In this document: positions 1 through 64,000 of the stretch, one piece after another
Numbering within the stretch: the stretch's first letter is position 1
Layout of the letters: each line of letters begins with the position of its first letter
Assembly (NCBI GenBank): GCA_965223235.1
Contig: CBDCVV010000016.1
Coordinates: 92,108 to 156,107, forward strand
DNA length: 64,000 nucleotides
Direction of reading: 5' to 3'
Source of the DNA: Longimicrobiales bacterium
GTDB lineage: Bacteria > Gemmatimonadota > Gemmatimonadetes > Longimicrobiales > Gaopeijiaceae
Translations under genes and position numbers: made by a program
The notes under the pieces: model-generated
The model's database searches: none
Told to the model about the DNA's origin: nothing
The model's input: only the letters and a program-made list of their open reading frames with translations

Positions 1-85
1 CGCGTCGGGTTCTCGATACGCTAGTGGACTCAGCGCGCCGTCCAGTCCTCTAGGTCATCGAATCGCAACTGTATGGGGAGGGTCG

Positions 86-1777
86 ATGCGGAGTAGCCTT
101 CGCGCCGCGGTCGGAGTCGTCATGCTCGGCTCGGTGTGGATACCAGCTGTGGTGTCCGGCCAAGAAGCGGACGTGTCCGCACTCGAGGACGGGGTCTCCG
201 AGCTAACTCGTGTGCAGCAGGAGTTGAGCCGGATCGCGACGTTGACGGAGGAAGGCGCGGATTCGACGCTCGTTGCCCTTCAGCTCTGGCTACGGTGGCA
301 AGAACACCATCGAGCCGTGCGCCGGCTGGCCGACGTGCTCAGCGCCACCGACGGTGGTGGAGAGGCCGCACGTACATCACTCCGGTCGGCGCTCTCGGAT
401 GAGCTGGGCGCCTTTCCTCCCTGGGTGGGTCGTCTCGACGGCGCGGCGACCCGACTGAGGGATGCGAGTGCCGGCAGCGCGGGCTCGGACCGGGTAGCGT
501 TGGAAGTCGACTTGAGCCGGTCCGTGGCTCGCGCAGATACGCTCATCATGTCGATCGGCGACGCGGTCGAATGGTCCGACTCCCTCGGTTTCCCGATCGG
601 CTCGGCGGGTACGCAACTTGAGACCACTCTACGCGAGCGAGCGAGGCTCACGAACGCGCTCGTAGAGGAGTCTCTCTTCCAGATCGAAGATTTTCGGGAG
701 CGACGCTCCGTCGTAGGAATCGACACGACATCTGTCGACCTGACCGTAGCTGCGATTCAGGAGCGTCTAACCACGATGAGTCGGAGTCTCGAGATCACCG
801 CCACGGAGCTCGAGCGACGCGGAGTGGACGCTTCCGCGTACAGGCAGACCGTCGTCATGGCGACCGGTGCCCTCACCCCGGAGGACCTCAATACCCAGGT
901 GATTGGTGGCTTGGTATCCGAGTGGTGGGAACGGGCGTCGTCTTGGGTGCGGGAAAACGCCGGCTCGATGTTGATGCGCCTTCTTGGCATCGTGGCAGTC
1001 ATCTTTGCCGCATCACGACTGGTCGGAGTCGCGCGCGGGTTGGCGAAGCGACTCGTGGATCGGTTCACACTAACGAGCCTGATCCAGAACCTCGTGGTAT
1101 CCGGCGTCGGAAAGCTCGTCTGGCTTGTAGCCCTGTTCGCGGTCCTCTCGCTCATGGGCTTCGATCTGGGGCCGATGTTGGCCGGTTTGGGGATCGCCGG
1201 TTTCGTGATTGGCTTCGCGCTGCAAGACACGCTGTCGAACTTCGCGGCCGGAATGATGATCATGATCTACCGGCCCTTCGATGTTGGCGACTTTGTGACG
1301 GCTGGCGGAGTCACCGGGGATGTCCAGGACCTCACGCTTGTGTCGACGCTCATTCGGACCCGAGACAATCAGCGCATCATTGTCCCGAATGCGAGCGTGT
1401 GGGGGCAGGTCATCAACAACGCGACCGCGGAGTCGATCCGGCGCGTGGATCTTGTATTCGGAGTGTCGTACTCCGACGATGTCGATCGCGCGCGGGAGGT
1501 TTTGGAGTCCGTTCTGGCGCAAGACGACTTCGTGCTCGACGATCCCGAACCCGTCGTCCGTGTGAGCAACCTGGGCGCATCTTCTGTCGACTTGGTATGC
1601 CGCCCATGGTGCCGAACCGATGACTATTGGGAGGCGTACTGGAGCGTGACCCGCGCGGTCAAGAAGAGATTCGACGCGGAGGGCATCTCCTTCCCCTTCC
1701 CGCAACGGGATGTGCATCTGTACCACGAGACGTCCATCCCTCCCCTCGATCCGTTTTCTGGAAAGCCGACTGAATGA
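86..1777 (+). CDS. mechanosensitive ion channel (MscS family) protein
   Basis: 563-aa ORF. Signal-like N-terminus, long soluble region and TM helices, then the MscS core motif FALQDTLSNFAAGMMIMIYRPFDVGDFV. GGAGGG lies before the ATG. Confidence 0.85.
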   Translation: MRSSLRAAVGVVMLGSVWIPAVVSGQEADVSALEDGVSELTRVQQELSRIATLTEEGADSTLVALQLWLRWQEHHRAVRRLADVLSATDGGGEAARTSLRSALSDELGAFPPWVGRLDGAATRLRDASAGSAGSDRVALEVDLSRSVARADTLIMSIGDAVEWSDSLGFPIGSAGTQLETTLRERARLTNALVEESLFQIEDFRERRSVVGIDTTSVDLTVAAIQERLTTMSRSLEITATELERRGVDASAYRQTVVMATGALTPEDLNTQVIGGLVSEWWERASSWVRENAGSMLMRLLGIVAVIFAASRLVGVARGLAKRLVDRFTLTSLIQNLVVSGVGKLVWLVALFAVLSLMGFDLGPMLAGLGIAGFVIGFALQDTLSNFAAGMMIMIYRPFDVGDFVTAGGVTGDVQDLTLVSTLIRTRDNQRIIVPNASVWGQVINNATAESIRRVDLVFGVSYSDDVDRAREVLESVLAQDDFVLDDPEPVVRVSNLGASSVDLVCRPWCRTDDYWEAYWSVTRAVKKRFDAEGISFPFPQRDVHLYHETSIPPLDPFSGKPTE

Positions 1778-2502
1778 GGAATCTGGTGCGTGCCTGCTTC
1801 GTCCTGCTGGCGTTGGCCGCGGCAGCGTGTGGGCCGGAGGAAGGGACCGACAAGGCTCCGGAGCCGACTGTCGAGGTCGGGCCGGAGGCTCCTTCCTCGT
1901 CGACCACAGTACTTAGGGGTTTCCTAGAGTTGGGTCCCGAGGTCCGCCGTCTCACGGTGTGCGGAGAAGAGGATCCACTTTGGGTCATCCCGATCGACGG
2001 GGTGACGCAGGCGTACGACGAACTGGCTCGGGATCCGTACGATCCGGTTTTCGTAGAGGTAGACGCGACTCTAGGACCGGCACCCGAAACTGGCTTCGGA
2101 GCGGATCATGCGGGGCTGGCGACGTTGCGCGCGCTCCGGCGAGCCGAAGCCGCTTCGGAGGGATTCGGTTGTGAGGAGGACTTGTCGTCCTTCGTCTTTA
2201 GAGCCGCCGGACAAGAGCCGTTCTGGCACCTTCGGGTGACACCGGCGGCCGTGATTCTTTCCACGCCCGATGTCCCGGAGACGGTGTTCGACCCGGCCGC
2301 GCCCGTGTTCAGAGATGGCGGGTGGGACTACGCCACGTCCGCTAGCGGCCCGGAGACGCTGACTCTGCAGCTCGAGGTCCGCCCCGGACGATGTCGCGAC
2401 TCGATGTCCGGTGCCTGGTTCTCGTGGGACGCCACCCTCCGGGTCGGCGACGAAGTACGCGTAGGGTGTGCCTGGGAGGGTGGGTTGGCCCCTAGGCAGT
2501 AG
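1774..2502 (+). CDS. hypothetical lipoprotein (COG3650-like C-terminal half)
   Basis: 242-aa ORF with an ATGA overlap onto the upstream gene. Lipobox-like LALAAAACG. The C-terminal FRAAGQEPFWHLRV...CRDSMSG pattern is recalled from COG3650-type lipoproteins. Confidence 0.5.
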   Translation: MRNLVRACFVLLALAAAACGPEEGTDKAPEPTVEVGPEAPSSSTTVLRGFLELGPEVRRLTVCGEEDPLWVIPIDGVTQAYDELARDPYDPVFVEVDATLGPAPETGFGADHAGLATLRALRRAEAASEGFGCEEDLSSFVFRAAGQEPFWHLRVTPAAVILSTPDVPETVFDPAAPVFRDGGWDYATSASGPETLTLQLEVRPGRCRDSMSGAWFSWDATLRVGDEVRVGCAWEGGLAPRQ

Positions 2503-2511
2503 CCACTGCCT

Positions 2512-4281
2512 TCAGATTCGCGCCTGAACCGTGTAGAGCTGGTGATACCTGCCTTCCTTCGCGATAAGCTCCTCGTGCTTACCACGCTCCACGATGTGTC
2601 CGTCTTCCAGAACCAGGATCAGATCGGCTCGCTGAATCGTAGACAAGCGGTGCGCGATCACGATCGTGGTTCGGTCACGAAGCAGGTCGTCCAAGCTCGC
2701 CTGGATGAGCGCTTCGCTCTCCGTGTCGAGGCTCGAGGTCGCTTCGTCGAGAAGTAAGATGCGGGGATTGGCCAGGAGTGCCCGAGCGATGGTAACGCGT
2801 TGTCGTTGCCCCCCGCTCAACTTGACTCCGCGTTCCCCGATGACCGTCTCCAAGCCGTCTGGGAAACGATCTGAGAACTCGGTGACGTACGCTTTGGCCG
2901 CTGCCTCATCCACTTCAGCGTCCGAGGCTCCAGGTCGCGCGAACCGAAGGTTCTCCCGGATCGTGCCATCGAAGAGGAAGTCCTCCTGGAAGACGAGGCC
3001 CAGCTGCTTTCGGTAGGTCGACAGTTGCACGGTACGGAGGTCGACTCCGTCGACGAGTACGCGTCCGGAGTCCGGCGTGAGGAAGGAGGCCGCGAGCCCC
3101 GCCATCGTCGACTTACCGGAGCCAGAACTTCCGACCAAGGCGACGACCATCCCGGGGGCGGCCTCGAACGACACCCCCTTCAGAACTGGCTTGTCTTCTT
3201 CATATGCAAAGCGGACATCATCGAAGATGATCGTCCCCTCAACCTCCGGCATGGTGACGGTGCGCGCGGGGTCGTCGTCTTCCCGCTTCCATGCGAGTAT
3301 CTCCGCCGTGCGATCAAGACCGGCGAACGCCTCCGTCATCTGGGTTCCGATATTCGCCATCTGAATCACCGGCGCGATCAGGTAGCCGAGAAAGAGCATG
3401 AACGCCACGAGGTCCCCCGTGGAGATGACGTCCTGGCTGACCAACCAACTCCCGTACCCCAAGACCATTACGGCCGCGGTTCCCATGAAGAGCGTTCCGA
3501 GCGCCGTGACAGCCGTCGACGTGGTGAGGGTTGTCTTCACGTTGTCGAAGATTCGTAGAACGCCGGTCAGGAAGATCTCGCCCTCCTTCTCGATGGCGTG
3601 GAACCCCTTGATCACACGAATCCCACCGAGCGCTTCGGTAAGTCGTCCCGTCACCTCCGCTCGGATCTTGCCACGCTCGCGGAACGCCGGTCGGAGGGTT
3701 TTGAACGCGCGCGTCGACACGAACCCGAAGGCCGCGAGCGGGACCAGTGCCATCGTCGTCATGACGAGGTTCGTTCCAACCAGAAACGCGAAGGCAGCGA
3801 TGGCCGTGACCGTTCCACCTACGAGCTGGACGAGACCTGTGCCGACCAGATTCCGCACCCCCTCGACGTCATCCATGATGCGGGACACGAGCTCCCCGGT
3901 CTTCGTGTTGTCGAAGACCCGAACGGGTAGCTGGAGCACGTGTTGTTGAACTTGCGCTCGAAGGTGAGCGATCAAGTTCTGGGCTTCGACGGAGAGAAGA
4001 ATCGTCAGTCCGAACGACGTCGCTGCCTGGATCATGATGGCAACGGTCACCGCCCCGAGGATCGGGTAGAGCTGCGTCGGGTCGCTCGGGGGCTGCCCTG
4101 ATCCCGGTGGCGGGAGGGCATCAACGATGTACTTCGAGGCCAGCGGGAGTGCGAGACCGGACACTCGGTTTACGAAGATCAAGAGCAGGCCGAAGCTCAG
4201 TAGCCTCTTCCGAGGCCATATGATCTCCCGGAAGGCGTGCCGGAGCGAAGAGCCCGAGATCTTTTTCGACGGTTTCGACAT
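2512..4281 (-). CDS. ABC transporter, fused permease/ATP-binding protein (ABCB/MsbA-like exporter)
   Basis: 589 aa. Six-TM N-terminal half, Walker A GSSGSGKST, ABC signature LSGGQRQRVTIARAL and Walker B ILLLDEATS. Confidence 0.9.
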   Translation of the reverse strand: MSKPSKKISGSSLRHAFREIIWPRKRLLSFGLLLIFVNRVSGLALPLASKYIVDALPPPGSGQPPSDPTQLYPILGAVTVAIMIQAATSFGLTILLSVEAQNLIAHLRAQVQQHVLQLPVRVFDNTKTGELVSRIMDDVEGVRNLVGTGLVQLVGGTVTAIAAFAFLVGTNLVMTTMALVPLAAFGFVSTRAFKTLRPAFRERGKIRAEVTGRLTEALGGIRVIKGFHAIEKEGEIFLTGVLRIFDNVKTTLTTSTAVTALGTLFMGTAAVMVLGYGSWLVSQDVISTGDLVAFMLFLGYLIAPVIQMANIGTQMTEAFAGLDRTAEILAWKREDDDPARTVTMPEVEGTIIFDDVRFAYEEDKPVLKGVSFEAAPGMVVALVGSSGSGKSTMAGLAASFLTPDSGRVLVDGVDLRTVQLSTYRKQLGLVFQEDFLFDGTIRENLRFARPGASDAEVDEAAAKAYVTEFSDRFPDGLETVIGERGVKLSGGQRQRVTIARALLANPRILLLDEATSSLDTESEALIQASLDDLLRDRTTIVIAHRLSTIQRADLILVLEDGHIVERGKHEELIAKEGRYHQLYTVQARI

Positions 4282-4451
4282 GGTCGCGGAAGATACACTA
4301 TCATTCCCACTCTGCGGACTGTGGGCCTGAGGAACGGGTGGCGTCCCCTTGGGACCTATTCTCGCCCCGTGTAGCTTTTCGCGTTCCTCCCACTGGTTCT
4401 GGCACCCGAGCGAGCTCGGGACGCGGGACGGTGAAGCCCCGAAGATGAACT

Positions 4452-6905
4452 ATGGTCCACGATGATCGGGACGGGTACGACCCGTCGGAAGTCGAAGAGA
4501 AATGGCAGCGCCTCTGGGACGAGCGGGGCACGAATACGCACACGCTGGAGGAGCTACGGGACGCAGAGGACCCGTTCTATAACTTGATGATGTTCCCGTA
4601 TCCCTCGGCTGAAGGGCTACACGTCGGGAACATCTACGCCTTTACGGGAGCCGACGCTCACGGGCGATACCAGCGTCTCTTGGGAAAAACGGTGTTCGAA
4701 CCCATGGGTTTCGACGCGTTCGGAATTCACTCCGAGAACTTTGCGCTGAAGATCGGGACCCACCCGATGGACCTGATCCCTTCGAACATCGAGAACTTCA
4801 CCCGCCAACTCCGGCGGATGGGGGGGATGTTCGATTGGCAACACGCCGTCGACACCACCGATCCCGCGTACTACAAGTGGACCCAATGGCTCTTCCTCCA
4901 ATTCTTCAATAACGGATTGGCGGAGCGGAAGGAGGCGCCGGTCAACTGGTGTCCTTCCTGCATGACCGTGCTGGCGAACGAGCAGGTGATCTCGGGTCTC
5001 TGCGAGCGCTGTGACACTCCGGTCGAACAGCGGCGGATCGCCCAGTGGTTCTTCAAGATCTCAGAATACGCGCAGCGCTTGCTCGACAACCTGAGCCACA
5101 TCGACTGGTCGCAGAAGACACTCAAACAACAGAACAACTGGATTGGTCGGAGCACCGGTGCTCAGCTGCACTTCCCGGTTGTCGATGCGAACGGAAGTGA
5201 GACGGGGGTCCGTGTCGAGGTGTACACGACTCGCCCCGATACTGTGTTCGGTGCGACGTATATCGTCCTTTCTCCGGAACATCCGCTCGTGGAGTCGGTG
5301 GTCGACGACGGATTGCGTGCACCTGTGTACGCGTACATCGACACCGCGGCGAAGAAAGACCTGGTCGCCCGCCAGAAGACGGACAAGACGAAGACTGGGG
5401 TCCCGACGGGGGGCTTCTGTCGCAACCCGGCGAATGGCGAGCTAGTACCGATCTGGGTCGCCGACTACGTCCTCATGGAGTATGGGACCGGGGCGATTAT
5501 GGCCGTGCCCGGCCACGACGAGCGCGACTTCGACTTCGCGACCCAGTTTGAGCTACCGATCGTTCGGGTCGTCGCGGGCCCCGACGACAAGGTGGATTCA
5601 CCGCTGGAGGAAGCGTACGTCGGACCGGGCTCTTTGGTGAACTCGGGCGACTTCGACGGCATCGACGTGTCGGAGTCCGTCGAGGCCGTTACGGCGTGGG
5701 CTGCCGAGCAGGGTTGGGGTGAAGCGAAGGTGAATTTCCGGTTGCACGACTGGTGCATCTCCAGGCAGCGGTATTGGGGACCACCGATCCCGGTGGTTCA
5801 CTGCGACGCGTGCGGTCCGGTCGGAGTCCCGGAGGACGAACTGCCTGTCGTGCTACCTCGGATCGATGACTTTCGGCCGGATGACTCCGGGATCAGCCCG
5901 CTTGCTCGGGTGGAGTCGTGGTACCGCACGACGTGTCCGAAGTGCGGCGCTGACGCCCGAAGGGAGACCGATGTTTCGGACACCTTCCTCGATTCGAGCT
6001 GGTACTTCCTCCGGTACCCGTCGACCGACTTCGACGATCGTCCATTTGACGAAGGACTGCTGAAGAAGTGGTTGCCGGTCGATACCTACATCGGTGGCAA
6101 CGAGCACGCCGTCTTGCATCTGCTCTACTCTCGGTTTGTGACTATGGTGCTGAAGGACCTCGGGCACCTCGACTTCGAAGAGCCGTACGATGTCTTCCGT
6201 GCCCACGGAACGATCACGCACGAAGGCTCGAAGATGTCGAAGAGCCGGGGCAACGTCGTTCTGCCGGATCCGCTGATCCGCGAATTCGGGGCCGACACCT
6301 TCCGTATGTATCTCATGTTCCTAGGGCCCTTCGAGGAAGGTGGTGACTACCAGTCGACGGGTATCCAGGGCCCATACGGCTTTCTTCACCGACTATGGAA
6401 TACGGCGTTGTCAGCCACGGACGGAGAGCCGGATGCCGACGTCACGCGAAAGCTCCATCAAACGATCGAGAAGGTGACCGAGCAGATTCCTCAGCTCGGG
6501 TACAACACGGCGATCGCGGCGCTTATGGAGTACCTGAATACAGTGCGTGCGGGAGGCCGGAGTGCTGTGCGGGCCGAGGTAGAGCCGATTGTGGTCATGG
6601 TTGCTCCCTTTGCCCCTCATATCGCGGAGGAGCTTTGGGAGAGGCTCGGTCATTCAGAGAGCATCTTTTCCGGAAGAAATTGGCCGGAATTCGATCCGGA
6701 GAAGACGATCGAATCGACGGTCGAGATCGCGATCCAAGTCAACGGAAAGTTGAGGGCTACGGTCTCGATGGCGGTCGACGCGACGGAGGAGGCGGTGGTC
6801 TCAGCGGCCAAAGCAGAAGAGAATGTCTCGAAGCATCTCGAAGGAAAGACAGAGCGACGCGTGGTCTTTGTCCCTGGCCGGCTCGTGAACTTTGTCGTCG
6901 GCTGA
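4452..6905 (+). CDS. leuS: leucine--tRNA ligase
   Basis: 817 aa. Class I HIGH-like region (PSAEGLHVGN), KMSKS motif (KMSKSRGN) and the CP1/editing region typical of bacterial LeuRS. Confidence 0.95.
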   Translation: MVHDDRDGYDPSEVEEKWQRLWDERGTNTHTLEELRDAEDPFYNLMMFPYPSAEGLHVGNIYAFTGADAHGRYQRLLGKTVFEPMGFDAFGIHSENFALKIGTHPMDLIPSNIENFTRQLRRMGGMFDWQHAVDTTDPAYYKWTQWLFLQFFNNGLAERKEAPVNWCPSCMTVLANEQVISGLCERCDTPVEQRRIAQWFFKISEYAQRLLDNLSHIDWSQKTLKQQNNWIGRSTGAQLHFPVVDANGSETGVRVEVYTTRPDTVFGATYIVLSPEHPLVESVVDDGLRAPVYAYIDTAAKKDLVARQKTDKTKTGVPTGGFCRNPANGELVPIWVADYVLMEYGTGAIMAVPGHDERDFDFATQFELPIVRVVAGPDDKVDSPLEEAYVGPGSLVNSGDFDGIDVSESVEAVTAWAAEQGWGEAKVNFRLHDWCISRQRYWGPPIPVVHCDACGPVGVPEDELPVVLPRIDDFRPDDSGISPLARVESWYRTTCPKCGADARRETDVSDTFLDSSWYFLRYPSTDFDDRPFDEGLLKKWLPVDTYIGGNEHAVLHLLYSRFVTMVLKDLGHLDFEEPYDVFRAHGTITHEGSKMSKSRGNVVLPDPLIREFGADTFRMYLMFLGPFEEGGDYQSTGIQGPYGFLHRLWNTALSATDGEPDADVTRKLHQTIEKVTEQIPQLGYNTAIAALMEYLNTVRAGGRSAVRAEVEPIVVMVAPFAPHIAEELWERLGHSESIFSGRNWPEFDPEKTIESTVEIAIQVNGKLRATVSMAVDATEEAVVSAAKAEENVSKHLEGKTERRVVFVPGRLVNFVVG

Positions 6906-6962
6906 CCCGATCGAAGGTCCGCAGCTCGGTGACTGCCTCCCAACTTCTACTCTTAGTGTGAC

Positions 6963-8996
6963 ATGAATTCCACGCAGAAGCTGGCAATCGACGCCATCCG
7001 CGTTCTATCGATGGACGCTGTTCAGAAAGCGAACTCTGGCCATCCGGGTACTCCGATGGCGTTGGCGCCGGTCGGCTACGCGCTTTTTCACGGGCAGTTG
7101 CGGCATAACCCACGGGATCCCGGCTGGGTGAACCGTGATCGCTTCATTCTCTCCGTCGGGCATGCGTCGATGCTCATCTACTCACTACTCCACCTCAGTG
7201 GGTACGACGTGAGCGAGGAGGACATTCGCAACTTCCGCCAATGGGGCTCTCCGACTGCCGGGCATCCCGAGTTCGGGCATGTGCCGGGTGTGGAGATGAC
7301 CACAGGTCCGTTAGGGCAGGGGGTCGCTACGTCTGTCGGGTTCGCGCTCGCCGAGCGCTGGCTTGCCCGTCGGTTCAATCGGCCCGGCCACGAGATCGTG
7401 GACCACCACACCATCGCGCTTTGCTCCGATGGCGACGTGATGGAGGGTGTGTCTCATGAGGCGGCTGCCATCGCGGGTCATCAGGGGCTCGGAAAGCTCA
7501 TCTGGATCTTCGATGACAACCGTATCACGATCGAAGGAGGTACGGACCTCTCGACCTCCACGGACCAGGGGGCTCGTTTCGAGGCTTATGGGTGGCACGT
7601 CGTGCGCGTCGACGATGGGAACGACGTCGCCGCGATTGAACGAGCGATCACCGAAGCGAAGGCCGAGCGCGTTCGTCCGACGCTGATCGTCCTCAGGACG
7701 ACGATCGCGTACGGGAGTCCCGGCAAAGCGGGTACCTCGGCCTCGCACGGTGCCCCGCTCGGTGAAGACGAGATCGAGGCCACCAAGAAGAATTTGGGAT
7801 ACCCGTCGCTCGAGCCCTTCTACGTCGACCCTGCGGCGCGTGACCATTGGAAGGAGACCGTGGCCCGGGGTGAGACAGCGCAGTCCGAGTGGAACGACAC
7901 TTTCCAGGCTTATTCCGCCGCACACCCGAGTCTGGCTGCAGAATTTCTGCAGATGGTCTCAGGAGCCCTCCCGGAGGGTTGGGATGCGGACCTTCCGACC
8001 TTCGCCGATGCCGAGGGGCCGGATGCGACTCGGGGGTGGTCTGGCAAGGTGATCCAAGGGATCGCTGCTCGTGTGCCGAACCTCGTCGGTGGCTCTGCTG
8101 ACTTGGGCGGATCGAACAAGACGGACATCAAAGGAGCGGAGAGCCTTCTCCAAGGGAGCCCGGATGGTCGCGTCGTCCACTACGGCGTCCGGGAGCACGC
8201 CATGGGGGCGATCATGAACGGGATGACGCTTCATGGTGGCCTCCGACCGTACGGTGGGACCTTCCTCATCTTCTCCGACTACATGCGGCCCGCGATCCGG
8301 CTGGCCGGCCTCATGGGGCAACCGGTCGTCTACGTCTTCACCCACGACTCGATCGGCCTCGGAGAGGATGGACCCACGCACCAGCCGATCGAGCAGCTCG
8401 CGACTCTTCGTGCGATCCCTAATGTCTTGGACCTCCGGCCCGCCGACGGTCCGGAGACCGCTGAAGCGTGGCGCGTCGCCATGGAGAGGAGTAGCGGCCC
8501 GTCCTTCCTCGCGCTGAGTCGCCAGAAGGTACCGCTGCTCGACCGCACGAACGGCGACGATGATCACCTGGTTGCCTCGGCGACCGGCCTTCGGAATGGA
8601 GCCTACATCCTAGTAGAGGCCGACGGCGGAGATCCGGAGTGCATCTTGATCGCGAGCGGGACCGAGGTCGGCCTGGCCCTCGAGGCAAGGAACGTCCTCC
8701 AGGAGGCGGGCACCGCGACACGCGTCGTGAGCATGCCGAGTTGGAAGCTCTTCGAAGAGCAGACCGCTGCGTACCGAGATTCGATCCTTCCCCCCTCTGT
8801 TTCTTCGCGAGTTGCGATCGAAGCTGGGAGCACCTTCGGGTGGCGCCGCTGGGTCGGTGACCGTGGTCGGTGCGTCGGGTTGGACTCTTTCGGGGCCTCT
8901 GCACCAGCGGAGGTCCTCTTCGAGAAGTTCGGGTTCACGACAGAAGCCGTCGTTTCGGCCGCCCGCGAGTCGCTTGCGGAGGCTCCCGCTTCGTAA
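6963..8996 (+). CDS. tkt: transketolase
   Basis: 677 aa. N-terminal [26 protein letters not shown] plus the GDGDVMEG-like ThDP motif ([13 protein letters not shown]), diagnostic of transketolase. Confidence 0.95.
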
Positions 8997-9026
8997 CCAA
9001 GAGGTGACCGCGACGTAGGAGTTCGC

Positions 9027-9758
9027 GTGAAGCCAGGACTCCGTGTTGCCGTTTTCGCCGGTCTTACTTGGGTCGGTCTGCACCCGAGTGTCGGGTATGC
9101 GCAGACGATTCAGGGCAGAGTCGTGGAGCGGGGGAGCGAGGAGGGGATCCCTTCGACACTCGTCCGACTCGTTTCCGACGCGGGGGAGGATCATTCGATC
9201 ACAGCCGCGGACTCTTCCGGTTTCTATGAACTCCGTGCTCCCCAGCCCGGAACGTTCCGTATCGTCGCCGAGCGCATCGGCTTCGACGACTTCGAGACCC
9301 CTTTACTCTCCGTCGAGAACCCCGACGGCGTGTATCCGGTCGACCTCCTCATGGACCGATCACCGGTCCCGATTCGTGGACTCGAGGTCACGGCAGAGCA
9401 AGTCGACCAACGTCTCAAGTCGATGACCGGGATCGACCCCACATCGATGAGGTGGCGACCTCTCACGCGGCAGGATCTCATCGGGCACGCGGAGCGAGCG
9501 CACGACCTCACCTCTTTAATGCGTTGGAGGAGCTTCGCGGCGATCGAGGTGATCGTGTACGACGACGGCCCCTGTTACCTGATGCGGAGGTACCGACTGT
9601 GCCTGCCCGTCTACCTCAACGGTTTCCGCCTCTCGGCCGACCTGTACGACATCGTCCCACTCGACATGCTACAGGCCGCCGTTGTGATCTCCCCCACCGA
9701 GTCGACGATCTACCCGGAGGGCGGGGTGCTCCTCTTCACCGACGGTTGGATTCGGTGA
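9027..9758 (+). CDS. secreted CarboxypepD_reg-like domain protein with plug-like C-terminus
   Basis: 243 aa with a signal peptide. GRVVERGSEEGIPSTLVRLVS...GFYEL is the carboxypeptidase-regulatory-like fold pattern. The C-terminal VYLNG...PLDMLQAAVVI resembles a TonB-receptor plug segment. Confidence 0.6.
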   Translation: MKPGLRVAVFAGLTWVGLHPSVGYAQTIQGRVVERGSEEGIPSTLVRLVSDAGEDHSITAADSSGFYELRAPQPGTFRIVAERIGFDDFETPLLSVENPDGVYPVDLLMDRSPVPIRGLEVTAEQVDQRLKSMTGIDPTSMRWRPLTRQDLIGHAERAHDLTSLMRWRSFAAIEVIVYDDGPCYLMRRYRLCLPVYLNGFRLSADLYDIVPLDMLQAAVVISPTESTIYPEGGVLLFTDGWIR

Positions 9759-9766
9759 GGCGGGGC

Positions 9767-10540
9767 GTGAACTCTCGGTGCGAACGCCGCGACCGGACCC
9801 TGTTGAGGCTTGCCGGCGTTCCCGTCGCTCTCTGCTGCGCGCTCGTGGCGCTGCCCGGAAGTGTTGTCGCCCAAACCTTCGAAGGGCGTGTGCTCGAGCA
9901 GCGTGGTGAACGGCCGGTGAGCACGGCGCTCGTGCGACTCCTAGACGACGAGGGTGGGGAGGTGGCTCTCTCGATCGCGGACTCGGCCGGGTTCTACAGA
10001 GTCTCCGCCGGTGCGCCCGGCGTGTATCGTCTCGAGGCCGCTCGGCTCGGATTCCATCGCGTGGAGAGCCCGCTGCTCGAGGCTGGGTCTGAGGATGGCG
10101 TGTACCCCATCGACCTCCTCATGACCGCCGCACCCGTCGAGTTACCCGGCTTCACGGTTCTTACGAACAGGGTCCCGGACGAGGTCGCCGATCGGCAGAT
10201 CCAGCTGATGACCGGGTTGAGCCCGCGGTCATTGCGAGTCGAGCCCATCCGCTATGAGCGTCTCCTCGACCACGCAGAACGAGGACATGACCTCGAAGCG
10301 ATGATGCGGTGGACGAACGAAGCTGGAATCGTGACACGGTCCACCACCGATGGACCCTGCTTTCAGGTACGTGGCCGGAGCTGTCTGCCGGTGTACTTGA
10401 ACGGTGCGGCCATCAGTCTCGAGATCGTGAGCGTGATTCCACTCGACATGCTACACACCGCGGTCATCCTCTACCCGAACGAATCTGCAGTGTACAATGC
10501 AGGAGCGATCCTCCTCTATACGGAGGGGTGGGTTCGGTAG
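9767..10540 (+). CDS. paralog of the 9027-9758 protein (CarboxypepD_reg-like, secreted)
   Basis: The GTG at 9767 gives a signal peptide (LLRLAGVPVALCCALVALPGSVVAQ). It is collinear with the upstream gene over its full length (GFY, DGVYP.DLLM, CLPVYLNG, PLDML). The longer ORF from 9452 overlaps the upstream gene. Confidence 0.6.
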   Translation: MNSRCERRDRTLLRLAGVPVALCCALVALPGSVVAQTFEGRVLEQRGERPVSTALVRLLDDEGGEVALSIADSAGFYRVSAGAPGVYRLEAARLGFHRVESPLLEAGSEDGVYPIDLLMTAAPVELPGFTVLTNRVPDEVADRQIQLMTGLSPRSLRVEPIRYERLLDHAERGHDLEAMMRWTNEAGIVTRSTTDGPCFQVRGRSCLPVYLNGAAISLEIVSVIPLDMLHTAVILYPNESAVYNAGAILLYTEGWVR

Positions 10541-10649
10541 AGCCCCCCGGTTGCGGGCAGTATCAAAGCGAAGAGGCCACGCTTGCCCCAGGGGTTGGAA
10601 CGGTCGTACGCTGCGCCCATGACGCTCCTCCCCCCCTAAGGAGTACTTC

Positions 10650-11210
10650 ATGGGCTTTCTCCTCTCCATGTGGCTTCCGATCGTCCTTTCGGGCGTCGCG
10701 GTATTCGTCGCGAGTTCTGTCATTCACATGGTGCTCGGGTACCACAAGCACGACTTCACCCCCGTACCCGATGAAGAGGCCGCCCGGAATGCGATGCGGC
10801 CCCTGGCCATTCCACCCGGTGACTACGTCATCCCTTATGCCGGCAGCATGGAGGCGATGAACTCAGACGAGTACAAGGCGAAGGTATCGGAGGGGCCAGT
10901 GATCTTCTTCACCGCGCTGCGGTCGGAAGACATGAGCAGCATGGGAACGCAGCTGACCCAATGGTTCGGGTACTGCGTCTTCGCGAGCGCGGTAGCCGCG
11001 TATGTGGCTGGCTTCGCTCTGGCTGGCGGTGCCGACTACATGGGAGTCTTTCGCATCACGAGCGTCGTCGCATTCTGCTGCTACGCGATGGCTCACCCTC
11101 AACGGTCGATCTGGTACAAGCAGAAGTGGGGCACTACCGGTCGCAACATGTTCGACGGTCTCGTTTACTCGCTCCTCACGGGCGGAATCTTTGGCTGGCT
11201 GGTCTCCTGA
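10650..11210 (+). CDS. hypothetical integral membrane protein
   Basis: 186 aa with about four hydrophobic helices. AAGGAG RBS 7 nt before the ATG. No family recognised. Confidence 0.5.
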   Translation: MGFLLSMWLPIVLSGVAVFVASSVIHMVLGYHKHDFTPVPDEEAARNAMRPLAIPPGDYVIPYAGSMEAMNSDEYKAKVSEGPVIFFTALRSEDMSSMGTQLTQWFGYCVFASAVAAYVAGFALAGGADYMGVFRITSVVAFCCYAMAHPQRSIWYKQKWGTTGRNMFDGLVYSLLTGGIFGWLVS

Positions 11211-11228
11211 GTCACTCTGGCCCTGGGG

Positions 11229-12044
11229 TTAGGGACCCTCGGCCGATCCTCGCCTCGCGATCTCCAGTAGTTCATCGGAGTCGATCTCTCCGACGAGTGC
11301 TTGCTCTACGGACGGGGACGCCCACGTGACGACTGGCATGACCGGAGCGGTGCCCGGGCGATGCGGGGAGATCGCAGGTAACCGCGACGTCGAACCCTCT
11401 CTTGGTACCACGTAATGGGAGATCTCGAGATCTCCCTTCTTGTACACGATCATCGCTCCCCGCCGCCCCTCGAGTAGACAGATTTCGGCTCGCTCGAGGC
11501 TGAGGCCGGCGAGTTGGATCGGTCGAATTCGGAAGCCGAGCTCACGTTCGAGGAATCGAGTCACTTGGGCCGGATCGTTCGTGACGATGTGATCCTCACC
11601 GACCGCTCGTCGGAGGTAGTCTTCGACGAAGACATCGCCCGGAGCGTACGACGTGGGTGCCGGGGCGCGCACGATCGTGATACCGGCTACCACAACCGCT
11701 ATCGCCACAATCAAAGCCACCCATTCGCGCCGTCTATGTACCGGCAGCGGCGATTGGATCCGATCCACTTCCTGAGGGGCATCGATCCGGAAACGAGAGG
11801 CCGACTCTTGCTGGACACCACCCGGCTGCCGAAGGGCGGCCTCGATCTCGCCTCGAAGTGCCTTCGGCGCTTCCACATCCTTCGCGCGATCGTACGCATC
11901 CAGAAGGCGCCTGTCTTGGCGGAAGTACGACACGCAGCACTCGCAGGTGGCCAAATGCTCCCTGGCTGCCTGCAAGTCGTCTCCCACGATCCGCAGTCTT
12001 TCTGGCGGCCAAAGGAGTTGGCGAGCTCGCTGGCAATCCATCAC
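11229..12044 (-). CDS. putative zf-HC2 anti-sigma factor (single-pass membrane)
   Basis: 271 aa. The N-terminal C..A...L......L......HL..C..C pattern (MMDCQRARQLL...HLATCECC) is followed by one TM helix (WVALIVAIAVVVAGITIV). Confidence 0.6.
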   Translation of the reverse strand: MMDCQRARQLLWPPERLRIVGDDLQAAREHLATCECCVSYFRQDRRLLDAYDRAKDVEAPKALRGEIEAALRQPGGVQQESASRFRIDAPQEVDRIQSPLPVHRRREWVALIVAIAVVVAGITIVRAPAPTSYAPGDVFVEDYLRRAVGEDHIVTNDPAQVTRFLERELGFRIRPIQLAGLSLERAEICLLEGRRGAMIVYKKGDLEISHYVVPREGSTSRLPAISPHRPGTAPVMPVVTWASPSVEQALVGEIDSDELLEIARRGSAEGP

Positions 12045-12127
12045 GTACTGATCCTGACCCCGTTTCTACATTCACTCGGCCCGCTTTGGCCGGCTCCCAT
12101 CCAATACAAGCAAGGGAGATTTGGTTC

Positions 12128-12952
12128 TCACGACGCCTTGCTCAACTCCCCGAGAGCGGGAGGAAGCGGAGGAGCGCGTCGCGTCGGGGGCGCGTCGGGT
12201 CGCCGAGCGTGGACCGGTTCATGGTACATCCGATTCGGGAGGCAGCCGGCCCGGCGGGCCCACTCCCGCCACGACGGACCGTGACCGCCCGCTCCGCCCG
12301 TCAACCAATCAGCAGCGTGGGCCATCTCGTGTAGGAGAGTGTCGATTCGCTCGGCACCGTTCCCAGGGAGCATCAGGTCCACGTTGAGAGCGATCTCGTC
12401 CACGCGTCGTTGTCCGTCTTCGGATTCAGACGGGAGCATGTGTCCGAGGCGGGAGGACATGCGTTCGCTCAATCGTATGGGGACGTCGGCTGGGAGTATG
12501 TTGTCAAAGCGCGTAGTGTTGAAGTACGTGTACGCTGCGCGCAGGTAGGTCCGCTGGCCATCCGTACCGCAACAGCGAGTGCCGGCCTTGGTGGCGTCAC
12601 TCGCCGCGTCAGCGCGAGCCTTCGCGAGCGCCCGAATCAGGGTGGGCCACTCAACGATCATCTTGGAAGCAGCTTTCGCTTCGCGGGACCCGGTGCCCCC
12701 TTCTCGTACCACTGTCGCGAATGCGTCGAGGAGTGCGGCGTCAGCTTCGCCGTAGGCGGCGTGGACGTTGAGAACCGTTCCCCGCTGCGTCAGCGACCAG
12801 ACGGTGCTGCGGTTATTCCGGAATGATACGCGCCTTATTCGCGTGGCGCCGCGCAAATGGAGTGCGTGCAGGAAGTCAGCCGTTGTCATGGTCTTACGGC
12901 ACTGTCCGAGTGCTCGGAGTGAGATCGACTCATACACCGCATATAGTATCAC
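12128..12952 (-). CDS. SprT-like zinc metalloprotease domain protein
   Basis: 274 aa. HEMAHAADW (HExxH) followed by GHGPSWREWARRAGC, as in SprT-like domains. The start could instead be M22 at 12889. Confidence 0.7.
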   Translation of the reverse strand: MILYAVYESISLRALGQCRKTMTTADFLHALHLRGATRIRRVSFRNNRSTVWSLTQRGTVLNVHAAYGEADAALLDAFATVVREGGTGSREAKAASKMIVEWPTLIRALAKARADAASDATKAGTRCCGTDGQRTYLRAAYTYFNTTRFDNILPADVPIRLSERMSSRLGHMLPSESEDGQRRVDEIALNVDLMLPGNGAERIDTLLHEMAHAADWLTGGAGGHGPSWREWARRAGCLPNRMYHEPVHARRPDAPPTRRAPPLPPALGELSKAS

Positions 12953-13016
12953 CGGTCAGTTGGTCGTACAGGATACAGTAGTCGTCTATGCCGCTCCTAT
13001 TGCGTACCGAGGCCGG

Positions 13017-13694
13017 ATGCTGTTTCGTTCGATTGACCCCACACTCACCGGCACGGACAATCCAGTTCTCGGAGGAACACTCGTGGCGACTCGTAAGAAG
13101 AAACCTGCGGCCAAGAAGAAGACTGCCGCCAAGAAGAAGCGGGCAACGAAGAAGCCGGCCACGAAGAAGGCCTCCGGCGCGAAGAAGCGTCCGTCCCGGA
13201 AGACGGCACCGCGCAAGAAAGCCGCCAAGAAGGCGGTAGCGAAGGCCAAGAAGAAGGTGGCCAAGAAGAAGGCTGCGGTGAAGAAAGCCGCAAAGAAGAC
13301 GGTGAAGAAGACTAAGAAGACGGTCGCGAAGAAGAAGAAGACCGTCGCAAAGAAGGCCAAAAAGACGGTGAAGAAGGCCAAGAAGACCGTCGCGAAGAAG
13401 AAGAAGGCCGTCGCGAAGAAGAAGGCCACCAAGAAGAAGGTTGTAGCGAAGAAGAAGGCTACCAAGAAGAAGGCCGCCAAGAAGAAGGCCGTGGCGAAGA
13501 AGAAGACCGCCCGTAAGAAGCCTGCGGCGAAGAAGAAGACCGCTCGCAAGAAGCCGGCGGCCAAGAAGAAGACTGCTCGGAAGAAGCCCGCGGCCAAGAA
13601 GAAGACTGCTCGTAAGAAGCCTGCGGCGAAGAAGAAGACTGCTCGCAGAAAGCCCGCGGCCAAGAAGAAGACCACTCGGAAGAAGAAGAAGTAA
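13017..13694 (+). CDS. histone H1-like Lys/Ala-rich nucleoid-associated protein
   Basis: I chose the ATG at 13017 because the ORF from 12768 overlaps the divergent gene. Most of the protein is K/A/T/P repeats ending in about 6 copies of AKKKTARKKPA. Confidence 0.7.
   Translation: MLFRSIDPTLTGTDNPVLGGTLVATRKKKPAAKKKTAAKKKRATKKPATKKASGAKKRPSRKTAPRKKAAKKAVAKAKKKVAKKKAAVKKAAKKTVKKTKKTVAKKKKTVAKKAKKTVKKAKKTVAKKKKAVAKKKATKKKVVAKKKATKKKAAKKKAVAKKKTARKKPAAKKKTARKKPAAKKKTARKKPAAKKKTARKKPAAKKKTARRKPAAKKKTTRKKKK
13494..13691 (+). repeat. 33-bp in-frame tandem repeat, about 6 copies, inside the H1-like gene
   Basis: gcgaagaagaagaccgcccgtaagaagcctgcg and close variants start at 13494, 13527, 13560, 13593, 13626 and 13659. 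Confidence 0.85.
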
Positions 13695-13716
13695 GCCGAT
13701 CCGGTCGAGCAGCACC

Positions 13717-13758
13717 GGGGGCGTCGGCACCGTGAAGGTGTCGGCGCCCTCTTTTTTA
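13717..13758 (+). terminator. rho-independent terminator after the H1-like gene
   Basis: About 13-bp GC stem (ggggcgtcggcacc / ggtgtcggcgccc, two G-U pairs), followed by tctttttt. Confidence 0.75.
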
Positions 13759-13802
13759 AGTCGGGCGCGTGAGTGGCAACCGCCGAATGTCGATGAGATG
13801 CG

Positions 13803-15113
13803 ATGAATCACTTCGTTAGCACGCGGGGAGGTGAGGCTGTCTCCTTTCGGGAGGCCGTGTTACGGGGACTCGCGTCGGACGGGGGTTTGTTCGTGCCGGC
13901 GGAGGTCCCGGAGTTGTCGGAGGCGTGTGGGCACAAGAGCGTGACCAACTTCGATGAACACGCTCGCCTCGCGACGCTCCTCGCCCTCCCTGGCGAGACT
14001 GGCGCTTCGGCGGTTCGCGTCGTGCGTCGCGCGTTCAACTTTCCCGTCCCGCTGATCGAGGTCGACTCTGGGGTCTTCGTCTTGGAGCTGTTTCACGGCC
14101 CGACAGGGGCGTTCAAGGACTTTGGCGCACGTTTCATGGCCGGCGTGATGGGGGAGTTGCTCTCTGCCGGCGACCCAACGCGGACCGTGCTCGTGGCTAC
14201 CTCCGGCGACACCGGTGGCGCCGTCGCGAGCGCTTTTTCGCCAACGAGGTCTGTCCGTACAGTCGTGCTCTTTCCGCGGGATGGGATCTCGCTTCGACAA
14301 CGAAGGCAGATGACCACGCTCGACCGCGTCACCGCGTGCGCCGTCGATGGGTCGTTTGATGACTGTCAGCGGGTAGTCAAGGAAGCGTTCTCCCACGCTG
14401 AGCTAGTAGAGTCGTGGGGACTTACGGCGGCGAACTCCATCAATGTGGCGAGACTCGTTCCGCAGGCGTCGTACTACCTTTTCGCCGCGAACAAGGTTGT
14501 GACCAAGATGGGTCAGGCGCCCCATTTCGTGGTCCCCAGCGGGAATCTCGGGAACTTGTGCGCGGGGTTGCTTGCCGCACGAGCGGGAATGCCACACGCT
14601 GGCTTCACCGGGGCGACGAATGCGAATCGAACGCTGGTGGACTACGTCGAGGGCGAGGACCGACGCGTTGCACCTGCTTCGACGATCTCGTCGGCGATGG
14701 ACGTCGCGGTGCCCTCCAATCTCGAGCGCATCCGATGGTTGCAGGATGGGGGGCTGAGTACGCGAGAGGACCTTTCCGCCGTAGAAGTTTCCGATGAGGA
14801 GACCCGCAGAACCATTCGGCGTGTTTATGAAGAGCGGGACTACGTGCTGGATCCTCACAGTGCGGTTGCCTACGCAGCGGCCGTGCGCTCTCGGTCTGAC
14901 GGGAGGGCCGGCCCTATTGTCGTTTTGGCGACAGCTCATCCCGCTAAATTCCCCGACGTCGTGGAGAACGTGATTGGTAGCGAAGTCGCCGTACCCGAAG
15001 GGCTATTTCCTCCCGATTCCAAAGCTGAGCATATGATCGATCTAGATCCGACACTCGAAGCGTTGCGCTCGGTCTTGGAGCAGAGTGGACGACGCCGGGC
15101 GACCGTCGAATGA
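13803..15113 (+). CDS. thrC: threonine synthase
   Basis: 436 aa. STRG start motif, PLP-lysine context GPTGAFKDFGARFMAG, overall ThrC length. Confidence 0.9.
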   Translation: MNHFVSTRGGEAVSFREAVLRGLASDGGLFVPAEVPELSEACGHKSVTNFDEHARLATLLALPGETGASAVRVVRRAFNFPVPLIEVDSGVFVLELFHGPTGAFKDFGARFMAGVMGELLSAGDPTRTVLVATSGDTGGAVASAFSPTRSVRTVVLFPRDGISLRQRRQMTTLDRVTACAVDGSFDDCQRVVKEAFSHAELVESWGLTAANSINVARLVPQASYYLFAANKVVTKMGQAPHFVVPSGNLGNLCAGLLAARAGMPHAGFTGATNANRTLVDYVEGEDRRVAPASTISSAMDVAVPSNLERIRWLQDGGLSTREDLSAVEVSDEETRRTIRRVYEERDYVLDPHSAVAYAAAVRSRSDGRAGPIVVLATAHPAKFPDVVENVIGSEVAVPEGLFPPDSKAEHMIDLDPTLEALRSVLEQSGRRRATVE

Positions 15114-16048
15114 GTCAACCACTTTCGCGAGGCGCCGTACGTGTACCCTCGTCGACATCAAATCTCGGTTCTGGATACGACACTCTCGGGTTAGCACTCC
15201 GGCGCTACTTGACGGCGCGGTTCGAGCCCGACGAGAGCGGGGAGCTGCGAGTGCTCCGCTCCGGGTCTCTCGCTTCGCTCGAAGAGGACCCGTCGAAGGA
15301 CCTCGTGGCTGTGGCCATGAGTCGGGTGTTGGACGCCGAGGGGCGTACACCGTCGGGCACTCTGACTCTGGAGTCCGACATCCCCGTCGCTCGAGGGCTG
15401 GGCAGCTCCGCGGCGGCGGTCTTGGCCGGTTATGATTTGGCTCGTCAGGCACTCGGGTTGGGACGCGACGACGACGGCGCGTTCGCAACCGCCCTCGGCC
15501 AAGAGGGACATGGAGACAACGCTGCACCGTGTCTCTTCGGCGGATTGCGAGCGGTGTCCCAGACTCCGGAGGGACCCGTGGTGGTGCCCCTACCACTCAG
15601 TCCCGAGATCGGGTTCGCATACGCGGCTCCTGCGGGACGGATCAGTACTCGAGAGGCTCGGGAGATTCTCCCGGCGCGGGTGAGCCATCGAGTCGCTGCC
15701 CACGCTTTGGGCCGACTCGTGGCTCTGGTGCGAGGCCTAGAGACGGGGGATCGCGAGCTGCTTCAGATCGGTCTCAGAGACGAGCTACACGTACCACACC
15801 GCCTGGGGCTTATCCCTGGTGCGACAGCTGCGATCTCCGCGGGTTTAGATGCAGGGGCGTGGGCGATCACCGTGTCGGGCGCAGGGTCGGGTCTAATCGC
15901 GGTGTGCGATCCGGCGGACGCGACCGGGATCGGGCTTGCGATGCGGGAGTCGTTTGATGCGGGCCGTGGAGATCCCGAGTGCGTCGGATTCCCGGTCTTA
16001 CCGTGTGCCGTCGGGCTGACGCGCGTGGCCGCCGATGGGGACGCCTAG
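15110..16048 (+). CDS. thrB: homoserine kinase
   Basis: 312 aa with an ATGA overlap onto thrC. GHMP kinase motif PVARGLGSSAAAV. Confidence 0.85.
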   Translation: MSQPLSRGAVRVPSSTSNLGSGYDTLGLALRRYLTARFEPDESGELRVLRSGSLASLEEDPSKDLVAVAMSRVLDAEGRTPSGTLTLESDIPVARGLGSSAAAVLAGYDLARQALGLGRDDDGAFATALGQEGHGDNAAPCLFGGLRAVSQTPEGPVVVPLPLSPEIGFAYAAPAGRISTREAREILPARVSHRVAAHALGRLVALVRGLETGDRELLQIGLRDELHVPHRLGLIPGATAAISAGLDAGAWAITVSGAGSGLIAVCDPADATGIGLAMRESFDAGRGDPECVGFPVLPCAVGLTRVAADGDA

Positions 16049-17409
16049 GAGCGCCAGCGGACGAGGCCTCGGCAGCCCCAAGCGAGGTAGATGTTGCTCA
16101 TGAGACGACCTGCCATGAAGGCAGAGAACGCGGCGGTTGCTCCGACCCACTCCAAGCCGAAGCCGAGTACGGTAAACGTGCCTGCGACCGTGAGGACTTC
16201 GAGGGCACTCGCTATTGTGATGTGGTGAGTTCGCCGGCTCTCCACGAGTAGGGCTCGCTGCAACGAGAGAAGAACCGACATCGCGGGGAGCGCGACGATG
16301 ACCCGGGCAGGGGTCAGCGCGAATCCTGCGAGTTCAGGCCGTAACCCGGAGATTCCCTCGAAGTACACATCTGACAGAGGTGTGAAGGCGACAAACGCCA
16401 ATCCCGCCGATGTGGCGAGGCCGAGCGAGATCGCGAAGGTGCGGAGCTCGGCAAAGTGCTCGAACCCTTCTCCCATGAGGGCGATTGCCGTGTCCTGGAA
16501 GGCGAGTCCCATGGAACGGAAGAAGAACGAGAGGGAGTGCACGACCGGAAAGACCGCGAGTGATTCCACGGGGGAGACGGATCTGCCCATGAAGAAGGTG
16601 AGGATCGGCTGGACGGTCAGTCCGATGAGCGAGGTCAAGGCAAGCGGCCAGTAGAAGCGCGCCAAGTCGCTGTAGGTGAGCTCTTCTCCCTCCACGTCGG
16701 GATAATCCCCCCGCAGGAAGCCGCGTACCGTTTCCGCAGCCATGAACCGGGCGACGATCGCCTCGACCGTTACGCCAGTGCCGAGAGCCAGCGCGCCCAC
16801 CCAAGCACCTGGAATGTCGAGGAGGAGGTAGCCGGCGAGCGCTGCGATGACCATGGCAACGAGGCGGATCCCCGTCCCGTACGCGACGAGCGCGGTCTTC
16901 CCCGACCGGATCAGGACTCCCTGAAGAAAGCGTCGGTAGCCGATCGCGCTCGGCCAAGGTAGGTAAAACCAAAGGGCCCCGTACGTGAGATCCGCGACCT
17001 CACGCGGTACCCCCATGAGGCCCACGATCAACGTCTCGTAGACCGGGGGGATCAGTGCGACCAAGAGGACAATCGTGGTCCCGAGGCACAGCGCCCTGGC
17101 GAAGTTGCGGAGCTTGAGGAAGCTGGTGCGGTCTTTCACCACTGAGGTGGCCGCGCTCATCAGCATGATGACGGGAGCCTCGATCAGGATCGCGACCGCG
17201 AACGCCACGCCATGAGCAGCGAGATTGAAGGTCGGATCCGAAAGGCGCGCAATGATCGCGGCCAGAAAAGGACCTTCCGTCGCCATCATGACCCACGTAG
17301 CGGCCAACGGGAGCCAGAAGCGGAAAATGGACCGCTGGGTCCGCACTGTCGGAGCGGGCACGAGTGCTCGGATTTTGGCGGGTGACCGCGACGGACCAAC
17401 CTCGCGCAA
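16045..17409 (-). CDS. polytopic membrane transporter-like protein (MOP/MATE-like, tentative)
   Basis: 454 aa with about 12 predicted TM helices. The family assignment rests on general resemblance only. Confidence 0.45.
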   Translation of the reverse strand: MREVGPSRSPAKIRALVPAPTVRTQRSIFRFWLPLAATWVMMATEGPFLAAIIARLSDPTFNLAAHGVAFAVAILIEAPVIMLMSAATSVVKDRTSFLKLRNFARALCLGTTIVLLVALIPPVYETLIVGLMGVPREVADLTYGALWFYLPWPSAIGYRRFLQGVLIRSGKTALVAYGTGIRLVAMVIAALAGYLLLDIPGAWVGALALGTGVTVEAIVARFMAAETVRGFLRGDYPDVEGEELTYSDLARFYWPLALTSLIGLTVQPILTFFMGRSVSPVESLAVFPVVHSLSFFFRSMGLAFQDTAIALMGEGFEHFAELRTFAISLGLATSAGLAFVAFTPLSDVYFEGISGLRPELAGFALTPARVIVALPAMSVLLSLQRALLVESRRTHHITIASALEVLTVAGTFTVLGFGLEWVGATAAFSAFMAGRLMSNIYLAWGCRGLVRWRS

Positions 17410-17517
17410 TGGGGTGTGGTGTTGAAGGGGGAGTCGAAAGCGACCTGATTGTGTGACCTTTCGGTCTTAGGTCGTCAGATTAGTTGACCAGACAAGCAAT
17501 CAGTTTTCGGAGGCGAG

Positions 17518-18168
17518 ATGCATCGACGTGTGTTGGGAAGTGTGATCATGATGGGGCTCATGGCCGGGTGCGGCGGGGATGACAACACCACGGGACCCAC
17601 GCCGCAGACGGCCGTGGCACTCCAGAGCGGGGACGGTCAGACGCAGACCGTCGGGCAGGCGCTCGCGAGTCCGGTCGTGGTACGGGTGTCACGAGATGGC
17701 CAGGCGCTACCCGGCGCGACCGTGAGTTGGTCCGTGACCGCGGGTGGAGGGTCAGTGAACCCGGCTTCGTCGACTACGGATGGGAGTGGGTTGGCATCGA
17801 CCACGTGGACGTTGGGTCCTGCGGTGGGTGCCAACACGCTAGAGGCGGCGGTTTCGGGAGCTACGAATTCGCCCGTGTCGTTTTCCGCGTCCGGTGAGTC
17901 AGCCACGTTGCCGACGACGGCTTCGGTGACGGTCGGAGCCGGTGGCAACAACTTCAGTCCGACATCTGTCTCGATCGCGACGGGTGGCGAGGTTACGTGG
18001 ACTTGGGCGGCTGGCTCCGTCGACCACAATGTCACCTTCTCGAGCGGCTCGAACTCGGCGACGCAGGATGGGGGAACGTTCCAGAGGACGTTTCCGACTG
18101 CTGGGTCGTTTGACTACCTCTGCACGATTCACGGTGCTGCCATGTCGGGGACGGTAGTGGTGCAGTAG
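17518..18168 (+). CDS. lipoprotein with one Big_1-like Ig repeat fused to a cupredoxin (plastocyanin-like) domain
   Basis: 216 aa with lipobox LMAGCGG. The GDGQTQTVGQAL...GGGSV...TWTLG repeat matches those of the 41.3-45.8 kb gene. The C-terminal H(DHNV)...YLCTIHGAAM gives a type-1 copper ligand pattern (H, C, H, M). Confidence 0.7.
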   Translation: MHRRVLGSVIMMGLMAGCGGDDNTTGPTPQTAVALQSGDGQTQTVGQALASPVVVRVSRDGQALPGATVSWSVTAGGGSVNPASSTTDGSGLASTTWTLGPAVGANTLEAAVSGATNSPVSFSASGESATLPTTASVTVGAGGNNFSPTSVSIATGGEVTWTWAAGSVDHNVTFSSGSNSATQDGGTFQRTFPTAGSFDYLCTIHGAAMSGTVVVQ

Positions 18169-18193
18169 TGGGGAGCGAGACTTCGTCTAAACC

Positions 18194-18226
18194 AGAGCCC
18201 CTCGGGCCAGAGACCGGAGGGGCTCT
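18194..18226. terminator. GC hairpin between convergent genes (member of a recurrent hairpin family)
   Basis: agagcccctc / gaggggctct is a 10-bp stem; the loop is gggccagagaccg. The same core recurs at 21599, 21786 and 21969. Confidence 0.55.
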
Positions 18227-18295
18227 TTACGGAATGCGAAGGGTGGGTATCCCGCGGGAGGAGCTCGAGGGGGCTCAGAGGGGTGTCGACGAGAG

Positions 18296-18595
18296 CTAGA
18301 CGGCGGCGCCTTCCCACATCGTGTCGAGTGCGGCGCGCGTCTCCCGCAGTGCTCCGCGCCCAGCAGGTTCGACAGAGAAGTACTTCTTGGCACGTCCCCC
18401 ACGCTCGGAGCTCGGTGGTCCGAGCTCGTAGGTCAGGTACCCCTTATTAGCGAGCCGACGGAGGGCGGTATAGACGGCTCCGTACGAGACGTCTCGGCCA
18501 GTGCGTTGCTCGATCTCCTCACGGATCTCCATGCCGTACGCACGGTTCTCGAGACGAATGACCGCAAGAAGGACCAGCTGCTCGAACTCTCCCAT
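18296..18595 (-). CDS. PadR family transcriptional regulator
   Basis: 99 aa: MGEFEQLVLLAVIRLENRAYGMEIREEIEQRTGRDVSYGAVYTALRRLANKGYL is a typical PadR winged helix. Only this terminal part of the 331-aa ORF is credited. Confidence 0.85.
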   Translation of the reverse strand: MGEFEQLVLLAVIRLENRAYGMEIREEIEQRTGRDVSYGAVYTALRRLANKGYLTYELGPPSSERGGRAKKYFSVEPAGRGALRETRAALDTMWEGAAV

Positions 18596-18597
18596 GA

Positions 18598-21243
18598 CTA
18601 CTCCGATCGCAGCGCAACAACGGGCGATACCCGGACGGCCCGAGCGGCGGGCAGCACCGAGGCCGCGATCGCCGACGCTCCCAGCGCAAGGGATCCGAAC
18701 AGCACCGTAACCACCTCGGCCGCTCCGACACCATAGACGAACGATTCGATGACCCGGGTCGAACCCCACACACCCACGAGCCCGAACCCGATGCCCCAGA
18801 TGGCCAGCCGCACACCACGCTTCAACACCAAGCTCACGATCCCACCCCCAGCTGCTCCGAGTGCCATCCGAATTCCGAGCTCGCGGACGCGCCGAGAGAC
18901 GAAGTAGGAAACCGTACCGTAGATCCCTGCCGCCGCCAGAAAGAGCGCCGCGATCGCGAATACGGCGACCAGCGTGGTATAGAAGCGTCGTTGGGCCAAG
19001 GCCCGATCGACCCGCTCCGCCATAGTGCGTATCGCACCGGGGGGCTGCGTCGGGTCGACGGCCGCGACCGCCCCACGGACGCCATTGACGATCTCGACCG
19101 GATCCACGTCTGCTCCTATCACAACGAAGCCGGAACCACTCCAACCCTGGTTGAACGGGAGATAGGCTTCGCTGAGCGGCTCCTGCTCCATACCCCACTG
19201 ACGGACGGTGGCGACCACTCCGACCACTGTTAGCCACGGTGGGTTCGAGTCGAAGCCGAACTGCTTGCCGATGGGGTCCTCTCCCGGCCATACGTCCTCA
19301 GCCATCTGCTGGTTGATCAGGACACCCACGGCACCCGTGGCCGTGTCCGCTGCCTCCAGCAAGCGTCCCCTGAGGAGCGGGATACCCATGGCTTGGAAGT
19401 AGTCACCGAATACGCTCGAGACCTCGACGAGCGGCCCCTCACTACTACTGGCTCGAGTAGGGGCGTCCGCGAGCTGGACATTGCCGTTCGACCCTCCGGC
19501 TAGAGGCAGCTTGCTTACGAAGCCGACCTCTCGTACACCCGGAATCGCGTCGACCTCGTCAAGGATCTCCTCGTAGAACCGCTGCATGGCTCCACTGGCC
19601 TCGTACCGAGGGCCCGAGGCGTTGAGGGCCATCGTCAAGACCCCCCGAGTAGAGAAGCCCTGCTCCTGCCCCCTGACGTTCGCGTAGCTGCTGACGAGCA
19701 CCCCAGCGGCGTTGACCAAGATCAAGCCGACCGCGATCTGCACGACGATGAAGGTGTCACGCATGCGCTCCTTCTTCGGAGCCAGCGTCGAATGGCCGCC
19801 CTCCTTCACTCCGGAGGCGACGTCGGTCCGGGAGGCCAGGAGGGCAGGTAGGACGCCGAATACCAGCGACGTCGCTACGGAGGCGGCCACCGCAAAGAGT
19901 AGAACCGTTCCGTCGACACCGATCTGGTCGACACGGGGCACTGTAGGTGGGAGCAGGGATCGGAGTCGGTCAACGGCAAAGAAGGCCACTCCGATCCCAC
20001 CGACTGCCGCGATCGCCGAGAGAACAACGCTTTCGGCGAAGAGGAGACGGACCAGAGTGCGCCGGGAAGCCCCGAGGGCCGTCCGCACCGCCAGCTCACC
20101 CTCTCGCCCGGCTGCACGCGCCAGCAGAAGTCCGGCGACATTCGCACATGCGATGATGAGAACGAGAGCGGCAGCGGCCAGCAGCGTTCTGAACTGGGTG
20201 CCAGCCTCCCCATATCGATACTCGTGCGCGGTCTGCACGAGTGCGCCCCAGCCGCTGTTCGTTTCCGGATACTCGGCTTCGAGCTCAGCGGCGATGCGTT
20301 GCATATCCGCTCGCCCTGACTCAACGGGCACTCCGTCGCGGAGTCGAGCGATGACCGGATAGCTGTGGTTACCACGGCCCCCGTCGAAGAGCTCGTTGGG
20401 AAAGGGAGTGAAGAGCTCGTGGCTTCTGAGGCTACCCCAAGGCGAGGGGACGTCGAACCCCTCCGGCATGACACCCACGACCTCGTGCACCTCGCCGTTG
20501 ATCTCGAGACCTTCGCCGAGGGCGCCGGGCCGACTGTCGAAGAGTCGCCGCCAAAGAGCGTGGGTCAGAACAACAACCCTCGCTCCGTTCTGATCAGACT
20601 CCAACAGCGGCCGCCCATGGAGAGGCGGCACCTCCAGGACGTCGAAGGCGCTCCCGGTCACGGCGGTTCCATATACACGCTCGGCTTTATCGAGTCCGGT
20701 GAGATTGAAGAACCCGGGTCGAAGTGCAGCCATGCCTTCGAAGCTCCGCTGGCGTTCGACGAAGTCGAGGTAGTCCGGTCCGGATGCAGGGCCGCAGCAC
20801 CCGAAGGCCCCGAGCCCCATGACGACGACGATCTCCTCCGACTCTGGAAGGTCCAGAGGGTCGAGGAAGACCGCCTTGTACACACCGAAGAGTGAGGTCG
20901 TGAAGCCGACACCGACGGCGAGTGTCACCGCGATTGTGGCTGAAAATCCAGGGCGCCTAAGAAGCGCCCGTAGTGCTAGTCGAAGATCGTTTCCCCACAT
21001 GGCTATCCCCTCCCCCATCGGTTCTTCGCGCCGGAAGGCGTCGGCCTGTTCCGAGCACCAGGCGCGGAAGGCGGGCGCGAGCGACCGCACCGCCTGAGCG
21101 CGGTACCAAGCCCGCGCGGCGTGCTTACCGCGATGGGCGTGTCGCCGCCGGTACTCTTCCTCCGCGTCACCTCGGACTGCGTCGCGGTCCTCTGGGGCGA
21201 GGAATCTCCCAAGTAGCCACACCCACACCCTTCCCGGCTTCAC
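18598..21243 (-). CDS. duplicated FtsX/MacB-like ABC permease (ADOP-type)
   Basis: 881 aa from a GTG start with a GGGAGG RBS. Two MacB-periplasmic-plus-FtsX modules. The N-terminal leader (LAPEDRDAVRGDAEEEY) is typical of PadR-linked permeases. Confidence 0.85.
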   Translation of the reverse strand: MKPGRVWVWLLGRFLAPEDRDAVRGDAEEEYRRRHAHRGKHAARAWYRAQAVRSLAPAFRAWCSEQADAFRREEPMGEGIAMWGNDLRLALRALLRRPGFSATIAVTLAVGVGFTTSLFGVYKAVFLDPLDLPESEEIVVVMGLGAFGCCGPASGPDYLDFVERQRSFEGMAALRPGFFNLTGLDKAERVYGTAVTGSAFDVLEVPPLHGRPLLESDQNGARVVVLTHALWRRLFDSRPGALGEGLEINGEVHEVVGVMPEGFDVPSPWGSLRSHELFTPFPNELFDGGRGNHSYPVIARLRDGVPVESGRADMQRIAAELEAEYPETNSGWGALVQTAHEYRYGEAGTQFRTLLAAAALVLIIACANVAGLLLARAAGREGELAVRTALGASRRTLVRLLFAESVVLSAIAAVGGIGVAFFAVDRLRSLLPPTVPRVDQIGVDGTVLLFAVAASVATSLVFGVLPALLASRTDVASGVKEGGHSTLAPKKERMRDTFIVVQIAVGLILVNAAGVLVSSYANVRGQEQGFSTRGVLTMALNASGPRYEASGAMQRFYEEILDEVDAIPGVREVGFVSKLPLAGGSNGNVQLADAPTRASSSEGPLVEVSSVFGDYFQAMGIPLLRGRLLEAADTATGAVGVLINQQMAEDVWPGEDPIGKQFGFDSNPPWLTVVGVVATVRQWGMEQEPLSEAYLPFNQGWSGSGFVVIGADVDPVEIVNGVRGAVAAVDPTQPPGAIRTMAERVDRALAQRRFYTTLVAVFAIAALFLAAAGIYGTVSYFVSRRVRELGIRMALGAAGGGIVSLVLKRGVRLAIWGIGFGLVGVWGSTRVIESFVYGVGAAEVVTVLFGSLALGASAIAASVLPAARAVRVSPVVALRSE

Positions 21244-21323
21244 CCGTACCTCCCGTCGGCATCATATGCGACACAGTGTATCATATACATCTAGACACGA
21301 CAATCGTCGATTGGGTTGCGAGC

Positions 21324-22001
21324 GGGTAGGCGGAGGGTCACCGAGTGGGCGCCTCGGCTCGAACCCTCGACCTAGGTGCGGGGGTTCTCTCGACGGGCAG
21401 GTATGCAAAACCCTCTCAGATCTTGCGCGATCTGAAGGGGCTTCAGCGGAATGCGAGGGATGGAGCTGCGGTCGGCTACGCCGATCCTCGCTCGTCTCGG
21501 CGAGGGGCGGGTAGGCGGAGGTCACCGAGTGGGCGCCTCGGCTCGAACCCCTCGACCAGGGTGCGGGGGTTCACCGACCTCCGGGCGGGCGTGCGAAAGC
21601 CCCTCAAGGCCAGAGACCTGAGGGGCTTTGACGGAGCGCGAGGGATGGAGCTGCGGTCGGCTACGCCGATCCTCGCTCGTCTCGGCGAGGGGCGGGTAGG
21701 TGGAGGTCACCGAGTGGGCGCCTCGGCTCGAACCCCTCGACCTAGGTGCGGGGGTTCTTTTGAATACCTGACGGTTATGTGAAAACCCCTCAGGCCAGAG
21801 ACCTGAGGGGCTTTTACGGAGCGCGAGGGATGGAGCTGCGGTCGGCTACGCCGATCCTCGCTCGTCTCGGCGAGGGGTGGGTAGGCGGAGGTCACCGAGT
21901 GGGCGCCTCGGCTCGAACCCCTCGACCAGGGTGCGGGGGTTCACCGACTTCCGGGCGGGCGTGCGAAGGCCCCTCAAGGCCAGAGACTTGAGGGGCTTTT
22001 A
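21324..22001 (-). repeat. tandem array of about 3.7 x 185-bp tRNA-Ser(CGA) echo units
   Basis: gggtaggcggagg recurs at 21324, 21509, 21694 and 21879. The tRNA 3' 15-mer cggagcgcgagggat recurs at 21447 (degenerate), 21632 and 21817, and the real gene starts at 22002. Confidence 0.9.
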
Positions 22002-22084
22002 CGGAGCGCGAGGGATTCGAACCCCCAAGTCCTTTCGGACGCTCGCTTTCGAGGCGAGTGCATTAGCCATTCTGCCAGCGCTCC
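22002..22084 (-). tRNA. tRNA-Ser (anticodon CGA)
   Basis: Manual cloverleaf: GGAGCGC acceptor, anticodon arm CUCGC-CUCGAAA-GCGAG, long variable arm GUCC-GAAA-GGAC, T arm GGGGG-UUCGAAU-CCCUC. No encoded CCA. Confidence 0.9.
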
Positions 22085-22161
22085 TGATACCGTAGCGCGG
22101 GCGCGGTGGGGATCGCGAATCCACGCGGTGCGGATAGTTAGGCCGGTGTGGAGGTTGATTG

Positions 22162-22231
22162 CGCGGCTCGAACCTGCGGTTCGAACCGGAACCACATACT
22201 GACTTTGTCTAATATCGGGGTGCCCGGATTC
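22162..22231 (-). repeat. echo of the tRNA-Pro(CGG) 3' end plus its downstream flank
   Basis: 22162-22231 parallels 22293-22362. The shared sequence is cggctcgaacctgcggttcgaacc...ctgact...taatatcggggtgcccggattc. Identity to the gene ends after ggattc, inside the T-loop. Confidence 0.8.
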
Positions 22232-22345
22232 ATCTCGCTCACGCTCGATGGTCTCGCGGTAACCAGTCTGACTGAAGCCGATGAAATGGGCCGCTCGGCT
22301 CGAACCTGCGGTTCGAACCCGGATCCACTTGCTGACTCTTCCTAA

Positions 22346-22419
22346 TCGGGGTGCCCGGATTCGAACCGGGGACCTCTGCGACCCGAACGCAGCGCTCTAC
22401 CGGACTGAGCCACACCCCG
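22346..22419 (-). tRNA. tRNA-Pro (anticodon CGG)
   Basis: CGGGGUG acceptor, anticodon arm CUGCG-UUCGGGU-CGCAG, T arm CCCGG-UUCGAAU-CCGGG. 74 nt. Confidence 0.9.
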
Positions 22420-22439
22420 GACTACTCGGGTACCTGCAC

Positions 22440-22633
22440 CGACGGGGTGGGATTGAGCTGCGGGCGGCCATGCCGCCCTCGCTCCACTCGCGAGTCACCA
22501 CAGCAGGTACTCGCGTAGACCACCTGTCGCTCGAGTCGAACTCACGCGGCATCCTGCTTCGCAGTCTGCGTGGGTTCGAACGGGAGGGTCGTCGTGACTC
22601 TCTCGTCCACATTCTTCAGTGACTCTTTCAGAA
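22440..22633 (-). repeat. tRNA-Ser(GGA) echo unit
   Basis: gacggggtgggatt at 22441-22454 equals the 3' end of the gene at 22634. It is followed by gagctgcg, a 7-bp hairpin gggcggc-cat-gccgccc and ctcgc-tccactc-gcgag. An inverted T-arm-like gcgtgggttcgaac lies further on. Confidence 0.8.
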
Positions 22634-22716
22634 CGGACGGGGTGGGATTCGAACCCACGCGGACAATGTCCACACGATTTCCAATCGTGCGCCTTAAGCC
22701 ACTCGGCCACCCGTCC
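22634..22716 (-). tRNA. tRNA-Ser (anticodon GGA)
   Basis: GGACGGG acceptor, D-loop GCCGAGUGG, anticodon arm CACGA-UUGGAAA-UCGUG, long variable arm, T arm GUGGG-UUCGAAU-CCCAC. Confidence 0.9.
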
Positions 22717-22754
22717 AAGATGCGGCCGCAGGACTTCTGGCCGACTCTCCCGTT

Positions 22755-22936
22755 GAGGGAGTGGGATGGGCTCGCTGCGCGAGCCGCGTCGCGGAGCACC
22801 AGGGTGGTGCTTCGCGTGTTCGGGCGGGCCGCTCGGCTCAAACCCACTGCCGTCCTCGCTTCGCGAGTCCGGGTGGGTTCGAACTGGATGGTCTTGCGAC
22901 CGAGTTCGTCCACATGGCTTCTCGCGATGCGTTCAA
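22755..22936 (-). repeat. tRNA-Ser(GCU) echo unit
   Basis: gagggagtgggat at 22755-22767 equals the 3' end of the gene at 22937. It is followed by a 7-bp hairpin ggctcgc-tgc-gcgagcc. The unit also contains gccgctcggctcaaaccc, ctcgc-ttc-gcgag, gggtgggttcgaac and tcgtccacat, shared with the Ser(GGA) unit. Confidence 0.8.
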
Positions 22937-23020
22937 CGGAGGGAGTGGGATTCGAACCCACGCGGTGCAAGCACCAACGCCTTAGCAGGGCGCCGCCTTA
23001 AGCCACTCGGCCATCCCTCC
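22937..23020 (-). tRNA. tRNA-Ser (anticodon GCU)
   Basis: GGAGGGA acceptor, anticodon arm GCGCC-CUGCUAA-GGCGU, long variable arm, T arm GUGGG-UUCGAAU-CCCAC. Confidence 0.9.
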
Positions 23021-23030
23021 CTTCGAGCTA

Positions 23031-23103
23031 TAGCCCTGCTAGGGCTCGAACCTAGACTCTTCGGAACCAGAATCCGACGTGTTGCCAGTTACACCACAGG
23101 GCT
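23031..23103 (-). tRNA. tRNA-Gln (anticodon CUG)
   Basis: AGCCCUG acceptor, anticodon arm UCGGA-UUCUGGU-UCCGA, T arm CUAGG-UUCGAGC-CCUAG. 73 nt. Confidence 0.88.
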
Positions 23104-23120
23104 AAGAAAACAAAACCGAG

Positions 23121-23193
23121 AGCCACCAGTCGGACTTGAACCGACGACCCCGTCATTACGAGTGACGTGCTCTACCAGCTGAGCTATGGTGGC
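23121..23193 (-). tRNA. tRNA-Thr (anticodon CGU)
   Basis: GCCACCA acceptor, anticodon arm CGUCA-CUCGUAA-UGACG, T arm GUCGG-UUCAAGU-CCGAC. Confidence 0.9.
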
Positions 23194-23202
23194 AACCAGA
23201 AG

Positions 23203-23275
23203 TGGAGCCGAGGGGAATCGAACCCCTGACCTCAGCGTTGCGAACGCTGCGCTCTCCCAACTGAGCTACGGCCCC
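23203..23275 (-). tRNA. tRNA-Ala (anticodon CGC)
   Basis: GGGGCCG acceptor with G3:U70, anticodon arm CAGCG-UUCGCAA-CGCUG, T arm AGGGG-UUCGAUU-CCCCU. Confidence 0.9.
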
Positions 23276-23345
23276 GTACACGCCGCCCGTAGGGGCGGGC
23301 CGAGGGACGTGAGCGGTCCATAGCCCACAGAACTCGGCAGATTCA

Positions 23346-23419
<74 letters not shown>

Positions 23420-23443
23420 GACACCCGACTGTCAGGTCCTTCA

Positions 23444-23517
23444 TGCGCCCGGGAGGACTCGAACCCCCAACCTCCTGATCCGTAGTCAGGCACTCTATCC
23501 AATTGAGCTACGGGCGC
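23444..23517 (-). tRNA. tRNA-Arg (anticodon ACG)
   Basis: GCGCCCG acceptor, anticodon arm CCUGA-CUACGGA-UCAGG, T arm GGGGG-UUCGAGU-CCUCC. Confidence 0.9.
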
Positions 23518-23551
23518 TTTAACGCGAGCTCCGCCTTTGGACTCACGCCCC

Positions 23552-23682
23552 CTCTTGAGGGGTGAGACCCGAGTGCGTCGCAAGGCGGGCAAGGCGACGC
23601 GATCGAGGCGTACTCTTGTACGCCGCAGTGAGCGGAGACCGTAGCCCAACGCCGCGAGGCGCCGGAGATCACCCCTCAAGAG
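23552..23682 (-). other. 131-nt multi-stem structured spacer closed by 14-bp terminal inverted repeats
   Basis: ctcttgaggggtga (23552-23565) is the reverse complement of tcacccctcaagag (23669-23682). Internal 7-bp stems are gcgtcgc/gcgacgc and ggcgtac/gtacgcc. The element abuts the 3' end of tRNA-Leu(GAG). Confidence 0.6.
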
Positions 23683-23766
23683 TGCCCACGACAGGACTCG
23701 AACCTGTACGCCGTTTCCGGCACTGGTCCCTCAAACCAGCCTGTCTACCAATTTCAGCACGTGGGC
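23683..23766 (-). tRNA. tRNA-Leu (anticodon GAG)
   Basis: GCCCACG acceptor, anticodon arm CUGGU-UUGAGGG-ACCAG, long variable arm, T arm ACAGG-UUCGAGU-CCUGU. Confidence 0.9.
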
Positions 23767-23796
23767 TTATGAACTAACCGCCCGGGTGGGCGACAA

Positions 23797-23881
23797 TGCT
23801 CGAGGAGGGACTCGAACCCTCACGGGGTTAACCCCCACAGGGTCCTGAACCCTGCGCGTCTACCAATTCCGCCACCCGAGC
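23797..23881 (-). tRNA. tRNA-Leu (anticodon CAG)
   Basis: GCUCGGG acceptor, anticodon arm CAGGG-UUCAGGA-CCCUG, long variable arm, T arm GAGGG-UUCGAGU-CCCUC. Confidence 0.9.
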
Positions 23882-23923
23882 CCGCGATCGGTACTTCGGG
23901 CTTGCGGCGCCCGGGTTCCGACA

Positions 23924-23996
<73 letters not shown>

Positions 23997-24056
23997 CTCC
24001 ACACGACCTAGGGAGCCGCCTCCAGGGAGACGACTCCGTTTGTCAAATAACCTGAG

Positions 24057-24130
24057 CGGGGCTGACGAGACTCGAACTCGCGACCTCCGGTGTGACAGAC
24101 CGGCACTCTAACCGACTGAGCTACAGCCCC
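24057..24130 (-). tRNA. tRNA-Asp (anticodon GUC)
   Basis: GGGGCUG acceptor, anticodon arm CCGGU-CUGUCAC-ACCGG, T arm GCGAG-UUCGAGU-CUCGU. Confidence 0.9.
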
Positions 24131-24173
24131 AGGTTGTAAACAGCTGCCCTGCTTTTACTGCGGTCCTGCAAAA

Positions 24174-24245
24174 TACCCCGACGGGGAATTGAACCCCGAT
24201 TGCCAGGTTGAAAACCTGGTGTCCTAACCATTAGACGACCGGGGC
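24174..24245 (-). tRNA. tRNA-Glu (anticodon UUC)
   Basis: GCCCCGG acceptor (two G-U pairs), anticodon arm CCAGG-UUUUCAA-CCUGG, T arm CGGGG-UUCAAUU-CCCCG. Confidence 0.85.
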
Positions 24246-24261
24246 TCCTATTCCCGACGTA

Positions 24262-24334
24262 CAGGCCCGGAGGGACTCGAACCCCCAACCCCCGGTTTTG
24301 GAGACCGGTGCTCTACCAGTTGAGCTACGGACCT
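24262..24334 (-). tRNA. tRNA-Trp (anticodon CCA)
   Basis: AGGUCCG acceptor, anticodon arm CCGGU-CUCCAAA-ACCGG, T arm GGGGG-UUCGAGU-CCCUC. Confidence 0.9.
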
Positions 24335-24378
24335 CTAGCTCTCTTTTACCACATCCGCCGCGAGCGACGGTTTCCTCA

Positions 24379-24451
24379 TGGCCAGGGGCGGAATCGAACC
24401 GCCGACACCATGATTTTCAGTCATGTGCTCTACCAACTGAGCTACCTGGCC
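24379..24451 (-). tRNA. tRNA-Phe (anticodon GAA)
   Basis: GGCCAGG acceptor, anticodon arm CAUGA-CUGAAAA-UCAUG, T arm GGCGG-UUCGAUU-CCGCC. Confidence 0.9.
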
Positions 24452-24456
24452 CAGAC

Positions 24457-24491
24457 AAAAAACCCGCCCGGACCCTTTCGGCTCGGACGGG
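24457..24491 (-). terminator. rho-independent terminator inside the tRNA cluster
   Basis: Minus-strand read: CCCGUCCGAGCC-GAAA-GGGUCCGGGCGGG followed by UUUUUU, immediately upstream of tRNA-Phe. Confidence 0.7.
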
Positions 24492-24617
24492 AGTCAGCTC
24501 CGGAGAGATCGGTCTTACCGATCCTCCGCTCCCGCCCGCTGCCGCGGGCTCCACGAGTCGGAAACGATCCAGAGATCGGTACTTTGCACACCCGCTCCTT
24601 CAACGTTGCCGAACGTG
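24492..24617 (-). ncRNA. candidate small RNA between two terminator-like hairpins (unknown family)
   Basis: About 125 nt, bounded by the hairpin at 24618-24641 and the terminator at 24457-24491. Internal hairpins are cgatc-tctg-gatcg and gatcggt-aag-accgatc. No credible ORF and no match to SRP, 6S or tmRNA motifs that I can recall. Confidence 0.3.
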
Positions 24618-24641
24618 GGAAACGCCGCCCTTCGGCGGCGC
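24618..24641 (-). terminator. terminator-like hairpin just after tRNA-fMet
   Basis: Minus-strand read: CGCCGCC-GAAG-GGCGGCG followed by UUUCCC. 7-bp GC stem with a short U run. Confidence 0.45.
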
Positions 24642-24653
24642 TTCACAAACAAA

Positions 24654-24727
<74 letters not shown>

Positions 24728-24738
24728 ACAGGACGGAG

Positions 24739-24768
24739 AAGTTAGTCGAATCGCGGAGACGTGGTCAA
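24739..24768 (-). promoter_or_regulatory. candidate sigma70-type promoter for tRNA-fMet
   Basis: Minus-strand read: TTGACC, an 18-nt spacer, then TAACTT. The -10 hexamer ends 11 nt before the mature tRNA 5' end. Confidence 0.4.
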
Positions 24769-24837
24769 CCCGTTTCTTACGGCGGAAAGGAGCGCACATT
24801 GTACCCTGTCCGACTCCCACTAGGAGGGTGGTGACCG

Positions 24838-26073
24838 ATGCTTAGCTCCGTCTTCATGGATTTGGCCACGGCGCTCGGGTTGGGTCTGCTGGTGGGTCTT
24901 CAGAAGGAGCGGGCCGAGTCACCCCTGGCGGGCCTGCGCACGTTTGCGCTGGTTACCCTGAGCGGTTCTATAGCCGCGATCGTCGGAGAGGCCACGACGC
25001 CGTGGGTTGTTGTTGGTGGATTGCTGACAACGAGTGCGCTCATGGTGACGGGGAACGCCGTCCTTATGAAGGCCGAGGGCACGGACGCGGGCCAGACGAC
25101 GGAGGCCGCCGTGATCGTGATGTATCTGGTCGGCGCACTTGTGGTCGTCGCGCCCCGCGAGGTGGCGATTGTGTGCGGGGCGACCACCGCGATGTTGCTC
25201 CACCTTCGGGAAGAACTGAGAACGTGGGTGGATCGACTCAGCGATCGCGACGTGCGGGCGATCATGCAATTCGCCGTGATCTCGCTCGTGATCTTGCCAG
25301 TACTTCCCGATCAGGCGTACGGCCCTTACGAAGTGATCAACCCACGTCAGGTCTGGTGGATGGTTGTTCTGATCGTGGGGCTTAACCTCGCTGGCTACGG
25401 AGCTTTCCGACTCATGGGCGCGCGTGCGGGCACGGCCCTAGCAGGCGTGCTAGGCGGCGTGATATCGAGTACCGCGACGACTGTTTCCTATGCGCGACAG
25501 ACTAAGGCCGAGGGAGGGATGGAGGGCACCGCCGCCCTCGTAGTTTGGATCGCGTCTGGAGTCGTGTTCGTGCGTCTCTTGGTCGAGATCGGGGCCGTGG
25601 CTCCCGACTTTCTCCCGGTCGCGGCGGGCCCGTTGGTTGTGATGTTGGTGGTCTTCGCAGTGTTGGCTGGGTTGGTATGGCGGTCCGCGACGACCCCGGG
25701 TGAGATCCCTCTAGAGCCCGGAAACCCGACAGAGTTACGCCCCGCCATCTTCTTTGGCGCTTTGTACGCGTTCGTCCTCTTCATCGTGGCGGCCGGTCAG
25801 GACCTCATGGGAGACGCCGGGTTGTACGCGGCGGCCGCGGTCTCGGGGCTTACCGATGTGGATGCCATCACGTTATCCACGTCACGTCTCGTCGATACCG
25901 ACCGACTCGACCCCGATGTCGGGTGGCGCCTCGTCCTGATCGCGGTTCTTTCGAACCTGGTGTTCAAGCTCGGTCTGGCCGCGACCCTGGGCAGCCGGGA
26001 CTTTGCGAAGAAGCTCGGAAGGCTGGGTGCTGTGGCGCTCGCAGCGGGAGTGGGGATCTTGCTCCTCTGGTGA
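24838..26073 (+). CDS. MgtC/SapB-family plus DUF4010-type integral membrane protein
   Basis: 411 aa, polytopic. The N-terminus LGLGLLVGLQKERAESPLAGLRTFALVTLSG is typical of MgtC/DUF4010 proteins. GGAGGG RBS. Confidence 0.7.
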   Translation: MLSSVFMDLATALGLGLLVGLQKERAESPLAGLRTFALVTLSGSIAAIVGEATTPWVVVGGLLTTSALMVTGNAVLMKAEGTDAGQTTEAAVIVMYLVGALVVVAPREVAIVCGATTAMLLHLREELRTWVDRLSDRDVRAIMQFAVISLVILPVLPDQAYGPYEVINPRQVWWMVVLIVGLNLAGYGAFRLMGARAGTALAGVLGGVISSTATTVSYARQTKAEGGMEGTAALVVWIASGVVFVRLLVEIGAVAPDFLPVAAGPLVVMLVVFAVLAGLVWRSATTPGEIPLEPGNPTELRPAIFFGALYAFVLFIVAAGQDLMGDAGLYAAAAVSGLTDVDAITLSTSRLVDTDRLDPDVGWRLVLIAVLSNLVFKLGLAATLGSRDFAKKLGRLGAVALAAGVGILLLW

Positions 26074-26080
26074 GACGGTG

Positions 26081-26358
26081 GCCCAGCCGCATGCTGCGGC
26101 TGGGACCACCTATCGGGACGGCCGGATGTTGCTGCACGAGGCTCGGGCAGACGGTGGTTGAGAACATGGGCGTGCACCGATCCGGCGGTAGAAACAAGAA
26201 AGGCCCCAGCCGCATGCTGCGGCTGGGACCATCAATCGGGACGGCCGGATGTTGCTGCACGAGGCTCGGGCAGACGGTGGTTGAGAACATGGGCGTGCAC
26301 CGATCCGGCCGTGGAAACAAGAAAGGCCCCAGCCGCATGCTGCGGCTGGGACCACCCA
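26081..26358 (-). repeat. tandem array of about 2.3 x 123-bp tRNA-Pro(GGG) echo units
   Basis: tcgggacggccggat occurs at 26113 and 26236, and at 26359 in the real gene. The hairpin cccagccgca-tgc-tgcggctggg occurs at 26082, 26205 and 26328. Identity to the gene stops after ggat, inside the T-loop. Confidence 0.9.
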
Positions 26359-26432
26359 TCGGGACGGCCGGATTCGAACCGGCGACCCCCTGAACCCCAT
26401 TCAGGTGCGCTACCGGGCTGCGCCACGTCCCG
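26359..26432 (-). tRNA. tRNA-Pro (anticodon GGG)
   Basis: CGGGACG acceptor, anticodon arm CCUGA-AUGGGGU-UCAGG, T arm GCCGG-UUCGAAU-CCGGC. 74 nt. Confidence 0.9.
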
Positions 26433-26633
26433 TCTTCCGCGAACCGCCGGAAGGGACGACAAGCTACCTAATCAGGTAGATGTCGGGAACCATCGGGCCG
26501 CAGTGCTCTCTGGGTCCATATGGATGGCGGAGCTCCGCGGAGTCGGAGCAACCACGAGCTCGCCGGACACAGTCCTAGGGGGTAGAGAAGCACTCACCGC
26601 AGCTGGCGATCCCCTCAGTCCGGAGTCGACCGT

Positions 26634-27857
26634 ATGGTCACCGACCGCGTCTTGGTTTGCCTCGCCCTGTTCCTCTTGGTGTGCGCTTGTGGAGACGCCG
26701 ACTCGCTGGCAAGCGATTCCGACCTTGCCGGGACGGATGGGTCACCCCTTGAGTCGAAGATCGTCGAGAACGCCGGTTCGGGTGCTTGGGGGGCAGATGA
26801 TGCCTGGCGCTTGGAGGAGGTCATGGCCGCTGGGACTGGCTCGGGGTCAGAGAGGCCGTTTGGGGATGTTTCCGGGCTCGACGTGGATGAGGCCGGCAAC
26901 GTGTACGTGGCGGACAAGCTCGCGCAGGAGATCCGTGTCTTTGATGGGGCCGGGAACCCGCTTCGAACGATCGGCCGGGCAGGTTCGGGGCCGGGGGAGT
27001 TTGGGGGAAACATCGGCGGCGTCTTCGTTATTGGCCAAGAGTTGATTGTTCCTGATGTCGCTAATCAGCGGGTATCACGCTTCGCGTTGTCCGGGACCTT
27101 CATCGATTCTCGCCGAGTGAGTGCCGAGGCCGGGGTTCCGATTCGGTGGGATGTCGCGGACGGCCGCTTGGTGGCTCAACGCCGCAGGGTGGTGCCGGGA
27201 GATCGTGATGTGGTCGAGGGCGACCGGATCGTATCGCTGACTCCTCCTGAAGACACACTGGTCCTACTGCCGCCTGGCCAGGCCGTCCAGATCACCGGGG
27301 AGGGTCCGATCATCCGTCAATTCCATCCTGAACCGGTCTGGGACTCGACGTACGACGGGCGGCTCGTCATTGCCATGACAGACGAGTGGCGCTTCGTAGT
27401 TCGCGACGCCGGTGGCCGCGTGGAATGGGTGGCGACTCGACCGATGGAGACCGCGCGGACATCCTCCGCAGATCGTGACGCCGTGCGTACATCGCTGAGA
27501 GAGATGTACACACGACAAGGCATCCCGGCTGCGGCCAGGGAAGCCGTGATCGATCGCATGGAGTTCGCCGACCGACTTCCCGCTCTGACGTCGGTGATCT
27601 TCGGTCCCAATGATTCGCTGTGGGTCCGCCACTTCGTCGCGCCCTCGACTTCCGAAAGAGGACGCACACGAGTCCTGGTGGAGGAGATGGGGTCCACGGA
27701 TTGGAGTGTGTTCGACGCGACAGGCCACTACTTAGGGGACGTGTCGTTCCCCACAGACTTCACTCCCGTACAAGTTGTGGATGACCGCTTCTACGGAGTT
27801 GTGTTCAACGAGCACGACGTCCAATCCGTTCGCAGCTACCGCGTGGTCACCGAGTAG
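26634..27857 (+). CDS. beta-propeller (NHL/6-bladed-like) lipoprotein
   Basis: 407 aa with lipobox LLVCACG. GSGPGEFG-type NHL-like repeat signatures. Confidence 0.55.
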   Translation: MVTDRVLVCLALFLLVCACGDADSLASDSDLAGTDGSPLESKIVENAGSGAWGADDAWRLEEVMAAGTGSGSERPFGDVSGLDVDEAGNVYVADKLAQEIRVFDGAGNPLRTIGRAGSGPGEFGGNIGGVFVIGQELIVPDVANQRVSRFALSGTFIDSRRVSAEAGVPIRWDVADGRLVAQRRRVVPGDRDVVEGDRIVSLTPPEDTLVLLPPGQAVQITGEGPIIRQFHPEPVWDSTYDGRLVIAMTDEWRFVVRDAGGRVEWVATRPMETARTSSADRDAVRTSLREMYTRQGIPAAAREAVIDRMEFADRLPALTSVIFGPNDSLWVRHFVAPSTSERGRTRVLVEEMGSTDWSVFDATGHYLGDVSFPTDFTPVQVVDDRFYGVVFNEHDVQSVRSYRVVTE

Positions 27858-27916
27858 CCGTTCCCTGACATACCGCGGTACCTTGACTGCTGAGAGCAGA
27901 GGAAATCGGAGGGAGG

Positions 27917-28516
27917 ATGTTGGTGTTTCGTGCACAACTGGAGCGAGTGGCGTCCGTAGTGCTCGTGGCGATTGTGGGGGCCGCGTGTGCCGATCAGCCG
28001 AATGAACAGGCGACAGGGACGGAGGATGCCGCCCCTGTGGTCGAGCTATCGGGGGCTGAGGCCGCGTTCGCCACGGCTACCGACCTCGGTATCCGGAATG
28101 CCCGACACCCTATGGACGATGTCGTCACTGCCGGACAGCCGACGGAGGAACAGATGGTTGCTCTGGTGGAGTCGGGTGTTCGTCACGCGATCTCGCTGCG
28201 GCCAGCGTCTGAAGATGGAGCGGGGTGGGAGGAGGCCCACGCAGAGGGAGCCGGGTACGACTTCGCTCGACTCCCGATCTCGGGTGCGGAGTCGCTGACG
28301 CGCGAGACGGTCGAGGAGTTCGCGGCCCTCCTCGACGAGGCGGGGGGCGAGCCGACTCTCTTGTACTGCGCGAGCAGTAATCGGGTTGGCGCGCTGGTCG
28401 CTCTTAAGGCGGCTTGGATCGATGGAGCAGATCCGCAGGATGCGTTAGAGCAGGGGCTCTCGGCCGGGCTCACGCGGCTGGAAGCGCCGGTCCGTGGCCT
28501 CCTGGGAATCGACTAG
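27917..28516 (+). CDS. secreted DUF442/phosphatase-like (sulfur-transferase-associated) domain protein
   Basis: 199 aa with a signal/lipobox (VAIVGAACAD). The active-site-like loop YCASSNRVG resembles the CxxxxR loop of DUF442 proteins. Confidence 0.5.
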   Translation: MLVFRAQLERVASVVLVAIVGAACADQPNEQATGTEDAAPVVELSGAEAAFATATDLGIRNARHPMDDVVTAGQPTEEQMVALVESGVRHAISLRPASEDGAGWEEAHAEGAGYDFARLPISGAESLTRETVEEFAALLDEAGGEPTLLYCASSNRVGALVALKAAWIDGADPQDALEQGLSAGLTRLEAPVRGLLGID

Positions 28517-28581
28517 CCGATACCCAGCGCTCGAAGTTTCGAGGCGAGCGGGGGCCTGGGCCGCGACCGAGACGGTCCTTC

Positions 28582-29322
28582 TTACCGGACCGAGAGCGCG
28601 GGCACGGGCGCGAGGATCACTTGCCGCGTCCCGACGATGAGGCGGTCCATGGCGCGACGTGCGGCGACGGCCTCCCACGCAGTCCAGAACGACTCGTATT
28701 GCCCCAACGACTCGAAGCCGAACGTTCTGAGGTAGCTCCAGTCATCTGCGACTAAGAAGCGCCCTGTCGAGGAGTGGATGTTCTTATCGCGCTCGAAGGA
28801 GACGGCCTCGAGCGTGGCCTGCTCGAAGGCACGGGCATCCTTCGGCGCGACCCGGTACCACACGAAGGCGACGAGCGGCGAATCGGTCGGATCTCCGACC
28901 CCCAGGGATGGGAGCATGCGCACGAACTGGTCATGATGGGAGGCAGAGTGGGCTCCGATGGCGCCATAGAGCGCTCCAATGCTCTTTCCTTCCCGCCCGG
29001 CAATCGCGCGCAAAGAGTCATTCGATTCGTCCATCCCGGCCATCCCCTCGAATGAGCTCACGACGACCAGGTCGAGCGGGACGGGGCTCTCCACTTCGCG
29101 AAATGCCCGGAAGGAGCGCATCGCGACGTCTTGCCGGTAAAGCGCCAGCACCTCGTCCCGATAGATACCGATCGCCTCGGCGCTCTGGCCGGGGAGGAAG
29201 GAGAAGGTGACGAGCTGCCGGACCTCTCCCTCGAATGGGGCTTGGCCCGCGGCACTTGGCGGGCCGGACATGAGTCCGGACCCTACGAGGGCGACCGTCG
29301 CGAGGAGATGTGCCCGCCTCAC
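28582..29322 (-). CDS. hypothetical secreted protein
   Basis: 246 aa with a signal peptide ending SAAGQ. No family recognised. Confidence 0.4.
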   Translation of the reverse strand: MRRAHLLATVALVGSGLMSGPPSAAGQAPFEGEVRQLVTFSFLPGQSAEAIGIYRDEVLALYRQDVAMRSFRAFREVESPVPLDLVVVSSFEGMAGMDESNDSLRAIAGREGKSIGALYGAIGAHSASHHDQFVRMLPSLGVGDPTDSPLVAFVWYRVAPKDARAFEQATLEAVSFERDKNIHSSTGRFLVADDWSYLRTFGFESLGQYESFWTAWEAVAARRAMDRLIVGTRQVILAPVPALSVR

Positions 29323-30551
29323 CGGGTACCGGCGGGCTCAATGCGGAGGATGGCGGTTGGGGGGCCGTCTTCCCAACGCGTACCGCCGTCGAGTGCGATG
29401 TAGATGAAACCGTCGGGCCCCTCCCGGATGTCCCGAATTCGCCCGACGTCTTGGAGCACGGTCTCGGTCCGAACGACGTCGGTACCATCGATGCGCACCC
29501 GATCGAGTTTTTGGCCCCTCAGTCCCCCGACGAACATGTCGCCCTTCCATCGGGGGAAGGCGTCTCCTTGGTAGAACATCATCCCGCTCACTCCGATCGA
29601 CGGAACCCAGACGTGCGTGGGTTGAGCCGTCCCTTCGAGGTGGGTCCCGGCATGGATCGCCGAGCCGGTACGGTAGTTCACCCCATACCCGACGACAGGC
29701 CAACCGAAGTTTGCGGCCGGTTCCAGCAGATTGAGTTCGTCTCCTCCCTGAGGCCCATGCTCATTGAGCCACACCAGGTCCGTCGCTGGATCGACGGCGA
29801 GTCCCTGGGCATTCCGGTGTCCGTAACTCCAGATCTCATCGCGTGCTCCATCGACATCGACGAACGGGTTGTCCTGAGGCACCCGACCGTCGTCGTGAAG
29901 GCGTACCGTGGTTCCATTGTGGTTGGTGAGATCTTGCGCAGGGTGGGCGGAGAGATCCCCCTCGGACGGCCACTGCCGATCTCCTAGAGTGACGTAGAGG
30001 AAGTTCGAGCCGTCGAAGGCGAGTCGCCCCCCCCACATCGAGCTACGCTCCGTTCCGTTTGGTGAAGCGTCAGCGTGAAAAATCTCCTCCACGTCCGAAA
30101 GGCGCTCCCCATCGAAGCTCCCTCGAATCACGGCGAGGTTGCCCAGCGAGTCCGCGTCGGGCTTCACATAGCTGACGTACAGGAGTCCGTTGTTCTCGTA
30201 GTCGGGATGAAGGACTACGTCCCGTAGGCCTGCTTGCTCTAGTCCGTTCATGGCGCGGGCGCCACGCCCGAGGGCCGCGACCGGCGGGAGCCCGGCGACC
30301 GGCGTCTCGAGTAGCTGACCGTCTCTCACGATGCGAAGGTCACCCGGGCGTTCAGTCACCAAGAGGTCGCCGTCCGGGGTGAAGGCCATCGCGAACGGAT
30401 TGATGAGCCCTTCGACCACGGTCGTCACCTTGAAATCATGCTCCGCTGAGCGGATGACCGACGCGTCGGACACAGGTGCTTCGGGTGCCGGCGTGCATCC
30501 ACTTGAAGCCATGACGACAAGCGCGGCGAGCGGCAGCGACGGGTGATTCAT
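29319..30551 (-). CDS. PQQ-dependent sugar dehydrogenase (soluble glucose/sorbosone dehydrogenase family)
   Basis: The beta-propeller pattern includes HGPQGGDELN, GWP..GYG and GRIRDI..GPDG. The start at 30551 gives a lipoprotein signal (LAALVVMASSGC). The ORF is open up to 30638. Confidence 0.75.
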   Translation of the reverse strand: MNHPSLPLAALVVMASSGCTPAPEAPVSDASVIRSAEHDFKVTTVVEGLINPFAMAFTPDGDLLVTERPGDLRIVRDGQLLETPVAGLPPVAALGRGARAMNGLEQAGLRDVVLHPDYENNGLLYVSYVKPDADSLGNLAVIRGSFDGERLSDVEEIFHADASPNGTERSSMWGGRLAFDGSNFLYVTLGDRQWPSEGDLSAHPAQDLTNHNGTTVRLHDDGRVPQDNPFVDVDGARDEIWSYGHRNAQGLAVDPATDLVWLNEHGPQGGDELNLLEPAANFGWPVVGYGVNYRTGSAIHAGTHLEGTAQPTHVWVPSIGVSGMMFYQGDAFPRWKGDMFVGGLRGQKLDRVRIDGTDVVRTETVLQDVGRIRDIREGPDGFIYIALDGGTRWEDGPPTAILRIEPAGTR

Positions 30552-30728
30552 CGAGATTCGAGTCACGGTCTTTACAGGGTCCGGTAGCGGGCGTGGGAGG
30601 GGTGATGAATACCCGTGTGGGCGCCGTCGGGAAAGCACGCGTGCTGATGAGTCCCCATCCCCCGCGACCGGTGGCGAAACGGGATCGAGGTGGCCAGCTT
30701 CTCACAGATTCCAACGCAGGAGGGGAGT

Positions 30729-32006
30729 ATGACTCTCATGAGACAGAAGCGTTTCACGGTGCAGGTAGCGTCCATCCTCGGGCTGGCGGTGCTCGCGACT
30801 GCCTGTGCCGAACAGGCTGCGACACCAGAGCCGTCCGATGCGACGGTGTTCGAGGGCGCCCGACTCATCGTGGGCGACGGATCCGTAGTCGACAACGCAG
30901 TCTTCGTTGTCGACGATGGTTCGATCACCGCTGCGGGTGCCGCAGGCACGGTGGAGGTGCCTGAGGGAGCCACTCATGTCGACTTGAGCGGCCGGACCGT
31001 GATGCCCGCCCTCGTCAACGCGCACTTCCATCTCTCTTCAGATGGGGCAGAACGGATCCGCCAACTCCGCCACCTGGCCTACTACGGATCGAGCGCGGCG
31101 ATTAGTCTCGGGCTCGACGACGGTGTGATGGGGTTGGTCATGAGGGGCGGGACGATTCCTTCTGGTGCTCGATCCCAGAGTGCGGGACGGGGAATCACGA
31201 GCCCGGAACCCGGACGGTCTGAGGTCCCCCACTGGGTCACGACCCAGGACGAGGCGAGGGAGGCGGTCCAAGAACTCGCGGCTCAGAACGTCGACTTCGT
31301 GAAGGTCTGGGTGGATAGCCGCGGTGGGCAGTACGAGCGACTCTCTCCGGAACTTTACGGTGCTGTCATCGACGAGGCCCACGCGAACGGACTCCGTGTG
31401 ACGGCCCACGTCTTCACACTCGAGGATGCGAAGGGATTGCTCGAGGCCGGAGTCGATGCCTTCGCCCACGGCGTTCGTGACATGGATGTCGATGACGCCA
31501 TCGTCGAGATGTGGACGAGTAGACCGGACGTGGTGCTCGTCCCCAACCTGCCCGGTCCGGGCGTGCCGGTAGACGTGGCTTGGCTCGGCGGTTCGTTGCC
31601 GGCCGAGACTGTGGAGCAGATGGCTTCTGCGCAAAGAGAAAACCCATCTGCACAGGCGGCTTTTGGAATTCAGGCCCGGAATCTCGTGCGTCTACATGAA
31701 GCGGGTGTGAAGATCGCGTTCGGTACCGACGGAGGGTCGCCGTGGGCCGTGCATCAGGAATTGGAAGACATGGTGCGCGCGGGGATGAGCCCGAGCGACG
31801 TGATCGTCGCAGCGACGAAGAATTCGGCAGAGCTACTTCGAATCGACGACCTAGGTACGATCGCCCCCGGCATGAGCGCCGACTTCGTCGTCCTGGACGC
31901 CAATCCGCTCGATGACATTACGAACACTCGCCGGATCGCCGCCGTGTGGATCGGCGGTCATGAGATCGACCGAGCATCGATAGGGGCGCAGTTCCGAGGG
32001 GAGTAG
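30729..32006 (+). CDS. amidohydrolase family lipoprotein (metal-dependent hydrolase)
   Basis: The ATG at 30729 follows AGGAGGGGAG. Lipobox LATACA. Contains the VNAHFH metal-binding motif and a C-terminal GTDGG...D pattern. Confidence 0.75.
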   Translation: MTLMRQKRFTVQVASILGLAVLATACAEQAATPEPSDATVFEGARLIVGDGSVVDNAVFVVDDGSITAAGAAGTVEVPEGATHVDLSGRTVMPALVNAHFHLSSDGAERIRQLRHLAYYGSSAAISLGLDDGVMGLVMRGGTIPSGARSQSAGRGITSPEPGRSEVPHWVTTQDEAREAVQELAAQNVDFVKVWVDSRGGQYERLSPELYGAVIDEAHANGLRVTAHVFTLEDAKGLLEAGVDAFAHGVRDMDVDDAIVEMWTSRPDVVLVPNLPGPGVPVDVAWLGGSLPAETVEQMASAQRENPSAQAAFGIQARNLVRLHEAGVKIAFGTDGGSPWAVHQELEDMVRAGMSPSDVIVAATKNSAELLRIDDLGTIAPGMSADFVVLDANPLDDITNTRRIAAVWIGGHEIDRASIGAQFRGE

Positions 32007-32019
32007 CCGGTTCTCCCGC

Positions 32020-33522
32020 TCAGTTCGGAGTGGCGAGCGCCTCGAGGAATGCGTTCCCATACCGCTCCAACTTCGCGGGGCCGACGCCGGGCACATCGAG
32101 GAGCTCGGCGTCGGTCCGCGGCCGGCGGACTACCATTTCACGAAGCACGGCGTCGCTAAAAACGATGTAGGCCGGTACTCGCTGCCGCTCCGCGAGATCC
32201 TTCCGAAGTGACCGGAGTTGCTCGAAGAGTTCCTCCCCGGCCGCGTCCAGCGACACCACGTCGGACTTGGAGCTGGTACGAGCTCGCTTGATGGAACGGG
32301 TCGCCGCGGGTCCGGCCAGCTCCTCTACCCGTTCCCCGGTACAAACGTCGCACGAGGTGCCACAGCTCCCCGACTCTTCGTCGAAGTACCGAAGAATACC
32401 CTGATGTCGGCACGCCCCGGAGTCGACCATCCGAAAGAGGGCTACCGTCTTATCGTGCTTGAGGCGGGCCACATCGGCGGGTAGGTCGGCGAGGAAGCGT
32501 TCGTGCAGCTTCACGTCCGCCCACGAATAGAAGAGAAAGCAGTCGCTGGGGAGTCCATCTCGTCCAGCTCGACCGATCTCTTGATACCACGATTCGATGT
32601 CTTTCGGCATGTCCCGGTGTATCACGAAGCGCACGTTCGACTTGTCGATTCCCATTCCAAAGGCCACCGTCGCGACGATCACATCGACGTCGTCGTGTTG
32701 GAATGCTTCTTGGTTGCGCTTCCGTGATTCCGAGTCGAGTCCGGCGTGATAGGGCAGGGCGTTGACTCCCTGGTGGCGGAGGAAGTCTGCGGTTTGCTCC
32801 ACAGCTTTTCGACTCGAGCAGTACACGATCCCAGACTCGCCGGCGTGTCTTCGGACCAAACCGAGGATTTCTGAGCGCGTATTGCCGACCCCCTTCTTTC
32901 GGCATCCGACCCGGAGGTTCGGTCGGAAGAACGATCCCTTGTAGCCCGCGGGCTTCGACATGCCCAACTGTCTTAGGATGTCACGAGCTACGGGGCGCGT
33001 TGCGGTAGCTGTGAGGGCGAGGACAGGGACGCCCAGGCGCTCTTTGAGCCCACGAAGCTGCCGGTACGAGGGCCTGAAGTCGTGGCCCCATTGGCTGATA
33101 CAATGCGCCTCGTCTACTACTAGGAGGGAGATCGGGCACTTGGCCATGTAGTCGCGGAGCCGTCCGTCCAAGCCTTCCGGGGCCATGTAGACGAGTTCGA
33201 GCCGCCCCGCTCTGAGCGCGTCGAGCCTTCGCTCACGTTCGCTACCCGCGAGAGACGAGTTGATCTCGACGGCTTCGAAGCCGTAGCTGCGAAGGGAGTC
33301 GACCTGATCCTTCATCAAGCTGATGAGTGGTGAGACGACCAGCACCGTACCCGGCATCATCTTCGCCGGGAGCTGGTAGGTCAGCGACTTGCCCGCCCCG
33401 GTGGGCATGACGCCAATGCAGTCCTTCCCGGCGAGGACCGCGTCGACGATTTCGAGTTGCCCGGGTCGGAAATGATCGAAGCCGAAGGTGTTCTTCAGTG
33501 CTTCGTGCGGATCCGTCGTCAC
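32020..33522 (-). CDS. recQ: ATP-dependent DNA helicase RecQ
   Basis: 500 aa. Motifs [28 protein letters not shown], the Zn-binding Cys cluster and a C-terminal HRDC. Its GTG start overlaps the kinase stop (GTGA). Confidence 0.9.
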
Positions 33523-36188
33523 TCTGGAGTTCCCTCGGACGGTGTTGAAGTCAGCTCCGCGGCGGCGTCGGGACGGCCCGTTGCCTCGTACAGTTCGACG
33601 AGTCGGCGGTGAGCGGTCCGCGTGCGGCCTGCTTCTGGGCCTTGTCCCTCCAAGAGGGTCTCGTAGGCCTCGACGAGGAGAGGCTCAGCTTCGGCATAGC
33701 GTTCCTGGTCCATTAGCGCCGCGGCCAGGTCACTCATGGCTTCGCCAATGTGTCTGTGCCCCGCGGGGAGGCCGTCCACCCGGAGCTCCAACGCTTCCCG
33801 TAGAAGCGCCTCGGCTTCTTGAGGACGGCCCAGACGCCGATATACCGTGGCGAGTCCCACGCGGGGGAACGCCCGGTTCGGGTGTCCCGGTCGCATGGCT
33901 TCCTCTTGCAACGCGATGGAGCGGAGGAAGTGTCGCTCGGCTTCTTCCAGCTGCCCGACCTGACTGAGTTGCGTCGCGAGGTTGTGGTACGTCGCGCTCT
34001 TCGAAGGATGGGGTTCTGGATAGATCTGCTCCGTTACAACCGCCACTTCCCGATACGCAGCAAGCGACTCCTCCTGGCGTCCCATGTTGGAGAGCAAGAT
34101 TGCGTACGACGAAAGCGTATTCGATACGTCTGGATGGTAGGGGCCAAGCACTTCTCGGCGGATCTCGAGCGCCTCCAGGTAGAGCTGTTCAGCCTCCTCG
34201 TAGGCCCGTCGGTCTCGCAGGAGGGCGGCGAGCGATCGGGCCGCCCCGGCCACGTCGGGATGTCGAGGGCCGAGGGCGAGCCTCTGCGCCTGGAGTGCTC
34301 CTCGTAGCATGGGCTCGGCTTCTTCGAGTCGATCCATCTGGCGCAACATGTTGCCCCGGTTCCGGAGTACCGAGATCAGTCGCGGGTCATCCGAGGCGAC
34401 GTTGGGTTGAAGCTGAGCGAGTGCCTGGAGGTACACGGAGTCTGCTTTCTCGTACCGACCGTCGGTCTCGAGCAAGAACGCGTACTGGCCCATTGCGTCC
34501 CCGAGGCGTGGATCCGTAGGCTCGACCGCCCCTCGCAGGGAGACGAGAGCCTCAAGGAAGTGCGCCTCGGCTTCGGCCATTGCGCCTCGATCTTGGATCG
34601 TGGCAGCGAGGGAAAGACGAGTTGATGCGTGCTCGATGCTCGTCGCGCCGTACGTTTCTTGGCTCAGTTCCGATGCCCGGGCCAAGAGAGGTTCGGCGTC
34701 TTCCGCCAAGCCGATCGATGAGTAGACCTCGCCGATCACCCGGAGCATCGTTGCCTGGACCTCCGGCTGCCCAACGAGCCCTTCGTCGATGCGCGCCGCA
34801 CCGGCATCAAGGAGCTCTCGTGCTGTGATTGTGGCTCCTAGCGACTCCTCCGGGTCGGCGACTTCGAAGAGTCCTTGCAGGAAGTCCGCGACCTCTCCGG
34901 CCTTGGCTGCTTCCGTTTGTGCGCGATCGCGTTCGTTCGCGAGCCGCGCGGTGTAGAACGCTACCAGTGTGGAACTCGTGAGAAGCACCGCGGCGGCAGC
35001 TCCGATGGCCCACGCATGACGCCGCACCGCCTTCTCGAGCCGGTAACCGAGCGTCGCCGGGCGGGCACGGACGGGGCGGCCGGACAGGTGTCGATCGAGA
35101 TCGTCCATCAACTCCTGGACGGATCCGTACCTGTGAGTGGGCTCCTTGCGGAGTGCCTTCAGGCAGATGACGTCGAGGTCGCCCCGGAGTCGGTTACGCA
35201 ATCTTCGGGTGTCCGTGCTCCTCAGAGCCTCGAAGGTAGGCGCGTCGTGGTCGATCGGCGTGTCTTCACCGACCTTCGTGCTTGGGCGAGGTGGATCGAC
35301 GCTGCAGACGACGCGCTCTAGCTCGGTCGCGCTTCTCGCCTCGAATTCGTACGGTCGCAGCCCAGTCAGGAGCTCGTAGAGGATGATGCCCAGAGAGTAG
35401 ACGTCCGTCGCGGTGCCCACCGGTTCACCGCGCACTTGCTCGGGCGAGGCATAGGCCGGTGTCAGGGCGAGCAGCTTGGTGCCTTCCTTGGCCATCTCTT
35501 CGTCATCGGGGACGATGAGCTTGGCGATGCCGAAATCGAGAAGGCGGATGCTCCCGTCTTCCGTGGCCAGGATGTTGTCCGGCTTCAGGTCCCGATGCAC
35601 CACGAGGTTGGCGTGGGCGTACACGACTGCGGCGCAAACCTGACGGAAGAGGGCCAGTCTCTCGTCCACGGATAGACGCTCTTGGTCGCAATACTCGTCG
35701 AGCGGGATCCCCTCGACGAACTCGAGAACGAGGTAGGGCTGCCCTTGATCCGTGACTCCGCCATCGAGGAGTGTGGCGATGTGTGGGTGCTGAAGCCGCG
35801 CGAGGATCTGGCGCTCTCTCCGGAAGCGTTCAACGAGAATCGGAGAGGCCAACGGGCTGTGCAGCACTTTGAGTGCGACGGTCTGATCGAACACACCGTC
35901 CGCCCGCTGGGCGAGGAAGACTCGCCCCATGCCGCCGCGCGCATGCTCGCGGACGATGCGGTATCGGCCGACCCTGGTGCCCTCGAGGCCCGACTCCGCT
36001 CCGCCCTCTTCCGCTGCCCCGAAGTCGTCGACGATCTCATCATCAGAGGAAATGAGCTCCAGGACTTCCTCTACGAGAGACGGATCGTCGGCACACGCCT
36101 CCCTCAAGTATCCTTCGCGGGCCTCTGGGGCCTGCTCGAGCGACTCGTGGAAGAGCTGGCTTAGCCGCTTCCAGCGATCTTGGTCCAC
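33519..36188 (-). CDS. serine/threonine protein kinase with C-terminal TPR repeats
   Basis: 889 aa. Hanks motifs [19 protein letters not shown] and SPEQ, one TM helix, then about 450 aa of TPR-like repeats. Confidence 0.9.
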
Positions 36189-36320
36189 GCTCCCTCCGAA
36201 CGCGCGGGTGAGGTCGAAATCTAGCAGGGTCGGTCGACTTCAGCGTCGCCGCCTGGCACGAAGAGTCCGCACGGTTAGGATCCCACCGGGAAACTGGTTC
36301 ATGAATGATGGAGGCGTCGG

Positions 36321-37259
36321 ATGAAGACTCGAATGCGTGTTTGGGTCGCGGTGTTTGGCCTGCTGTGCGCTACGCCGGCCGTGGGTCTTGCTCAGGCCAA
36401 TCCGCTACCGACGGTGGAGAAGGTCCGCAACTACCTACCTCACATGACGGTCCCGGAGGTGCAAGCGCTACTGGCCCGATCGGACATGGTCATCATCCCG
36501 GTCGCCTCCCTCGAGCAGCATGGCCTCCACTTGCCGATCGGCACCGACTACCTGAATGGAGTGGAGCGCGCGAAGCTCATCGCGCAGAGGGCCGACGTGC
36601 TCGTTGCTCCGATCTTGCTGCCCGGCCAATCGCCGTACCACATGGGCTTCGAGGGCACCATCACATTGCCGTCGCCGCTGATTCAGGAGGTGTACGTGGA
36701 GGCGGCGAAGAGTCTGATGCAGCACGGCTTCAAGCGCTTCTTGATGCTCAATGCCCACGGAGGCAACACCGCGACCACCCGGTTCATCGTCGATCGGATC
36801 AACCAAGAGACGGAAGGAATCGCGGTCGACCTCGGATCCGTGCTCGGCCCCTTTCGAACGTCGCCGCCGCCACGAGGCGACTCCGGCCCTCCGGTCTTCG
36901 ATCGCCATGGAGGGACCCCGGAAACATCTAGCTCGATGTACCTGATCCCAGAACTCGTCCAGCTCGAGGCGGCGATTCCTGCCGAGCTCACCTTGCCTCC
37001 GCACATGGAGGCGATGCTGCCCGACGTGGTAGGCGGCGACCCGACGGCGCTCGCCGTTTTCTTGGCTGAAGGGTTGAAGGATGCCGCTACCGGTAAGGGT
37101 ACTTCGGCTGCGGAGATGTCCACGACAGGGGTGTGGGGGGTCAGAGATCCGGGAGAGTCGACGATGGAGCGCGGGCAGGCGGATACTGAAGCCTTGGTCC
37201 AAGCCGCTGTTGCCTTCATCGAGCGTTGGAACGAGCTACGACCTCCGGGGACCCGCTAA
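36321..37259 (+). CDS. creatininase-family amidohydrolase with signal peptide
   Basis: 312 aa. PVASLEQHGLHLPIGTDY and LNAHGGN are creatininase family motifs. The N-terminus VWVAVFGLLCATPAVGLAQA looks like a Sec signal. Confidence 0.8.
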   Translation: MKTRMRVWVAVFGLLCATPAVGLAQANPLPTVEKVRNYLPHMTVPEVQALLARSDMVIIPVASLEQHGLHLPIGTDYLNGVERAKLIAQRADVLVAPILLPGQSPYHMGFEGTITLPSPLIQEVYVEAAKSLMQHGFKRFLMLNAHGGNTATTRFIVDRINQETEGIAVDLGSVLGPFRTSPPPRGDSGPPVFDRHGGTPETSSSMYLIPELVQLEAAIPAELTLPPHMEAMLPDVVGGDPTALAVFLAEGLKDAATGKGTSAAEMSTTGVWGVRDPGESTMERGQADTEALVQAAVAFIERWNELRPPGTR

Positions 37260-37421
37260 AGCCGAGGATCGATGCGACTGACCGATGTGGATTCGCTTGC
37301 AGCTACTTTCGCTCGTCGTCAACTTCGAAGGTGATCCGGTGAGTGGCCGAATCCCGTACTCCTTAGCGGACCTGAGACTTGGTCGACTCGCTCTCCTCCG
37401 ATACACCCGTAACCTCGACGC

Positions 37422-39854
37422 ATGACCTCCCCGCCTAGCTGTCCCCGTTGTGGGACCCTGATCGCTGGCGATTCGCACTTCTGTAGGAAGTGTGGGTCCG
37501 ATGTGACTCAGCACCTGTCGGGTGGGGCTGTCGCATCTCAAGGGGACCCGAACGCCACGGTTGTGGCCCCGTCCGATGCCACCATTGCGGCGAATGCGCC
37601 CACGGCTGTCCTCGGGAGTGCGAAGGACGTACACGCCTCGATGCTGGAGAATCTCCGGTCTGCTACGCTGGGCGAGTACGATGTGCTCAGTGAGCTGGGT
37701 CGCGGGGGCATGGCCACGGTCTTCCTCGCCCACGACATCGCACTCGATCGGAAGGTCGCGATCAAGGTCATGGCGCCGCACCTCCTCGAGGGTGACGGGA
37801 TGGTCGAGCGCTTCAAGCTCGAGGCTCGTACCGCGGCCCAGCTGTCCCACCCGCACATCATCCCGATCTATGCGGTCAAGTGGACGGACAACACGATCTA
37901 CTTCGTGATGAAGTTCATCGAGGGCCGCCCTCTTGACGACATCATCAAGAAGATGGCGCCACTCCCGATCCCTATGGTCAAGGACATCCTGACCAAGGTC
38001 GGTGGCGCCCTTGGGTACGGACATCGCCGAGACGTCGTCCACCGGGACATCAAGCCCGCCAACATCATGATCGACGAAGAGGGAACACCGATCGTGACCG
38101 ACTTCGGAATCGCGAAGGTCGCGACCGAGGGCGTGGGCCTGACCATGACCGGCACAACGATCGGTACGCCCTCATACATGAGCCCCGAGCAGTGCGAAGC
38201 TCGTGATGTCACGGGCGCGTCCGACCAGTACTCGCTCGGTGTGCTCGCGTGGGAGATGCTCACGGGTCGCGTACCGTTCGAGGGTAAGACCGCGGTGTCG
38301 ACGATGTACAAGCACTGCCACGAGAGCCTGCCGCCGCTCTTGGACGGTCGCCCCGACTGCCCACCAGATCTTCTGGAGACGGTGGAGCGGATGCTGGCGA
38401 AGGACCCGAAGGATCGGTGGCCTACGCTCGAGGCGGCTATCAAGCGGCTCGGTCCCGACGCGACGATGTCGTATGCCGACCCCGTGCACAGCCAACTCGT
38501 GGATTTGGTGAAGCAGGGGGATCATCGTGAACTGCTCGCGAGGATCCAGACACCGCGCAGCCCGATTCCGGTTGGCCGAGTCGGGGAGTCGACGCCCGCG
38601 CCGGCGACCACGGGGCCCGCCGCCGCAGGTGGGAAGAGAAGTTGGGTGGCGGCTGCGGCGGCCGTAGTCATTCTGGGCGGCGGAGGCACACTCGCGGTAC
38701 TGCAGCCGTGGGCGGCGGGTGGTGCGGACACCGCGATCGAACTCAACGATCCCGATGCCGGGGAGTCCAACGCCGTGGCTGGCGGTGGTGGCCAGCCCCT
38801 AGAGCCGGGCAATGAGGGAGACAACGTCGGGTCGGAGACCGATGCGGGCTCCCTCGCAGAGGGTGGCGAGTCCGAAGCGGGGCCGGACGCAGGGGGCGGG
38901 GAGGCACCCGAAGAGGTCCCACCCGATCCCGAGCCTGAGGTCAACACCGGTGGCAGCGGTGGGTCGGGTCCGAGCTCACGCCCGCCGCCCACGCCCACTC
39001 CGGTCGCTGTCGCATCCGTGGTGCTGGACGGAGTTCCCGATCGTGATCTAGCCGAAGGGACGAGCTATTCGGTGGCTGCGATCGCTCGTGACGCCTCTTC
39101 GCGTACACTCTCCGGGCGTACAGCTACGTGGTCTTCGTCGAACTCGGGAGTGGCCGAGGTCCGAGGTGGCCAGCTCATCGCGAGGTCGCCCGGGACGGCG
39201 ACGATCACCGCGACGATCGAGGGGGAGTCGGCTAGGGCAAGCGTCACGGTGGTCGCCGAGGCGGTCAGCTACGTCACGTTGGAACCGGAGACGCTCTCTC
39301 TCACGGAAGGCGACAACAGCCGTCTGAGGGCTCTCGCCTATAGTGCCGGGGGTGAACCGTTGGCACTCGAAGGTCGGACCGTCTCCTGGAGTTCTCTCGA
39401 CGAGACGGTGGCGACGGTCGGCCAAGACGGAGTCGTACGGGCAGTGGCAGCCGGTGATGCTACAATTCAGGTCTCGATCGACGGGGTGACCGAGACCGTA
39501 ATAGTGCGCGCCTCTCGGGCGCTCGTGAGCGCCCAGACCGCCGCCCCACAACTCATCCAACGGTTCGCCCGCGCTCTAGAGGCGAAGGATGTGGGTCAGA
39601 TCCGGGCCGTGTTCCCCGAGATCGGCGAAGCGCAGCTCCAGGGCTTTCAGCAGCTCTTCGACGCCTTCGACGCGATCGACGCTGACCTGACCGTCGGCCG
39701 CGTGGATGTCACAGGTGATGGGCTGGCAGTCGCGACTGCGAACGGGGCGTACCACCTCACGAATGGAGGGGACGTCACCGATCAGCCGATCTCGCTTACC
39801 GCTGATCTGGAGCGCAGGCCCAGCGGAGCGTGGGTGATCCGAGCCCTGCGCTAG
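37422..39854 (+). CDS. serine/threonine protein kinase with N-terminal zinc ribbon and extracellular Big_2 domains
   Basis: 810 aa. CPRCG...CRKCG, Hanks motifs (HRDIKPANIM, DFGIAK, SPEQ), a TM helix, a G/E/P-rich linker and two Big_2-like repeats (SSNSGVAEV / SLDETVATV). Confidence 0.85.
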   Translation: MTSPPSCPRCGTLIAGDSHFCRKCGSDVTQHLSGGAVASQGDPNATVVAPSDATIAANAPTAVLGSAKDVHASMLENLRSATLGEYDVLSELGRGGMATVFLAHDIALDRKVAIKVMAPHLLEGDGMVERFKLEARTAAQLSHPHIIPIYAVKWTDNTIYFVMKFIEGRPLDDIIKKMAPLPIPMVKDILTKVGGALGYGHRRDVVHRDIKPANIMIDEEGTPIVTDFGIAKVATEGVGLTMTGTTIGTPSYMSPEQCEARDVTGASDQYSLGVLAWEMLTGRVPFEGKTAVSTMYKHCHESLPPLLDGRPDCPPDLLETVERMLAKDPKDRWPTLEAAIKRLGPDATMSYADPVHSQLVDLVKQGDHRELLARIQTPRSPIPVGRVGESTPAPATTGPAAAGGKRSWVAAAAAVVILGGGGTLAVLQPWAAGGADTAIELNDPDAGESNAVAGGGGQPLEPGNEGDNVGSETDAGSLAEGGESEAGPDAGGGEAPEEVPPDPEPEVNTGGSGGSGPSSRPPPTPTPVAVASVVLDGVPDRDLAEGTSYSVAAIARDASSRTLSGRTATWSSSNSGVAEVRGGQLIARSPGTATITATIEGESARASVTVVAEAVSYVTLEPETLSLTEGDNSRLRALAYSAGGEPLALEGRTVSWSSLDETVATVGQDGVVRAVAAGDATIQVSIDGVTETVIVRASRALVSAQTAAPQLIQRFARALEAKDVGQIRAVFPEIGEAQLQGFQQLFDAFDAIDADLTVGRVDVTGDGLAVATANGAYHLTNGGDVTDQPISLTADLERRPSGAWVIRALR

Positions 39855-39881
39855 TCACCCTCGCTCGACTCGAAAGCGCGG

Positions 39882-41174
39882 CTAGAAGGGGAAGTCCATT
39901 CCCAGCGTCCAGATGTAGTCTGGCTGCAGACCGGCGTTCGTCAGCGGGAAGAGCCCGTTCGCGTATAGAACCATTCCTTCGCGCACCGTGAACTTTCCGC
40001 CGACCGAGGCGCGCCAGAGGTCGGTCTGAAGGTCGGGGATGTTTGTCGCCGGGATCAACCGCGTGAACGGAGTCTCGTAAGAGAGTGGCTCCGGGAGGGG
40101 GAAGGTGGCGTCTCCTACCTGGATCTCTCCCTCGAGTCCGACCGCGAGCGTGGCCCAATCCGTCATGAGGTTGTCGAAGGCGGTGCGGACGAGTACCCGG
40201 TCGTTGATGTTCTCGGAGCCAGACGCGAGATATCCGAGGTTCAGGTGGGGTGAGAACGTCCCGAGCTGGGCCGAGTAGATTCCCATTGCACGGATCTCCG
40301 TGGCACCTGAACCGAGAAGGTTGGCTTCGTCCCCGGTCGGTAAGCGCACCTCTGCCAGGAGCCCGCCACCCATCACCGACCCCTGACCAAAGTTGATCTT
40401 CAGTCGGGTGGCGATGTCGCCGATTCCCGATGCCGCCCCGTCCATCGAGGCGCTCGCCCTCAGCACTGGATCGACAGCATCCCCGCCGAACCGATGGAGT
40501 GCGGGCTCGCCGAACGGCAGAACCTGGGCGTCGGAACGACCCCGTACCGACGTACGGACGATCGGGATCGCGACACCGAGGTCGATGAAGTCCGTCAGCC
40601 CGACCGTCCCCGAAAGGGTCCCCACCGTCACGCTGACGTCCATCGCCATCCGCAGGTTGATCACGTCGTTCTCGAAAGGTGGATCTCCGAGGATGTCATT
40701 GTCACCGACGGAGTGGGAGAAGTTCAGTTCGAGCGCCGACAGAGGAGCTCCGTTCAGCGAGGTGAACTTCATCCCGGTCGCACTGAAACCCAGGAAGAAT
40801 CGTCCACGGCCGAGCGTTTGCGCTCGTTCTCCGAAGATCGGGCCAGCCGAGGTGGATGTACGAACCGGGACGCCGCCCACGAAGGAAAACGTGGCGCCTC
40901 CCGAGGTAGCGCTCACCGGGACACTCGATGTGGCTCGACTGATGGCGTCGGTAAAGAAGGAGATGACGGCCGCGTTACCCTCGCCGAGCGAAGGGAGAAA
41001 GTGGTCACCGTGTGTATTGTCCACATCGAGGCAGAGCGGTTCGCCGCACGTGCCGAACGTGAAGAGCTCCTGTTCCACTCGATCGCGCAGTCCCGTGGAC
41101 TGAGCGGCCACGTCTGAGACGACGATAAAGGCCAAGAAGAGCGAGGCGGCTACTGGGAGAAGCCTTCGGGGCAT
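39882..41174 (-). CDS. outer-membrane beta-barrel protein (MetA/phenol-degradation-like transporter family, tentative)
   Basis: The start at 41174 gives a signal peptide (LLPVAASLFLAFIVVSDVAAQ). Alternating beta-strand pattern with a C-terminal ...GMDFPF aromatic terminus. Confidence 0.55.
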   Translation of the reverse strand: MPRRLLPVAASLFLAFIVVSDVAAQSTGLRDRVEQELFTFGTCGEPLCLDVDNTHGDHFLPSLGEGNAAVISFFTDAISRATSSVPVSATSGGATFSFVGGVPVRTSTSAGPIFGERAQTLGRGRFFLGFSATGMKFTSLNGAPLSALELNFSHSVGDNDILGDPPFENDVINLRMAMDVSVTVGTLSGTVGLTDFIDLGVAIPIVRTSVRGRSDAQVLPFGEPALHRFGGDAVDPVLRASASMDGAASGIGDIATRLKINFGQGSVMGGGLLAEVRLPTGDEANLLGSGATEIRAMGIYSAQLGTFSPHLNLGYLASGSENINDRVLVRTAFDNLMTDWATLAVGLEGEIQVGDATFPLPEPLSYETPFTRLIPATNIPDLQTDLWRASVGGKFTVREGMVLYANGLFPLTNAGLQPDYIWTLGMDFPF

Positions 41175-41339
41175 CGGATACTCCACGGGTTCGGGTCGGT
41201 AGCGAAGCTTAATGTTGGTCCCGACCTGGGAGCAATCGGCCGGTCTGCTCGAGAGGTGGGGCCGGTGAGCGGAGTCTCCCCTCCTTGCTCCTCTCATCGA
41301 GCGTTCCTACCGTCCAAGAATGGGGACGCGCGTCGGCGA

Positions 41340-44300
41340 ATGGACAGTCCCTTCCCTCCATATGCGGTGAATCGTGTGAGTCAGCTTCCCCAGCTCCGCC
41401 TCCGTCGGCCTCGCCTTCGCTCTCTTCTCCTGATGGGATCGGTCGCCGTCTTTGCGGCGTGTGGTCCGGACTTCGTCCAGGAGATCACGGAGTCGAACAT
41501 CGAGTTCCTACGCGTGTCCCCCGACACGGCGCTGATCCCGGTTGGAGGGACCGCCACAGTGCAGGCGCTCGCACTCGATGGGACCGGCGCCCTGATCGCG
41601 ACGGCCTCGATCGGTTGGCAGGTTGCCGACCCCTCGATTGCGACGGTGGCGGATGGCTTGGTGACGGGCGTGTCCGTCGGGACCACGACTGTTACTGCGT
41701 CTGTAGGCGGCCTGACGGCTCAAGCGACGCTCGTTGTCGATCTGCCGCCAGAGATCGCGGTGAGCATGGACACCGTCGACTTCTCGCATGTGGCGGGAGC
41801 GGCCGATCCGACGCCGGTTGACGTCGACGTCAGCAACGTGGGAGCGTTCCCACTGGCCGGGTTGGTGGTCGACTCCATCACATATGGTGCAGGCGCGACG
41901 GACTGGCTGCAGGCAACGCTCAGTAGCCCGGCGGCGCCCTCGGTCCTCTCGCTGGCGCCGATGTTGGCGGGGGTGACTACGGCCGGGTCGTACGAGGCGG
42001 TCGTCACGCTCGTGGGCACCGACGCTGTGAATGCCCCACTCGATCTGATCGTGCGACTCACAGTTTCTGCCGCAGCCGCCTCGATGATCGATCTCTTCGA
42101 GGGCGATGGACAGACCGCAACGGTAGGGGCGGCAGTCGCGACTCCACCGGCCGTCGTCGTAACCGATGCGTTCGGAAACGGCGTGGGAGGCATCGATGTG
42201 GTGTTCACCGTGATGAGCGGGGGCGGCTCTATTACGGGTGGAAGCGTGGCGACCGACGCGGCTGGCGTCGCTCGGGTTGGCTCGTGGACGATGGGAACTG
42301 CCAGCGGGGAGAACACGCTCGCGGCGGCGGCCGGTGCCTTGGGGCCTGTGATGTTCACGGCGACCGCGGGGGCGGGAGCCGTCAGCGGGTTGGAGCTGAT
42401 CGGTGGTGATGGGCAAAGTGCGACCGCTGGTACCGCTGTTGTGGTGGCTCCTTCAGTGAGGGTGTTCGACGCCTTCGACAATGATGTCGAAGGAGCCGCG
42501 GTGGACTTCGTGGTCACCGGAGGTGGTGGTGTGGTGGCGGGGAGTCCGGCTGTATCGGATTCGGATGGACTCGCTACCGTGACCTCGTGGACGCTTGGTG
42601 CGGCAGTGGGTGCCAACGAGCTCACGGCCAGCGCGGCGGGTACGGCAGATACGATCGTCTTCTCGGCCACCGGCGTGGCTGGTTCAGCAGCTTCGATCGC
42701 CTCCGCCTCGGGCGATGCCCAATCGGATAGTGTCGGGGCCACCTTGGCGTCGCCGTACGTCGTCGTCGTCACCGACAGCAATGGCAACCCCGTCAGTGGC
42801 GTCACGGTCTCATGGGCTGTTACGGGGGGCGGTGGGTCGATCGGGAATCTCTCCTCCACGGACGCTTCGGGGATGGCGTCGGCAGTGCACACTCTGGGTA
42901 CCGTCGCCGGGGCGCAGACCGTCGAAGCGTCTTCGTCGGGGCTTGCCGGGTCCCCCGTCACCTTCTCATCCACGGCTACCGCCGGAGCGCCCGCATCGGT
43001 CGTCGTCGACGCGGGCGATGCCCAAAGTGGAGTCGCTGGCTCTGCTCTACCGACCGCCCCGTCCGTGGCGGTGTCTGACCAGTTCGGGAACCCGGTCGCC
43101 GGCGTAGCCGTCGACTTCGCCGTGACCGGCGGTGGTGGCTCTCTGACTGGAGCGTCCACTTCGACGAACGCGTCCGGTATCGCGTCGGTTGGGTCGTGGA
43201 CGCTCGGCGAGACTGCCGGCGCCAACGCGCTCTCTGCCACCGTAGTTGGCCTGATTCCGGTCGCCTTCTCGGCGACGGGGACGGCCGGCGCGGCGACCCA
43301 GCTCGTGCTCGAGACCGGAGACGGTCAGAGCGCGATCGCGGGGAGCGACGTGCCCACGCCGCCTGCGGTCCGCGTTACGGATGCCTTTGGCAACGGGGTT
43401 GTGGGAGTCTCGGTGACCTTCACCGTGACGAGTGGTGGTGGATCGCTGACTGGTGCTACACCCAGCTCGGCGGCGGATGGTATTGCCACGGTCGGTAGTT
43501 GGACGCTTGGCGCGGCGGTCGGGGTCAATACGATGGAGGCAGTCGCCGCCGGGATCGCCGATACCGTTGCTTTCTCTGCGACTGGCCTCGGTGGGAACGC
43601 CGAAACGATCGCGCTCTTCGCCGGTGATGCTCAGACCGATACCGTGGGCGCGACACTGGCGGTGGAGTACGCAGTGCGGATCGCGGATACCAACGACAAC
43701 CCGGTCCAAGGCGTCCCCGTCACTTGGACCGTGACCGGTGGCGGAGGGTCCATCACACCGGTGTCGAACACGGACGCGAGTGGTATCGCTACGGCTACCC
43801 GCGTTCTCGGAACGACCGCAGGTACTAGCAACCAGACCGCCGAGGCGTCCGTCGGTGGACTTACCGGTTCGCCCGTGCAGTTCACGGCGAGCGCGACGCC
43901 CGGAGCTGTCGCTCAAGCTTCGGTGAACGATGGGGACGGCCAGAGCGCGCCGGTCGGGACAGCCGTCGCGACGCCCCCGTCGGTCTTGGTAGCCGACCAG
44001 TTTGGTAACCCGTTGAGCGGTGTGACGGTGGACTTCGCTGTCACCGGAGGTGGGGGCAGCGTGACCGGCGCCAGTGCCGCAACGAACGGCTCCGGAGTGG
44101 CGACCGTGGGCTCGTGGACTCTCGGTGCCACGGCTGGCGCGAACTCGCTGCAAGGCACCGTAGCGGGGCTGAATCCGGTGAACTTCAACGCCACTGGGAC
44201 GGCCGGGGCCGCAACCCAGCTCGTGCTCGTCGCCGGAGATGGTCAGTCCGCTATCGCGGGGAGTGCCGTCGCGACCGAGCCGTCTGTACAGGCGCTCGAC

Positions 44301-45767
44301 GCGTCGGACAACCCGGTCGAGGGAGTGACGGTAACCTTCGCGGTCACGAGCGGCGGTGGGTCCCTCACGGGCGCGACACCCTCGACGGCTGGCGACGGAA
44401 CCGCGACGGTCGGTAGCTGGACGCTTGGGCCGACCGTCGGATCGAACACGCTGAGGGCGACCGTGCCGGGCGTAGCGGATACGATCACCTTCACCGCCAC
44501 AGGGCTGACGGGTCCCGCCGCGATCCTCTCGATGAGCGGAGGAAACGGTCAGACGGGCACGGTTGGAACGGTGCTCCCGATCGCCTACACCGTCCTGGTC
44601 ACGGACGCGAACGGGAACCCTGTTTCGGGAACGAGTGTGACGTGGTCGGTCACAGGCGGAGGTGGTTCGATCACCTCCTCTTCGTCGTCGAACGCGAGCG
44701 GAATCGCTTCTGCGACGCGGACGCTCGGTACGACGGCCGGGACGCAAACGGCCAACGCCTCGGTCGGTGGACTCAGTGGATCTCCCGTGGGCTTTACCGC
44801 GACCGCTCAGGCAGGGACTGCCACGTCGATGGTGGTCAGCGCGGGGAACTTCCAGTCGGCCACGGTGAACACGGCTGTCTCGACCGATCCTCGTGTCTTG
44901 GTTCGAGACGCCTTCAACAACCCAGTGGCGGGGGTCTCCGTCAACTTTGCTGTCACGGCTGGTGGGGGCTCTGTGAGCGGCGGGTCGACGAGTACGAACG
45001 CGAGTGGACTGGCCGCGGTAACGGCTTGGACGCTCGGGACGACCGCCGGGACAAACAACAACCAGCTGACGGCTAGCTCCAGCGGGCTCAGCAACGTCGT
45101 CTTCACAGCGACCGCCACCGCCGGGTCAGCGGCTTCGATCTCGATCCAATCCGGGAACAACCAGACTGAGGACGTAGGCTCCGCAGTGACCAATGACCCC
45201 ACGGTCTTGGTCGAGGATGCGTTCGGGAATCCGGTGTCGGGGCAGACGGTGACGTTTACTGTGATTGCGGGGAGTGGATCTGCCACGGGGAGGTTCCCCT
45301 CGACCAATGCTTCGGGGATCGCGAGTGTGGGCTCGTGGACGCTCGGTAGTGGGGGCACGATGTCCTCGACCGGTACGTTCACGAATACACTGCGGGCCAG
45401 TGCGAATGGCAACATCGTGAACTTCAGTGGAACGGGTCGCTACTCCTACCAGACGCATGTCAATCCGATCTGGAGCTCGAACTCACAGGGGACGTGCACC
45501 GGGTGTCATGGCTCCTCTGGAGGGTTGACCCTAAGCGGGACGGCAGCGGCGAATTGGCTCGATCTCGTGAATGTCACGGCGGTATGTAACGGGTCGATCG
45601 ACCGCGTCGACTCTGGGGGCGGCACGGCCGCCGAGAGCACAAGCGCGCTCATGCAGAAGCTCGACAATGCTGGCTGCGGAGGTCCGATGCCGGGCGCGAC
45701 GCTTCTGACGACCACGGAGCGCAACATCGTCCGAGCGTGGATCCGAAACGGGGCGCCCTTCAACTAG
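41340..45767 (+). CDS. giant surface lipoprotein: 11 Big_1-like Ig repeats plus a C-terminal PSCyt1-like CxxCH domain
   Basis: The ORF is open from 41256; candidate starts are 41340 and 41367, and there is a lipobox VFAACG. Eleven repeats of about 100 aa are anchored by GDGQ/GDAQ...GGGS...SWTLG. The C-terminus is CTGCHGSSGGLTL...MPG...WIRNGAP. Confidence 0.7.
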   Translation: MDSPFPPYAVNRVSQLPQLRLRRPRLRSLLLMGSVAVFAACGPDFVQEITESNIEFLRVSPDTALIPVGGTATVQALALDGTGALIATASIGWQVADPSIATVADGLVTGVSVGTTTVTASVGGLTAQATLVVDLPPEIAVSMDTVDFSHVAGAADPTPVDVDVSNVGAFPLAGLVVDSITYGAGATDWLQATLSSPAAPSVLSLAPMLAGVTTAGSYEAVVTLVGTDAVNAPLDLIVRLTVSAAAASMIDLFEGDGQTATVGAAVATPPAVVVTDAFGNGVGGIDVVFTVMSGGGSITGGSVATDAAGVARVGSWTMGTASGENTLAAAAGALGPVMFTATAGAGAVSGLELIGGDGQSATAGTAVVVAPSVRVFDAFDNDVEGAAVDFVVTGGGGVVAGSPAVSDSDGLATVTSWTLGAAVGANELTASAAGTADTIVFSATGVAGSAASIASASGDAQSDSVGATLASPYVVVVTDSNGNPVSGVTVSWAVTGGGGSIGNLSSTDASGMASAVHTLGTVAGAQTVEASSSGLAGSPVTFSSTATAGAPASVVVDAGDAQSGVAGSALPTAPSVAVSDQFGNPVAGVAVDFAVTGGGGSLTGASTSTNASGIASVGSWTLGETAGANALSATVVGLIPVAFSATGTAGAATQLVLETGDGQSAIAGSDVPTPPAVRVTDAFGNGVVGVSVTFTVTSGGGSLTGATPSSAADGIATVGSWTLGAAVGVNTMEAVAAGIADTVAFSATGLGGNAETIALFAGDAQTDTVGATLAVEYAVRIADTNDNPVQGVPVTWTVTGGGGSITPVSNTDASGIATATRVLGTTAGTSNQTAEASVGGLTGSPVQFTASATPGAVAQASVNDGDGQSAPVGTAVATPPSVLVADQFGNPLSGVTVDFAVTGGGGSVTGASAATNGSGVATVGSWTLGATAGANSLQGTVAGLNPVNFNATGTAGAATQLVLVAGDGQSAIAGSAVATEPSVQALDASDNPVEGVTVTFAVTSGGGSLTGATPSTAGDGTATVGSWTLGPTVGSNTLRATVPGVADTITFTATGLTGPAAILSMSGGNGQTGTVGTVLPIAYTVLVTDANGNPVSGTSVTWSVTGGGGSITSSSSSNASGIASATRTLGTTAGTQTANASVGGLSGSPVGFTATAQAGTATSMVVSAGNFQSATVNTAVSTDPRVLVRDAFNNPVAGVSVNFAVTAGGGSVSGGSTSTNASGLAAVTAWTLGTTAGTNNNQLTASSSGLSNVVFTATATAGSAASISIQSGNNQTEDVGSAVTNDPTVLVEDAFGNPVSGQTVTFTVIAGSGSATGRFPSTNASGIASVGSWTLGSGGTMSSTGTFTNTLRASANGNIVNFSGTGRYSYQTHVNPIWSSNSQGTCTGCHGSSGGLTLSGTAAANWLDLVNVTAVCNGSIDRVDSGGGTAAESTSALMQKLDNAGCGGPMPGATLLTTTERNIVRAWIRNGAPFN
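42101..44840 (+). repeat. intragenic higher-order repeat: 3 copies of an about 910-bp unit (three Ig domains each)
   Basis: Domains 1-3, 4-6 and 7-9 are collinear in an A-B-C pattern. Repeat anchors lie near 42101, 43011, 43930 and 44841. Confidence 0.7.
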
Positions 45768-45787
45768 GGCAGCAAAGTTCTACAGCC

Positions 45788-45836
45788 GAGACAACCGGCC
45801 CGGAGACCCTACCGGATCTTCCGGGCCGGTTGTCTC
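45788..45836. terminator. perfect 16-bp hairpin between convergent genes
   Basis: gagacaaccggcccgg / ccgggccggttgtctc with a 17-nt loop. It overlaps the last codons of the minus-strand ORF that ends at 45809. Confidence 0.5.
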
Positions 45837-47197
45837 GCGCCACCTTGCTCGAGCACCAGCCCGTCTACGGCGCCATCTTCACCCTTCGTGAAGGTGATCT
45901 CCGCCTCGACGACGCGCAGGAAAAACGTGTCTTCCGATGCGGCGAACACTGGGAAGCGGGGCTGGCCGGTGGCCTGTACGAAGAGCGCCTCATCCTCGTG
46001 GGTGACGACAATCGTAAAGTTCGGAGCCAGTTCGTACTCGCCGACGTAGCTCTGCAAGATCGATTCAGCGACCGCGACTACTTCGCGCTCTGGAGTCGGC
46101 TCCGGCGGAGCAGCGAGCGGAAAGCTTGAGTCGAGCAGATGAAAACCGATGTCGTCCGCCCCGTGTCCGGAGTTGGTCAACACGACCACACCGACCTCTC
46201 GCCCGGGGTCGAAGCCGATGAACGTGCGAAAGCCCCCGGTGCCACCGTTGTGCCAGACGATCGTGTCTGCTTCTGCCTCACGTCGCACCCAATTGAAGCC
46301 GATCCCCATCCCCGGTGAGAGCTCGTTGCGGCGTGCGTGACTGTCGCGCATCGCGCGCTCGAGATCCGAGGTGGGCGCCCCCACATTCGCGGCCAGAAAC
46401 TTCAGCATGTCTTCGGTGCTCGACCGGATCGCGCCCGCCCCCGCAAGCGTCGGGACGTCCCAGAGCGATGTCGGGTTCGACTGTTGGTCGTGGCCGACGA
46501 CCATGTTCTCCTCGGTCACGCCGGACAGGGTGATCGTGGAGTGATCCATCCCGAGCGGTTCGAAAATCCGCTCACGAACGAGCGTCTCGTAGTCGGTGCC
46601 GGCGGCACGGGCCAACGCATGTCCCAGCAGGCCAACCCCCAAGTTCGAGTACTCTGCTTCCACTCCGATGTCGCGGCGCAGCTCGTGGCTCCCTAGGAAG
46701 TCGTACATCATGTCGACCGTGTAGTCGGCGTACGGATTGGTCAGGTCTTGGGGGGCCATATTCCCAGGGAGGCGCGGTAGCCCCGACCGGTGCGTAGTGA
46801 GGTCGAGTAGCGTGACCTCGCGCCCCGCGCGGGAGGGCATTCGCACGGACGTCGGTAGGTGCTCTGCTACTCGATCGTCGATTCGGACCTCACCTCGCTG
46901 CGCCATCTCCGCGAGAAGAACACCCGTGAACGCCTTGGTGATCGACCCGATCTCGAAGACGGATTGTGGCCCGAGCGGTCGAGCGCCGGGTCCGGCTTCG
47001 CCCGCCCACACGATCCTTGTTGAGCCGTCCGCTTCCATCACACCCACGACGATCCCTACGGCTCGCCCCTCACTGACCCGCTCTTCGAGGATGGCCTCGA
47101 TCTCGGAATCGGCCGGGAAGTGCTGAGCCACAAGGGGCTCGGCTCCAAGCGTTGAGAAAGCGACAGCGACGGCGAGGAGGTGGCGAACGGGGCGCAT
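45809..47197 (-). CDS. serine hydrolase, beta-lactamase (class C/esterase) family, secreted
   Basis: 462 aa with a signal peptide. SxxK motif (GSITKAF), plus a C-terminal extra domain. Confidence 0.8.
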   Translation of the reverse strand: MRPVRHLLAVAVAFSTLGAEPLVAQHFPADSEIEAILEERVSEGRAVGIVVGVMEADGSTRIVWAGEAGPGARPLGPQSVFEIGSITKAFTGVLLAEMAQRGEVRIDDRVAEHLPTSVRMPSRAGREVTLLDLTTHRSGLPRLPGNMAPQDLTNPYADYTVDMMYDFLGSHELRRDIGVEAEYSNLGVGLLGHALARAAGTDYETLVRERIFEPLGMDHSTITLSGVTEENMVVGHDQQSNPTSLWDVPTLAGAGAIRSSTEDMLKFLAANVGAPTSDLERAMRDSHARRNELSPGMGIGFNWVRREAEADTIVWHNGGTGGFRTFIGFDPGREVGVVVLTNSGHGADDIGFHLLDSSFPLAAPPEPTPEREVVAVAESILQSYVGEYELAPNFTIVVTHEDEALFVQATGQPRFPVFAASEDTFFLRVVEAEITFTKGEDGAVDGLVLEQGGARQPARKIR

Positions 47198-47303
47198 GGC
47201 TACTCAGGTCGGACGGGGGCGCTTCGACGTGGTACCGTACGAGCCGTGCAGGTCTATCGTTCCAGATCCGCTACAGGCGCCTCGCCGCGCGGGCCTCACG
47301 GTC

Positions 47304-47342
47304 TACGAAAACGCAGGGCCCGGCCGCAAGCGACCGGGCCCC
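47304..47342 (-). terminator. rho-independent terminator after the spondin-like gene
   Basis: Minus-strand read: GGGCCCGG-loop-CCGGGCCC followed by UGCGUUUUCG. Confidence 0.55.
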
Positions 47343-47376
47343 GCCAAGCACCCATCGAGCGTAGGCTAGGCCGGGG

Positions 47377-48714
47377 TCACGACCCGATCGGTGTAATCGT
47401 GACCCGGATGACCTCGTTGACGGCAGGGTACGTGAAGCCGTCGTTCACCTCGACCACGTCCCCGTTCTCGTCCGTCCCCGTGTCAGGACCCGACTGCCTC
47501 GGTGCCTGGTTCAGGCCTGCGCCGGGGAGCTCGTTCACCTCGGTCCCGGCGTCCCAGAGCATGAACTGACTGGTGACATCCCCATTCACGGGTGAGTCGC
47601 CGTTGAAGAGGCTGATGCCTTCATCACCCGCGGCGAAGAAGAGGTCGTTCGATTGCACGAGCATGGTAGCGAACGAGAGGCGGTCCCCGACCTCCGCGGT
47701 CACCTGGAAGGAGTAGCTGTCGCCGGGGAAGGCCGGGGCGGGGCCGGCCGCGCCGTCCGGCGTGTTGAAGACTCCGCTCGACAGGACGGCGGGGTTCGCC
47801 GCGAGTGAGGTCCCGAGCATCGACGGATCTCCGTCTTCGGCGACAGCCTCCAATCCGTCACCAAAGTCGGCTGCCCCGTCATCGAAGAGGACCATCGGGA
47901 GACGGTGCACCGCGAAGGCACCCGGTGCGATCGGCGTCGTGAGACCGGTACGTCCCTCGACTTCCGTGCCGAGGCCCGAGGGATCTCCGTCTTCCGCGAT
48001 CGCGGCCAGTCCTTCACCACGTTCGTCAGACCCGACGGTGAAGAGCGGGTCGGCACCGCTATGGACGACCCATACGCCAGGTGCGAGCGGGACCGGGTGC
48101 GTCATGCCATCGGACGTCATGAGCGTGGTCGCATCGCTGACGTTCTCGATCCGGACGGTGAACGTCCAGTCGTTGACCGGGGTGATCGTGGCTTGAATCA
48201 CATCGGTCAGGGCTGGGATGTTCGTCCAGCTGTCCTCCGCTAGACGGACCGTCGTGTCGTCATCTGCGGCGCCCGTGTCGGGTCCGCTCTGCCTGGGGGC
48301 CTGATCCGCTCCGAGTCCGGGTTCTTGGTCTTCTTCAGATCCCGCGTCCCATAGGTAGAGCTGGTCCGTAACATCTCCGCTCACCTGCACGCCGTTGTCC
48401 CAAAGCGCGATGCCCATTCCATCGGGGGCGTAGAACCAGTCGTTCGACTGAACGAACATGGTGGCGAAGGTCAGATAGGATCCGGGGCCCGCGGTGATAT
48501 CGAACTCGTACGCGTCGCCCGGGAAAAGGGGGCCGGGGCCCGCCGCCCCGTCGGGAGTGTTGAAGACGCCAGCACTGAAGAAGTCGTACGCCATCGACAC
48601 GTTCTCGACAGTAACCTCGAACTCTTGTGTATTCGGCGGACTCACACCGTCGTCGCAAGCGACGATCCCGACGCTCAATCCGGTGACAAGTGCCGTAGCC
48701 AACTTGGTGTTCAT
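47377..48714 (-). CDS. lipoprotein with three Spondin_N-like domains
   Basis: The ATG at 48714 follows GGAGGAG. Lipobox VGIVACD. A module recurs three times: GVFNTPDGAAGPGP.FPGD.Y.F...ATM.VQSND.F. Confidence 0.6.
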   Translation of the reverse strand: MNTKLATALVTGLSVGIVACDDGVSPPNTQEFEVTVENVSMAYDFFSAGVFNTPDGAAGPGPLFPGDAYEFDITAGPGSYLTFATMFVQSNDWFYAPDGMGIALWDNGVQVSGDVTDQLYLWDAGSEEDQEPGLGADQAPRQSGPDTGAADDDTTVRLAEDSWTNIPALTDVIQATITPVNDWTFTVRIENVSDATTLMTSDGMTHPVPLAPGVWVVHSGADPLFTVGSDERGEGLAAIAEDGDPSGLGTEVEGRTGLTTPIAPGAFAVHRLPMVLFDDGAADFGDGLEAVAEDGDPSMLGTSLAANPAVLSSGVFNTPDGAAGPAPAFPGDSYSFQVTAEVGDRLSFATMLVQSNDLFFAAGDEGISLFNGDSPVNGDVTSQFMLWDAGTEVNELPGAGLNQAPRQSGPDTGTDENGDVVEVNDGFTYPAVNEVIRVTITPIGS

Positions 48715-49015
48715 GGTCTGGATCTCCTCCAACCCTGGGGGTGACACGCAGTCACCTGTTTCAAGTCGTGCGAACAGGCCAGTGGAGAAGAACGAAGAGT
48801 GCCAGGGTGTCCGACGGGAGCACGGGAGGTGGTAAGGCGTTGTGGCCAAACGATATACCCGTCCGATACCGTCCTCTGTTGGCGTGAGACAACTGTTTCA
48901 CGAAACGTTTTGGCGTGTCTGTGAAACGCGGGTGCAACGTTGTTTGCGTCGATGTCGTTCAGTAACGTCGGGACCGAAGGGGTTGGTGCCGACTCAGATG
49001 GATGGAGAGAGCCGC

Positions 49016-49723
49016 ATGTGGCGAGGGATGTTCTGCTGGGTGCTTTGCTGCGTGATCGTCGCGTGCGGTGGGGACGATCCCGTAGCTCCGCCGACGTTGC
49101 CGGGTGTCGGCCTCATCGCTTTTTACCCGTTTGATGCGGACGCTTCGGATGCGGGAGGTTCCGCCCGAAACGGCACACTCCTGGGCGGAGCGGCGGTGAG
49201 CGATGGTGTAGTGCTCAGAGGGAACGACGCCGATGGCGTCAGCCTGCCCGCGAGCGTTCTTGCCCAACGCAACTCGTTCACGATCTCCGTATGGGTGCGC
49301 CTAGCCGAGATCAAGACGGCGAACTACATCCTCAGCGCTGCGAACGATCAACAGGCGAAAGAGTTCGGCATTTGGTACGAGGACGCTACGGGCGCCTGGA
49401 ATGTCGGCTTCGACGGAGACGTCGACGCCGAGATCGTGGATGCGCGCATCCGTGACAATGGGTGGCACCACCTCGCCGTCACACGCTCCGGTGCCCTTGG
49501 CCTCGTCTACCTCGATGGAGCGCAGATAGGCTCGCCCGAGGTCTTCTCGGACCTTCCGCTCTTTATCGATACCGGAGGGCTCATCCTCGGTCAGGATCAG
49601 GGCGGTGTAGGTAGCGGATTCGATGCGTCCGTTTCGCTGAACGGCGCTCTGGATCAGCTCCGTGTTTACAGCAGAGCGCTCGACGCTGCCGACATCCTCT
49701 TGCTAAGCCAAGAGGAGCGATAG
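49016..49723 (+). CDS. LamG/concanavalin-like jelly-roll domain lipoprotein
   Basis: The ATG at 49016 follows GGAGAG. Lipobox VIVACGG. F.F.....D.SG..NG.L.G...., FTISVWV and GWHHLAVT are typical of Laminin_G_3. Confidence 0.55.
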   Translation: MWRGMFCWVLCCVIVACGGDDPVAPPTLPGVGLIAFYPFDADASDAGGSARNGTLLGGAAVSDGVVLRGNDADGVSLPASVLAQRNSFTISVWVRLAEIKTANYILSAANDQQAKEFGIWYEDATGAWNVGFDGDVDAEIVDARIRDNGWHHLAVTRSGALGLVYLDGAQIGSPEVFSDLPLFIDTGGLILGQDQGGVGSGFDASVSLNGALDQLRVYSRALDAADILLLSQEER

Positions 49724-49732
49724 CGCTCGCGC

Positions 49733-51040
49733 TCAGCTCATCTGTGCGACGCCCACTTGGGCCAAGACGATGAGCAGAACGCGCTGGACCCCTAGCGGGC
49801 CATCGACATTCCGGAACCACTCGTCGAGCGAGTGAGCTCCGACACCCTGCCCACCACCACCGATCGTGATCGCCGGGATCCCCATCGAAATGGGGATGTT
49901 CGAGTCCGTGCTCGAACGCCCGAAGGTCGGCTCCAGACCCATCGCGCGGGTGACGGCTGCCGCTTGCTGCACGTAGGGATCGTCTTCAGCGATCTCTCCA
50001 GATGGGCGGTCACCGATCAAGTCCACGTCGACGGTGAGTGGTTCACCGCGAGTGCGCAGGTCGTTCTCCTCGGCCAACGCGTGCTGGATCGCGCCCTGCA
50101 AGATGGCGTCGACCGCGTTGAGGGTCTCGACCCCGTGAGAGCGCATGTCGATCTCCATCCATGCCTCGAACGGCACGGAGTTTACCGAAGTGCCTCCTCC
50201 GATTCGTCCCACATTGTAGCTCGTCCGGAAGGGTGCATTGCGCGTATAGGGATCCGCTCCGTCTTGGAAGTAGCGAATCGCTCGACCCATCGCGTGCGCC
50301 GGGTTGGCGAGACCGAATGCGCCCCAAGAGTGGCCGCCGGGGCCCTGGAACGTGACCCGGTAGCGGTGCGAGCCGAGACCCATGTGCGTGATACCAGTCG
50401 CGCCCGTTCCATCCACCGAGATGAACTGATCGATTCGGGGCCCGCCATCTCTGAAGAGATGCTTTACGCCGCGGAGGTCTCCTAGACCCTCTTCACCCAC
50501 GTTTCCAATGAAGAGGATGTCTTGCTCTGTGCGAATCCCGGCCTCGTTCATCGACCGAAGAACGGCGAGTATTGCAGCGAGTCCACGGGTGTCGTCCGCG
50601 ATACCCGGCGCGAAGAGTGTGTCGCCGCGAACCGTGATGCTCACGTCCGTTTCGGGTGGGAACACGGTGTCCAAGTGCCCGGCGATCGCCAACGTCTCCC
50701 CGTCTCCGGTCCCTCTCCGAAGGCCGATCACATTCCCTACTTCGTCTACCCACGCGCTGTCTACGCCGACTTCGAGCAGCATCTCCAAGAACGCGGCACC
50801 ACGGGCTTCTTCCATGAAGGGAGGCGCGGGGATCTGTGTGAGCGTCCTCAGGTCGTTCATCGTCTGCTCGTCCGTCTCCTCGACGTGGTCGAGCGCTGCT
50901 CGTACCACGGGATGTTCCATCAGGCGACGAATCTGCTCGTCGTAGTCGGCGGGCGACTGAGCAGCTACTGGGGCAGTGGAGCCGGCCACGACGGCAGTGA
51001 GAAGAAGGCTGGCTACGGCGGGGGAGGTGCGGAGGCGCAT
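49733..51040 (-). CDS. M20 family metallopeptidase (secreted)
   Basis: The start at 51040 gives a signal peptide. Contains AGHLDTV and NVGEEGLGDL metal-binding motifs of M20/ArgE/DapE-type enzymes. Confidence 0.8.
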   Translation of the reverse strand: MRLRTSPAVASLLLTAVVAGSTAPVAAQSPADYDEQIRRLMEHPVVRAALDHVEETDEQTMNDLRTLTQIPAPPFMEEARGAAFLEMLLEVGVDSAWVDEVGNVIGLRRGTGDGETLAIAGHLDTVFPPETDVSITVRGDTLFAPGIADDTRGLAAILAVLRSMNEAGIRTEQDILFIGNVGEEGLGDLRGVKHLFRDGGPRIDQFISVDGTGATGITHMGLGSHRYRVTFQGPGGHSWGAFGLANPAHAMGRAIRYFQDGADPYTRNAPFRTSYNVGRIGGGTSVNSVPFEAWMEIDMRSHGVETLNAVDAILQGAIQHALAEENDLRTRGEPLTVDVDLIGDRPSGEIAEDDPYVQQAAAVTRAMGLEPTFGRSSTDSNIPISMGIPAITIGGGGQGVGAHSLDEWFRNVDGPLGVQRVLLIVLAQVGVAQMS

Positions 51041-51165
51041 GGGATTCAGTTCGGTACGGGAGGATCGATGCCACGGCTCGAATGTACGACACAACCGGTG
51101 GCTTGCTGAAGTCGAGCCGCCTGTGTCGATTCACGACACTGACCCACATCCGGACACGGCACGAT

Positions 51166-52644
51166 ATGAACGACTCCCTCCGATTCCGCTCTCTCGCACT
51201 CGCGCTGCTCATGGGCGCGCTCCTCTCACCTTCCGTGAGCGCACAGGATGCCAAGAGCGAGATGGCTGCCTTCATCGACGCGAACGCCGACTCCTTTGGT
51301 GAAGTCGCCCAAGAGATCTGGGAGCTGGCCGAGGTTGGCTACATGGAGACCGAGTCGTCTGACTTGCTCCAGGCGACCCTTCGCGCAGAGGGCTTCGAGA
51401 TCGCTTCCGGTGTCGCGGGCATCCCGACCGCGTTCGTAGCGTCGTTCGGGGGTGGTGGACCCGTCATCGGCATCATGGGCGAGTACGACGCTCTTCCGGG
51501 CATCAACCAGAGCCGATCGGCCGAACGTGACCCCATCCCCGGGAAGATCGCCGGCCACGCATGCGGCCATCACCTTTTCGGTACCGGCTCCGTTGCGGCG
51601 GCGATCGCGGTCAAGCGCTGGTTGGAGGCGACCGGCACGCCGGGCACGATCCGGGTGTACGGCACCCCTGCCGAGGAAGGGGGCGCGGGTAAGGTGTACA
51701 TGGTTCGCGCGGGACTCATGAACGATGTCGACGTCATGCTGCACTGGCACGCGAGCTCACAGAACAGCGCGAGTGCATCGTCTTCGTTGGCAAACAAGTC
51801 GGCGAAGTTCCGCTTCTACGGCCAATCGGCCCACGCCGCCGGCGCGCCGTGGAGGGGTCGCTCCGCGCTCGACGGTGTCGAAGCGATGAATGACATGATC
51901 AACATGCTGCGCGAGCACATGCTCCCGGCGAGCCGTGTGCACTACGTGATTACCTCGGGAGGATCGGCTCCGAACGTCATTCCCGATTTCGCCGAGAGCT
52001 ACATCTACGTCCGGCACCCAGATCCAGAGGAGGTGCGAAAGCTTTTCGATCGGATCGTTCTCACCGCGGAGGGAGCGGCGATCGGCACGGAGACGCGGAT
52101 GGAGTACGAGGTCATCCATGGCATCTACAACGTCCTGCCCAATGAGGCGCTGGGGCGCGCGATGCACGCTAACCTCTCGCGGGTTGGCGGCGTCGAATAC
52201 GATGCCGAGGAGCGACGGTTCGCGGAGATGATCCACGCGACTTTCCCGGACGGTACACCCGGGCTCGAGTCAGCTCAGCGGGTCCAGCCCTTCGAGGTGA
52301 TTGAGACCGGGCAGGGTGGGTCGACCGATGTGGGCGATGTGAGCTGGGCTGTACCCACGGCAGGGCTCGGCACCGCGACGTGGGTACCGGGAACCTCTGC
52401 GCATTCGTGGCAGGCGGTGGCTGCGGGCGGAACGACCATCGGGAACAAGGGGATGATTAACGCCGCGAAGACGCTGGCGTTCACCATGCATGACCTGTTT
52501 ACGACCCCTTCGCTGATCGAAGCCGCCCAGGATGAGTTCCTTCGGCGTCGTGGTCCGAACTACATCTACGAGCCGCTACTCGGAGATCGCGACCCGCCGC
52601 TCGACTACCGTGCGAGCGTGGTCGGCGGAGGCAACGGTCGCTGA
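51166..52644 (+). CDS. M20D amidohydrolase (AbgB/aminobenzoyl-glutamate hydrolase B-like), secreted
   Basis: The ATG at 51166 gives a signal peptide (LLMGALLSPSVSAQ). HACGHH, PAEEGGAGK and GSTDVGDVSW motifs. Confidence 0.8.
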   Translation: MNDSLRFRSLALALLMGALLSPSVSAQDAKSEMAAFIDANADSFGEVAQEIWELAEVGYMETESSDLLQATLRAEGFEIASGVAGIPTAFVASFGGGGPVIGIMGEYDALPGINQSRSAERDPIPGKIAGHACGHHLFGTGSVAAAIAVKRWLEATGTPGTIRVYGTPAEEGGAGKVYMVRAGLMNDVDVMLHWHASSQNSASASSSLANKSAKFRFYGQSAHAAGAPWRGRSALDGVEAMNDMINMLREHMLPASRVHYVITSGGSAPNVIPDFAESYIYVRHPDPEEVRKLFDRIVLTAEGAAIGTETRMEYEVIHGIYNVLPNEALGRAMHANLSRVGGVEYDAEERRFAEMIHATFPDGTPGLESAQRVQPFEVIETGQGGSTDVGDVSWAVPTAGLGTATWVPGTSAHSWQAVAAGGTTIGNKGMINAAKTLAFTMHDLFTTPSLIEAAQDEFLRRRGPNYIYEPLLGDRDPPLDYRASVVGGGNGR

Positions 52645-52663
52645 CATTGTGCTTCGGTCGGGG

Positions 52664-53002
52664 TCAGCCGGCTTTAGCTTCGCGGCTGGCCTCGATCGCA
52701 GCGTGCCCCCATCGCACCAGCGTGGGCGCGTCGTTCAGAACCTCGGCTGGGACAGAGTAGTACGGCATGCGGCCGTGCCGTTCGCTTCCAGCGTCGTCGA
52801 AGAGCGTCTGGTTCGACGGTCCCGCTCTTAGGAAGATGGCGCCCGTCGAGTCGACAATGCCGAACATCGTCCCGCCACAGAACACGCCTACTCCACCGAA
52901 CATCCTGCGACCGCTGACGTCCCCGCATTCGCTGAGCGCCTCGATAAGGCTGCTTGCGGCGGACTCTACGGCCGGATTGAAGTTGGCTCCCCTTTTCCCC
53001 AT
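52664..53002 (-). CDS. TfoX N-terminal domain protein
   Basis: 112 aa from the ATG at 53002. The RRMFGGVGVF motif is typical of TfoX_N. Confidence 0.6.
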   Translation of the reverse strand: MGKRGANFNPAVESAASSLIEALSECGDVSGRRMFGGVGVFCGGTMFGIVDSTGAIFLRAGPSNQTLFDDAGSERHGRMPYYSVPAEVLNDAPTLVRWGHAAIEASREAKAG

Positions 53003-53128
53003 GAGGTTTTCCTTGCTCCTGAGTACCGTACGGTGACAGTACACTCTTGGGATGGCACGTGTCGAAGATGGTGGGCGGCCGAATCGTACGGGAGGTGAGA
53101 GGTGCCATGAGGGCGAACAGTACTGTTA

Positions 53129-53815
53129 TTGAAGGGACACAGCGTGGATGAACGTCGCTTCTCCGACCGGCAGGTGCGGGAGATTCTGAAGCGGGCTGTT
53201 GAAGAGGTGCCGACCAAGGCCCTCGCGTCGGGCGACGGCCTGACCTTGGCCGAGCTGAAGGAGGTTGGCGCCGAGGTCGGAATCGATGCGGACCGGATGG
53301 AGCGTGCCGTCCGATCGCTGGAGGGGGATCGCCCCACTCCGGCGCGTCGAATCTTGGGCGCCTCGAATGTCTTGAACGTCGAGCGGTCTGTTCGTGGCGA
53401 GTTAGGGGAAGACGACTCCGTCGACGTGCTGGCCTCGATCCGGAGACATTACGGCAAGCCCGGCAAGGTCTCCGAGGTCGGGGGTGGGCTCGAGTGGTCG
53501 ACGACGGGTGAGGCGGGGGAGCGTCTCATCTCGATCTCCTCAAGAGACGGAGTGACGCGCGTGTCAGGGACGTCCAACATCTCTCAACTGGCGATCGTCA
53601 CCTTCTTGCCTGCCACGATCATGGGGACGATGGCGACCATCTTCGGGGTCGTCGACGGTGCGAACTCGGGGTCGCTGCCCCAAGTGCTCCTCTTCCTGAC
53701 CATCCTACCCGTGCTGCTCACACTCCTTAGGCTCGTGTGGGGACGCATCTCGGCTTGGGAAGAGGACAAGCTTCACTCTGCCGTCGCCGAGGTCGCCGGG
53801 TTTATTCAGGAGTAA
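53129..53815 (+). CDS. hypothetical membrane protein
   Basis: 228 aa. Soluble N-terminal region, then two C-terminal hydrophobic helices. No family recognised. Confidence 0.4.
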   Translation: MKGHSVDERRFSDRQVREILKRAVEEVPTKALASGDGLTLAELKEVGAEVGIDADRMERAVRSLEGDRPTPARRILGASNVLNVERSVRGELGEDDSVDVLASIRRHYGKPGKVSEVGGGLEWSTTGEAGERLISISSRDGVTRVSGTSNISQLAIVTFLPATIMGTMATIFGVVDGANSGSLPQVLLFLTILPVLLTLLRLVWGRISAWEEDKLHSAVAEVAGFIQE

Positions 53816-53831
53816 GCGACCCGCCGGACCG

Positions 53832-55304
53832 CTATGTGCGCCATGGGTATGGGGGCCGTTGAAGGTGCCAATCCGTCTGGTCCTGGAATGCCATCCCAAA
53901 GTCGAGTACCGACTGGTCGTCGAAGGCGGACCCCACGACTTGGAGGCATAGCGGCAGACCGTCCGGGTCGAAGCCGCACGGGATGTTCAGACCCGGTTGA
54001 CCGACCAGATTCGCGATAGAGTTCAGCCTGGGTGTGGCGCCACCTACATCCGCTGGTGGCTCCCACTCGTGACGCGCAGGGATCGGCCATCCGTTGCTGA
54101 CCTCCCGCATCGCGGCTCCGTTCGGCCAGGTGGGGGCTACCACGGCATCGACCCCTGCCACGAGTGCGTCGACCTCTCGGGTGAGCTGACTGCGGATCCG
54201 CTGTGCAGTCAGATAGTCGGAGGCGGGCATCATGCGACCAGCCATCCACCCCGCAGCCCGATCCTGGTTGAAGGAGAACATCCCGGCGGCCGAACCGTCC
54301 GCCAAGAGCGGCTCGAAAATCGTTCCGCTCTCTACCGTGACGATCGTCGTAAAGAGCGCACCGGTTGGATACGTCGGAAGATCGATCTCCACGATCTCGA
54401 CGCCCATCGCCTCCCATACATCGAGCGCCTGCTGAAAGACCTGTCTGTTGTGATCGGATTGGCTGAGCAAGAACTCGGGCCGATGTACCCCGAGGCGGCG
54501 GCCCGACATCGAACCCGGCTCCGACCGGAAGGTGAAGGGGCGGTCCGACGACGAGTTGTCGCGTGCGTCGAAACCGATGATCTGTTCGAGCACGTAGCCG
54601 CAGTCCTGTGCGGACCGACCCACCGGTCCGATTTTGTCGAGACTCCACGAGAGTGGCATGCACCCGTGTCGTGAGACGCGGGAGAAGGTGGGGCGCAGAC
54701 CCGTTGCCCCCACGGCAGACCCCGGAAAGACAATCGAGCCGCCCGTCTCGGTGCCGATCCCGAACCCGATCAACCCAGCGACGGCCGCCGAAACGGTTCC
54801 GCTCGACGACCCGAACGACGTGCGGTCCAACTTCCACGGGTTGAGCGCCGAACTCGTGTTTCCGCCCGCAAACTCGCCGAGCGACATCTTTGCCATGAGC
54901 ACGGCCCCGGACTCCTCGAGCCGGTCGATGACCGCCGCGTTCCGATCCGGGACCCGATCGTGAAAGATGCCTGAGCCCCAAGTGGTCCGAATGCCGGCCG
55001 TGTCGAGCAGGTCTTTCACTCCGTAGGGGATACCATGGAGAATGCTGCGACGTTGTCCGGCCCGCAGCTCCGCGTCCGCGCGCTCCGCCGACGCCAACGC
55101 TTCGTTGCGGGCGATGGTGACCATCGTCGCGAGTTTGCCGTCATGATCCGAACGAGGCTCGCTGGGTAAGGGGAACGGTGGCGTGTCCAACTCTTCAGCC
55201 CGCTGGAGGTACATCTCGGTTAGCTCCACCGAGGTGAGCGTCCCCGCGTCGAGACGCGATGCCAACTCCGGGATCGTCAAGTAGTGCAGGGGAGTCTCCT
55301 GCAT
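53832..55304 (-). CDS. amidase (amidase-signature family, GatA-like)
   Basis: 490 aa. The amidase-signature region includes GGNTSS...GSSSGTVSAAVA. No N-terminal signal peptide. Confidence 0.85.
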   Translation of the reverse strand: MQETPLHYLTIPELASRLDAGTLTSVELTEMYLQRAEELDTPPFPLPSEPRSDHDGKLATMVTIARNEALASAERADAELRAGQRRSILHGIPYGVKDLLDTAGIRTTWGSGIFHDRVPDRNAAVIDRLEESGAVLMAKMSLGEFAGGNTSSALNPWKLDRTSFGSSSGTVSAAVAGLIGFGIGTETGGSIVFPGSAVGATGLRPTFSRVSRHGCMPLSWSLDKIGPVGRSAQDCGYVLEQIIGFDARDNSSSDRPFTFRSEPGSMSGRRLGVHRPEFLLSQSDHNRQVFQQALDVWEAMGVEIVEIDLPTYPTGALFTTIVTVESGTIFEPLLADGSAAGMFSFNQDRAAGWMAGRMMPASDYLTAQRIRSQLTREVDALVAGVDAVVAPTWPNGAAMREVSNGWPIPARHEWEPPADVGGATPRLNSIANLVGQPGLNIPCGFDPDGLPLCLQVVGSAFDDQSVLDFGMAFQDQTDWHLQRPPYPWRT

Positions 55305-55306
55305 GG

Positions 55307-55594
55307 TTAGCCTCGCCTGAAGATCGTGAGCGGTTGCTCGTCGGGTGAGAGTTCGAAGGCCCGAAGCTGTTGTGAGATCCGCGTCCGACTCTCTACGGCC
55401 GCCCTTAGCCTCTCGAACTCGGACGGTTCGTCGTAGATGCCGCGCGGGCCTTGGGCGTCGAGCAGGGTGCGAAGGGTGTCGTCAGACACCCCTCCCGTTT
55501 CGGCCATCTCGCCGCACGCGGCCTGCCAAGCGACAGCCAAAGCGCCAGCCCCCGCGCCGGCCATCTTGGTGAACTGCCGGCGGTCTAGCGTCAT
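55307..55594 (-). CDS. small Tat-signal protein, possible GatC/AtzG-like amidase partner
   Basis: 95 aa with the twin-arginine motif DRRQFTKMAGAGAGALAV. Its stop lies 2 nt before the amidase ATG. Confidence 0.55.
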   Translation of the reverse strand: MTLDRRQFTKMAGAGAGALAVAWQAACGEMAETGGVSDDTLRTLLDAQGPRGIYDEPSEFERLRAAVESRTRISQQLRAFELSPDEQPLTIFRRG

Positions 55595-55764
55595 GGGGCG
55601 GGTCCTCGTTTAGGGAATGCGTGGCTGTGTCCGACGACTGGGCGCGATCATACGCGGCCCGGCCCGAGGTGAGCAAACCGTTGCCGTGTGAATCGGCGTC
55701 CCTACCTTCTCGCGCCGACTCGATCCTCTCTGATGCACTGCCTGGTGCGGGAAGCACGATCGAA

Positions 55765-56601
55765 ATGACGAACCCGACTGATTCGTTGGAGGCCCTCTCC
55801 AGCTCGTTGCGCGGGGTCGACGCAGTCGTCACCGGCGCCAGTCGGGGCCTCGGCCTTGGCTTCGCACGTGTGCTGGCTGCCGCTGGAGCCCGTGTCTGGA
55901 TGACCTCCGAGCTCGAAAGCGAGCTTCACCAAGCGGCCGACCAGGTGGTAGCGGAGGGAGGCGCCGTCGAGGTGCGGGTAGTGGATCTCCTCGATAGGGA
56001 CGAGGTCGCGGACTTCGCGATCGATGTCCGTGCCAAAGCCTCACGTCTTCGAGCCGTGGTCAACGCCGCGGCGATCCTCGAGTTCGTCAGTGGACGAGAG
56101 ATGACCGCAGATCACTGGGATCGCACGATTGCGATCAATCTCACGGCGCCTATGCTGTTGACTCGGGATCTCCTTCCCGGGCTGGCGCGAGATGGAGGTT
56201 CGATCATCAACGTGAGTTCGCGTGCGGGCATAGAGGGATTTGTGGACGAATCGGCTTATTGCGCCTCGAAGTTCGGCTTGGAAGGGCTGACGCGGTGCCT
56301 TGCCCTGGAGCTCGCGGATGCCGGAATCAGCGCGAACACACTCAGCCCTGGTGTGCGCATCAAGCCTACCTCGCTCACCACGGAGGATGTCGGTTCGGTA
56401 TCCCCCGAAGAGCGGGCGGAGTGGAATGATCCCGTCATTCTCGCCCCGGCCTTTCTCTACCTTGCCTCGCTTCGGGGGAATCCGAGCGGGTACCGCTTTG
56501 ACGCCTTCGCCCTCACTCGGGCCTTGGAGAAGCATGGACCGGAGTACGTGTCCGGACGTCCCGCCGAATTCGCACAATGGTCACCGCCTACTAATAGCTG
56601 A
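55765..56601 (+). CDS. SDR family oxidoreductase
   Basis: The ATG at 55765 gives VVTGASRGLG (a TGxxxGxG variant). Catalytic YCASK. Confidence 0.8.
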   Translation: MTNPTDSLEALSSSLRGVDAVVTGASRGLGLGFARVLAAAGARVWMTSELESELHQAADQVVAEGGAVEVRVVDLLDRDEVADFAIDVRAKASRLRAVVNAAAILEFVSGREMTADHWDRTIAINLTAPMLLTRDLLPGLARDGGSIINVSSRAGIEGFVDESAYCASKFGLEGLTRCLALELADAGISANTLSPGVRIKPTSLTTEDVGSVSPEERAEWNDPVILAPAFLYLASLRGNPSGYRFDAFALTRALEKHGPEYVSGRPAEFAQWSPPTNS

Positions 56602-56609
56602 GAGCTCAG

Positions 56610-58025
56610 ATGTCTGATTTATGGATTCGTGGTGGGACGGTAGTGTCCGCGACCGGTCGGGAGGACGCTGATGTCCTCGTACGAGACGGCGTCATCGAAC
56701 GGGTGACACCGCGAAGCGAGGCACAGGGAAACGAGCCGACGAATGGTGCTCGTGTGATCGAAGCCGAGGGATGCTTGGTCATGCCGGGCGGGATCGACAC
56801 CCATACGCACCTCGCCCACCCCATCGGGCGTCTGGGCGTCACGACGGCCGATGACTTCTACACCGGGACCGTCGCCGCGGCGTACGGAGGCGTTACGTCG
56901 ATCGTCGACTTCGGGCTCCAAGAGCGAGATGGATCTTTGATCGAGGCGAAGGACGCGCGTCTCGACTTGATCTCGGCCGACACGATCATCGACTTCGGTT
57001 TCCATATGATCGTGACCGATGTAAACGACGCCGTCTTGGCTGAGATGGTGCATCTCATCGGGGCCGACTTCCCGTCGTTCAAGGTCTACATGACGTATGG
57101 GGACAAGAAGATCGGAGACGACGATCTGATTCTCCTGCTAGAGGTTGCCGGTGCGAACGGCGGTTTGATCTACGCACACTGTGAGAACGACTGTGCGGTG
57201 ACCCACCTCATCCAACGGCACCTGGCCGAAGGCAACACCGGACCCGCATTCCACGCTCCCTCACGTCCCCCCGAAGTGGAAGCGGAGGCGACCAACCGAG
57301 CGATCATGCTCGCCGAGGTTGCGGGAGCACCCATCTGTATCGCCCACGTCACGTCGGCCGGGGCCGCGCGACACGTCGAGGCGGCCCGAGAGCGGGGCGC
57401 CCCCGTTACAGCGGAGACGTGTCCCCAGTATCTCGTGCTCGACGACTCCGTCTACGATCCCGACAAGGGGTGTGAGGTAGCGAAGTTCGTCTGTAGTCCG
57501 CCCATGCGAGACCGTTCTCACATCGACGCTCTCTGGGAGGCTCTAGCTGCCGGATCGATCCAACAGGTCTCGTCCGACCACGCCCCTTTTCGGTACGAAG
57601 GCCAGAAGACGGGGGGGTGCGACAACTTCACGGAGATCCCCAACGGCCTCCCGGGCATCGAGACCCGTCTCCCCATCCTCTTCACCGAAGGCGTGGCTGC
57701 AGGTCGTATCAGCGCCGAGCGATTCGTCGAGCTCACCGCGACGGCGCCCGCGCGGATCTTCGGTCTTAGAGGGAAGGGGGTCATCGAGGCTGGGGCGGAC
57801 GCCGACGTGATCGTCGTCGATCCCAATCGAGAGGTGTCCATCGACCCTAGTATGCTTCACTCCGAGGTCGACTACAGCCCGTATCAGGGGATGCGGTTGA
57901 AGGGTTTCCCGACCCACACGGTCTCGCGCGGAGAGGTGATCGTCTCCGAGGGTACGTTGGATGCGAAGCGGGGCAGAGGTCGCAGGATCAGCCGTCCGCC
58001 GATTCAGGTCGACTCGCTCCCGTAA
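56610..58025 (+). CDS. dihydropyrimidinase / D-hydantoinase (cyclic amidohydrolase)
   Basis: 471 aa with MPGGIDTHTHL, FKVYM (the carboxylated-Lys context) and SDHAPF motifs. Confidence 0.85.
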   Translation: MSDLWIRGGTVVSATGREDADVLVRDGVIERVTPRSEAQGNEPTNGARVIEAEGCLVMPGGIDTHTHLAHPIGRLGVTTADDFYTGTVAAAYGGVTSIVDFGLQERDGSLIEAKDARLDLISADTIIDFGFHMIVTDVNDAVLAEMVHLIGADFPSFKVYMTYGDKKIGDDDLILLLEVAGANGGLIYAHCENDCAVTHLIQRHLAEGNTGPAFHAPSRPPEVEAEATNRAIMLAEVAGAPICIAHVTSAGAARHVEAARERGAPVTAETCPQYLVLDDSVYDPDKGCEVAKFVCSPPMRDRSHIDALWEALAAGSIQQVSSDHAPFRYEGQKTGGCDNFTEIPNGLPGIETRLPILFTEGVAAGRISAERFVELTATAPARIFGLRGKGVIEAGADADVIVVDPNREVSIDPSMLHSEVDYSPYQGMRLKGFPTHTVSRGEVIVSEGTLDAKRGRGRRISRPPIQVDSLP

Positions 58026-58033
58026 CCGGGCCC

Positions 58034-59038
58034 CTAGCCCTCCGGAATGAGGTCATCCCGCACCTCATCGATGATTCCGAAGAAGCAGCACCACTCCCCC
58101 TCGAGCACGGAGGGCCGTGAACGTAGTCCGAAGACGACCCCCTCTTGAGGTGCGACCACGGCTCCTGCGACGTCGCCGTACAAGTCGTAGACCTGACCGA
58201 GCGGGGTGCCCGCGGGCATGGAGGTCTCGAATGTCATCTCGGCGTCACCAACCCACATTCCCGAGGCGGGTGCGAGAAGTGCCTCCTGATGTCCCATTCG
58301 CCATTCGGACGCGTAGTTAGCATCTCCCGGGAGCATGCCGTAGTGCCGCATGACGTTGGCGTACCCCGCCGCCAAATCGTTCGCGATCGTGTGGAAGTCG
58401 CTCGTGAGGGTGCGACAGTTTCCGCCGAGCTCGACCGTGATACCGCCTTTGCCTAGCTCAGCCATCTTCGACGAAGGGTTGGCTCCACCCACGCCGCTCT
58501 TGAAGACGAGATCCCAAGCAGGACCCATCGCCGCAGCGAGCTCGAGGCTTACCGCATTGTCTGCCGCGAAAATCATATGAGCGAGGTAGGAGTGCTCTCC
58601 TCCCGAGTGGATCGCGATCTGGAGATCACACGCGTCCTTCATCGCCATCCAGTGGGCCCACGCGGCTCGCTCCGTTGGGTATCCGTCGGCGCGGCCCGGG
58701 TACATCCGATTCATGTCGTACGTAAAGGAGTCGAGCGGATCCCCCCTCTTGCCGGCGGCGAACGCCGGCACATTCATCGCAGGTACGCCGACGACGGTTC
58801 CTGAGACGCTCCCAGCGTCGAGCTCCTCGAAGAGTCGGAAGATCGAGAAGGCGCCCTCGGGTTCGTCGCCGTGCGTGGCGCCATTGATCCACAGGGTCGG
58901 ACCGTCGTGGGCGCCGTGGCAGACGAGAAGCGGGATCTCTCTTTCCCGTCCCTCTGCGACTGATCCGAAGGTGATCGCCGCGCGTCCAATGGTCCCGGGC
59001 TCGATCGAGCCGTTGCCGATGACGAAGGGATCTCTCAT
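58034..59038 (-). CDS. succinylglutamate desuccinylase/aspartoacylase family (M14-like) zinc hydrolase
   Basis: 334 aa. The GATHGDEPEG zinc-binding motif is characteristic of the AstE/AspA family. Confidence 0.7.
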   Translation of the reverse strand: MRDPFVIGNGSIEPGTIGRAAITFGSVAEGREREIPLLVCHGAHDGPTLWINGATHGDEPEGAFSIFRLFEELDAGSVSGTVVGVPAMNVPAFAAGKRGDPLDSFTYDMNRMYPGRADGYPTERAAWAHWMAMKDACDLQIAIHSGGEHSYLAHMIFAADNAVSLELAAAMGPAWDLVFKSGVGGANPSSKMAELGKGGITVELGGNCRTLTSDFHTIANDLAAGYANVMRHYGMLPGDANYASEWRMGHQEALLAPASGMWVGDAEMTFETSMPAGTPLGQVYDLYGDVAGAVVAPQEGVVFGLRSRPSVLEGEWCCFFGIIDEVRDDLIPEG

Positions 59039-59156
59039 GAGGGGGGTCCACCGTGGAGTCGAGTTGGCCCGACAAGAAAAGTGATTTCCGTGAAGAAGAA
59101 CAGGGACTTCAAATCCGCAACACTGAGCCGTCTCAGCAGTCCGTGGCGGCGGTTCG

Positions 59157-60470
59157 TCAGGGCCTCTGACCGCCCCGTCCGAAGTGAAGGTCTGCGAAGT
59201 CCATGAAGCGGTCCCAGTCGTATGCGGTCAGGTCGTGCCCGCCCGACCTCAGGTGGTAGCCAACCGTGTGCTGAAGAGACGTCCCGACTCCCGGCCAGAC
59301 TCCCGAGGGAATCGGATCTCCGCCGAGCAGGGTGAAGACCGGACCTGCATGGAAGGCAGACAAGAACTCGCCACGCGGGTCGGCCCATCGGTCTTCTATG
59401 GCGCTGGCGACGTACACCGGACGTGGCGCGATGAGAGCGAGGAGCATGTGTTGGTCGAAGGGGAGATCGGCTTCGCGCTCGCCGTACTCCTTGAACGAGT
59501 CATTGAACCAGTGGGGGAACACGGTGTTGATACGAGCGACCGTCTCGCCGTAGCGTCGCCGGGAAAGAGCTGCGCCTCCCGCTCCCGAGTTGTTCGAGAT
59601 GACCATGGCGAAGCGTTCGTCCTGCGCTCCCGCCCATAAAGCGGCTTTCCCCAATCGGGAGTGCCCCGCGACCGCGACGCGCCGTGCATCGACTTCGGGG
59701 TCCGTCTGGAGGTAGTCCATCGCCCGACTCAGGCCCCACGCCCAGACCCCGATCGCTCCCCACTCCCCAGTCTCGGCCACGCCAGCGGCGAGGCTTCGGA
59801 GCCCCTCGGACGCCCCGCCCTGGAAGTCGGGCTCGACCTGGCCGTAGTGGAGGGTCGCCAGTCCGTACCCTCGCTCGACGATCTCTTCCACCGGCCACCG
59901 CCATGCGCGGACTCCACGCGTCGCCTCGGTCGCCCGATGCTCTACGATCCCGAACTCCGGATTCTCCTGCATCCACGCGCGCGTGAGGTGGATCTCCGGG
60001 TCGGGGTGGATGCTTGCGTTCCCGTAGTAGTTGAGGGCCAAGAAGATGGGGATGGGCGCGTCCGCCGAGGCCGGGAGATAGATGAGGAGGTCGACGCTGC
60101 GAGCCGTTGATCCCTCTCCGATCGAGAGCTGCACCTGACGACGTAGCGCCCTGCCGTCGAAGGCAGGTCCCTCGGAGCGTAGTTCGAAGTCGATCGAGGG
60201 CGAGGTGGCTGGCGTCGCCCCGAACATGTGGTTCTCGAAGAGGGTGAGAACTTCCTGGCGGCGCGCTACCCAACCGTCCGGCGTTGCGACCGGAGCCCCG
60301 GCATCGGAGACCAACGGATCGGGTAGCGAGTACGCGGGAACACGACTCTCGTCATAGTTTGGGACGAAGGCGTTCGAGCTCGGTTGGCCGTGATCCTGGC
60401 AGGCGGAGACGACCAGGACGAGTACGCCTAGGGCTACGGAGTTGGGCAGTGGCGGATGAGGCGAGAACAC
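59157..60470 (-). CDS. alpha/beta hydrolase, glucuronoyl esterase (CE15)-like lipoprotein
   Basis: 437 aa with lipobox VVSACQ. GHSRLGKAALWAG resembles the CE15 G-C/H-S-R-x-G-K nucleophile motif. Confidence 0.55.
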   Translation of the reverse strand: MFSPHPPLPNSVALGVLVLVVSACQDHGQPSSNAFVPNYDESRVPAYSLPDPLVSDAGAPVATPDGWVARRQEVLTLFENHMFGATPATSPSIDFELRSEGPAFDGRALRRQVQLSIGEGSTARSVDLLIYLPASADAPIPIFLALNYYGNASIHPDPEIHLTRAWMQENPEFGIVEHRATEATRGVRAWRWPVEEIVERGYGLATLHYGQVEPDFQGGASEGLRSLAAGVAETGEWGAIGVWAWGLSRAMDYLQTDPEVDARRVAVAGHSRLGKAALWAGAQDERFAMVISNNSGAGGAALSRRRYGETVARINTVFPHWFNDSFKEYGEREADLPFDQHMLLALIAPRPVYVASAIEDRWADPRGEFLSAFHAGPVFTLLGGDPIPSGVWPGVGTSLQHTVGYHLRSGGHDLTAYDWDRFMDFADLHFGRGGQRP

Positions 60471-60616
60471 GTGGGGCGCGGGGGCATTCTATGAGCGAGG
60501 GGTGTGTCCACCTTCGGACGGGACTGCCGCTTTGGCTAGTCCTTGTGGGGAAGTCGCCCCGGTCGGCACGTTACCTTGAGCACGAGCGCGCCCGTCGACC
60601 CGCCATTCGAGGTCCG

Positions 60617-61597
60617 ATGACCGAAGTCCCGATCCGAAACCCTGAAGGGGTCTACGGTACGCTCTGGCGGCTGATACAAGTATCCGCTCTCTCGGGCGCG
60701 GTAGTCCTCCTGGTGGCGCTCGTAGTCACGCCAGCACCGACGCTCGACGTACTGTGGAACGCGGTGATTCCGCTGCTTCCTGCGACGTTCCTCGTGAGCC
60801 CGACGCTATGGCGGAACGCATGCCCCTTGGCGTCGATCAATAAGACGATCGGAGATCGGTGGGGGCAAAGGAGTATGTCCGCCGGGGTCGTGAGCGCGGG
60901 TGCCGTCGGTGTAGTCTTGCTCTATCTTCTCGTGCCCGCTCGAAGGTTCCTGCTGAACAGTGACGGGACTGCGCTCGCCGTGGTGATCGGCGTGCTAGCC
61001 ATCGCAGCCGCTGTGGCTGGGGTGCTGTTCACATCGAAGGCTGGCTTCTGTAACTCGATTTGCCCCGTCCTTCCGGTCGAGCGGCTCTATGGCCAGCGCC
61101 CGGTAATGGACGTCGCGAATGCCCGGTGTGCTCCGTGTATCCTGTGCACTCGACGCGGGTGTGTGGACCTGGCACCGACGAAGTCCGTGGCCCAAGTGAT
61201 CGGTCCGCATCGTAGAGACCGCCGTTGGCTATTCACGCCCTTCGGAGCCTTCGCAGCGAGTTTTCCGGGCTTCGTACTCGGCTACTTCACCGCTGCGGAT
61301 GTCCCTCTGGCATCGGCGCCGTCGGTGTACGCCCACGTGTTCTCATATGCAGGGGCCAGCTTTCTCCTCGTGGGTCTAGCGACCGTCCTCGGGGTCGCCA
61401 AAGCGCAGCGTTTCGTCCTTTTGAGCGCAGCGTTATCGGCGGTCTTGTACTACTGGTTCGCCGTCCCGGGGATGGTAGACGTACTCGGGATGCCAGATAT
61501 CGGGGTCGCCATCCTGAGAGCCGCCTTCTTGGCTCTTGTCGGCTTCTGGGTGATGAGACCCACCTCCACCACCCAGGTGCGCCACCTACCGATCTAG
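60617..61597 (+). CDS. polytopic membrane protein with a Cys-rich (4Fe-4S-like) loop
   Basis: The ATG at 60617 avoids overlap with the divergent gene. About 8 TM helices. The loop is CNSICP...CAPCILCTRRGC (C-x2-C-x2-C-x4-C). Confidence 0.4.
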   Translation: MTEVPIRNPEGVYGTLWRLIQVSALSGAVVLLVALVVTPAPTLDVLWNAVIPLLPATFLVSPTLWRNACPLASINKTIGDRWGQRSMSAGVVSAGAVGVVLLYLLVPARRFLLNSDGTALAVVIGVLAIAAAVAGVLFTSKAGFCNSICPVLPVERLYGQRPVMDVANARCAPCILCTRRGCVDLAPTKSVAQVIGPHRRDRRWLFTPFGAFAASFPGFVLGYFTAADVPLASAPSVYAHVFSYAGASFLLVGLATVLGVAKAQRFVLLSAALSAVLYYWFAVPGMVDVLGMPDIGVAILRAAFLALVGFWVMRPTSTTQVRHLPI

Positions 61598-61604
61598 CGG
61601 GTCT

Positions 61605-62306
61605 CTAGCGTTCGAACTCGAGGTCGACCAATGCCCGCGCGGCCTCAACCCGGGCTCTCACGATCGGGAGCTCCTGCTGATACATGCCTGCGATGACGAC
61701 GATAGAGGCCCACCCGGCCGTCGCTGTTTCGGAGCTTCGACTCGTACGGAGAAAGGCTCGGAGTCTTTCCGGGTCTGACTCGGTCCCGGTGAGGACGCGG
61801 AGGGCACCCGCCGGATCTTGGGTTTCGAAGACCGACAGCAGGAGATCCCATCCGCCGTCCTGAATCACGCGATCTTCCTCGCCTAGATCTCCGAACGCCG
61901 CAGGTAGGCCGGCCAGCCCAGAGCGTGTCTCATTGGACTCTAGCTCAGGCAGGTAACCTCCAGCCAGAAAAGCGTTGAGCGCACCGAGTTCGGGCGTCAC
62001 GGTCTTGATCTCCATCCCCCCGAGAAGAGCTCGAAGCTCCTCGTCGGGCAGAGTGTCTATGTCCGCCGGGGTCAAGGCGATATAGCGGGCAAGGCCCTCG
62101 AGAGCGGCGCCATTGCCTTCGATCACACTGTCGAGTTGTGCGAGGTTGGCCGTGAGCTCCGTCCGCACGGCCGCGAGTGCCTCGAGCGCCTCACTTCGTT
62201 GCACCTGTCCTTCCCACCATGCGTCGAGGCCAAACGCGACGAGGATCGCCGCCAGAACCGCACCCGTTTCGCGGAGGAGCGCCTTCCATCCGGTGGGACT
62301 AACCAC
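61605..62306 (-). CDS. hypothetical membrane-anchored protein
   Basis: 233 aa with one N-terminal TM helix (VLAAILVAFGLDAWW). No family recognised. Confidence 0.35.
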   Translation of the reverse strand: MVSPTGWKALLRETGAVLAAILVAFGLDAWWEGQVQRSEALEALAAVRTELTANLAQLDSVIEGNGAALEGLARYIALTPADIDTLPDEELRALLGGMEIKTVTPELGALNAFLAGGYLPELESNETRSGLAGLPAAFGDLGEEDRVIQDGGWDLLLSVFETQDPAGALRVLTGTESDPERLRAFLRTSRSSETATAGWASIVVIAGMYQQELPIVRARVEAARALVDLEFER

Positions 62307-62312
62307 GACTCG

Positions 62313-63920
62313 CTACCGCACTCGCACGGAGTACGAATCTCCAGTCACCATCCGCACGACCTCCCCGTTCTCTTCGACGAACCGCACGACCTCTCCAACG
62401 GGTCCGCCACCGGTTGGTGCGAGCATTCGGAACGTACCGTCACCCACGGGCTCCAACTCCGTCGGTGCATTGATGCTCGTCGCCCAGGGGTTCATCGTGA
62501 CCAGCCTCCGGTTCAGCACCAGAACACGGGTCTCACCGCCGCGGCTGCGGTACACGCCCGCGAAGCGCGCCCAGTCGGGATCCCACATCGGTTCCACCGA
62601 CTCTTCGGCCGTCGCTCCGGCGACGGCCTCGCCCACGGTTCTCATCAGCTCTCGAGCGATTTGAGACGGGTTGGAGTCATTCGTGTTCGTGAGGACGACC
62701 ACACCCACCTCGGAATCGAGTTGGATGGTGGTGTTCGTGGTATAGCCCGGATATCCGCCTCCGTGCCCGACGTAGAGCTTTCCGTCCACCCGATTCACGC
62801 TGAATCCGATCCCTTGGCCTCGGGTCCACGTGTTCTCCAACATCCGTACGCGGTGCATCTCCCGGAGTGACGCAGTGCTGAGGATGCGGTCGTTACCTCG
62901 TGGGCCGGTACGGAACTGAGCCGAGACGAAGCGTGCCATGTCTTCGACCGTGGACGTAAGCCCGGTCGCCGCGGCCATCCCCCTCGCGTCCACAAAAGGG
63001 AAGACTTGTCGCGAGCCGTCGGGCATACGACGGCCGTACCCGGTGGCGAGTCCAGGATCGTCGATGTCGACACTCGTAGCAGACATGCCCAAAGGGCCGA
63101 AGATGTTCTCTTCGAGGTACTCCGCCCACGAGAGCCCGCTGACCTCTTCGACGACCATCCCCGCGATCGTGTATGCGAGGTTCGAGTACTTCCATCGGAC
63201 CTCGGGTGAGAAAGGCGCGACCCGCTGAGGCATCAACTCCCGCACCTCTTCGGCGGTCGGGAAGTCGAAGTCTGTCCAATGCGGTCCTGCCTCGCGCGGG
63301 AGCCCAGAACTATGCGTCAACAGGTGTTCGATCGTGACCGGAGGGTCGTCTGGTGAGCCGCCTGCGAAGGTGAACCAAGGAAGGTACTCCGTGACCGGGT
63401 CGTCGAGGCGGACCTTGTTCTGCTCACGGAGCTGCATGATCGCTGCGGCCGTGAACAGCTTGCTGTGCGACGCCATCCGAAAGCGGGTGTCTGTTCGCAT
63501 GGGGCGACGTTCGTCCGTGTCGGCGTAGCCGAAGCCTTCTGCCCACACGAGGTCGTCACCGGACACGACACCGACCACGATTCCAGGCAGCCCGCGAATC
63601 TCGATCTGGCCTTCGAGCCACGCCGAGAACAGATCGACTTGCGCCCGCACCTCGGGGTCATCGAGGGGGTTCTGACCCAGGGCGTGTGGGGGAGCCGCCA
63701 GGGAGATGAGCAGGGCGGGAACCGCCACGAGGTACGGCAGCAGTGGATTGACCCTGCGGAGAGGCGAGGACAAGGCGACCTCCAGGCGAATTTCGTGTGA
63801 AACGGGACGGAAGCTTCGTACCCTGAGTCTAGAGATTGACCCTTCCGTGGGCGAGCTGGTGCTCCAACTCCCTATGGGGTGGGGAGGGTTGGCTACCTCG
63901 ACGGGAGAGCGTCCACCCAT
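62313..63920 (-). CDS. serine hydrolase, beta-lactamase family with C-terminal extra domain
   Basis: SxxK motif (ASHSKLF). The signal-like PALLISLAAPPHALGQ suggests the true start is internal and non-ATG. Confidence 0.75.
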   Translation of the reverse strand: MGGRSPVEVANPPHPIGSWSTSSPTEGSISRLRVRSFRPVSHEIRLEVALSSPLRRVNPLLPYLVAVPALLISLAAPPHALGQNPLDDPEVRAQVDLFSAWLEGQIEIRGLPGIVVGVVSGDDLVWAEGFGYADTDERRPMRTDTRFRMASHSKLFTAAAIMQLREQNKVRLDDPVTEYLPWFTFAGGSPDDPPVTIEHLLTHSSGLPREAGPHWTDFDFPTAEEVRELMPQRVAPFSPEVRWKYSNLAYTIAGMVVEEVSGLSWAEYLEENIFGPLGMSATSVDIDDPGLATGYGRRMPDGSRQVFPFVDARGMAAATGLTSTVEDMARFVSAQFRTGPRGNDRILSTASLREMHRVRMLENTWTRGQGIGFSVNRVDGKLYVGHGGGYPGYTTNTTIQLDSEVGVVVLTNTNDSNPSQIARELMRTVGEAVAGATAEESVEPMWDPDWARFAGVYRSRGGETRVLVLNRRLVTMNPWATSINAPTELEPVGDGTFRMLAPTGGGPVGEVVRFVEENGEVVRMVTGDSYSVRVR

Positions 63921-64000
63921 CGAGTCATCCGCTCCACCTGCTCCTCGTCTGGAAGCCTGCCGCGGCCGGCCGACAGATTGTCCACCATGTGCGCCGGATC

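Follow-up and report, generated by a model that had tools for sequence, protein, structure and literature searches.

Gene-less, hairpin-rich units with a conserved core behind tRNA genes of Gemmatimonadota

The DNA stretch analysed here, 64,000 nt from a Longimicrobiales bacterium and referred to as the window, raises the question of why several tRNA genes should be followed by copies of their own 3' ends. We found that these copies, or echoes, are the outer (distal) ends of a family of ~130–230-nt, gene-less, hairpin-rich units in Gemmatimonadota. This is a widespread and apparently undescribed repeat family built on a conserved ~82-nt core, which we denoted INS.

Echoes and units in the window

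ARAGORN predicted 18 tRNAs in the window, all on the minus strand, as are all features whose coordinates are given below. As originally predicted, exact copies of 13–17 nt of the 3' end were located downstream on the same strand for five of them (a third Ser(CGA) copy has two mismatches). These are tRNA-Ser(CGA) (22002..22084), which is the last gene of a 17-tRNA array and has the T-loop TTCGAAT, tRNA-Pro(CGG) (22346..22419), tRNA-Ser(GGA) (22633..22717), tRNA-Ser(GCU) (22937..23020), and tRNA-Pro(GGG) (26359..26432). Since the expected recurrence of a given 13-mer within 1 kb is about 1e-5, five cases are far beyond chance. Units were found at five of the seven tRNAs with the T-loop TTCGAAT and at none of the 11 with other T-loops (Fisher p about 0.0025, our own calculation). 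The identity between gene and echo had been described as stopping inside the T-loop, and every echo indeed starts at T-loop positions 57–59 (AT, AAT or GAAT); however, the break is the insertion point of INS and not an end of homology. The units had also been thought to lack the 5' strand of the T-stem. This proved incorrect: the Ser echoes and the Pro(CGG) echo each have the T-stem 5' half plus TTCGA ~70–82 nt on their upstream side. The T-loop is split by an insert rather than truncated.

The tandem array after tRNA-Ser(CGA) (185 nt x 3.8 copies by TRF, 21322..22016) is made of units in the order echo, terminator-like hairpin, hairpin II, and INS. Echo 1 corresponds to positions 59–76 (15 nt, ATCCCTCGCGCTCCG, 21817..21831), echo 2 has the same length (21632..21646), and echo 3 is decayed (21447..21461). 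Three 81-nt INS copies are located at 21832..21912 (unit 1, with the P1 variant GAGGCG/CGCC), 21647..21727, and 21462..21542. The distal unit breaks off inside INS, and this shortened INS of the first 37 nt (21322..21358) closes the array, with unrelated sequence beyond. Hairpin II of unit 1 (GAACCCC...GGGGTTCGA, 21913..21942) adjoins INS with a 3' arm that imitates the T-stem 5' strand plus TTCGA; further hairpin II copies lie at 21728-21757, 21543-21572, and 21359-21387.

The Ser(GGA) unit contains hairpin II (CGTTCGAACCCACGC-loop with cGAAg-GCGTGAGTTCGA, 22536..22582), an INS core (CTCGAGCGAC...CCGCAGCTCA, 22455..22535), and a 14-nt echo (AATCCCACCCCGTC, 22441..22454), followed by the native trailer ..ggtacccgagtagtc, which is also present at the empty site of a relative, L001 (loci outside the window are given by L numbers). 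In the Ser(GCU) unit, hairpin II (22838..22885) and a 13-nt echo (22755..22767) flank a divergent INS of 70 nt (22768..22837) that retains the 5' GCCGAGCGGCC and CCGCGA, with its 3' domain cut down to one GCA-loop hairpin. Two units follow tRNA-Pro(CGG). The first comprises hairpin II (GGTTCGAACC-GCA-GGTTCGA, 22300..22319), a divergent INS (variant ...CGCGAGACCATCGAGCGTGAGCGAGATG, 22232..22299) that recurs after tRNA-Pro(GGG) in L164, and a 17-nt echo (GAATCCGGGCACCCCGA, 22215..22231). The second is truncated to hairpin II and the first 4 nt of INS (GCCG; 22164..22187), and beyond it lies native downstream DNA homologous to L001.

After tRNA-Pro(GGG), a tandem array of 123 nt x 2.4 (TRF, 26082..26373) consists of an echo, a trailer hairpin, an inverted copy of the tRNA end, and a 50-nt hairpin core; the conserved INS core is absent from these Pro(GGG) units of the window. 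The 15-nt echoes lie at 26236..26250 (echo 1) and 26113-26127 (echo 2), and the repeat runs to 46 nt with the trailer hairpin included. The inverted copy, denoted A* (CGGCCGGAT, 26303..26311), is the reverse complement of the echo start. ACGGCCGGAT occurs at the equivalent place after the terminator in several Pro(GGG) loci (e.g., L083, L131/L197, and L154), and in partial or variant forms in other Pro(GGG) loci.

Many units contain such an inverted copy of the tRNA 3' end and trailer. Exact A* matches of at least 8 nt were found in 16 of 45 first units (control mean 5.3 nt), the longest being 17–21 bp (L079, L149, L118, L101, L082, and L143). Only about one unit in three has a clear A*, and in the Ser units of the window A* is degenerate. 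In L079, L149, and L101, it fits the genuine tRNA end and trailer better than the echo, and RNAfold predicts its pairing with the genuine tRNA end across the terminator.

Structure and distribution of the INS core

INS is a discrete ~82-nt core (5'-GCCGAGCGG...CGAGACGAGCGAGGA-hairpin-CCGCAGCTCC-3') placed between ...GGTTCGA and AT plus the 3' strands of the T-stem and acceptor stem. Among 94 distinct copies, the left flank is TTCGA in 62, CCTGA in 13, TTTGA in three, and CTCGA in three, the right flank is AT in all 94, and INS has no target duplication of its own. Part of the observed conservation of the core stems from the search pattern, as an ascertainment effect.

The covariation first noticed among three stems of the window extends to the family. 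Two INS helices covary strongly, with changes on both sides of the pair in 105 cells compared with 37.6 ± 4.2 in shuffles (0/500), and with a covariation score of 0.249 compared with 0.068 when shuffled and at most 0.078 with slid partners. The stem of 7 bp with a 3-nt loop that was said to abut the break is real and covaries family-wide as helix P3, the 3' hairpin located 10 nt from the INS end; however, it does not abut the break in the CGA and GGA units, where CCGCAGCTC(C/A) lies between the P3 hairpin and the echo. Another stem (ctcgc-N7/8-gcgag) had been equated with the anticodon stem of tRNA-Ser(CGA). It belongs to the conserved core CCGCGAGACGAGCGAGG, and since the family as a whole does not conserve the 5' arm of this stem, the match is coincidental. 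The 5' part of INS folds as P1 plus variable hairpins, and tandem G.A motifs are present in P1 and the junction. Among 54 distinct P3 hairpins, 36 carry a triloop of the type c(GNA)g; for the loops of hairpin II, the count is 13 of 17. GNRA was seen in only three loops. The units do not score as tRNA. A comparison with the RNA families of Rfam 15, self-cleaving ribozymes included, matched nothing over the units with E as high as 10 in the window and as high as 1 in ten loci; the one exception, BjrC68 over the echo plus terminator in L118, was sub-threshold (29.8 bits vs a cut-off of 39).

One INS motif has matches on at least 120 contigs from metagenomes. Of the 141 matches listed, about 8 are due to chance in coding DNA; the remaining roughly 133 are all in tRNA-derived context, and two of the units are solo units without a nearby tRNA (L109 and L122). 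INS occurs at no fewer than 11 tRNA species, namely Ser(GGA, CGA, GCU, UGA), Pro(CGG, GGG, UGG), Arg(CCG, UCU), Cys, and Val(UAC), and its site is the GA|AT of the T-loop, or that of the anticodon loop in a partial tRNA-Pro(GGG) copy. An intact tRNA lies on the same strand 120–240 nt upstream of INS, or at multiples of that distance in arrays. Downstream units at 11 tRNA species share further parts, namely hairpin II and often A*. No additional INS copy was found elsewhere in the 64-kb window. A scan of 2.9 million viral contigs with the 3' motif yielded no INS, and neither did an nhmmer check of the viral loci picked up by two other pattern scans. Near-identity in the variable middle of INS is confined to copies at the same tRNA species, which suggests that most copies are old and vertically inherited rather than recently mobile; the one exception is a sample in which a Pro(GGG) copy and an Arg copy share 81% identity.

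The original prediction suggested looking for presence/absence polymorphism, and this was found. Related genomes of Gemmatimonadota share the 17-tRNA array in synteny, with units present at some sites and absent from others. Two spacers of L001 are 19 and 34 nt long where the window, L002, L004, L005, and L012 have 100–395 nt. The empty sites of L001 are Ser(GGA) and Ser(GCU), as compared with the window, L005, and L012, and L012 lacks the unit at Pro(CGG). A native trailer (..tacccgagtagtc) stands behind the echo in the window and directly behind the tRNA in L001. Similarly, the terminator that adjoins the genuine tRNA in L131/L197 stands behind the echo in L149, where another terminator follows the tRNA. 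Non-identical units accrete next to the tRNA, and diverged genomes retain units at the same tRNAs. Echoes or cores have decayed in the GCU and Pro units of the window, in the GGA unit of L005, and in L101. Many units sit downstream of terminator hairpins. In L164, 2.3 kb with two ORFs separates the proximal units from a distal INS plus echo. Furthermore, mirror-image copies of the form [leader+1-31]INS[32-44] or [1-58]INS[59-66] occur upstream, followed by the intact gene, and INS is the only foreign DNA within their otherwise native tRNA sequence.

The units are devoid of coding capacity, and the genes beside them include no non-syntenic protein family that recurs. No integrase, transposase or reverse transcriptase is present among the 38 large ORFs of the window, in line with the earlier remark that it carries no integrase, and no Y1 transposase/TnpA was seen there. 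Neither a mobilising enzyme nor a circular form or an excision product was found.

Possible origins of the units

Among the readings initially offered, a tRNA-linked, non-autonomous repeat family is best supported, given its occurrence on at least 120 contigs and at 11 or more tRNA species and its variable presence between relatives. Within it, we give a probability of about one half to the units being a non-autonomous integrative mini-element that rebuilds the tRNA gene and keeps the old 3' end as the echo, followed by accretion and tandem amplification. In tRNA orientation, a downstream unit begins with its own copy of tRNA positions 59–76 and a trailer or terminator-like hairpin, often continues with A* as an inverted copy of the 59–76 segment, and then carries one to three small hairpins, the last being hairpin II with the 3' arm GGTTCGA, and finally INS. 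The mini-element would insert in the T-loop of the cognate tRNA gene at the A58/A59 junction (GA|AT). Its own 59–76 copy would restore the gene, and the original 3' end with the native trailer would be displaced downstream and retained beside INS as the echo. The mirror-image form would bring a replacement 5' part and target either the T-loop or position 31|32 of the anticodon loop, which is likewise GA|AT, leaving a partial copy upstream of the gene. Tandem arrays could then arise by accretion beside the tRNA and unequal crossing-over, and old units would decay via deletion and mutation.

We infer that the mini-element is mobilised in trans by a recombinase or transposase encoded elsewhere and is recognised as folded single-stranded DNA. 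A hairpin may supply the tRNA 3' end in double-stranded form, as happens in the attP of CTX-phage/IMEX; alternatively, the unit may have HUH-type hairpin ends, with INS as the protein-recognition module. The identity blocks of 13–17 nt are compatible with a site-specific enzyme and are not diagnostic of which. A shift to a new tRNA species would require new 59–76 and A* segments, which counts against the mini-element, as do the apparent age of most copies, the small share of units with a clear A*, and the negative results for a mobilising enzyme, a circular form, and an excision product.

It is also conceivable, though unlikely, that INS alone is mobile, as an 82-nt non-autonomous ssDNA transposon (PATE/REPIN-like, HUH Y1) inserting 3' of YYBGA in hairpin loops, with the surrounding partial tRNA copies being pre-existing or secondary duplications where insertion is harmless. 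This would fit the hairpins near both INS ends (the 3' one 10 nt from the end), the c(GNA)g DNA mini-hairpin loops, the site 3' of TTCGA or CCTGA with no target duplication, and INS as the sole foreign DNA in the upstream tRNA copies. However, TTCGA is common in any genome, and yet all of the roughly 133 genuine matches are tRNA-derived, with no extra copy and no Y1 transposase in the window. In addition, the hairpin II and frequent A* common to units at 11 tRNA species are left unexplained.

A role for the host is similarly improbable. Here the units would be cis-acting structured RNAs of tRNA operons, used as a switch or processing signal, or tRNA-like decoys; for example, A* might pair with either the genuine tRNA 3' end or the echo, and INS might control the maturation of particular tRNAs. 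The units are always on the tRNA strand, their helices covary, tandem G.A motifs occur in P1 and the junction, they persist at the same tRNAs across diverged genomes, and A* matches the genuine tRNA end and trailer better in L079, L149, and L101. Against this, the units are dispensable, being absent from two sites in L001 and from one in L012, and echoes and cores have decayed in several of them. Both strands fold equally well, and no Rfam family matches. An expressed tRNA-like or decoy RNA, which the original prediction had listed, is mildly argued against by G.U pairs that are no commoner than A.C (6 vs about 10), by loops that are GNA triloops and not GNRA or UNCG, and by the position of many units behind terminator hairpins.

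The first of the initial readings, scars of integrase-mediated recombination, holds in part: the tRNA is rebuilt proximally, the native 3' end and trailer are displaced distally, and non-identical units accrete. We nevertheless regard it as quite improbable that the units are decayed CIME-like remnants of tyrosine-integrase islands or prophages whose shared motifs are leftovers of related attP arms. The direct repeats from T-loop to 3' end, together with the empty sites, form the classical pattern of integration into tRNA genes, and L164 still has its 2.3 kb and two ORFs between the tRNA and the distal INS plus echo. However, random decay of islands would not leave a constant size and architecture, and independent deletions would not converge on one ~82-nt core and on units of similar length across 11 tRNA species and >100 contigs. 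The core covaries and is also present in the anticodon loop of upstream partial copies. INS was not found in the 2.9 million viral contigs (motif scan, with nhmmer on the loci of two scans), and no integrase is present in the window or beside the units.

Quite unlikely, too, is that INS, rather than being a passive site for protein binding, acts as a structured ~82-nt ribozyme-like or guide-scaffold module directing its own insertion at GA|AU(T) in tRNA loops. This might proceed by reverse splicing into the tRNA and then retro-integration, or a recombinase guided by RNA or ssDNA might use A* or the echo as its re-programmable guide. A related idea is an 'anti-tRNA' switch, in which A* would alternately sequester the real tRNA 3' end or the echo. 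Finally, although short-read assemblies may mis-collapse or mis-expand tandem repeats and the exact copy numbers of 3.8 and 2.4 are uncertain, assembly artefacts can be dismissed, because the units within an array differ (84–95% identity) and their architecture is found again in numerous MAGs and metagenome contigs of independent origin.

If the units are a mobile mini-element, no smaller class of integrative DNA specific for tRNA genes would be known. Its core is well defined and conserved, its target in two different tRNA loops would be precise to the nucleotide, and it would bring its own substitute for the tRNA part that it displaces. This would point to a Gemmatimonadota recombinase or transposase with a short, structured, and possibly re-targetable recognition module. 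A ribozyme-like or guide module would instead represent a new class of tRNA-loop-specific mobile element, and a catalytic or regulatory RNA core a new RNA class linked to tRNA biogenesis. In the tRNA arrays of Gemmatimonadota, the units account for variable spacers and for 'partial tRNA' calls, and they are a likely cause of assembly breaks there; CGAGNNGAGCGAGG-hairpin-CGCAGCTC(C/A)AT serves as a search handle for them.

Comparison with known systems

Two candidates were rejected. A classical MITE (DDE transposase) does not fit, as the inverted segments (A*/echo) copy the local tRNA and are not element-specific, and the direct repeat ranges from 13 to 46 nt with no target-site duplication of fixed length. 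An intron-bearing tRNA gene was discarded because every interrupted copy is partial ([47-58]INS[59-76], [32-58]INS[59-76], [1-31]INS[32-44] or [1-58]INS[59-66]). In Thermoproteales archaea, mobile tRNA introns are short, related to one another, and spread over many positions, some of them non-canonical and beyond the anticodon loop. INS resembles them as a short, related insert at defined loop positions of different tRNAs. However, the copies interrupted by INS are fragments beside an intact, uninterrupted gene, and their hosts are bacteria, which as a rule lack the archaeal splicing endonuclease.

IS200/IS605 elements insert as single-stranded DNA 3' of a 4–5-nt target and have non-autonomous PATE derivatives (PMC3597680, PMC10055086), and TnpA-REP is the presumed mobiliser of REP elements (PMC8266576). 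Like PATEs and REP/REPINs, the units are small, gene-less, and hairpin-rich, and INS lies 3' of TTCGA/CCTGA/TTTGA/CTCGA in 81 of 94 copies, with AT next, no target duplication, and a hairpin about 10 nt from its 3' end. P1 with its variable hairpins in the 5' part of INS and P3 near the 3' end may correspond to the imperfect subterminal hairpins LE and RE. The DNA-type stable triloops suggest that a single-stranded DNA intermediate may be involved. Unlike these elements, INS is restricted to tRNA-loop contexts rather than dispersed, with none elsewhere in the 64-kb window, and the units carry direct and inverted copies of the target tRNA end, with no TnpA found.

CIMEs are elements that keep attL and attR and have lost the genes for integration and transfer (PMC5704250). 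As at tRNA islands and CIMEs, direct repeats of the tRNA 3' part flank the units (13–17, up to 46 nt), also in relatives, the gene is rebuilt proximally with the native end and trailer displaced, newer units are nearest the tRNA, and relatives have empty sites, with native downstream DNA behind the distal repeat. However, the units are 130–230 nt and not kilobases long, and no tyrosine or serine integrase was found beside them. Their junction holds a conserved 82-nt core that covaries, mirror-image forms occupy the anticodon loop on the upstream side of the gene, and in many units an inverted copy of the att segment is present.

In CTX-phage-type IMEX, single-stranded DNA folds two inverted site copies into a hairpin attP, integration by the host XerCD is irreversible, and tandem arrays form. 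The units differ in that their target is a tRNA loop and not dif, in their size of about 200 nt without genes or a known phage partner, and in having a clear A* in about a third of cases only. As in these elements, the units carry no recombinase, and they build up in tandem at the target with the newest nearest; where A* is clear, it may fold with the direct target copy as a duplex target mimic. The GNA triloops and the lack of a G.U excess are indirect hints that integration may pass through single-stranded DNA.

tRNA genes, echoes and filled sites

ARAGORN detected 18 tRNA genes in the window, all on the minus strand. Seventeen form an array running from 24728 down to 22002 (in the order Met, Phe, Trp, Glu, Asp, Ala, Leu, Leu, Arg, Val, Ala, Thr, Gln, Ser-GCU, Ser-GGA, Pro-CGG, Ser-CGA), and tRNA-Pro(GGG) lies outside it at 26359-26432. 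CCA is not encoded in Ser-GCU, Ser-GGA, Pro-CGG and Ser-CGA, the four tRNA genes whose 3' flanks were inspected. The window has a G+C content of ~63%, and its housekeeping genes include those for LeuRS, transketolase, RecQ, Ser/Thr kinases, ABC/MacB transporters and peptidases. As the original prediction stated, no integrase was found among the 38 large ORFs scanned in the window, nor was a transposase or a reverse transcriptase. The MgtC/DUF4010 protein flanking the array shares 67-80% identity with proteins of Gemmatimonadota, Gemmatimonadales, Gemmatimonadaceae and Longimicrobiales MAGs, which assigns the window to Gemmatimonadota; an exact-protein look-up of this MgtC-like gene returned no record.

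Each of the five tRNAs previously named, Ser(CGA), Ser(GGA), Ser(GCU), Pro(CGG) and Pro(GGG), is indeed followed on the tRNA strand by exact copies (echoes) of its last 13-17 nt, and TRF detects tandem arrays behind Ser(CGA) (185 nt x 3.8) and Pro(GGG) (123 nt x 2.4). The break had been placed correctly inside the T-loop; however, it is not an end of homology but an insertion point between A58 and A59. The 5' strand of the T-stem, thought to be missing, is present in the Ser and Pro(CGG) units as part of a partial T-arm split at A58/A59. On the tRNA strand, these units consist of a trailer (in some with a terminator-like hairpin), hairpin II, an insert and the echo. Hairpin II is an inverted repeat whose 3' arm (GGTTCGA) resembles the T-stem 5' strand plus TTCGA; the insert is 69-82 nt long and starts with GCCGAG(C/G)GG, or with CTCGAGCG in the Ser(GGA) unit; and the echo comprises AT, the T-stem 3' strand and the acceptor 3' strand. 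The hairpins after Ser(CGA) were not called by a simple terminator scan and have weak T-tracts, and are therefore named terminator-like only. Units follow five of the seven window tRNAs with the T-loop TTCGAAT and none of the 11 whose T-loop differs.

The 17-tRNA array is syntenic, beside the MgtC/DUF4010 gene, in at least five other Gemmatimonadota genomes (related loci L001, L002, L004, L005 and L012), and across these arrays the units vary in presence site by site. Spacer length behind Ser(GCU), Ser(GGA) and Pro(CGG) ranges from 19-34 nt (empty) to 100-547 nt (filled), and the Ser(CGA) units are limited to the lineage of the window among the related loci compared. At the Ser(GGA) site, the tRNA of L001 is followed by tgttgttacccgagtagtc, and that of the window by a unit, its echo and ggtgcaggtacccgagtagtc; the unit is thus cleanly inserted, and the native trailer continues after its echo.

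Three other intergenic stretches were noted in the window. The Met-Phe spacer (24452-24652, minus strand), whose length of ~200 nt is kept in all relatives, has a hairpin directly after tRNA-Met, a strong terminator (..gggtccgggcgggtttttt) and a segment (GAGCGGAGGATCGGTAAGACCGATC..GGAGCTGA) similar to the 3' domain of INS, the conserved ~82-nt core of the units. This spacer contains no tRNA-Met echo and may be either the relic of an old INS or an element of its own. The 164-nt Leu(GAG)-Arg(ACG) spacer (23518-23681, minus strand) is bounded by a 13-bp inverted repeat (tcttgaggggtga ... tcacccctcaaga) with arms ~105 nt apart, unrelated to INS. An AT-rich, partly palindromic stretch (21255-21300; tctagatgtatatgatacactgtgtcgcatatgat) separates the Ser(CGA) array from a MacB-like ABC transporter gene (18598-21243, minus strand); the stretch holds the only sigma-70-like match of the region and looks operator- or promoter-like.

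The INS family and its fold

The motif CGAGNNGAGCGAGG-N(8-22)-CGCAGCTC(C/A)AT retrieved six matches in three related loci (L002, L004 and L012) and occurred in at least 120 metagenome contigs. Of the 141 motif matches listed, about 8 were chance matches in coding DNA. In all other listed matches, the motif makes up the 3' portion of a distinct module, which is about 79-92 nt long (mostly 81-83 nt) and has the layout 5'-GCCGAGCGGCC-[variable hairpins, about 35 nt]-(T)CCGCGAGACGAGCGAGGA-[hairpin P3]-CCGCAGCTC(C/A)-3'. The left flank in 94 distinct copies was TTCGA (62), CCTGA (13), TTTGA (3) or CTCGA (3), among others, and the right flank was AT without exception.

INS occurred in three contexts. 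Downstream units, composed of hairpin II, INS and an echo of tRNA positions 59-76, lie behind an intact tRNA located 120-240 nt upstream, or multiples thereof in arrays; the tRNAs concerned are Ser(GGA, CGA, GCU, UGA), Pro(CGG, GGG, UGG), Arg(CCG, UCU), Cys and Val(UAC). Upstream of tRNA-Pro(GGG), a leader and tRNA positions 1-31 (...CCTGA) are followed by INS and ATGGGGTTCAGGG (positions 32-44); these copies, some of them tandem, diverge after position 44 and are followed by the intact gene. Upstream of tRNA-Pro(UGG), positions 1-58, INS and positions 59-66 precede the intact gene. Fragments with INS between positions 32-58 and 59-76 were also found, two of them with no tRNA nearby. GA|AT is the sequence at both insertion points, and fragments end at 31|32 or 58|59, except for the distal ends of short flanking copies (about 44, 47 and 66). 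All INS-interrupted tRNA copies are fragments, and the functional gene is uninterrupted in every case. That INS alone is a small single-stranded DNA transposon seems unlikely to us.

In locus L109, four direct repeats of TTGTGTCG(A/T)T (about 1090-1160), iteron- or arm-site-like, lie just upstream of an orphan [32-58]INS[59-76] unit, which has no tRNA gene within 1.2 kb upstream or 3.2 kb downstream. In L164 and the identical L165 (oriented 9270-11990), tRNA-Pro(GGG) is followed by one variant-INS unit, one truncated unit, a 2.3-kb stretch carrying two ORFs on the opposite strand (467 and 344 aa), and then INS and an echo, so that a larger segment appears to be enclosed between the tRNA and the distal unit. 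The ORF translations of this 2.3-kb insert and of the surroundings of L109, read by eye, revealed nothing recognisably mobility-related.

Covariation was tested in an anchor-defined alignment of 62 distinct INS copies. In helix P1, nucleotides 1-3 and 6-9 pair with CCGC..GAC around a tandem G.A/A.G, and helix P3 corresponds to the 7-bp stem with a 3-nt loop for which covariation had been claimed; both helices covary. Two-sided changes occurred in 105 cells of P1/P3, compared with 37.6 ± 4.2 in shuffles (reached in 0 of 500), and the covariation score was 0.249, compared with 0.068 for shuffles and at most 0.078 for slid partners. Covarying pairs include GAGCGG/CCGC, GAGGCG/CGCC, GAGGGG/CCCC and GAGCGA/TCGC, and INS nucleotide 1 forms G-C, C-G, U-G or A-U pairs. 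The INS fold is thus under constraint. The supposed identity of a stem-loop with the anticodon stem of Ser(CGA) did not hold, as the match lies within the conserved core and its 5' arm differs among family members.

Neither wobble pairs nor folding energy assigned the fold to a strand. G.T pairs (6) were no commoner than A.C pairs (about 10, plus one conserved C.A at 41/62), which is uninformative for RNA as well, and both strands folded about equally well (z of about -1 to -5), except the + strand of the Pro(CGG) unit with RNA parameters (z = +0.27). The c(GNA)g triloop, a classic hyper-stable DNA mini-hairpin, closes 36 of 54 distinct P3 hairpins and 13 of 17 hairpins II, and GNRA loops were found only three times. 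The data lean towards single-stranded DNA rather than RNA as the folded molecule. That the units are host cis-acting RNA is about as improbable as the transposon reading of INS.

Inverted copies and unit history

Many downstream units, especially those of Pro, Cys and Arg, contain an inverted copy of the tRNA end (A*), located after the terminator and before hairpin II; it is the complement, in reverse, of tRNA positions 76 to 59/56 together with 3-5 nt of the trailer. Perfect matches of 17-21 bp were found in L079, L149, L118, L101, L082 and L143. Among 45 first units, A* paired better with its own tRNA end than with foreign ends (Wilcoxon p = 0.003), and 16 had an exact match of at least 8 nt (control mean 5.3 nt). 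In L079, L149 and L101, A* fits the genuine tRNA end and trailer better than it fits the echo. The only clear A* of the window is that after Pro(GGG) (CGGCCGGAT, 26303-26311); ACGGCCGGAT likewise follows the terminator in several listed tRNA-Pro(GGG) loci (e.g., L083, L131/L197 and L154), and some further loci have partial or variant forms of it.

The terminator directly after the genuine tRNA in L131/L197 stands behind the echo in L149, where a different terminator, A*, hairpins and INS lie between tRNA and echo. The unit therefore carried in a replacement 3' end and displaced the old one downstream. Stacked units are non-identical, with the newest adjoining the gene. Near-identical tandem copies (three at CGA in the window, and in L004, L146, L176 and L180) indicate amplification as well as stacking. 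The ends of arrays are often truncated, either within INS or where it begins (window 21322-21358 and 22164-22174; L161 and L164). Decay is seen in the divergent cores of the GCU and Pro(CGG) units of the window, the lost 3' core of the L005 GGA unit, mini-units of 25-54 nt in L001 and L005, and mutations in several echoes. In its variable middle, INS is closely similar only among copies that share a tRNA species, the sole exception being one Pro(GGG)/Arg pair of copies from a single sample (81% identity). Most units therefore look old and vertically inherited, and spread to new tRNAs appears to be rare.

Candidate identities and proposed mobilisation

Degenerate tRNA pseudogenes were rejected, since ARAGORN and the Rfam tRNA model gave the units no score and their upstream parts are not tRNA-like. 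Known RNA families and ribozymes were likewise rejected, with no match in Rfam. BjrC68, a Bradyrhizobiaceae sRNA in Rfam, matched over echo and terminator (L118 191-257, minus strand; window 26314-26390), but the match was sub-threshold and carried mainly by the terminator, and the literature on BjrC68 was of no help. The start of its consensus (AGAACUACGGUUCG) is similar to hairpin II (AGAACCGTAGGTTCGA); a related tRNA-linked hairpin element may exist in Bradyrhizobium. A reverse-transcriptase stop at m1A58 (cf. the 18-nt retroviral primer-binding site), an appealing explanation of the 58/59 boundary, was rejected as its general cause because 31|32 has no such block, GA|AT is common to both sites, and echoes are followed by trailers rather than CCA.

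A phage or provirus origin was also rejected: three pattern scans of viral contigs, among them the one with the INS motif, which had no match, gave none or only chance coding-DNA matches (nhmmer check), and tRNAs were the sole matches in phage BLAST. The 16-mer GGTTCGAGCCGAGCGG occurred in 68 viral contigs (L198-L265), none with INS; about a third of these share one conserved, protein-coding-like flank, and the rest are unrelated single matches. Candidates for an autonomous copy, namely matches without the typical 5' end, proved to be ordinary units that vary at this end, or chance gene matches. Proteins that recur beside the units come only from housekeeping genes in synteny and from spurious ORFs over tRNAs.

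In their anatomy, the units fit integrative elements without genes that insert at GA|AT in a tRNA loop and bring along the part of the tRNA they displace. We favour mobilisation in trans, by which the unit would move via a folded single-stranded DNA form; no mobilising enzyme, circle or excision product was seen in the window or the listed loci. The tRNA segment of the unit and A* might together form a CTX/IMEX-like hairpin attP. Alternatively, the hairpins might act as HUH-type ends, as in IS200/IS605 PATEs and in REPs (PMC3597680, PMC10055086, PMC8266576). A more unusual nature of the core, for instance as a catalytic or guide-scaffold nucleic acid or as an anti-tRNA switch, has a modest probability. 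That the units are ordinary island scars is a little less probable than either the transposon or the RNA reading, and an assembly artefact is hardly credible.

No description of the INS element was found in Rfam or the searchable literature, where neither the motif strings nor the subject of tRNA-loop mobile elements yielded anything relevant. The nearest known kind is that of site-specific, non-autonomous elements at tRNA genes. tRNA-integrating islands and CIMEs (defined in PMC5704250) share their topology with the present units, whereas the latter are only 130-230 nt long and have a conserved structured core at the junction.

Follow-up and report, generated by a model that had tools for sequence, protein, structure and literature searches.

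A hairpin-rich element at T-loop junctions beside tRNA and tmRNA genes in Gemmatimonadota, a candidate miniature insertion element

Of the places where mobile DNA inserts, tRNA genes are the best known, and integrases are the usual explanation. A 2002 survey by Williams is said to give the T and anticodon loops as the classical crossover sublocations, and the Ser, Pro, Arg and Cys tRNAs and tmRNA as the classical targets. Here we describe an 80- to 94-nt element, termed E, and compare it with the nearest known systems. Integrase islands and prophages in tRNA and tmRNA genes (tandem accretion, CIME-like forms) are like E in their shared tRNA 3′ direct repeats, in their T- and anticodon-loop positions, in preferring the same tRNAs and tmRNA, and in lining up units and cargo one after another on the downstream side of an intact gene; in contrast, E units are smaller than 210 bp, have no integrase in the ORFs checked and no core identity, and carry a covarying multi-hairpin fold. 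The IS200/IS605 PATEs and the IS91 family share with E the lack of target duplication, the asymmetric ends, a hairpin near the 3′ end (at a distance of about 10 nt), a short target at one fixed end on either strand, and a small, ORF-less body. Mendiola et al. are said to have reported in 1994 that one-ended events of IS91 stop at target-like donor sequences, and this is the pattern proposed below for a segment that runs from a tRNA 3′ end through to GGTTCGA plus E. Unlike such HUH transposon derivatives, E has no cognate transposase found, few copies per genome, sites in tRNA-derived loops only, and a long-range helix (P1). Integron attC sites and REP/BIME sequences with RAYT also keep stem structure over sequence, pair by strict Watson-Crick rules and form gene-enclosing series, but E has conserved junctions, a three-helix fold instead of one imperfect palindrome and a tRNA-loop target, and no IntI or RAYT gene was seen for it. 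Archaeal bulge-helix-bulge introns (e.g., at 58/59) and bacterial group I introns insert, as E does, at a fixed tRNA-loop position; a group I intron would be much larger than E, and to our knowledge Bacteria have no archaeal splicing endonuclease. E would resemble the 3′ETS-leuZ sponge, the tRNA-like domain of tmRNA and YrlA in its place in the flanks of tRNA transcripts, and the closing helix of some units copies acceptor and T stems; E differs from these tRNA trailers and mimics in having no sequence or Rfam-model similarity to them and in locking the T-loop sequence in a hairpin.

The locus lies in a 64,000-nucleotide stretch of a Longimicrobiales genome, referred to here as the window. An intact tRNA-Ser(CGA) gene at 22002..22084 on the minus strand (ARAGORN; Rfam tRNA model, 55 bits) is the final gene of a conserved 17-tRNA array, and its 3′ 15-mer, ATCCCTCGCGCTCCG on the minus strand (22002-22016 within the gene), is the origin of a series of echoes. 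As stated in the first-pass annotation, exact copies of the 15-mer occur at 21817-31 and 21632-46 and a degenerate copy at 21447-61, the spacing being exactly 185 every time; downstream of the 15-mer the gene reads ttcgaaccccc and the echoes read tggagctgcgg. The degenerate copy has 2 mismatches. Tandem Repeats Finder recovered the proposed 185-bp periodicity over 21322-22016 (period 185, 3.8 copies, 86% matches, score 1007) and also gave a period of 370 with 1.9 copies and 89% matches. The claim of four tandem units held for the tandem arrangement and for the restart of each unit with the tRNA 3′ end, but only three are complete: the array (21309-22001) comprises three full 185-bp units, each closed on the minus strand by the 15-mer, and one unit truncated at ∼21329, 37 nt into the conserved part.

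All units are on the minus strand. Unit U1 (21817..22001) consists of a hairpin, spacer variant A, a GAACCCC..GGGGTTCGA foldback, E at 21832-21912 and the echo at 21817-21831, and is matched by the covariance model R1 with 84 bits over 21824-21924. U2 (21632..21816; R1, 87 bits over 21639-21739) has spacer variant B, E at 21647-21727 and its echo at 21632-21646, and U3 (21447..21631; R1, 85 bits over 21454-21554) has spacer variant A, E at 21462-21542 and the 2-mismatch echo at 21447-21461. The truncated U4 (21329..21446; partial R1 match of 19 bits over 21309-21370) has a divergent hairpin, spacer variant B, GGGTTCGA and the first 37 nt of E only (21329-21365). The ∼60 nt said to vary beside ∼125 conserved nt do vary, but mainly in ABAB alternation rather than as three variants: U1 resembles U3 and U2 resembles U4, the U4 hairpin being divergent. 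This order shows unequal crossover to have acted on the array. The echoes decay with distance from tRNA-Ser(CGA), having 0, 0, 2 and >4 mismatches. GC hairpins of 10 bp are present where bidirectional terminators had been suggested, but their T runs are too short and no site passes a terminator scan, leaving that reading weakly supported. The array was correctly judged not to be a trivial repeat. Its conserved ∼125 nt is mostly the structured 81-nt E, which recurs at other tRNAs and in many genomes. Similar arrays are present in long-read assemblies (L076, L053 and L063).

Echoes of the same kind follow tRNA-Pro(CGG), Ser(GGA), Ser(GCT) and Pro(GGG) in the window, with E after the first three. 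The unit after tRNA-Pro(CGG) (22214..22311, minus strand; repeat family D16) has E without part of its 3′ half and the echo GAATCCGGGCACCCCGAT at 22214-22231, and scores 49 bits with R1 over 22222-22311. An older, decayed unit at 22085..22213 (minus strand; sequence comparison, repeat family D17) reads ..CCGGTTCGAACCgcaGGTTCGA/GCCGCGC followed by unrelated sequence, and is homologous to a spacer of the relative L003. The unit after tRNA-Ser(GGA) (22437..22547, minus strand; R1, 60 bits over 22446-22547) carries E with a compensated P1 variant (GCGA:UCGC) and the echo ATCCCACCCCGTCGG, and that after tRNA-Ser(GCT) (22755..22849, minus strand; R1, 49 bits over 22760-22849) carries E with an internal deletion and the echo ATCCCACTCCCTC. 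After tRNA-Pro(GGG), 123-bp tandem repeats at 26082..26358 (minus strand; repeat families D7 and D10) each run GGCCGGAT...ATCCGGCCGTCCCGAT plus a hairpin, with the E-like part shrunk to ∼52 nt. A scan of the window with R1 showed E to be confined to tRNA-array spacers.

The 10 ORFs flanking the window array include, by Pfam, MacB/FtsX, PadR, a plastocyanin-like protein and MgtC/DUF4010. The MacB/FtsX-type permease and the PadR regulator form an operon at 18296..21243 on the minus strand (Pfam; synteny with L003), which is missing from the corresponding place in L003. Beyond it, at 18198..18247 on the minus strand, local alignment and sequence inspection revealed a fifth, degenerate Ser(CGA) echo, CCACCCTTCGCATTCCG, with a hairpin as in U1 and U2; the echo itself (∼18227-47) has a local alignment score of 61, compared with a maximum of 27 in 300 shuffles. 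The operon is bracketed by the truncated E and the echo at 21447-61 on one side and by this fifth echo on the other, and because of this position it looks like cargo within the repeat series. The first-pass annotation had placed the left edge of the array next to the putative promoter region of the permease-PadR operon; a link to that promoter is not favored by the position of the operon between the truncated E and a further echo. At the far end of the window cargo, just ∼8 nt resemble the E 3′ end, a point against E as an insertion element; at other loci, the locus sequence examined did not show an intact 3′ end of E beyond the cargo.

The position of E is exact to the nucleotide. In each full window unit it is 81 nt long and splits a partial T arm at tRNA position 58/59, with GGTTCGA on one side and ATCC on the other, and the phase of the units is fixed, with the junction at a constant T-loop position. 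The same sharp ends recur in the junction GGTTCGA/GCCGAG...GCAGCTCC/ATCC (slashes mark the ends of E) at Ser (TGA, CGA, GGA, GCT), Pro (TGG, CGG, GGG), Cys and Arg(CCG) tRNAs; the tmRNA junction is TTCGA/E/CTCC, and an anticodon-loop junction in a tRNA-Pro(GGG) copy is CCTGA/E/ATGG. Every copy checked had ..TTCGA, TTTGA, CTCGA or CCTGA as its left flank; on the right the sequence is variable (ATCC, ATGG, CTCC, ACCC), and the target is reconstituted exactly, without target duplication. The fixed end (GCCGAG...) always adjoins the target. Nearly all copies are in the orientation of the tRNA; in L043, inverted tRNA-Ser fragments carry E (GAGGGATTCGA/E/ACCCCC), and one copy in L053 looks alike. 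The same end at the target in these inverted fragments indicates that the target is read on either strand.

E folds into three helices, of which the long-range P1 encloses a variable region, and its junction sequences are highly conserved. Its hairpins are closed by C-GNA-G triloops, a GAACC-GNA-GGTTC hairpin abuts its 5′ end, and hairpin P3, with compensatory changes, lies 10 to 11 nt from its 3′ end. Covariation backs this fold: double changes were found in 14 of the 20 modelled pairs on alignment A1 and in 18 on A2, and 93% of cells were paired, compared with 30-58% in controls with the 3′ partners slid. In 500 shuffles, the observed values were unmatched on most measures, with one shuffle matching the A1 double-change count. 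Pairing in the helices is almost wholly of the Watson-Crick kind, with 15 G.U and 11 A.C in ∼1500 cells; the tRNA-derived T stem, for comparison, has ∼5% G.U. Searches of Rfam 15 with the whole window at gathering thresholds, with 21200-22700 at E<=10 and with nine of the best-scoring units elsewhere returned tRNA models only, and the sub-threshold matches sX4 and BjrC68 overlap tRNA or echo parts. Phage and plasmid collections (megablast, 21000-25000) gave tRNA matches only, two pattern scans of 2.9 million viral contigs gave coding-sequence coincidences only, and no description of such an element was found in the literature searched.

A total of 118 E copies were found in the 80 sources searched (the window and related loci), beside Ser, Pro, Cys and Arg(CCG) tRNAs and tmRNA; the genome matches with E are mostly Gemmatimonadota MAGs, spread across the phylum, with some long-read assemblies. 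In the relative represented by L003-L005, the spacers of an identical 17-tRNA array are 22-114 nt long and contain no E; none of the four array sites is occupied in L003, whose Pro(CGG) spacer retains a remnant. Full-length tRNA copies split by E lie beside an intact copy in L026, L126/L151, L166 and L085, and truncated E adjoins unrelated genes in the window, L037, L086, L090 and L076, the gene in L086 being an AbrB/VapB-like ORF as judged by N-terminal sequence only. Within a genome, dispersed copies at different tRNAs share only 74-82% identity, and in 37 of 67 cases a copy is closest to one from another genome that accompanies the same type of tRNA, a pattern that would fit old, locally maintained copies and counts against mobility. 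A private P3 variant is common to the Cys and Pro(GGG) copies of one MAG. The one 3.1-Mb contig sampled had two matching loci only, and we note that the low number of copies per genome, all at tRNA-derived sites, speaks against a mobile E.

We consider E to be, with a probability of roughly 40%, a miniature insertion element that depends on hairpins, has TTCGA as its target and persists only beside a spare tRNA 3′ end, in an array grown by unequal crossover. As such, it would be a small, non-autonomous, site-specific element of 80-94 nt acting through folded single-strand hairpins, and would insert directly 3′ of TTCGA (loosely YYNGA), a pentanucleotide exposed in every T loop, always with its GCCGAG... 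end at the target and without duplicating it. Since plain insertion would destroy the tRNA, the copies that persist would be those whose surrounding tRNA segment is spare, partial or duplicated, with an intact gene alongside. In a composite route, the moved segment would begin at an upstream TTCGA in the T loop of the intact tRNA and contain the tRNA 3′ end, hairpin, spacer, GGTTCGA and E; because it carries the tRNA 3′ end, re-insertion in the same tRNA would rebuild the gene and shift the former 3′ end downstream, where it would remain as an echo. The window array would have passed through a two-unit (A, B) stage at tRNA-Ser(CGA), later doubled to ABAB by unequal crossover, and its oldest, truncated unit would enclose or abut the MacB-PadR operon. 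An excised E circle would carry the junction ..GCAGCTCC/GCCGAGCGG...

We infer the mobility of E, past or present, as single-stranded DNA, as well as the kind of enzyme and the composite route. Counted in favor of mobility are the one junction at many genes, the target on either strand, the interrupted full tRNA copies, the presence and absence in relatives, the truncated copies, the bracketed operon, the Watson-Crick hairpins, the spread within one MAG, the age gradient of the echoes and the ABAB order. No transposase or recombinase tied to E was identified at the loci examined. IS91-family transposase genes lie near four E copies (L223, L037, L044 and L236), and none was found between a 5′ part and a 3′ part of E among these loci; IS91-family elements were rejected as the parent of E, as their ends (..TTTGGACTTCCTATCC) are unlike it. 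A compact conserved fold placed to the nucleotide in T loops (and one anticodon loop) across a poorly studied phylum, nearly always with an intact gene, would, if mobile, be a new answer to the problem of targeting essential genes and a new origin of tandem repeats, pseudo-tRNAs and gene capture by tRNA arrays. A wider claim, which we hold to be rather doubtful, is that Gemmatimonadota carry unrecognised single-strand elements that target tRNA and tmRNA loops, travel with a spare tRNA 3′ end, thereby avoiding the lethal effect of hits in essential genes, and build cassette-like series downstream of tRNA genes that can enclose and exchange operons, the MacB-PadR operon being an example; if true, this would amount to a gene-capture platform anchored on T loops, distinct from integrases and integrons. 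In a variant of the T-loop-element reading, the host may later have co-opted the units as RNAs that mimic tRNA minihelices.

Alternatively, although this is somewhat unlikely, the units could be genes or trailer/leader segments for a structured non-coding RNA, a tRNA mimic with E as its functional body. Its closing helix would reproduce the acceptor and T stems of the tRNA next to it, transcription reading through from the tRNA into the unit would produce the RNA, and the window array would be a plain tandem amplification of the RNA module. The covariation described above (18 of 20 modelled pairs; 93% of cells paired) speaks for an RNA, although G.U is as rare as A.C in the E helices, which is unusual for RNA. 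Structure is also conserved outside E: Pro, Cys and tmRNA units have an exact 10- to 13-nt complement of the echo upstream and extra hairpins with compensatory change, a 13-bp closing helix of GGGACGGCCGGAT and ATCCGGCCGTCCC is common to units, the extra hairpins are replaced compensatorily across genomes, and one whole Pro(GGG) unit folds with −98 kcal/mol (z = −4.5). Passenger DNA should not keep such structure, and this counts against a mobile E; in the window Ser(CGA) units, however, no 5′ complement of the echo is present and folding is weak (z = −2.0), which counts against the RNA. From one genome to another, E keeps a near-constant distance from its cognate tRNA (93-98 nt for Ser-TGA and 54-60 nt for Pro-CGG), and this, the nearly invariable tRNA orientation and the terminator-like hairpin of differing sequence that each echo has after it are in keeping with an RNA, but a hairpin also stands between the tRNA and each unit, and a promoter scan of the units found none. 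An anticodon-type copy lies, leader-like, between the upstream region and tRNA-Pro(GGG) at at least 9 loci, an arrangement not accounted for by the one-directional composite route. An RNA would still need the same T-loop insertion in about ten genes, antisense at least in L043; truncated copies and cargo are not expected of an RNA gene, E is wholly lost at the L003 array, and there is no Rfam match. If E were an RNA, it would represent a new tRNA-linked structured RNA family of ∼180 nt.

An origin of the echoes as attachment-site scars, left by tyrosine-integrase islands in tRNA and tmRNA genes, is unlikely; in that case, each integration would add a new tRNA 3′ end and displace the old one, the island DNA would mostly be deleted later, and E would be a conserved element-side arm beside the crossover. 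The T- and anticodon-loop positions of E, and the tRNAs and tmRNA involved, are those given above as classical for integrases, and partial tRNA-Arg copies beginning exactly in the anticodon loop (L029, L223 and L060) agree with such scars, as do, in L223, direct repeats of 258 nt with E, 6170 bp apart, around ∼6.2 kb of DNA with a transposase. The window operon, missing in L003 and flanked by echoes, would also suit an island, and the hairpin differs per echo as if from separate donors. However, the units are just 123-205 bp long, no integrase was found among the 10 ORFs flanking the window array (Pfam; few other loci were scanned), and E is absent from the viral contigs and the phage and plasmid collections. 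The ends of E (GCAGCTCC/GCCGAG) share no identity block with GGTTCGA/ATCC, a misfit with tyrosine or serine recombinases, and integrase arm sites are not characterised by covarying hairpins. Ordinary tandem duplication (slippage or unequal crossover with an accidental tRNA breakpoint) or an assembly artefact is highly improbable: the ABAB order does reflect unequal crossover at work in the array, but the same breakpoint and the same element, of 81-94 nt, are found at other tRNAs (118 copies in 80 sources, some long-read), an accidental breakpoint is refuted because the junction recurs across genomes, and the unit variants differ beyond what an assembler would invent.

Several other candidates were rejected. 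A tRNA intron was dismissed because a tRNA was called in only 4 of 91 "spliced" reconstructions and because an intact cognate gene is nearly always adjacent, at a distance of 36-150 nt. The plus strand does complement the tRNA 3′ end as a primer-binding site would, but there is no preceding TGG for CCA and no reverse transcriptase nearby. A short ORF in E is contradicted by lengths of 80-94 nt that are not multiples of three and by hairpin length changes that break the frame. No hammerhead, HDV-like, twister or k-turn core was seen by eye, an HDV-like P1 fitting the window copies only. The anatomy fits TnpB/omega-RNA, with TTCGA as TAM and the echo as guide, but no tnpB was found in the vicinity of E copies, the long variant in L140 among them, and this reading is only remotely possible.

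E also bears on assembly and annotation. Since the contigs L001 and L006 end at tRNA arrays, E appears to break short-read assemblies there. An ARAGORN call of tRNA-Ser(cga) in L026 is a tRNA-like false positive made by E, and the covariance model R1 offers a means of annotating the element.

Tandem Repeats Finder confirmed the 185-bp periodicity that the first-pass annotation had reported behind tRNA-Ser(CGA) (22002-22084, minus strand), the downstream-most gene of the tRNA array: the repeat spans 21322-22016 (period 185, 3.8 copies, 86% matches), and a second periodicity was detected in the array (period 370 x 1.9, 89%). Two exact copies of the 3′ 15 nt of the gene (minus strand, ATCCCTCGCGCTCCG) lie at 21817-31 and 21632-46, as had been noted, and the degenerate copy at 21447-61 carries two mismatches. 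Alignment of the four units claimed showed that three are complete and that the fourth ends early, at ~21329. The variable stretch of ~60 nt is real, but its order is A-B-A-B rather than a set of three variants; the array thus consists of two units that have been doubled. The GC hairpins described as a bidirectional terminator are present, yet with T runs that fall short of what a terminator scan requires.

A motif common to all units in the window, GGTTCGAGCCGAGSSGCCC, has 6 matches there versus 0.15 expected by chance. It was scanned against 185,579 species genomes; matches came mainly from Gemmatimonadota MAGs, several in tandem and some in long-read assemblies. The motif is the junction of the left half of a T loop (..GGTTCGA) with a hairpin-rich element of 80-94 nt, here called E, which runs from a GCCGAGCGGCCC start through a variable middle, CCGCGAGACGAGCGAGGA and a hairpin to CCGCAGCTCC; after E, the tRNA restarts with ATCC, the T-stem 3′ strand and the acceptor 3′ strand. 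Lying between GGTTCGA and ATCC, E thus splits a tRNA fragment at position 58|59; the repeated 3′ end (the echo) is the right half of this E-split fragment. In L026, L126/L151, L166, and L085, related loci from other genomes or metagenomes, the E-split copy is a whole tRNA adjoining an intact one. Metagenomes were also scanned with a motif from inside E, a search unbiased for flanks, which recovered the identical junction at Ser, Pro, Cys, and Arg(CCG) tRNAs and also at tmRNA (loop TTCGACT, right flank CTCC). E also has a second context: in at least nine loci, the intact tRNA-Pro(GGG) gene is preceded, at 49-66 nt, by a 5′ partial copy whose anticodon loop holds E (CCTGA|E|ATGG). In L043, E is antisense within an inverted tRNA-Ser fragment (GAGGGATTCGA|E|ACCCCC), and one copy in L053 appears to be arranged identically. 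From the T-loop, tmRNA, anticodon-loop, and antisense contexts, the constant feature is therefore ..YYNGA directly 5′ of the GCCGAG end; E has a free right flank. At the tmRNA sites of L044 (~4240-4400, minus strand) and L076 (~5950-6100, minus strand), a hairpin and then an E unit with matching echo and 5′ complement come after the ssrA 3′ end (..GGGTTCGACTCCCGCCGCCTCCA); ARAGORN in tRNA-only mode did not call ssrA at the L044 site.

In a structure-blind MAFFT alignment of 61 distinct E copies, the first test alignment, the long-range helix P1 (G-S-S-G with C-S-S-C) was 99.6% paired and switched between CGG:CCG, GCG:CGC, and GGG:CCC. Helix P4 (GAGC with GCUC) was 99.2% paired, with variants including CACC:GGUG, GACC:GGUC, GGGC:GCCC, and GAUC:GAUC, and hairpin P3 varied freely in sequence with its pairing kept; double changes were found in 14 of 20 pairs. 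R1, a covariance model of E built in this analysis, recovered, at a threshold of E<=1e-4, 118 copies from 80 sources. In the R1-fitted alignment, 93% of cells pair, versus 30-58% in controls with slid 3′ partners, and 18/20 pairs show double changes. The E helices are nearly exclusively Watson-Crick (15 G.U and 11 A.C in ~1500 cells); the tRNA-derived T stem in the same alignment has ~5% G.U. C-GNA-G triloops close the E hairpins, and GNA triloops are typical of very stable DNA mini-hairpins.

The window holds 18 minus-strand tRNA genes, 17 of them in a conserved array. Further echoes lie 131 nt past tRNA-Pro(CGG), ~180 nt past tRNA-Ser(GGA), and ~170 nt past tRNA-Ser(GCT), and tRNA-Pro(GGG) is followed by 123-bp tandem repeats with echoes (26082-26358, minus strand), which border the MgtC/DUF4010 gene at its 3′ end. 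In every further echo, tRNA identity starts in the T loop (TTCGA|AT). Each 123-bp repeat contains GGCCGGAT...ATCCGGCCGTCCCGAT and a strong hairpin, and its E-like portion has shrunk to ~52 nt and gives no R1 match. R1 matches in the window are limited to three Ser(CGA) copies (84-87 bits), the Ser(GGA) (60 bits), Ser(GCT) (49 bits), and Pro(CGG) (49 bits) copies, and the truncated fourth Ser(CGA) copy (19 bits). The order of the 17-tRNA array, Met...Ser-GCT, Ser-GGA, Pro-CGG, Ser-CGA, is kept across Gemmatimonadota (window, L003, L043, L142, L238), and the array adjoins MgtC/DUF4010 and a separate tRNA-Pro(GGG) (window 22002-24728 and 26359-26432). Within it, E units occur only behind the last four tRNAs. 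The tRNA-Met/tRNA-Phe spacer is unusually long (~200 nt; 24455-24652, minus strand), with a terminator-like hairpin directly behind tRNA-Met and short internal repeats (GTACCGATCTCTGGATCG / GGATCGGTAAGACCGATCTCTCCGG), and bears no relation to E.

The closest relatives of the in-array MgtC/DUF4010 protein (up to 81% identity) are in Gemmatimonadota/Longimicrobiales MAGs. One relative, GCA_030836075.1 (L003-L005), has 17 tRNAs identical in kind and order to the window array, with spacers of just 22-114 nt behind the last four and no echoes. Its Pro(CGG) spacer is still similar to the beginning of the window's decayed distal unit; the units are therefore ancestral and were lost there. Contigs L001, L006, and L007, all from relatives, stop at or shortly before tRNA-Met beside the MgtC gene; the tRNA array, rich in repeats, thus seems to break short-read assemblies.

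The gene abutting tRNA-Ser(CGA) in L003 has its window ortholog 4.6 kb away. In the window, the MacB-PadR operon (18296..21243, minus strand), encoding a MacB/FtsX-type permease and a PadR regulator, is flanked by the truncated E (21329-21365) and by a fifth echo with hairpin (~18198-18247; alignment score 61; highest score among 300 shuffles, 27). Between the truncated E and the operon start lies an imperfect, AT-rich palindrome, atgtatatgatacactgtgtcgcatatgat (21265-21300), which looks like a promoter region or an operator for PadR; within 18100-23100, a scan gave a single promoter-like match (21256-21284, plus strand), and it is at this palindrome.

The favored reading, with a probability of roughly 0.4, is that E is a miniature insertion element that depends on hairpins, targets TTCGA and persists only in spare tRNA segments. 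Mobility at the DNA level is favored by a nucleotide-exact site in about ten genes, in a second loop and on both strands, by the absence of target duplication, by the whole E-split tRNA copies and the empty relative, by unrelated genes adjoining truncated copies, by a private P3 variant common to the Cys and Pro(GGG) copies of one MAG, and by the near-exclusive Watson-Crick helices and C-GNA-G triloops. A composite of tRNA 3′ end, hairpin, spacer, GGTTCGA, and E would move as one segment; re-insertion would rebuild the tRNA, and the 3′ end that it displaces would be left as an echo. This route would be similar to one-ended transposition by IS91-type elements, in which events end where the sequence resembles the target. 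It would explain the universal E-echo pairing, the partial specialization of E lineages by tRNA, the gradient of echo decay (0, 0, 2, and >4 mismatches), and the cassette-like series with cargo. Unequal crossover afterwards produced ABAB. The explanation has weak points: its enzyme is hypothetical, and it accounts neither for the architecture conserved beyond E nor for the anticodon-type arrangement. IS91-family (Y2_Tnp + Zn_Tnp_IS91) transposase genes lie 0.3-4.5 kb from E copies at four loci (L223 2323-3700, plus strand; L037 11-1047, minus strand; L044 2418-3299, plus strand; L236 2-451, plus strand). These IS91-family elements were rejected as the parent of E because their ori-type ends (..GTTTGGACTTCCTATCC; ..CTCCTATCCCTACCAGTTC) do not resemble it, and they probably just mark island-rich DNA.

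Alternatively, the E units could be structured RNA, which we regard as somewhat unlikely. Pro, Cys, and tmRNA units have an exact 10-13-nt complement of the echo upstream and are therefore closed by a helix that is a copy of the acceptor and T stems; the hairpins between complement and echo show compensatory changes across genomes, and one Pro(GGG) unit has a folding energy of -98 kcal/mol (z = -4.5). The E-to-tRNA distance is almost constant for each tRNA type, each echo has one hairpin that differs from echo to echo, and 37 of 67 copies are most like same-tRNA-type copies in other genomes, copies at different tRNAs within one genome being less alike (74-82% identical). The window Ser(CGA) units, however, lack the 5′ complement and fold modestly (z = -2.0).

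E has no match in Rfam 15 and is undescribed in Rfam and in the literature searched. Nearest in kind are site-specific miniature insertion elements and tRNA-associated integration scars, from which it differs in its target within tRNA loops, its covarying three-helix fold, and its obligatory spare tRNA end; the chance that E is something more distinct than these known kinds is small but real. Phage, plasmid, and viral collections gave no match to E. That the echoes are integrase scars is unlikely, and a chance breakpoint or assembly artefact is very unlikely.

A Gemmatimonadota-type tRNA array with at least 6 E units is present on L063 (CAVXJZ010000002.1, labeled Solirubrobacterales), a contig of 945 kb that is assigned to Actinomycetota; its presence reflects either mis-binning or mis-labeling or else transfer between phyla. 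In L166 (~5100-5220, plus strand), the intact gene is preceded, 36 nt away, by a tRNA-Pro(UGG) pseudo-copy that has E in the T loop and also a five-fold microsatellite, GGTTGTCAACGCT, in the D loop. The ARAGORN "tRNA-Ser(cga)" of L026 (695-768, minus strand) is in fact a copy of tRNA-Pro(CGG) whose anticodon has mutated, and the 3′ end of this false call is taken from E (GCCGAGCGGCCCAGC), an annotation trap.

Follow-up and report, generated by a model that had tools for sequence, protein, structure and literature searches.

A conserved structured insert in the T-loop of truncated tRNA duplicates of Gemmatimonadota

When an integrase inserts DNA at a tRNA gene, the classic trace is a direct repeat of the tRNA 3' end, and repeats that lie close to tRNA genes are usually dismissed as integrase scars. 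Genuine interruptions of tRNA genes are a different matter. Archaeal tRNA introns are cut by EndA at a bulge-helix-bulge (3-nt bulges and a 4-bp helix), transposition of such introns among tRNA genes has been proposed in Thermoproteales, and models of tRNA gene disruption have reportedly been published (PMC3293823; PMC4033280). To our knowledge, the EndA/bulge-helix-bulge pathway is absent from bacteria, and the only interruptions of bacterial tRNA genes are group I introns of the anticodon loop. Group I introns are at least 200 nt long, have a P1-P9 core and end in a terminal G. The intervening sequences (IVS) of 23S rRNA, by comparison, are simple extended stems which are removed by RNase III from functional genes. 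Accounts that touch on bacterial group I introns place them in tRNA anticodon loops (PMC3984707; bioRxiv 10.1101/2020.01.27.920355).

In this study we analyzed a 64-kb window (the whole stretch of DNA, 64,000 nucleotides) of a bacterial chromosome with a G+C content of ~63%, in which short repeat units follow several tRNA genes. The unit behind tRNA-Ser(GGA) is a truncated duplicate of the 3' region of that tRNA, and its T-loop carries a family-specific insert, referred to below as the core. The core is a discrete insert with exact boundaries in several unrelated contexts and with a conserved fold. It resembles several of the known kinds of element and combines all of the defining features of none of them.

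The tRNA cluster and its repeat units

Seventeen tRNA genes are clustered at 22002-24728 on the minus strand (ARAGORN), and a tRNA-Pro(GGG) lies further along, at 26359. The neighbours of the cluster are threonine synthase (thrC), homoserine kinase (thrB), an ADOP-type duplicated permease and an MgtC/DUF4010 protein. The closest relatives of the ADOP permease are found in Gemmatimonadota (55-79% identity); its use as a synteny anchor was dropped, the homologues being paralogues in unrelated contexts. The tRNA cluster itself can be aligned to many Gemmatimonadota contigs at 70-81% identity over 1-2 kb and thus is a conserved cluster of the organism itself and no phage array. A phage tRNA array was rejected as well on the megablast search against phages, which returned isolated tRNA matches only, and on the ordinary chromosomal character of the flanking genes (thrC, thrB, ADOP permease, MgtC), together with the Gemmatimonadota synteny.

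On the tRNA strand, the cluster ends with four tRNAs that are each followed by at least one unit: Ser(GCU) and Ser(GGA) have one each, Pro(CGG) has two, and Ser(CGA) has three full tandem units of 185 nt and a truncated fourth. The complete units end with a copy of the 3' end of their own tRNA, here called the echo, which extends from A59/T60 of the T-loop roughly as far as the discriminator. In the degenerate second Pro(CGG) unit the echo is missing. All four of the window tRNAs with core-bearing units (Ser-GCU, Ser-GGA, Pro-CGG and Ser-CGA) have the T-loop TTCGAAT. The units have in common the 19-nt motif GGTTYGAGCCGAGSSGCCC, which occurs six times in the window, in every case within these units (0.15 copies expected). 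tRNA-Pro(GGG) is also trailed by two echo units, of a simpler, core-less kind. The features are listed here with scores from R1, a covariance model built from 73 non-redundant cores of other genomes and containing no window sequences.

22633..22717, minus strand: intact tRNA-Ser(GGA), T-loop TTCGAAT (ARAGORN; Rfam 22634-22716, 61.3 bits)
22582..22632, minus strand: spacer S, from the tRNA 3' end to hairpin P0 (sequence reading)
22568..22581, minus strand: 5' arm of P0, GTTCGAACCCACGC (inverted repeats I6 and I12; minimum-free-energy (MFE) pairing with 22536-22548)
22549..22567, minus strand: apex of P0, with a CUGC-GAA-GCAG triloop hairpin (sequence, MFE fold)
22536..22548, minus strand: piece x, a degenerate direct copy of the variable-arm end, the T-stem 5' strand and TTCGA; 3' arm of P0
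22454..22535, minus strand: core insert, type A, 82 nt (R1 58.9 bits, E 9e-10, full-length match 1-84)
22526-22535 paired with 22485-22496, minus strand: helix P2 of this core (covariation)
22481-22484 (GAGC) paired with 22455-22458 (GCUC), minus strand: helix P4 of this core
22462-22478, minus strand: hairpin P3 of this core
22441..22453 (A59 at 22454), minus strand: echo E, copied exactly from tRNA-Ser(GGA) and comprising T60, the 3' strand of the T-stem and most of that of the acceptor stem
22752..22936, minus strand: Ser(GCU) unit, with type B core at 22767-22837 and echo at 22755-22767 (R1 20.9 bits, E 0.016)
22085..22345, minus strand: two Pro(CGG) units, the first with type B core at 22230-22299 and echo at 22215-22229 (R1 24.3 bits, E 0.004)
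21447..22001, minus strand: three tandem 185-nt Ser(CGA) units of hairpin, x, type A core and echo (repeat D1); R1 matches the cores at 21462-21542, 21647-21727 and 21832-21912 (71-73 bits, E ~1e-12)
21322..21446, minus strand: fourth Ser(CGA) unit, which breaks off within P2 of its core and adjoins the promoter region of the ADOP permease gene
26113..26358, minus strand: two core-less Pro(GGG) units, each with a terminator-like hairpin, an anti-echo, a 53-nt middle and an echo

The echo of the tRNA 3' end, the starting point of the preliminary description, is real: GACGGGGTGGGATT occurs exactly twice in the window, at 22441-22454 and, within tRNA-Ser(GGA), at 22636-22649, as against an expected count of 0.04, and none of 100 shuffles held two or more copies. 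The junction GAGCTGCG (minus strand CGCAGCTC) directly follows the echo, as had been claimed, and in the form CGCAGCTCNATCCC it is common to the three Ser(CGA) units; the hairpin GGGCGGC-CAT-GCCGCCC was likewise confirmed, at 22462-22478. The sequence CTCGC...GCGAG, previously described as a second stem-loop, is indeed present at ~22479-22495, but it is not a hairpin. Its bases pair elsewhere and make up the 3' strand of P2 and the 5' strand of P4 in the covariation-supported family model. Nor does this stem come from the Ser(CGA) tRNA, to which it had been assigned: CGCGAG-NN-GAGCGAGG is the near-invariant core of the family, is not tRNA-derived, and in over 100 other genomes and metagenome contigs it also lies beside tRNAs for Pro, Cys and Arg and beside further Ser tRNAs.

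The inverted copy of the T arm noticed earlier was recovered as GCGTGGGTTCGAA at 22568-22580, which matches in inverted orientation, perfectly over 13 nt and with one mismatch over 17 nt, the variable-arm end, the T-stem 5' strand and the T-loop of tRNA-Ser(GGA) (repeats I6 and I12). According to the fold, this inverted half is predicted to be the 5' arm of P0 and to pair with the degenerate direct copy x. P0, P4 and P3 of the Ser(GGA) unit were all recovered in the MFE fold, and the same long P0 hairpin is seen in other Ser units (e.g., L053, L155, L194 and L134), where its arms track the T-stem sequence of the local tRNA. Similarity among the three Ser-linked units had also been proposed, and R1 bears it out, with E-values of 9e-10 for Ser(GGA) and ~1e-12 for Ser(CGA); for Ser(GCU) the homology is weaker, with an R1 E-value of only 0.016, but this unit does share GGTTYGAGCCGAGSSGCCC.

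A feature missed in the preliminary description is x itself, in which the 5' half of the T arm is repeated in degenerate, direct form just ahead of the core (22536-22548). It reads CGCGTGAGTTCGA, as compared with CGCGTGGGTTCGA in tRNA-Ser(GGA) (the piece at 22536-22548 is also given as GCGTGAGTTCGA), and x-like pieces are found at other loci too. The echo and the piece at 22536-22548 flank the core, and the T arm is therefore split at 58/59 by a discrete insert.

Fold, range and insertion sites of the core family

A total of 185,579 species genomes were scanned with the pattern GTTCGANNCGAG-N55-80-CGCAGCTCNATCC, for which we estimate ~0.4 chance matches, and 101 stretches were obtained. Among the 80 loci with titles listed, 67 are labelled as Gemmatimonadota (Gemmatimonadales or Longimicrobiales). 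R1 confirmed 138 copies in the genome-scan loci and none in 12 loci labelled as non-Gemmatimonadota, which are chance pattern matches; the exception outside the Gemmatimonadota label is L046 (Solirubrobacterales), which has several true copies. A metagenome scan that used internal core sequence only, so that the sample was unselected on flanks, added at least 120 further contigs. The total exceeds 250 copies, essentially all of them in Gemmatimonadota, and decayed and truncated copies are common. In viral contigs, the strict pattern gave no matches and a looser pattern gave eight at chance level, with no tRNAs nearby. Rfam 15 (cmscan, E<=1) returned only tRNAs and weak chance matches overlapping them across 19000-28000, and nothing within 22440-22632 but the tail of an sX4 match (E 0.3). 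A full-text search of the literature found no description of such an element, and the core family, which is absent from Rfam, is previously uncatalogued.

The core is 82-95 nt long across the family and folds into two domains, the long helix P2 and the P4-P3 hairpin. Its 5' part has the consensus NN-CGAG-(CGG or GCG), a variable region and (CCG or CGC)-CGAG-NN, and P2 accordingly holds a tandem G.A motif (CGAG opposite CGAG) and a variable apex. The 3' part has the consensus GAGC-GA-GG(A), a 4-7-bp stem with a GNA triloop and CC-GCA-GCUC-N, so that the P4-P3 domain consists of GAGC, a bulged-A stem with the GNA triloop, GCA and GCUC. In a variant, type B, this second domain is swapped for a single 8-bp hairpin, again with CGAG opposite CGAG; type B cores lie in the Pro(CGG) and Ser(GCU) units of the window and also at L007, L029, L045, L046, L081 and L084.

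In the 73 non-redundant cores from other genomes, 90.3% of the cells are paired, compared with 77.5% in column shuffles, and changes on both sides of a pair are found in 131 cells, compared with 41 in shuffles, a value of 131 being reached in 0 of 500. The covariation score of the model is 0.264, against at most 0.093 for slid partners, and RNAalifold independently yields the same P2, P4 and P3 helices. The pairing of P4 is beyond the reach of covariation because P4 is invariant. Counts of G.U versus A.C show no preference for the sense strand, and the reverse strand folds slightly better in the variable parts; the attempt to call the folded strand from these counts was abandoned as not decisive, and the folded strand was therefore assigned from the tandem G.A and GNA motifs. 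A guide-like or EBS/IBS-like pairing of the variable P2 apex with the flanks was looked for, and the duplex energies of cognate pairs were no better than those of non-cognate pairs. Readings of the boundaries as a kink-turn, a bulge-helix-bulge, a Helitron or an IS91 element were rejected on inspection of the sequence.

The flanks of 224 copies read TTCGA/ATCC in 74% and CCTGA/ATGG in ~8.5% (19/224), where the slash marks the core; the remaining flanks are mostly T-loop variants, a few being boundary mis-parses by the script. Where an intact tRNA lies upstream (~60 loci), its 3' end is repeated directly after the core; this tRNA may be Pro (CGG/GGG/TGG), Cys (GCA), Arg (CCG/CCT) or Ser (GCT/TGA/GGA/CGA). 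The sequence before the core in those loci always ends in GGTTCGA, and deletion of the core joins GGTTCGA to ATCC and yields a normal T-loop. Neither target duplication nor terminal inverted repeats were seen at the core boundaries. Classical MITEs have both, whereas the core begins with NNCGAG and ends with GCAGCUCN.

The core is also found within tRNA genes that are otherwise complete or nearly so. At L011, the core interrupts three tightly spaced tRNA genes (one Asn-GTT, two of anticodon CGG) at 58/59; these genes are complete in all other respects and form valid cloverleaves in ARAGORN only after its removal, with 7-bp acceptor stems that are perfect in the two CGG genes and include one G.U pair in Asn; two of these three cores deviate from the consensus. 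At L014, L042, L064 and L088, the core comes after a full tRNA-Pro 5' body and ahead of a 3' end which decays after 9-11 nt, and the interrupted genes sit upstream of an intact tRNA-Pro; here too the tRNA gene is restored when the core is taken out. A second site lies in the anticodon arm, where the core is seamless at 31/32 of tRNA-Pro(GGG) (CACCTGA/core/ATGGGGTTCAGG). This site accounts for ~15% of the flank-unbiased metagenome sample, and its copies lie in 5' fragments repeated upstream of the intact tRNA-Pro(GGG) gene. At L038, an inverted core is located at 54/55 of a Ser(CGA) fragment, which is the same TCGA^A on the other strand; all but one of ~280 copies share the orientation of the tRNA.

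Copies within a genome are divergent, while those at the same tRNA are similar across genera and show compensatory changes. This pattern looks like long vertical retention under structural constraint, not recent transposition. In a turnover test on orthologous pairs, identity was 0.78 in the core and 0.82 in the spacer, and replacement is thus not clearly indicated. No transposase, integrase or reverse transcriptase recurs beside the copies in neighbourhoods of ~8 kb, and the 1097 neighbouring ORFs clustered into host families only (aminotransferase, SMC-like, SNF symporter, kinases, ADOP); no mobilizing enzyme was thus identified. A terminator hairpin is often located at the start of the unit, directly after the tRNA and ahead of the core, which argues against a need for co-transcription. 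The tandem arrangement of the units agrees with segmental duplications that overlap one tRNA end, with the intact gene first when the overlap is with the 3' end and last when it is with the 5' end.

Explanations for the insert

We infer that the insert is or was mobile and site-specific. The full explanation that we prefer, in which the unit is a dead tRNA duplicate and the core a site-specific non-coding mobile insert surviving in dispensable tRNA fragments, has in our judgment about an even chance of being correct. Under this explanation, a partial duplicate of the 3' part of tRNA-Ser(GGA), just downstream of the intact gene, would have been interrupted between A58 and A59 (GGTTCGA / ATCC), and the echo would be the 3' flank of the insertion site, made up of the remaining T-loop bases and the 3' strands of the T-stem and the acceptor stem. 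The core would enter YYSGA^AT in one orientation and without target duplication, and it would persist where the disruption of a tRNA is harmless, as in truncated duplicates, integrase-type fragments and accessory tRNA arrays. Tandem copies could then arise via unequal recombination between repeated echo-plus-spacer segments. The insert leaves the origin of the tRNA-fragment duplicates unexplained; as the core-less fragments at L024 and in the Pro(GGG) units of the window indicate, tRNA fragments exist independently of the core.

As to how the core might move, our preferred guess is movement as single-stranded DNA, mobilized in trans in the manner of non-autonomous IS200/IS605 elements. We favor it because of the pentanucleotide 5' of the insert without duplication, the strict strand bias and the GAGC/GCUC layout of the 3' end. 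Like the non-autonomous (PATE/MITE-like) members of IS200/IS605, the core is small, non-coding and formed of strand-specific hairpins; both insert 3' of a fixed pentanucleotide, neither duplicates its target or carries terminal inverted repeats, and both have a tetranucleotide 5' of a bulged hairpin that is complementary to the 3'-terminal tetranucleotide. With respect to the guides, the 3' end of the core fits (GAGC, bulged P3, GCA and GCUC, with P4 invariant), and no 5' guide is recognizable. Against such movement, no linker separates the insertion point from the first helix at the 5' end of the core, in contrast to the left ends of IS608-type elements. The core also differs from IS200/IS605 elements in that no TnpA, the Y1 (HUH) transposase of the autonomous members, and no TnpB, which often accompanies it, lies nearby (~8-kb neighbourhoods), its hairpins are not near-identical, and its own ends are paired at the base of P2. 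The order of a structured part and a 3' target-derived sequence further resembles the scaffold and guide of a TnpB omega RNA, with TTCGA as the would-be TAM and the echo as the flank; however, the core, at 82-95 nt, is much shorter than the known scaffolds, and its apex holds no extra complementarity to the flanks.

The alternative that the core acts at the RNA level as an element of a new class, either a self-processing T-loop intervening sequence or a structured RNA from tRNA operons, is unlikely in our assessment. In the version that fares better, which we also doubt, the core would be a structured small RNA useful to the host, which the enzymes of tRNA processing would free from a transcript common to it and the tRNA cluster; the units would be a multi-copy RNA gene array, and the echo, often together with an anti-echo, would supply a tRNA-like minihelix or a processing stem. 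Such a role would account for the conserved fold with its many compensatory changes, for tandem G.A motifs (CGAG opposite CGAG) and C(GNA)G triloops which are present on the tRNA-sense strand only, and for the orientation common to all but one of the ~280 copies. It would also fit the retention of units at the same tRNAs (Pro, Cys, Arg-CCG and Ser) in both Gemmatimonadales and Longimicrobiales, as well as the class I 5' segment, which pairs with the echo and varies with the tRNA (GCGCCCGGAT at Pro, GCCGCCCGG at Cys). Against a useful RNA, a strong terminator hairpin stands directly after the tRNA in many units, ahead of the core, and the frequency of truncated or degenerate copies, the cores lying inside full-length tRNA genes, in anticodon arms and once inverted, and the failure of the G.U versus A.C counts to favor the sense strand all weigh on the other side.

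The second RNA-level version, which we regard as improbable, holds that the core is a T-loop intron at 58/59 that is removed by self-cleavage and a ligase (e.g., RtcB) or by host nucleases, the fragment copies being its relics. T-loop positions 59-60 are structurally tolerant, the ends of the insert are helix bases that are adjacent at a three-way junction with the T stem, and the three otherwise intact genes of L011, interrupted exactly at 58/59, give valid cloverleaves after removal. Perfect exons, however, are confined to L011, where two of the three cores are off consensus, whereas L014, L042, L064 and L088 have degenerate 3' exons and, alongside, an intact gene. Moreover, the inverted copy at L038 cannot be an intron of the tRNA in which it lies, and neither a bulge-helix-bulge geometry, nor group I/II features, nor an Rfam ribozyme or intron match was found.

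The core and the archaeal non-canonical tRNA introns of Thermoproteales are both short related sequences at defined positions, including the T-loop, of many tRNAs within one lineage. The junction strands of the core, however, are TTCGA (5 nt) and N-AT (~3 nt), there is no intron 5'/3'-exon helix of 4 bp, P2 and P4 of the core itself abut instead, and most copies lie in truncated pseudogene fragments. With group I introns the core shares a seamless position in bacterial tRNA genes and a conserved RNA fold; unlike group I introns (catalytic core P3-P9, terminal G) and group II introns (domains I-VI, GUGYG..AY ends), it is only 82-95 nt long, has two helical domains, ends in C or A and has no Rfam match. 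The 23S rRNA IVS are, like the core, ~100-nt stem-loop modules which occur sporadically at fixed helices of a stable RNA gene, but the core is a two-domain junction and its hosts are mostly dead fragments.

Finally, the units could be scars (attL/attR) of a tyrosine integrase amplified by unequal crossing-over, with no mobile core at all and with the core as a conserved element end that evolved in place, which we think has little chance of being right given that the core lies inside the T-loop, between the would-be core binding arms, as well as at the anticodon-arm site, inverted at 54/55 and within full-length tRNAs, and that its boundaries are exact in these unrelated contexts. Such scars would explain the echoes. 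As in tyrosine-integrase tRNA repeats, an exact copy of the tRNA 3' end lies downstream of the intact gene (in the window and at ~60 other loci), tandem arrays are formed, and fragments start at the T-loop or anticodon loop, while the Pro(GGG) units of the window lack the core altogether. At L024, core-less tRNA-Arg 3' halves which start at the anticodon loop lie beside a weak Phage_integrase match; this sole integrase-like ORF (E 5.6e-4) is below the Pfam cut-off, and the integrase islet is bounded by core-less fragments. The 'islands' would be 60-250 nt in size and integrase-less, with a T-loop split by a structured insert; the units are 130-250 nt long and have no ORF, and no integrase recurs near them.

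Significance of the core family

In summary, hundreds of tRNA-derived sequences across a phylum carry, at one exact position of the T-loop, a conserved, covarying module of 82-95 nt which is invisible to tRNA finders and Rfam. The covariance model R1 lets annotators spot interrupted tRNA genes such as those of L011, which standard tools miss or to which they assign wrong 3' ends. If the core acts at the RNA level, it would represent a new class of RNA or a new way of processing tRNAs, and either RNA version would be without bacterial precedent. If it is mobile DNA, as in the explanation that we prefer, it would count as a new non-coding element with target specificity and would mark hidden arrays of tRNA pseudogenes in Gemmatimonadota genomes.

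Units in the window with and without the core

Of the Ser(CGA) units, the fourth ends abruptly inside P2, the long first helix of the core (window 21243-21330, minus strand); at other loci, too, the last unit is often truncated distally. This fourth unit leads into an A+T-rich stretch, tgtcgtgtctagatgtatatgatacactgtgtcgcatatgatg, which lies immediately upstream of the GTG start of an ADOP permease gene (881 aa, 18598-21243) and could be a promoter or operator.

At tRNA-Pro(GGG), echo units occur that lack the core altogether:

26359-26432, minus strand: tRNA-Pro(GGG)
26113-26358, minus strand: two tandem 123-nt echo units without a core, following tRNA-Pro(GGG)

Both units comprise a terminator-like hairpin, the anti-echo GCCGGAT (the 5' segment that pairs with the echo), 53 nt of middle sequence and the exact echo ATCCGGCCGTCCCGA; the pair is followed by another terminator copy, the third. 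Elsewhere in the window, the gaps after tRNA-Met (201 nt; 24452-24652, minus strand) and tRNA-Leu(GAG) (164 nt; 23518-23681, minus strand) are unusually long and hold several G+C-rich hairpins with GNA-type loops; neither gap contains an echo or core match.

Positions of the core at other loci

Among the loci found by core-pattern scans of other genomes and metagenome contigs (L numbers), four (L108, L141, L204 and L224) carry Pro(GGG) units resembling the window pair. The core is present in 5' fragments of tRNA-Pro(GGG) that extend from position 1 to about position 45. It is inserted there in the anticodon arm, at position 31/32, and these fragments are repeated in tandem upstream of the intact gene:

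L224, 0-470; L204, 150-630, minus strand; L108, 9860-10110; L141, 11560-11830, minus strand: core-bearing tRNA-Pro(GGG) 5' fragments

Otherwise complete tRNA genes can also be split by the core:

L011 (Longimicrobiales chromosome OZ250165.1), 3993-5900: some 18 atypical tRNA genes in a tightly packed array, with Ile-AAT and one undetermined tRNA among them

Three of these genes are interrupted at T-loop position 58/59; ARAGORN assigned wrong 3' ends to two of them and missed the third. Six true core copies, together with a Gemmatimonadota-like tRNA cluster, were found on a 945-kb contig labeled Solirubrobacterales (Actinomycetota) (L046, CAVXJZ010000002.1), which could be explained by horizontal transfer or by a mistake in binning or labeling.

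Inverted, possibly lost and absent cores

In L038 (6630-6760), an inverted core occupies T-loop position 54/55 of a tRNA-Ser(CGA) 3' fragment, the equivalent place in the window being held by sense-oriented cores. In L024 (100-2700, minus strand), a gene for an AAA/DUF4143 ATPase and an ORF that weakly matches Phage_integrase are flanked by three tRNA-Arg(CCG) 3' halves, which lack a core and each begin at the anticodon loop. This arrangement looks like nested integrase-type islets at one tRNA, at which core-bearing fragments occur as well. Finally, downstream of Ser(GGA), where L042 has a degenerate core (20-130, minus strand), L064 reads GGTTCGA-GC-ATCCCA (1720-1780, minus strand), which may represent a near-precise loss of the core with two bases remaining.
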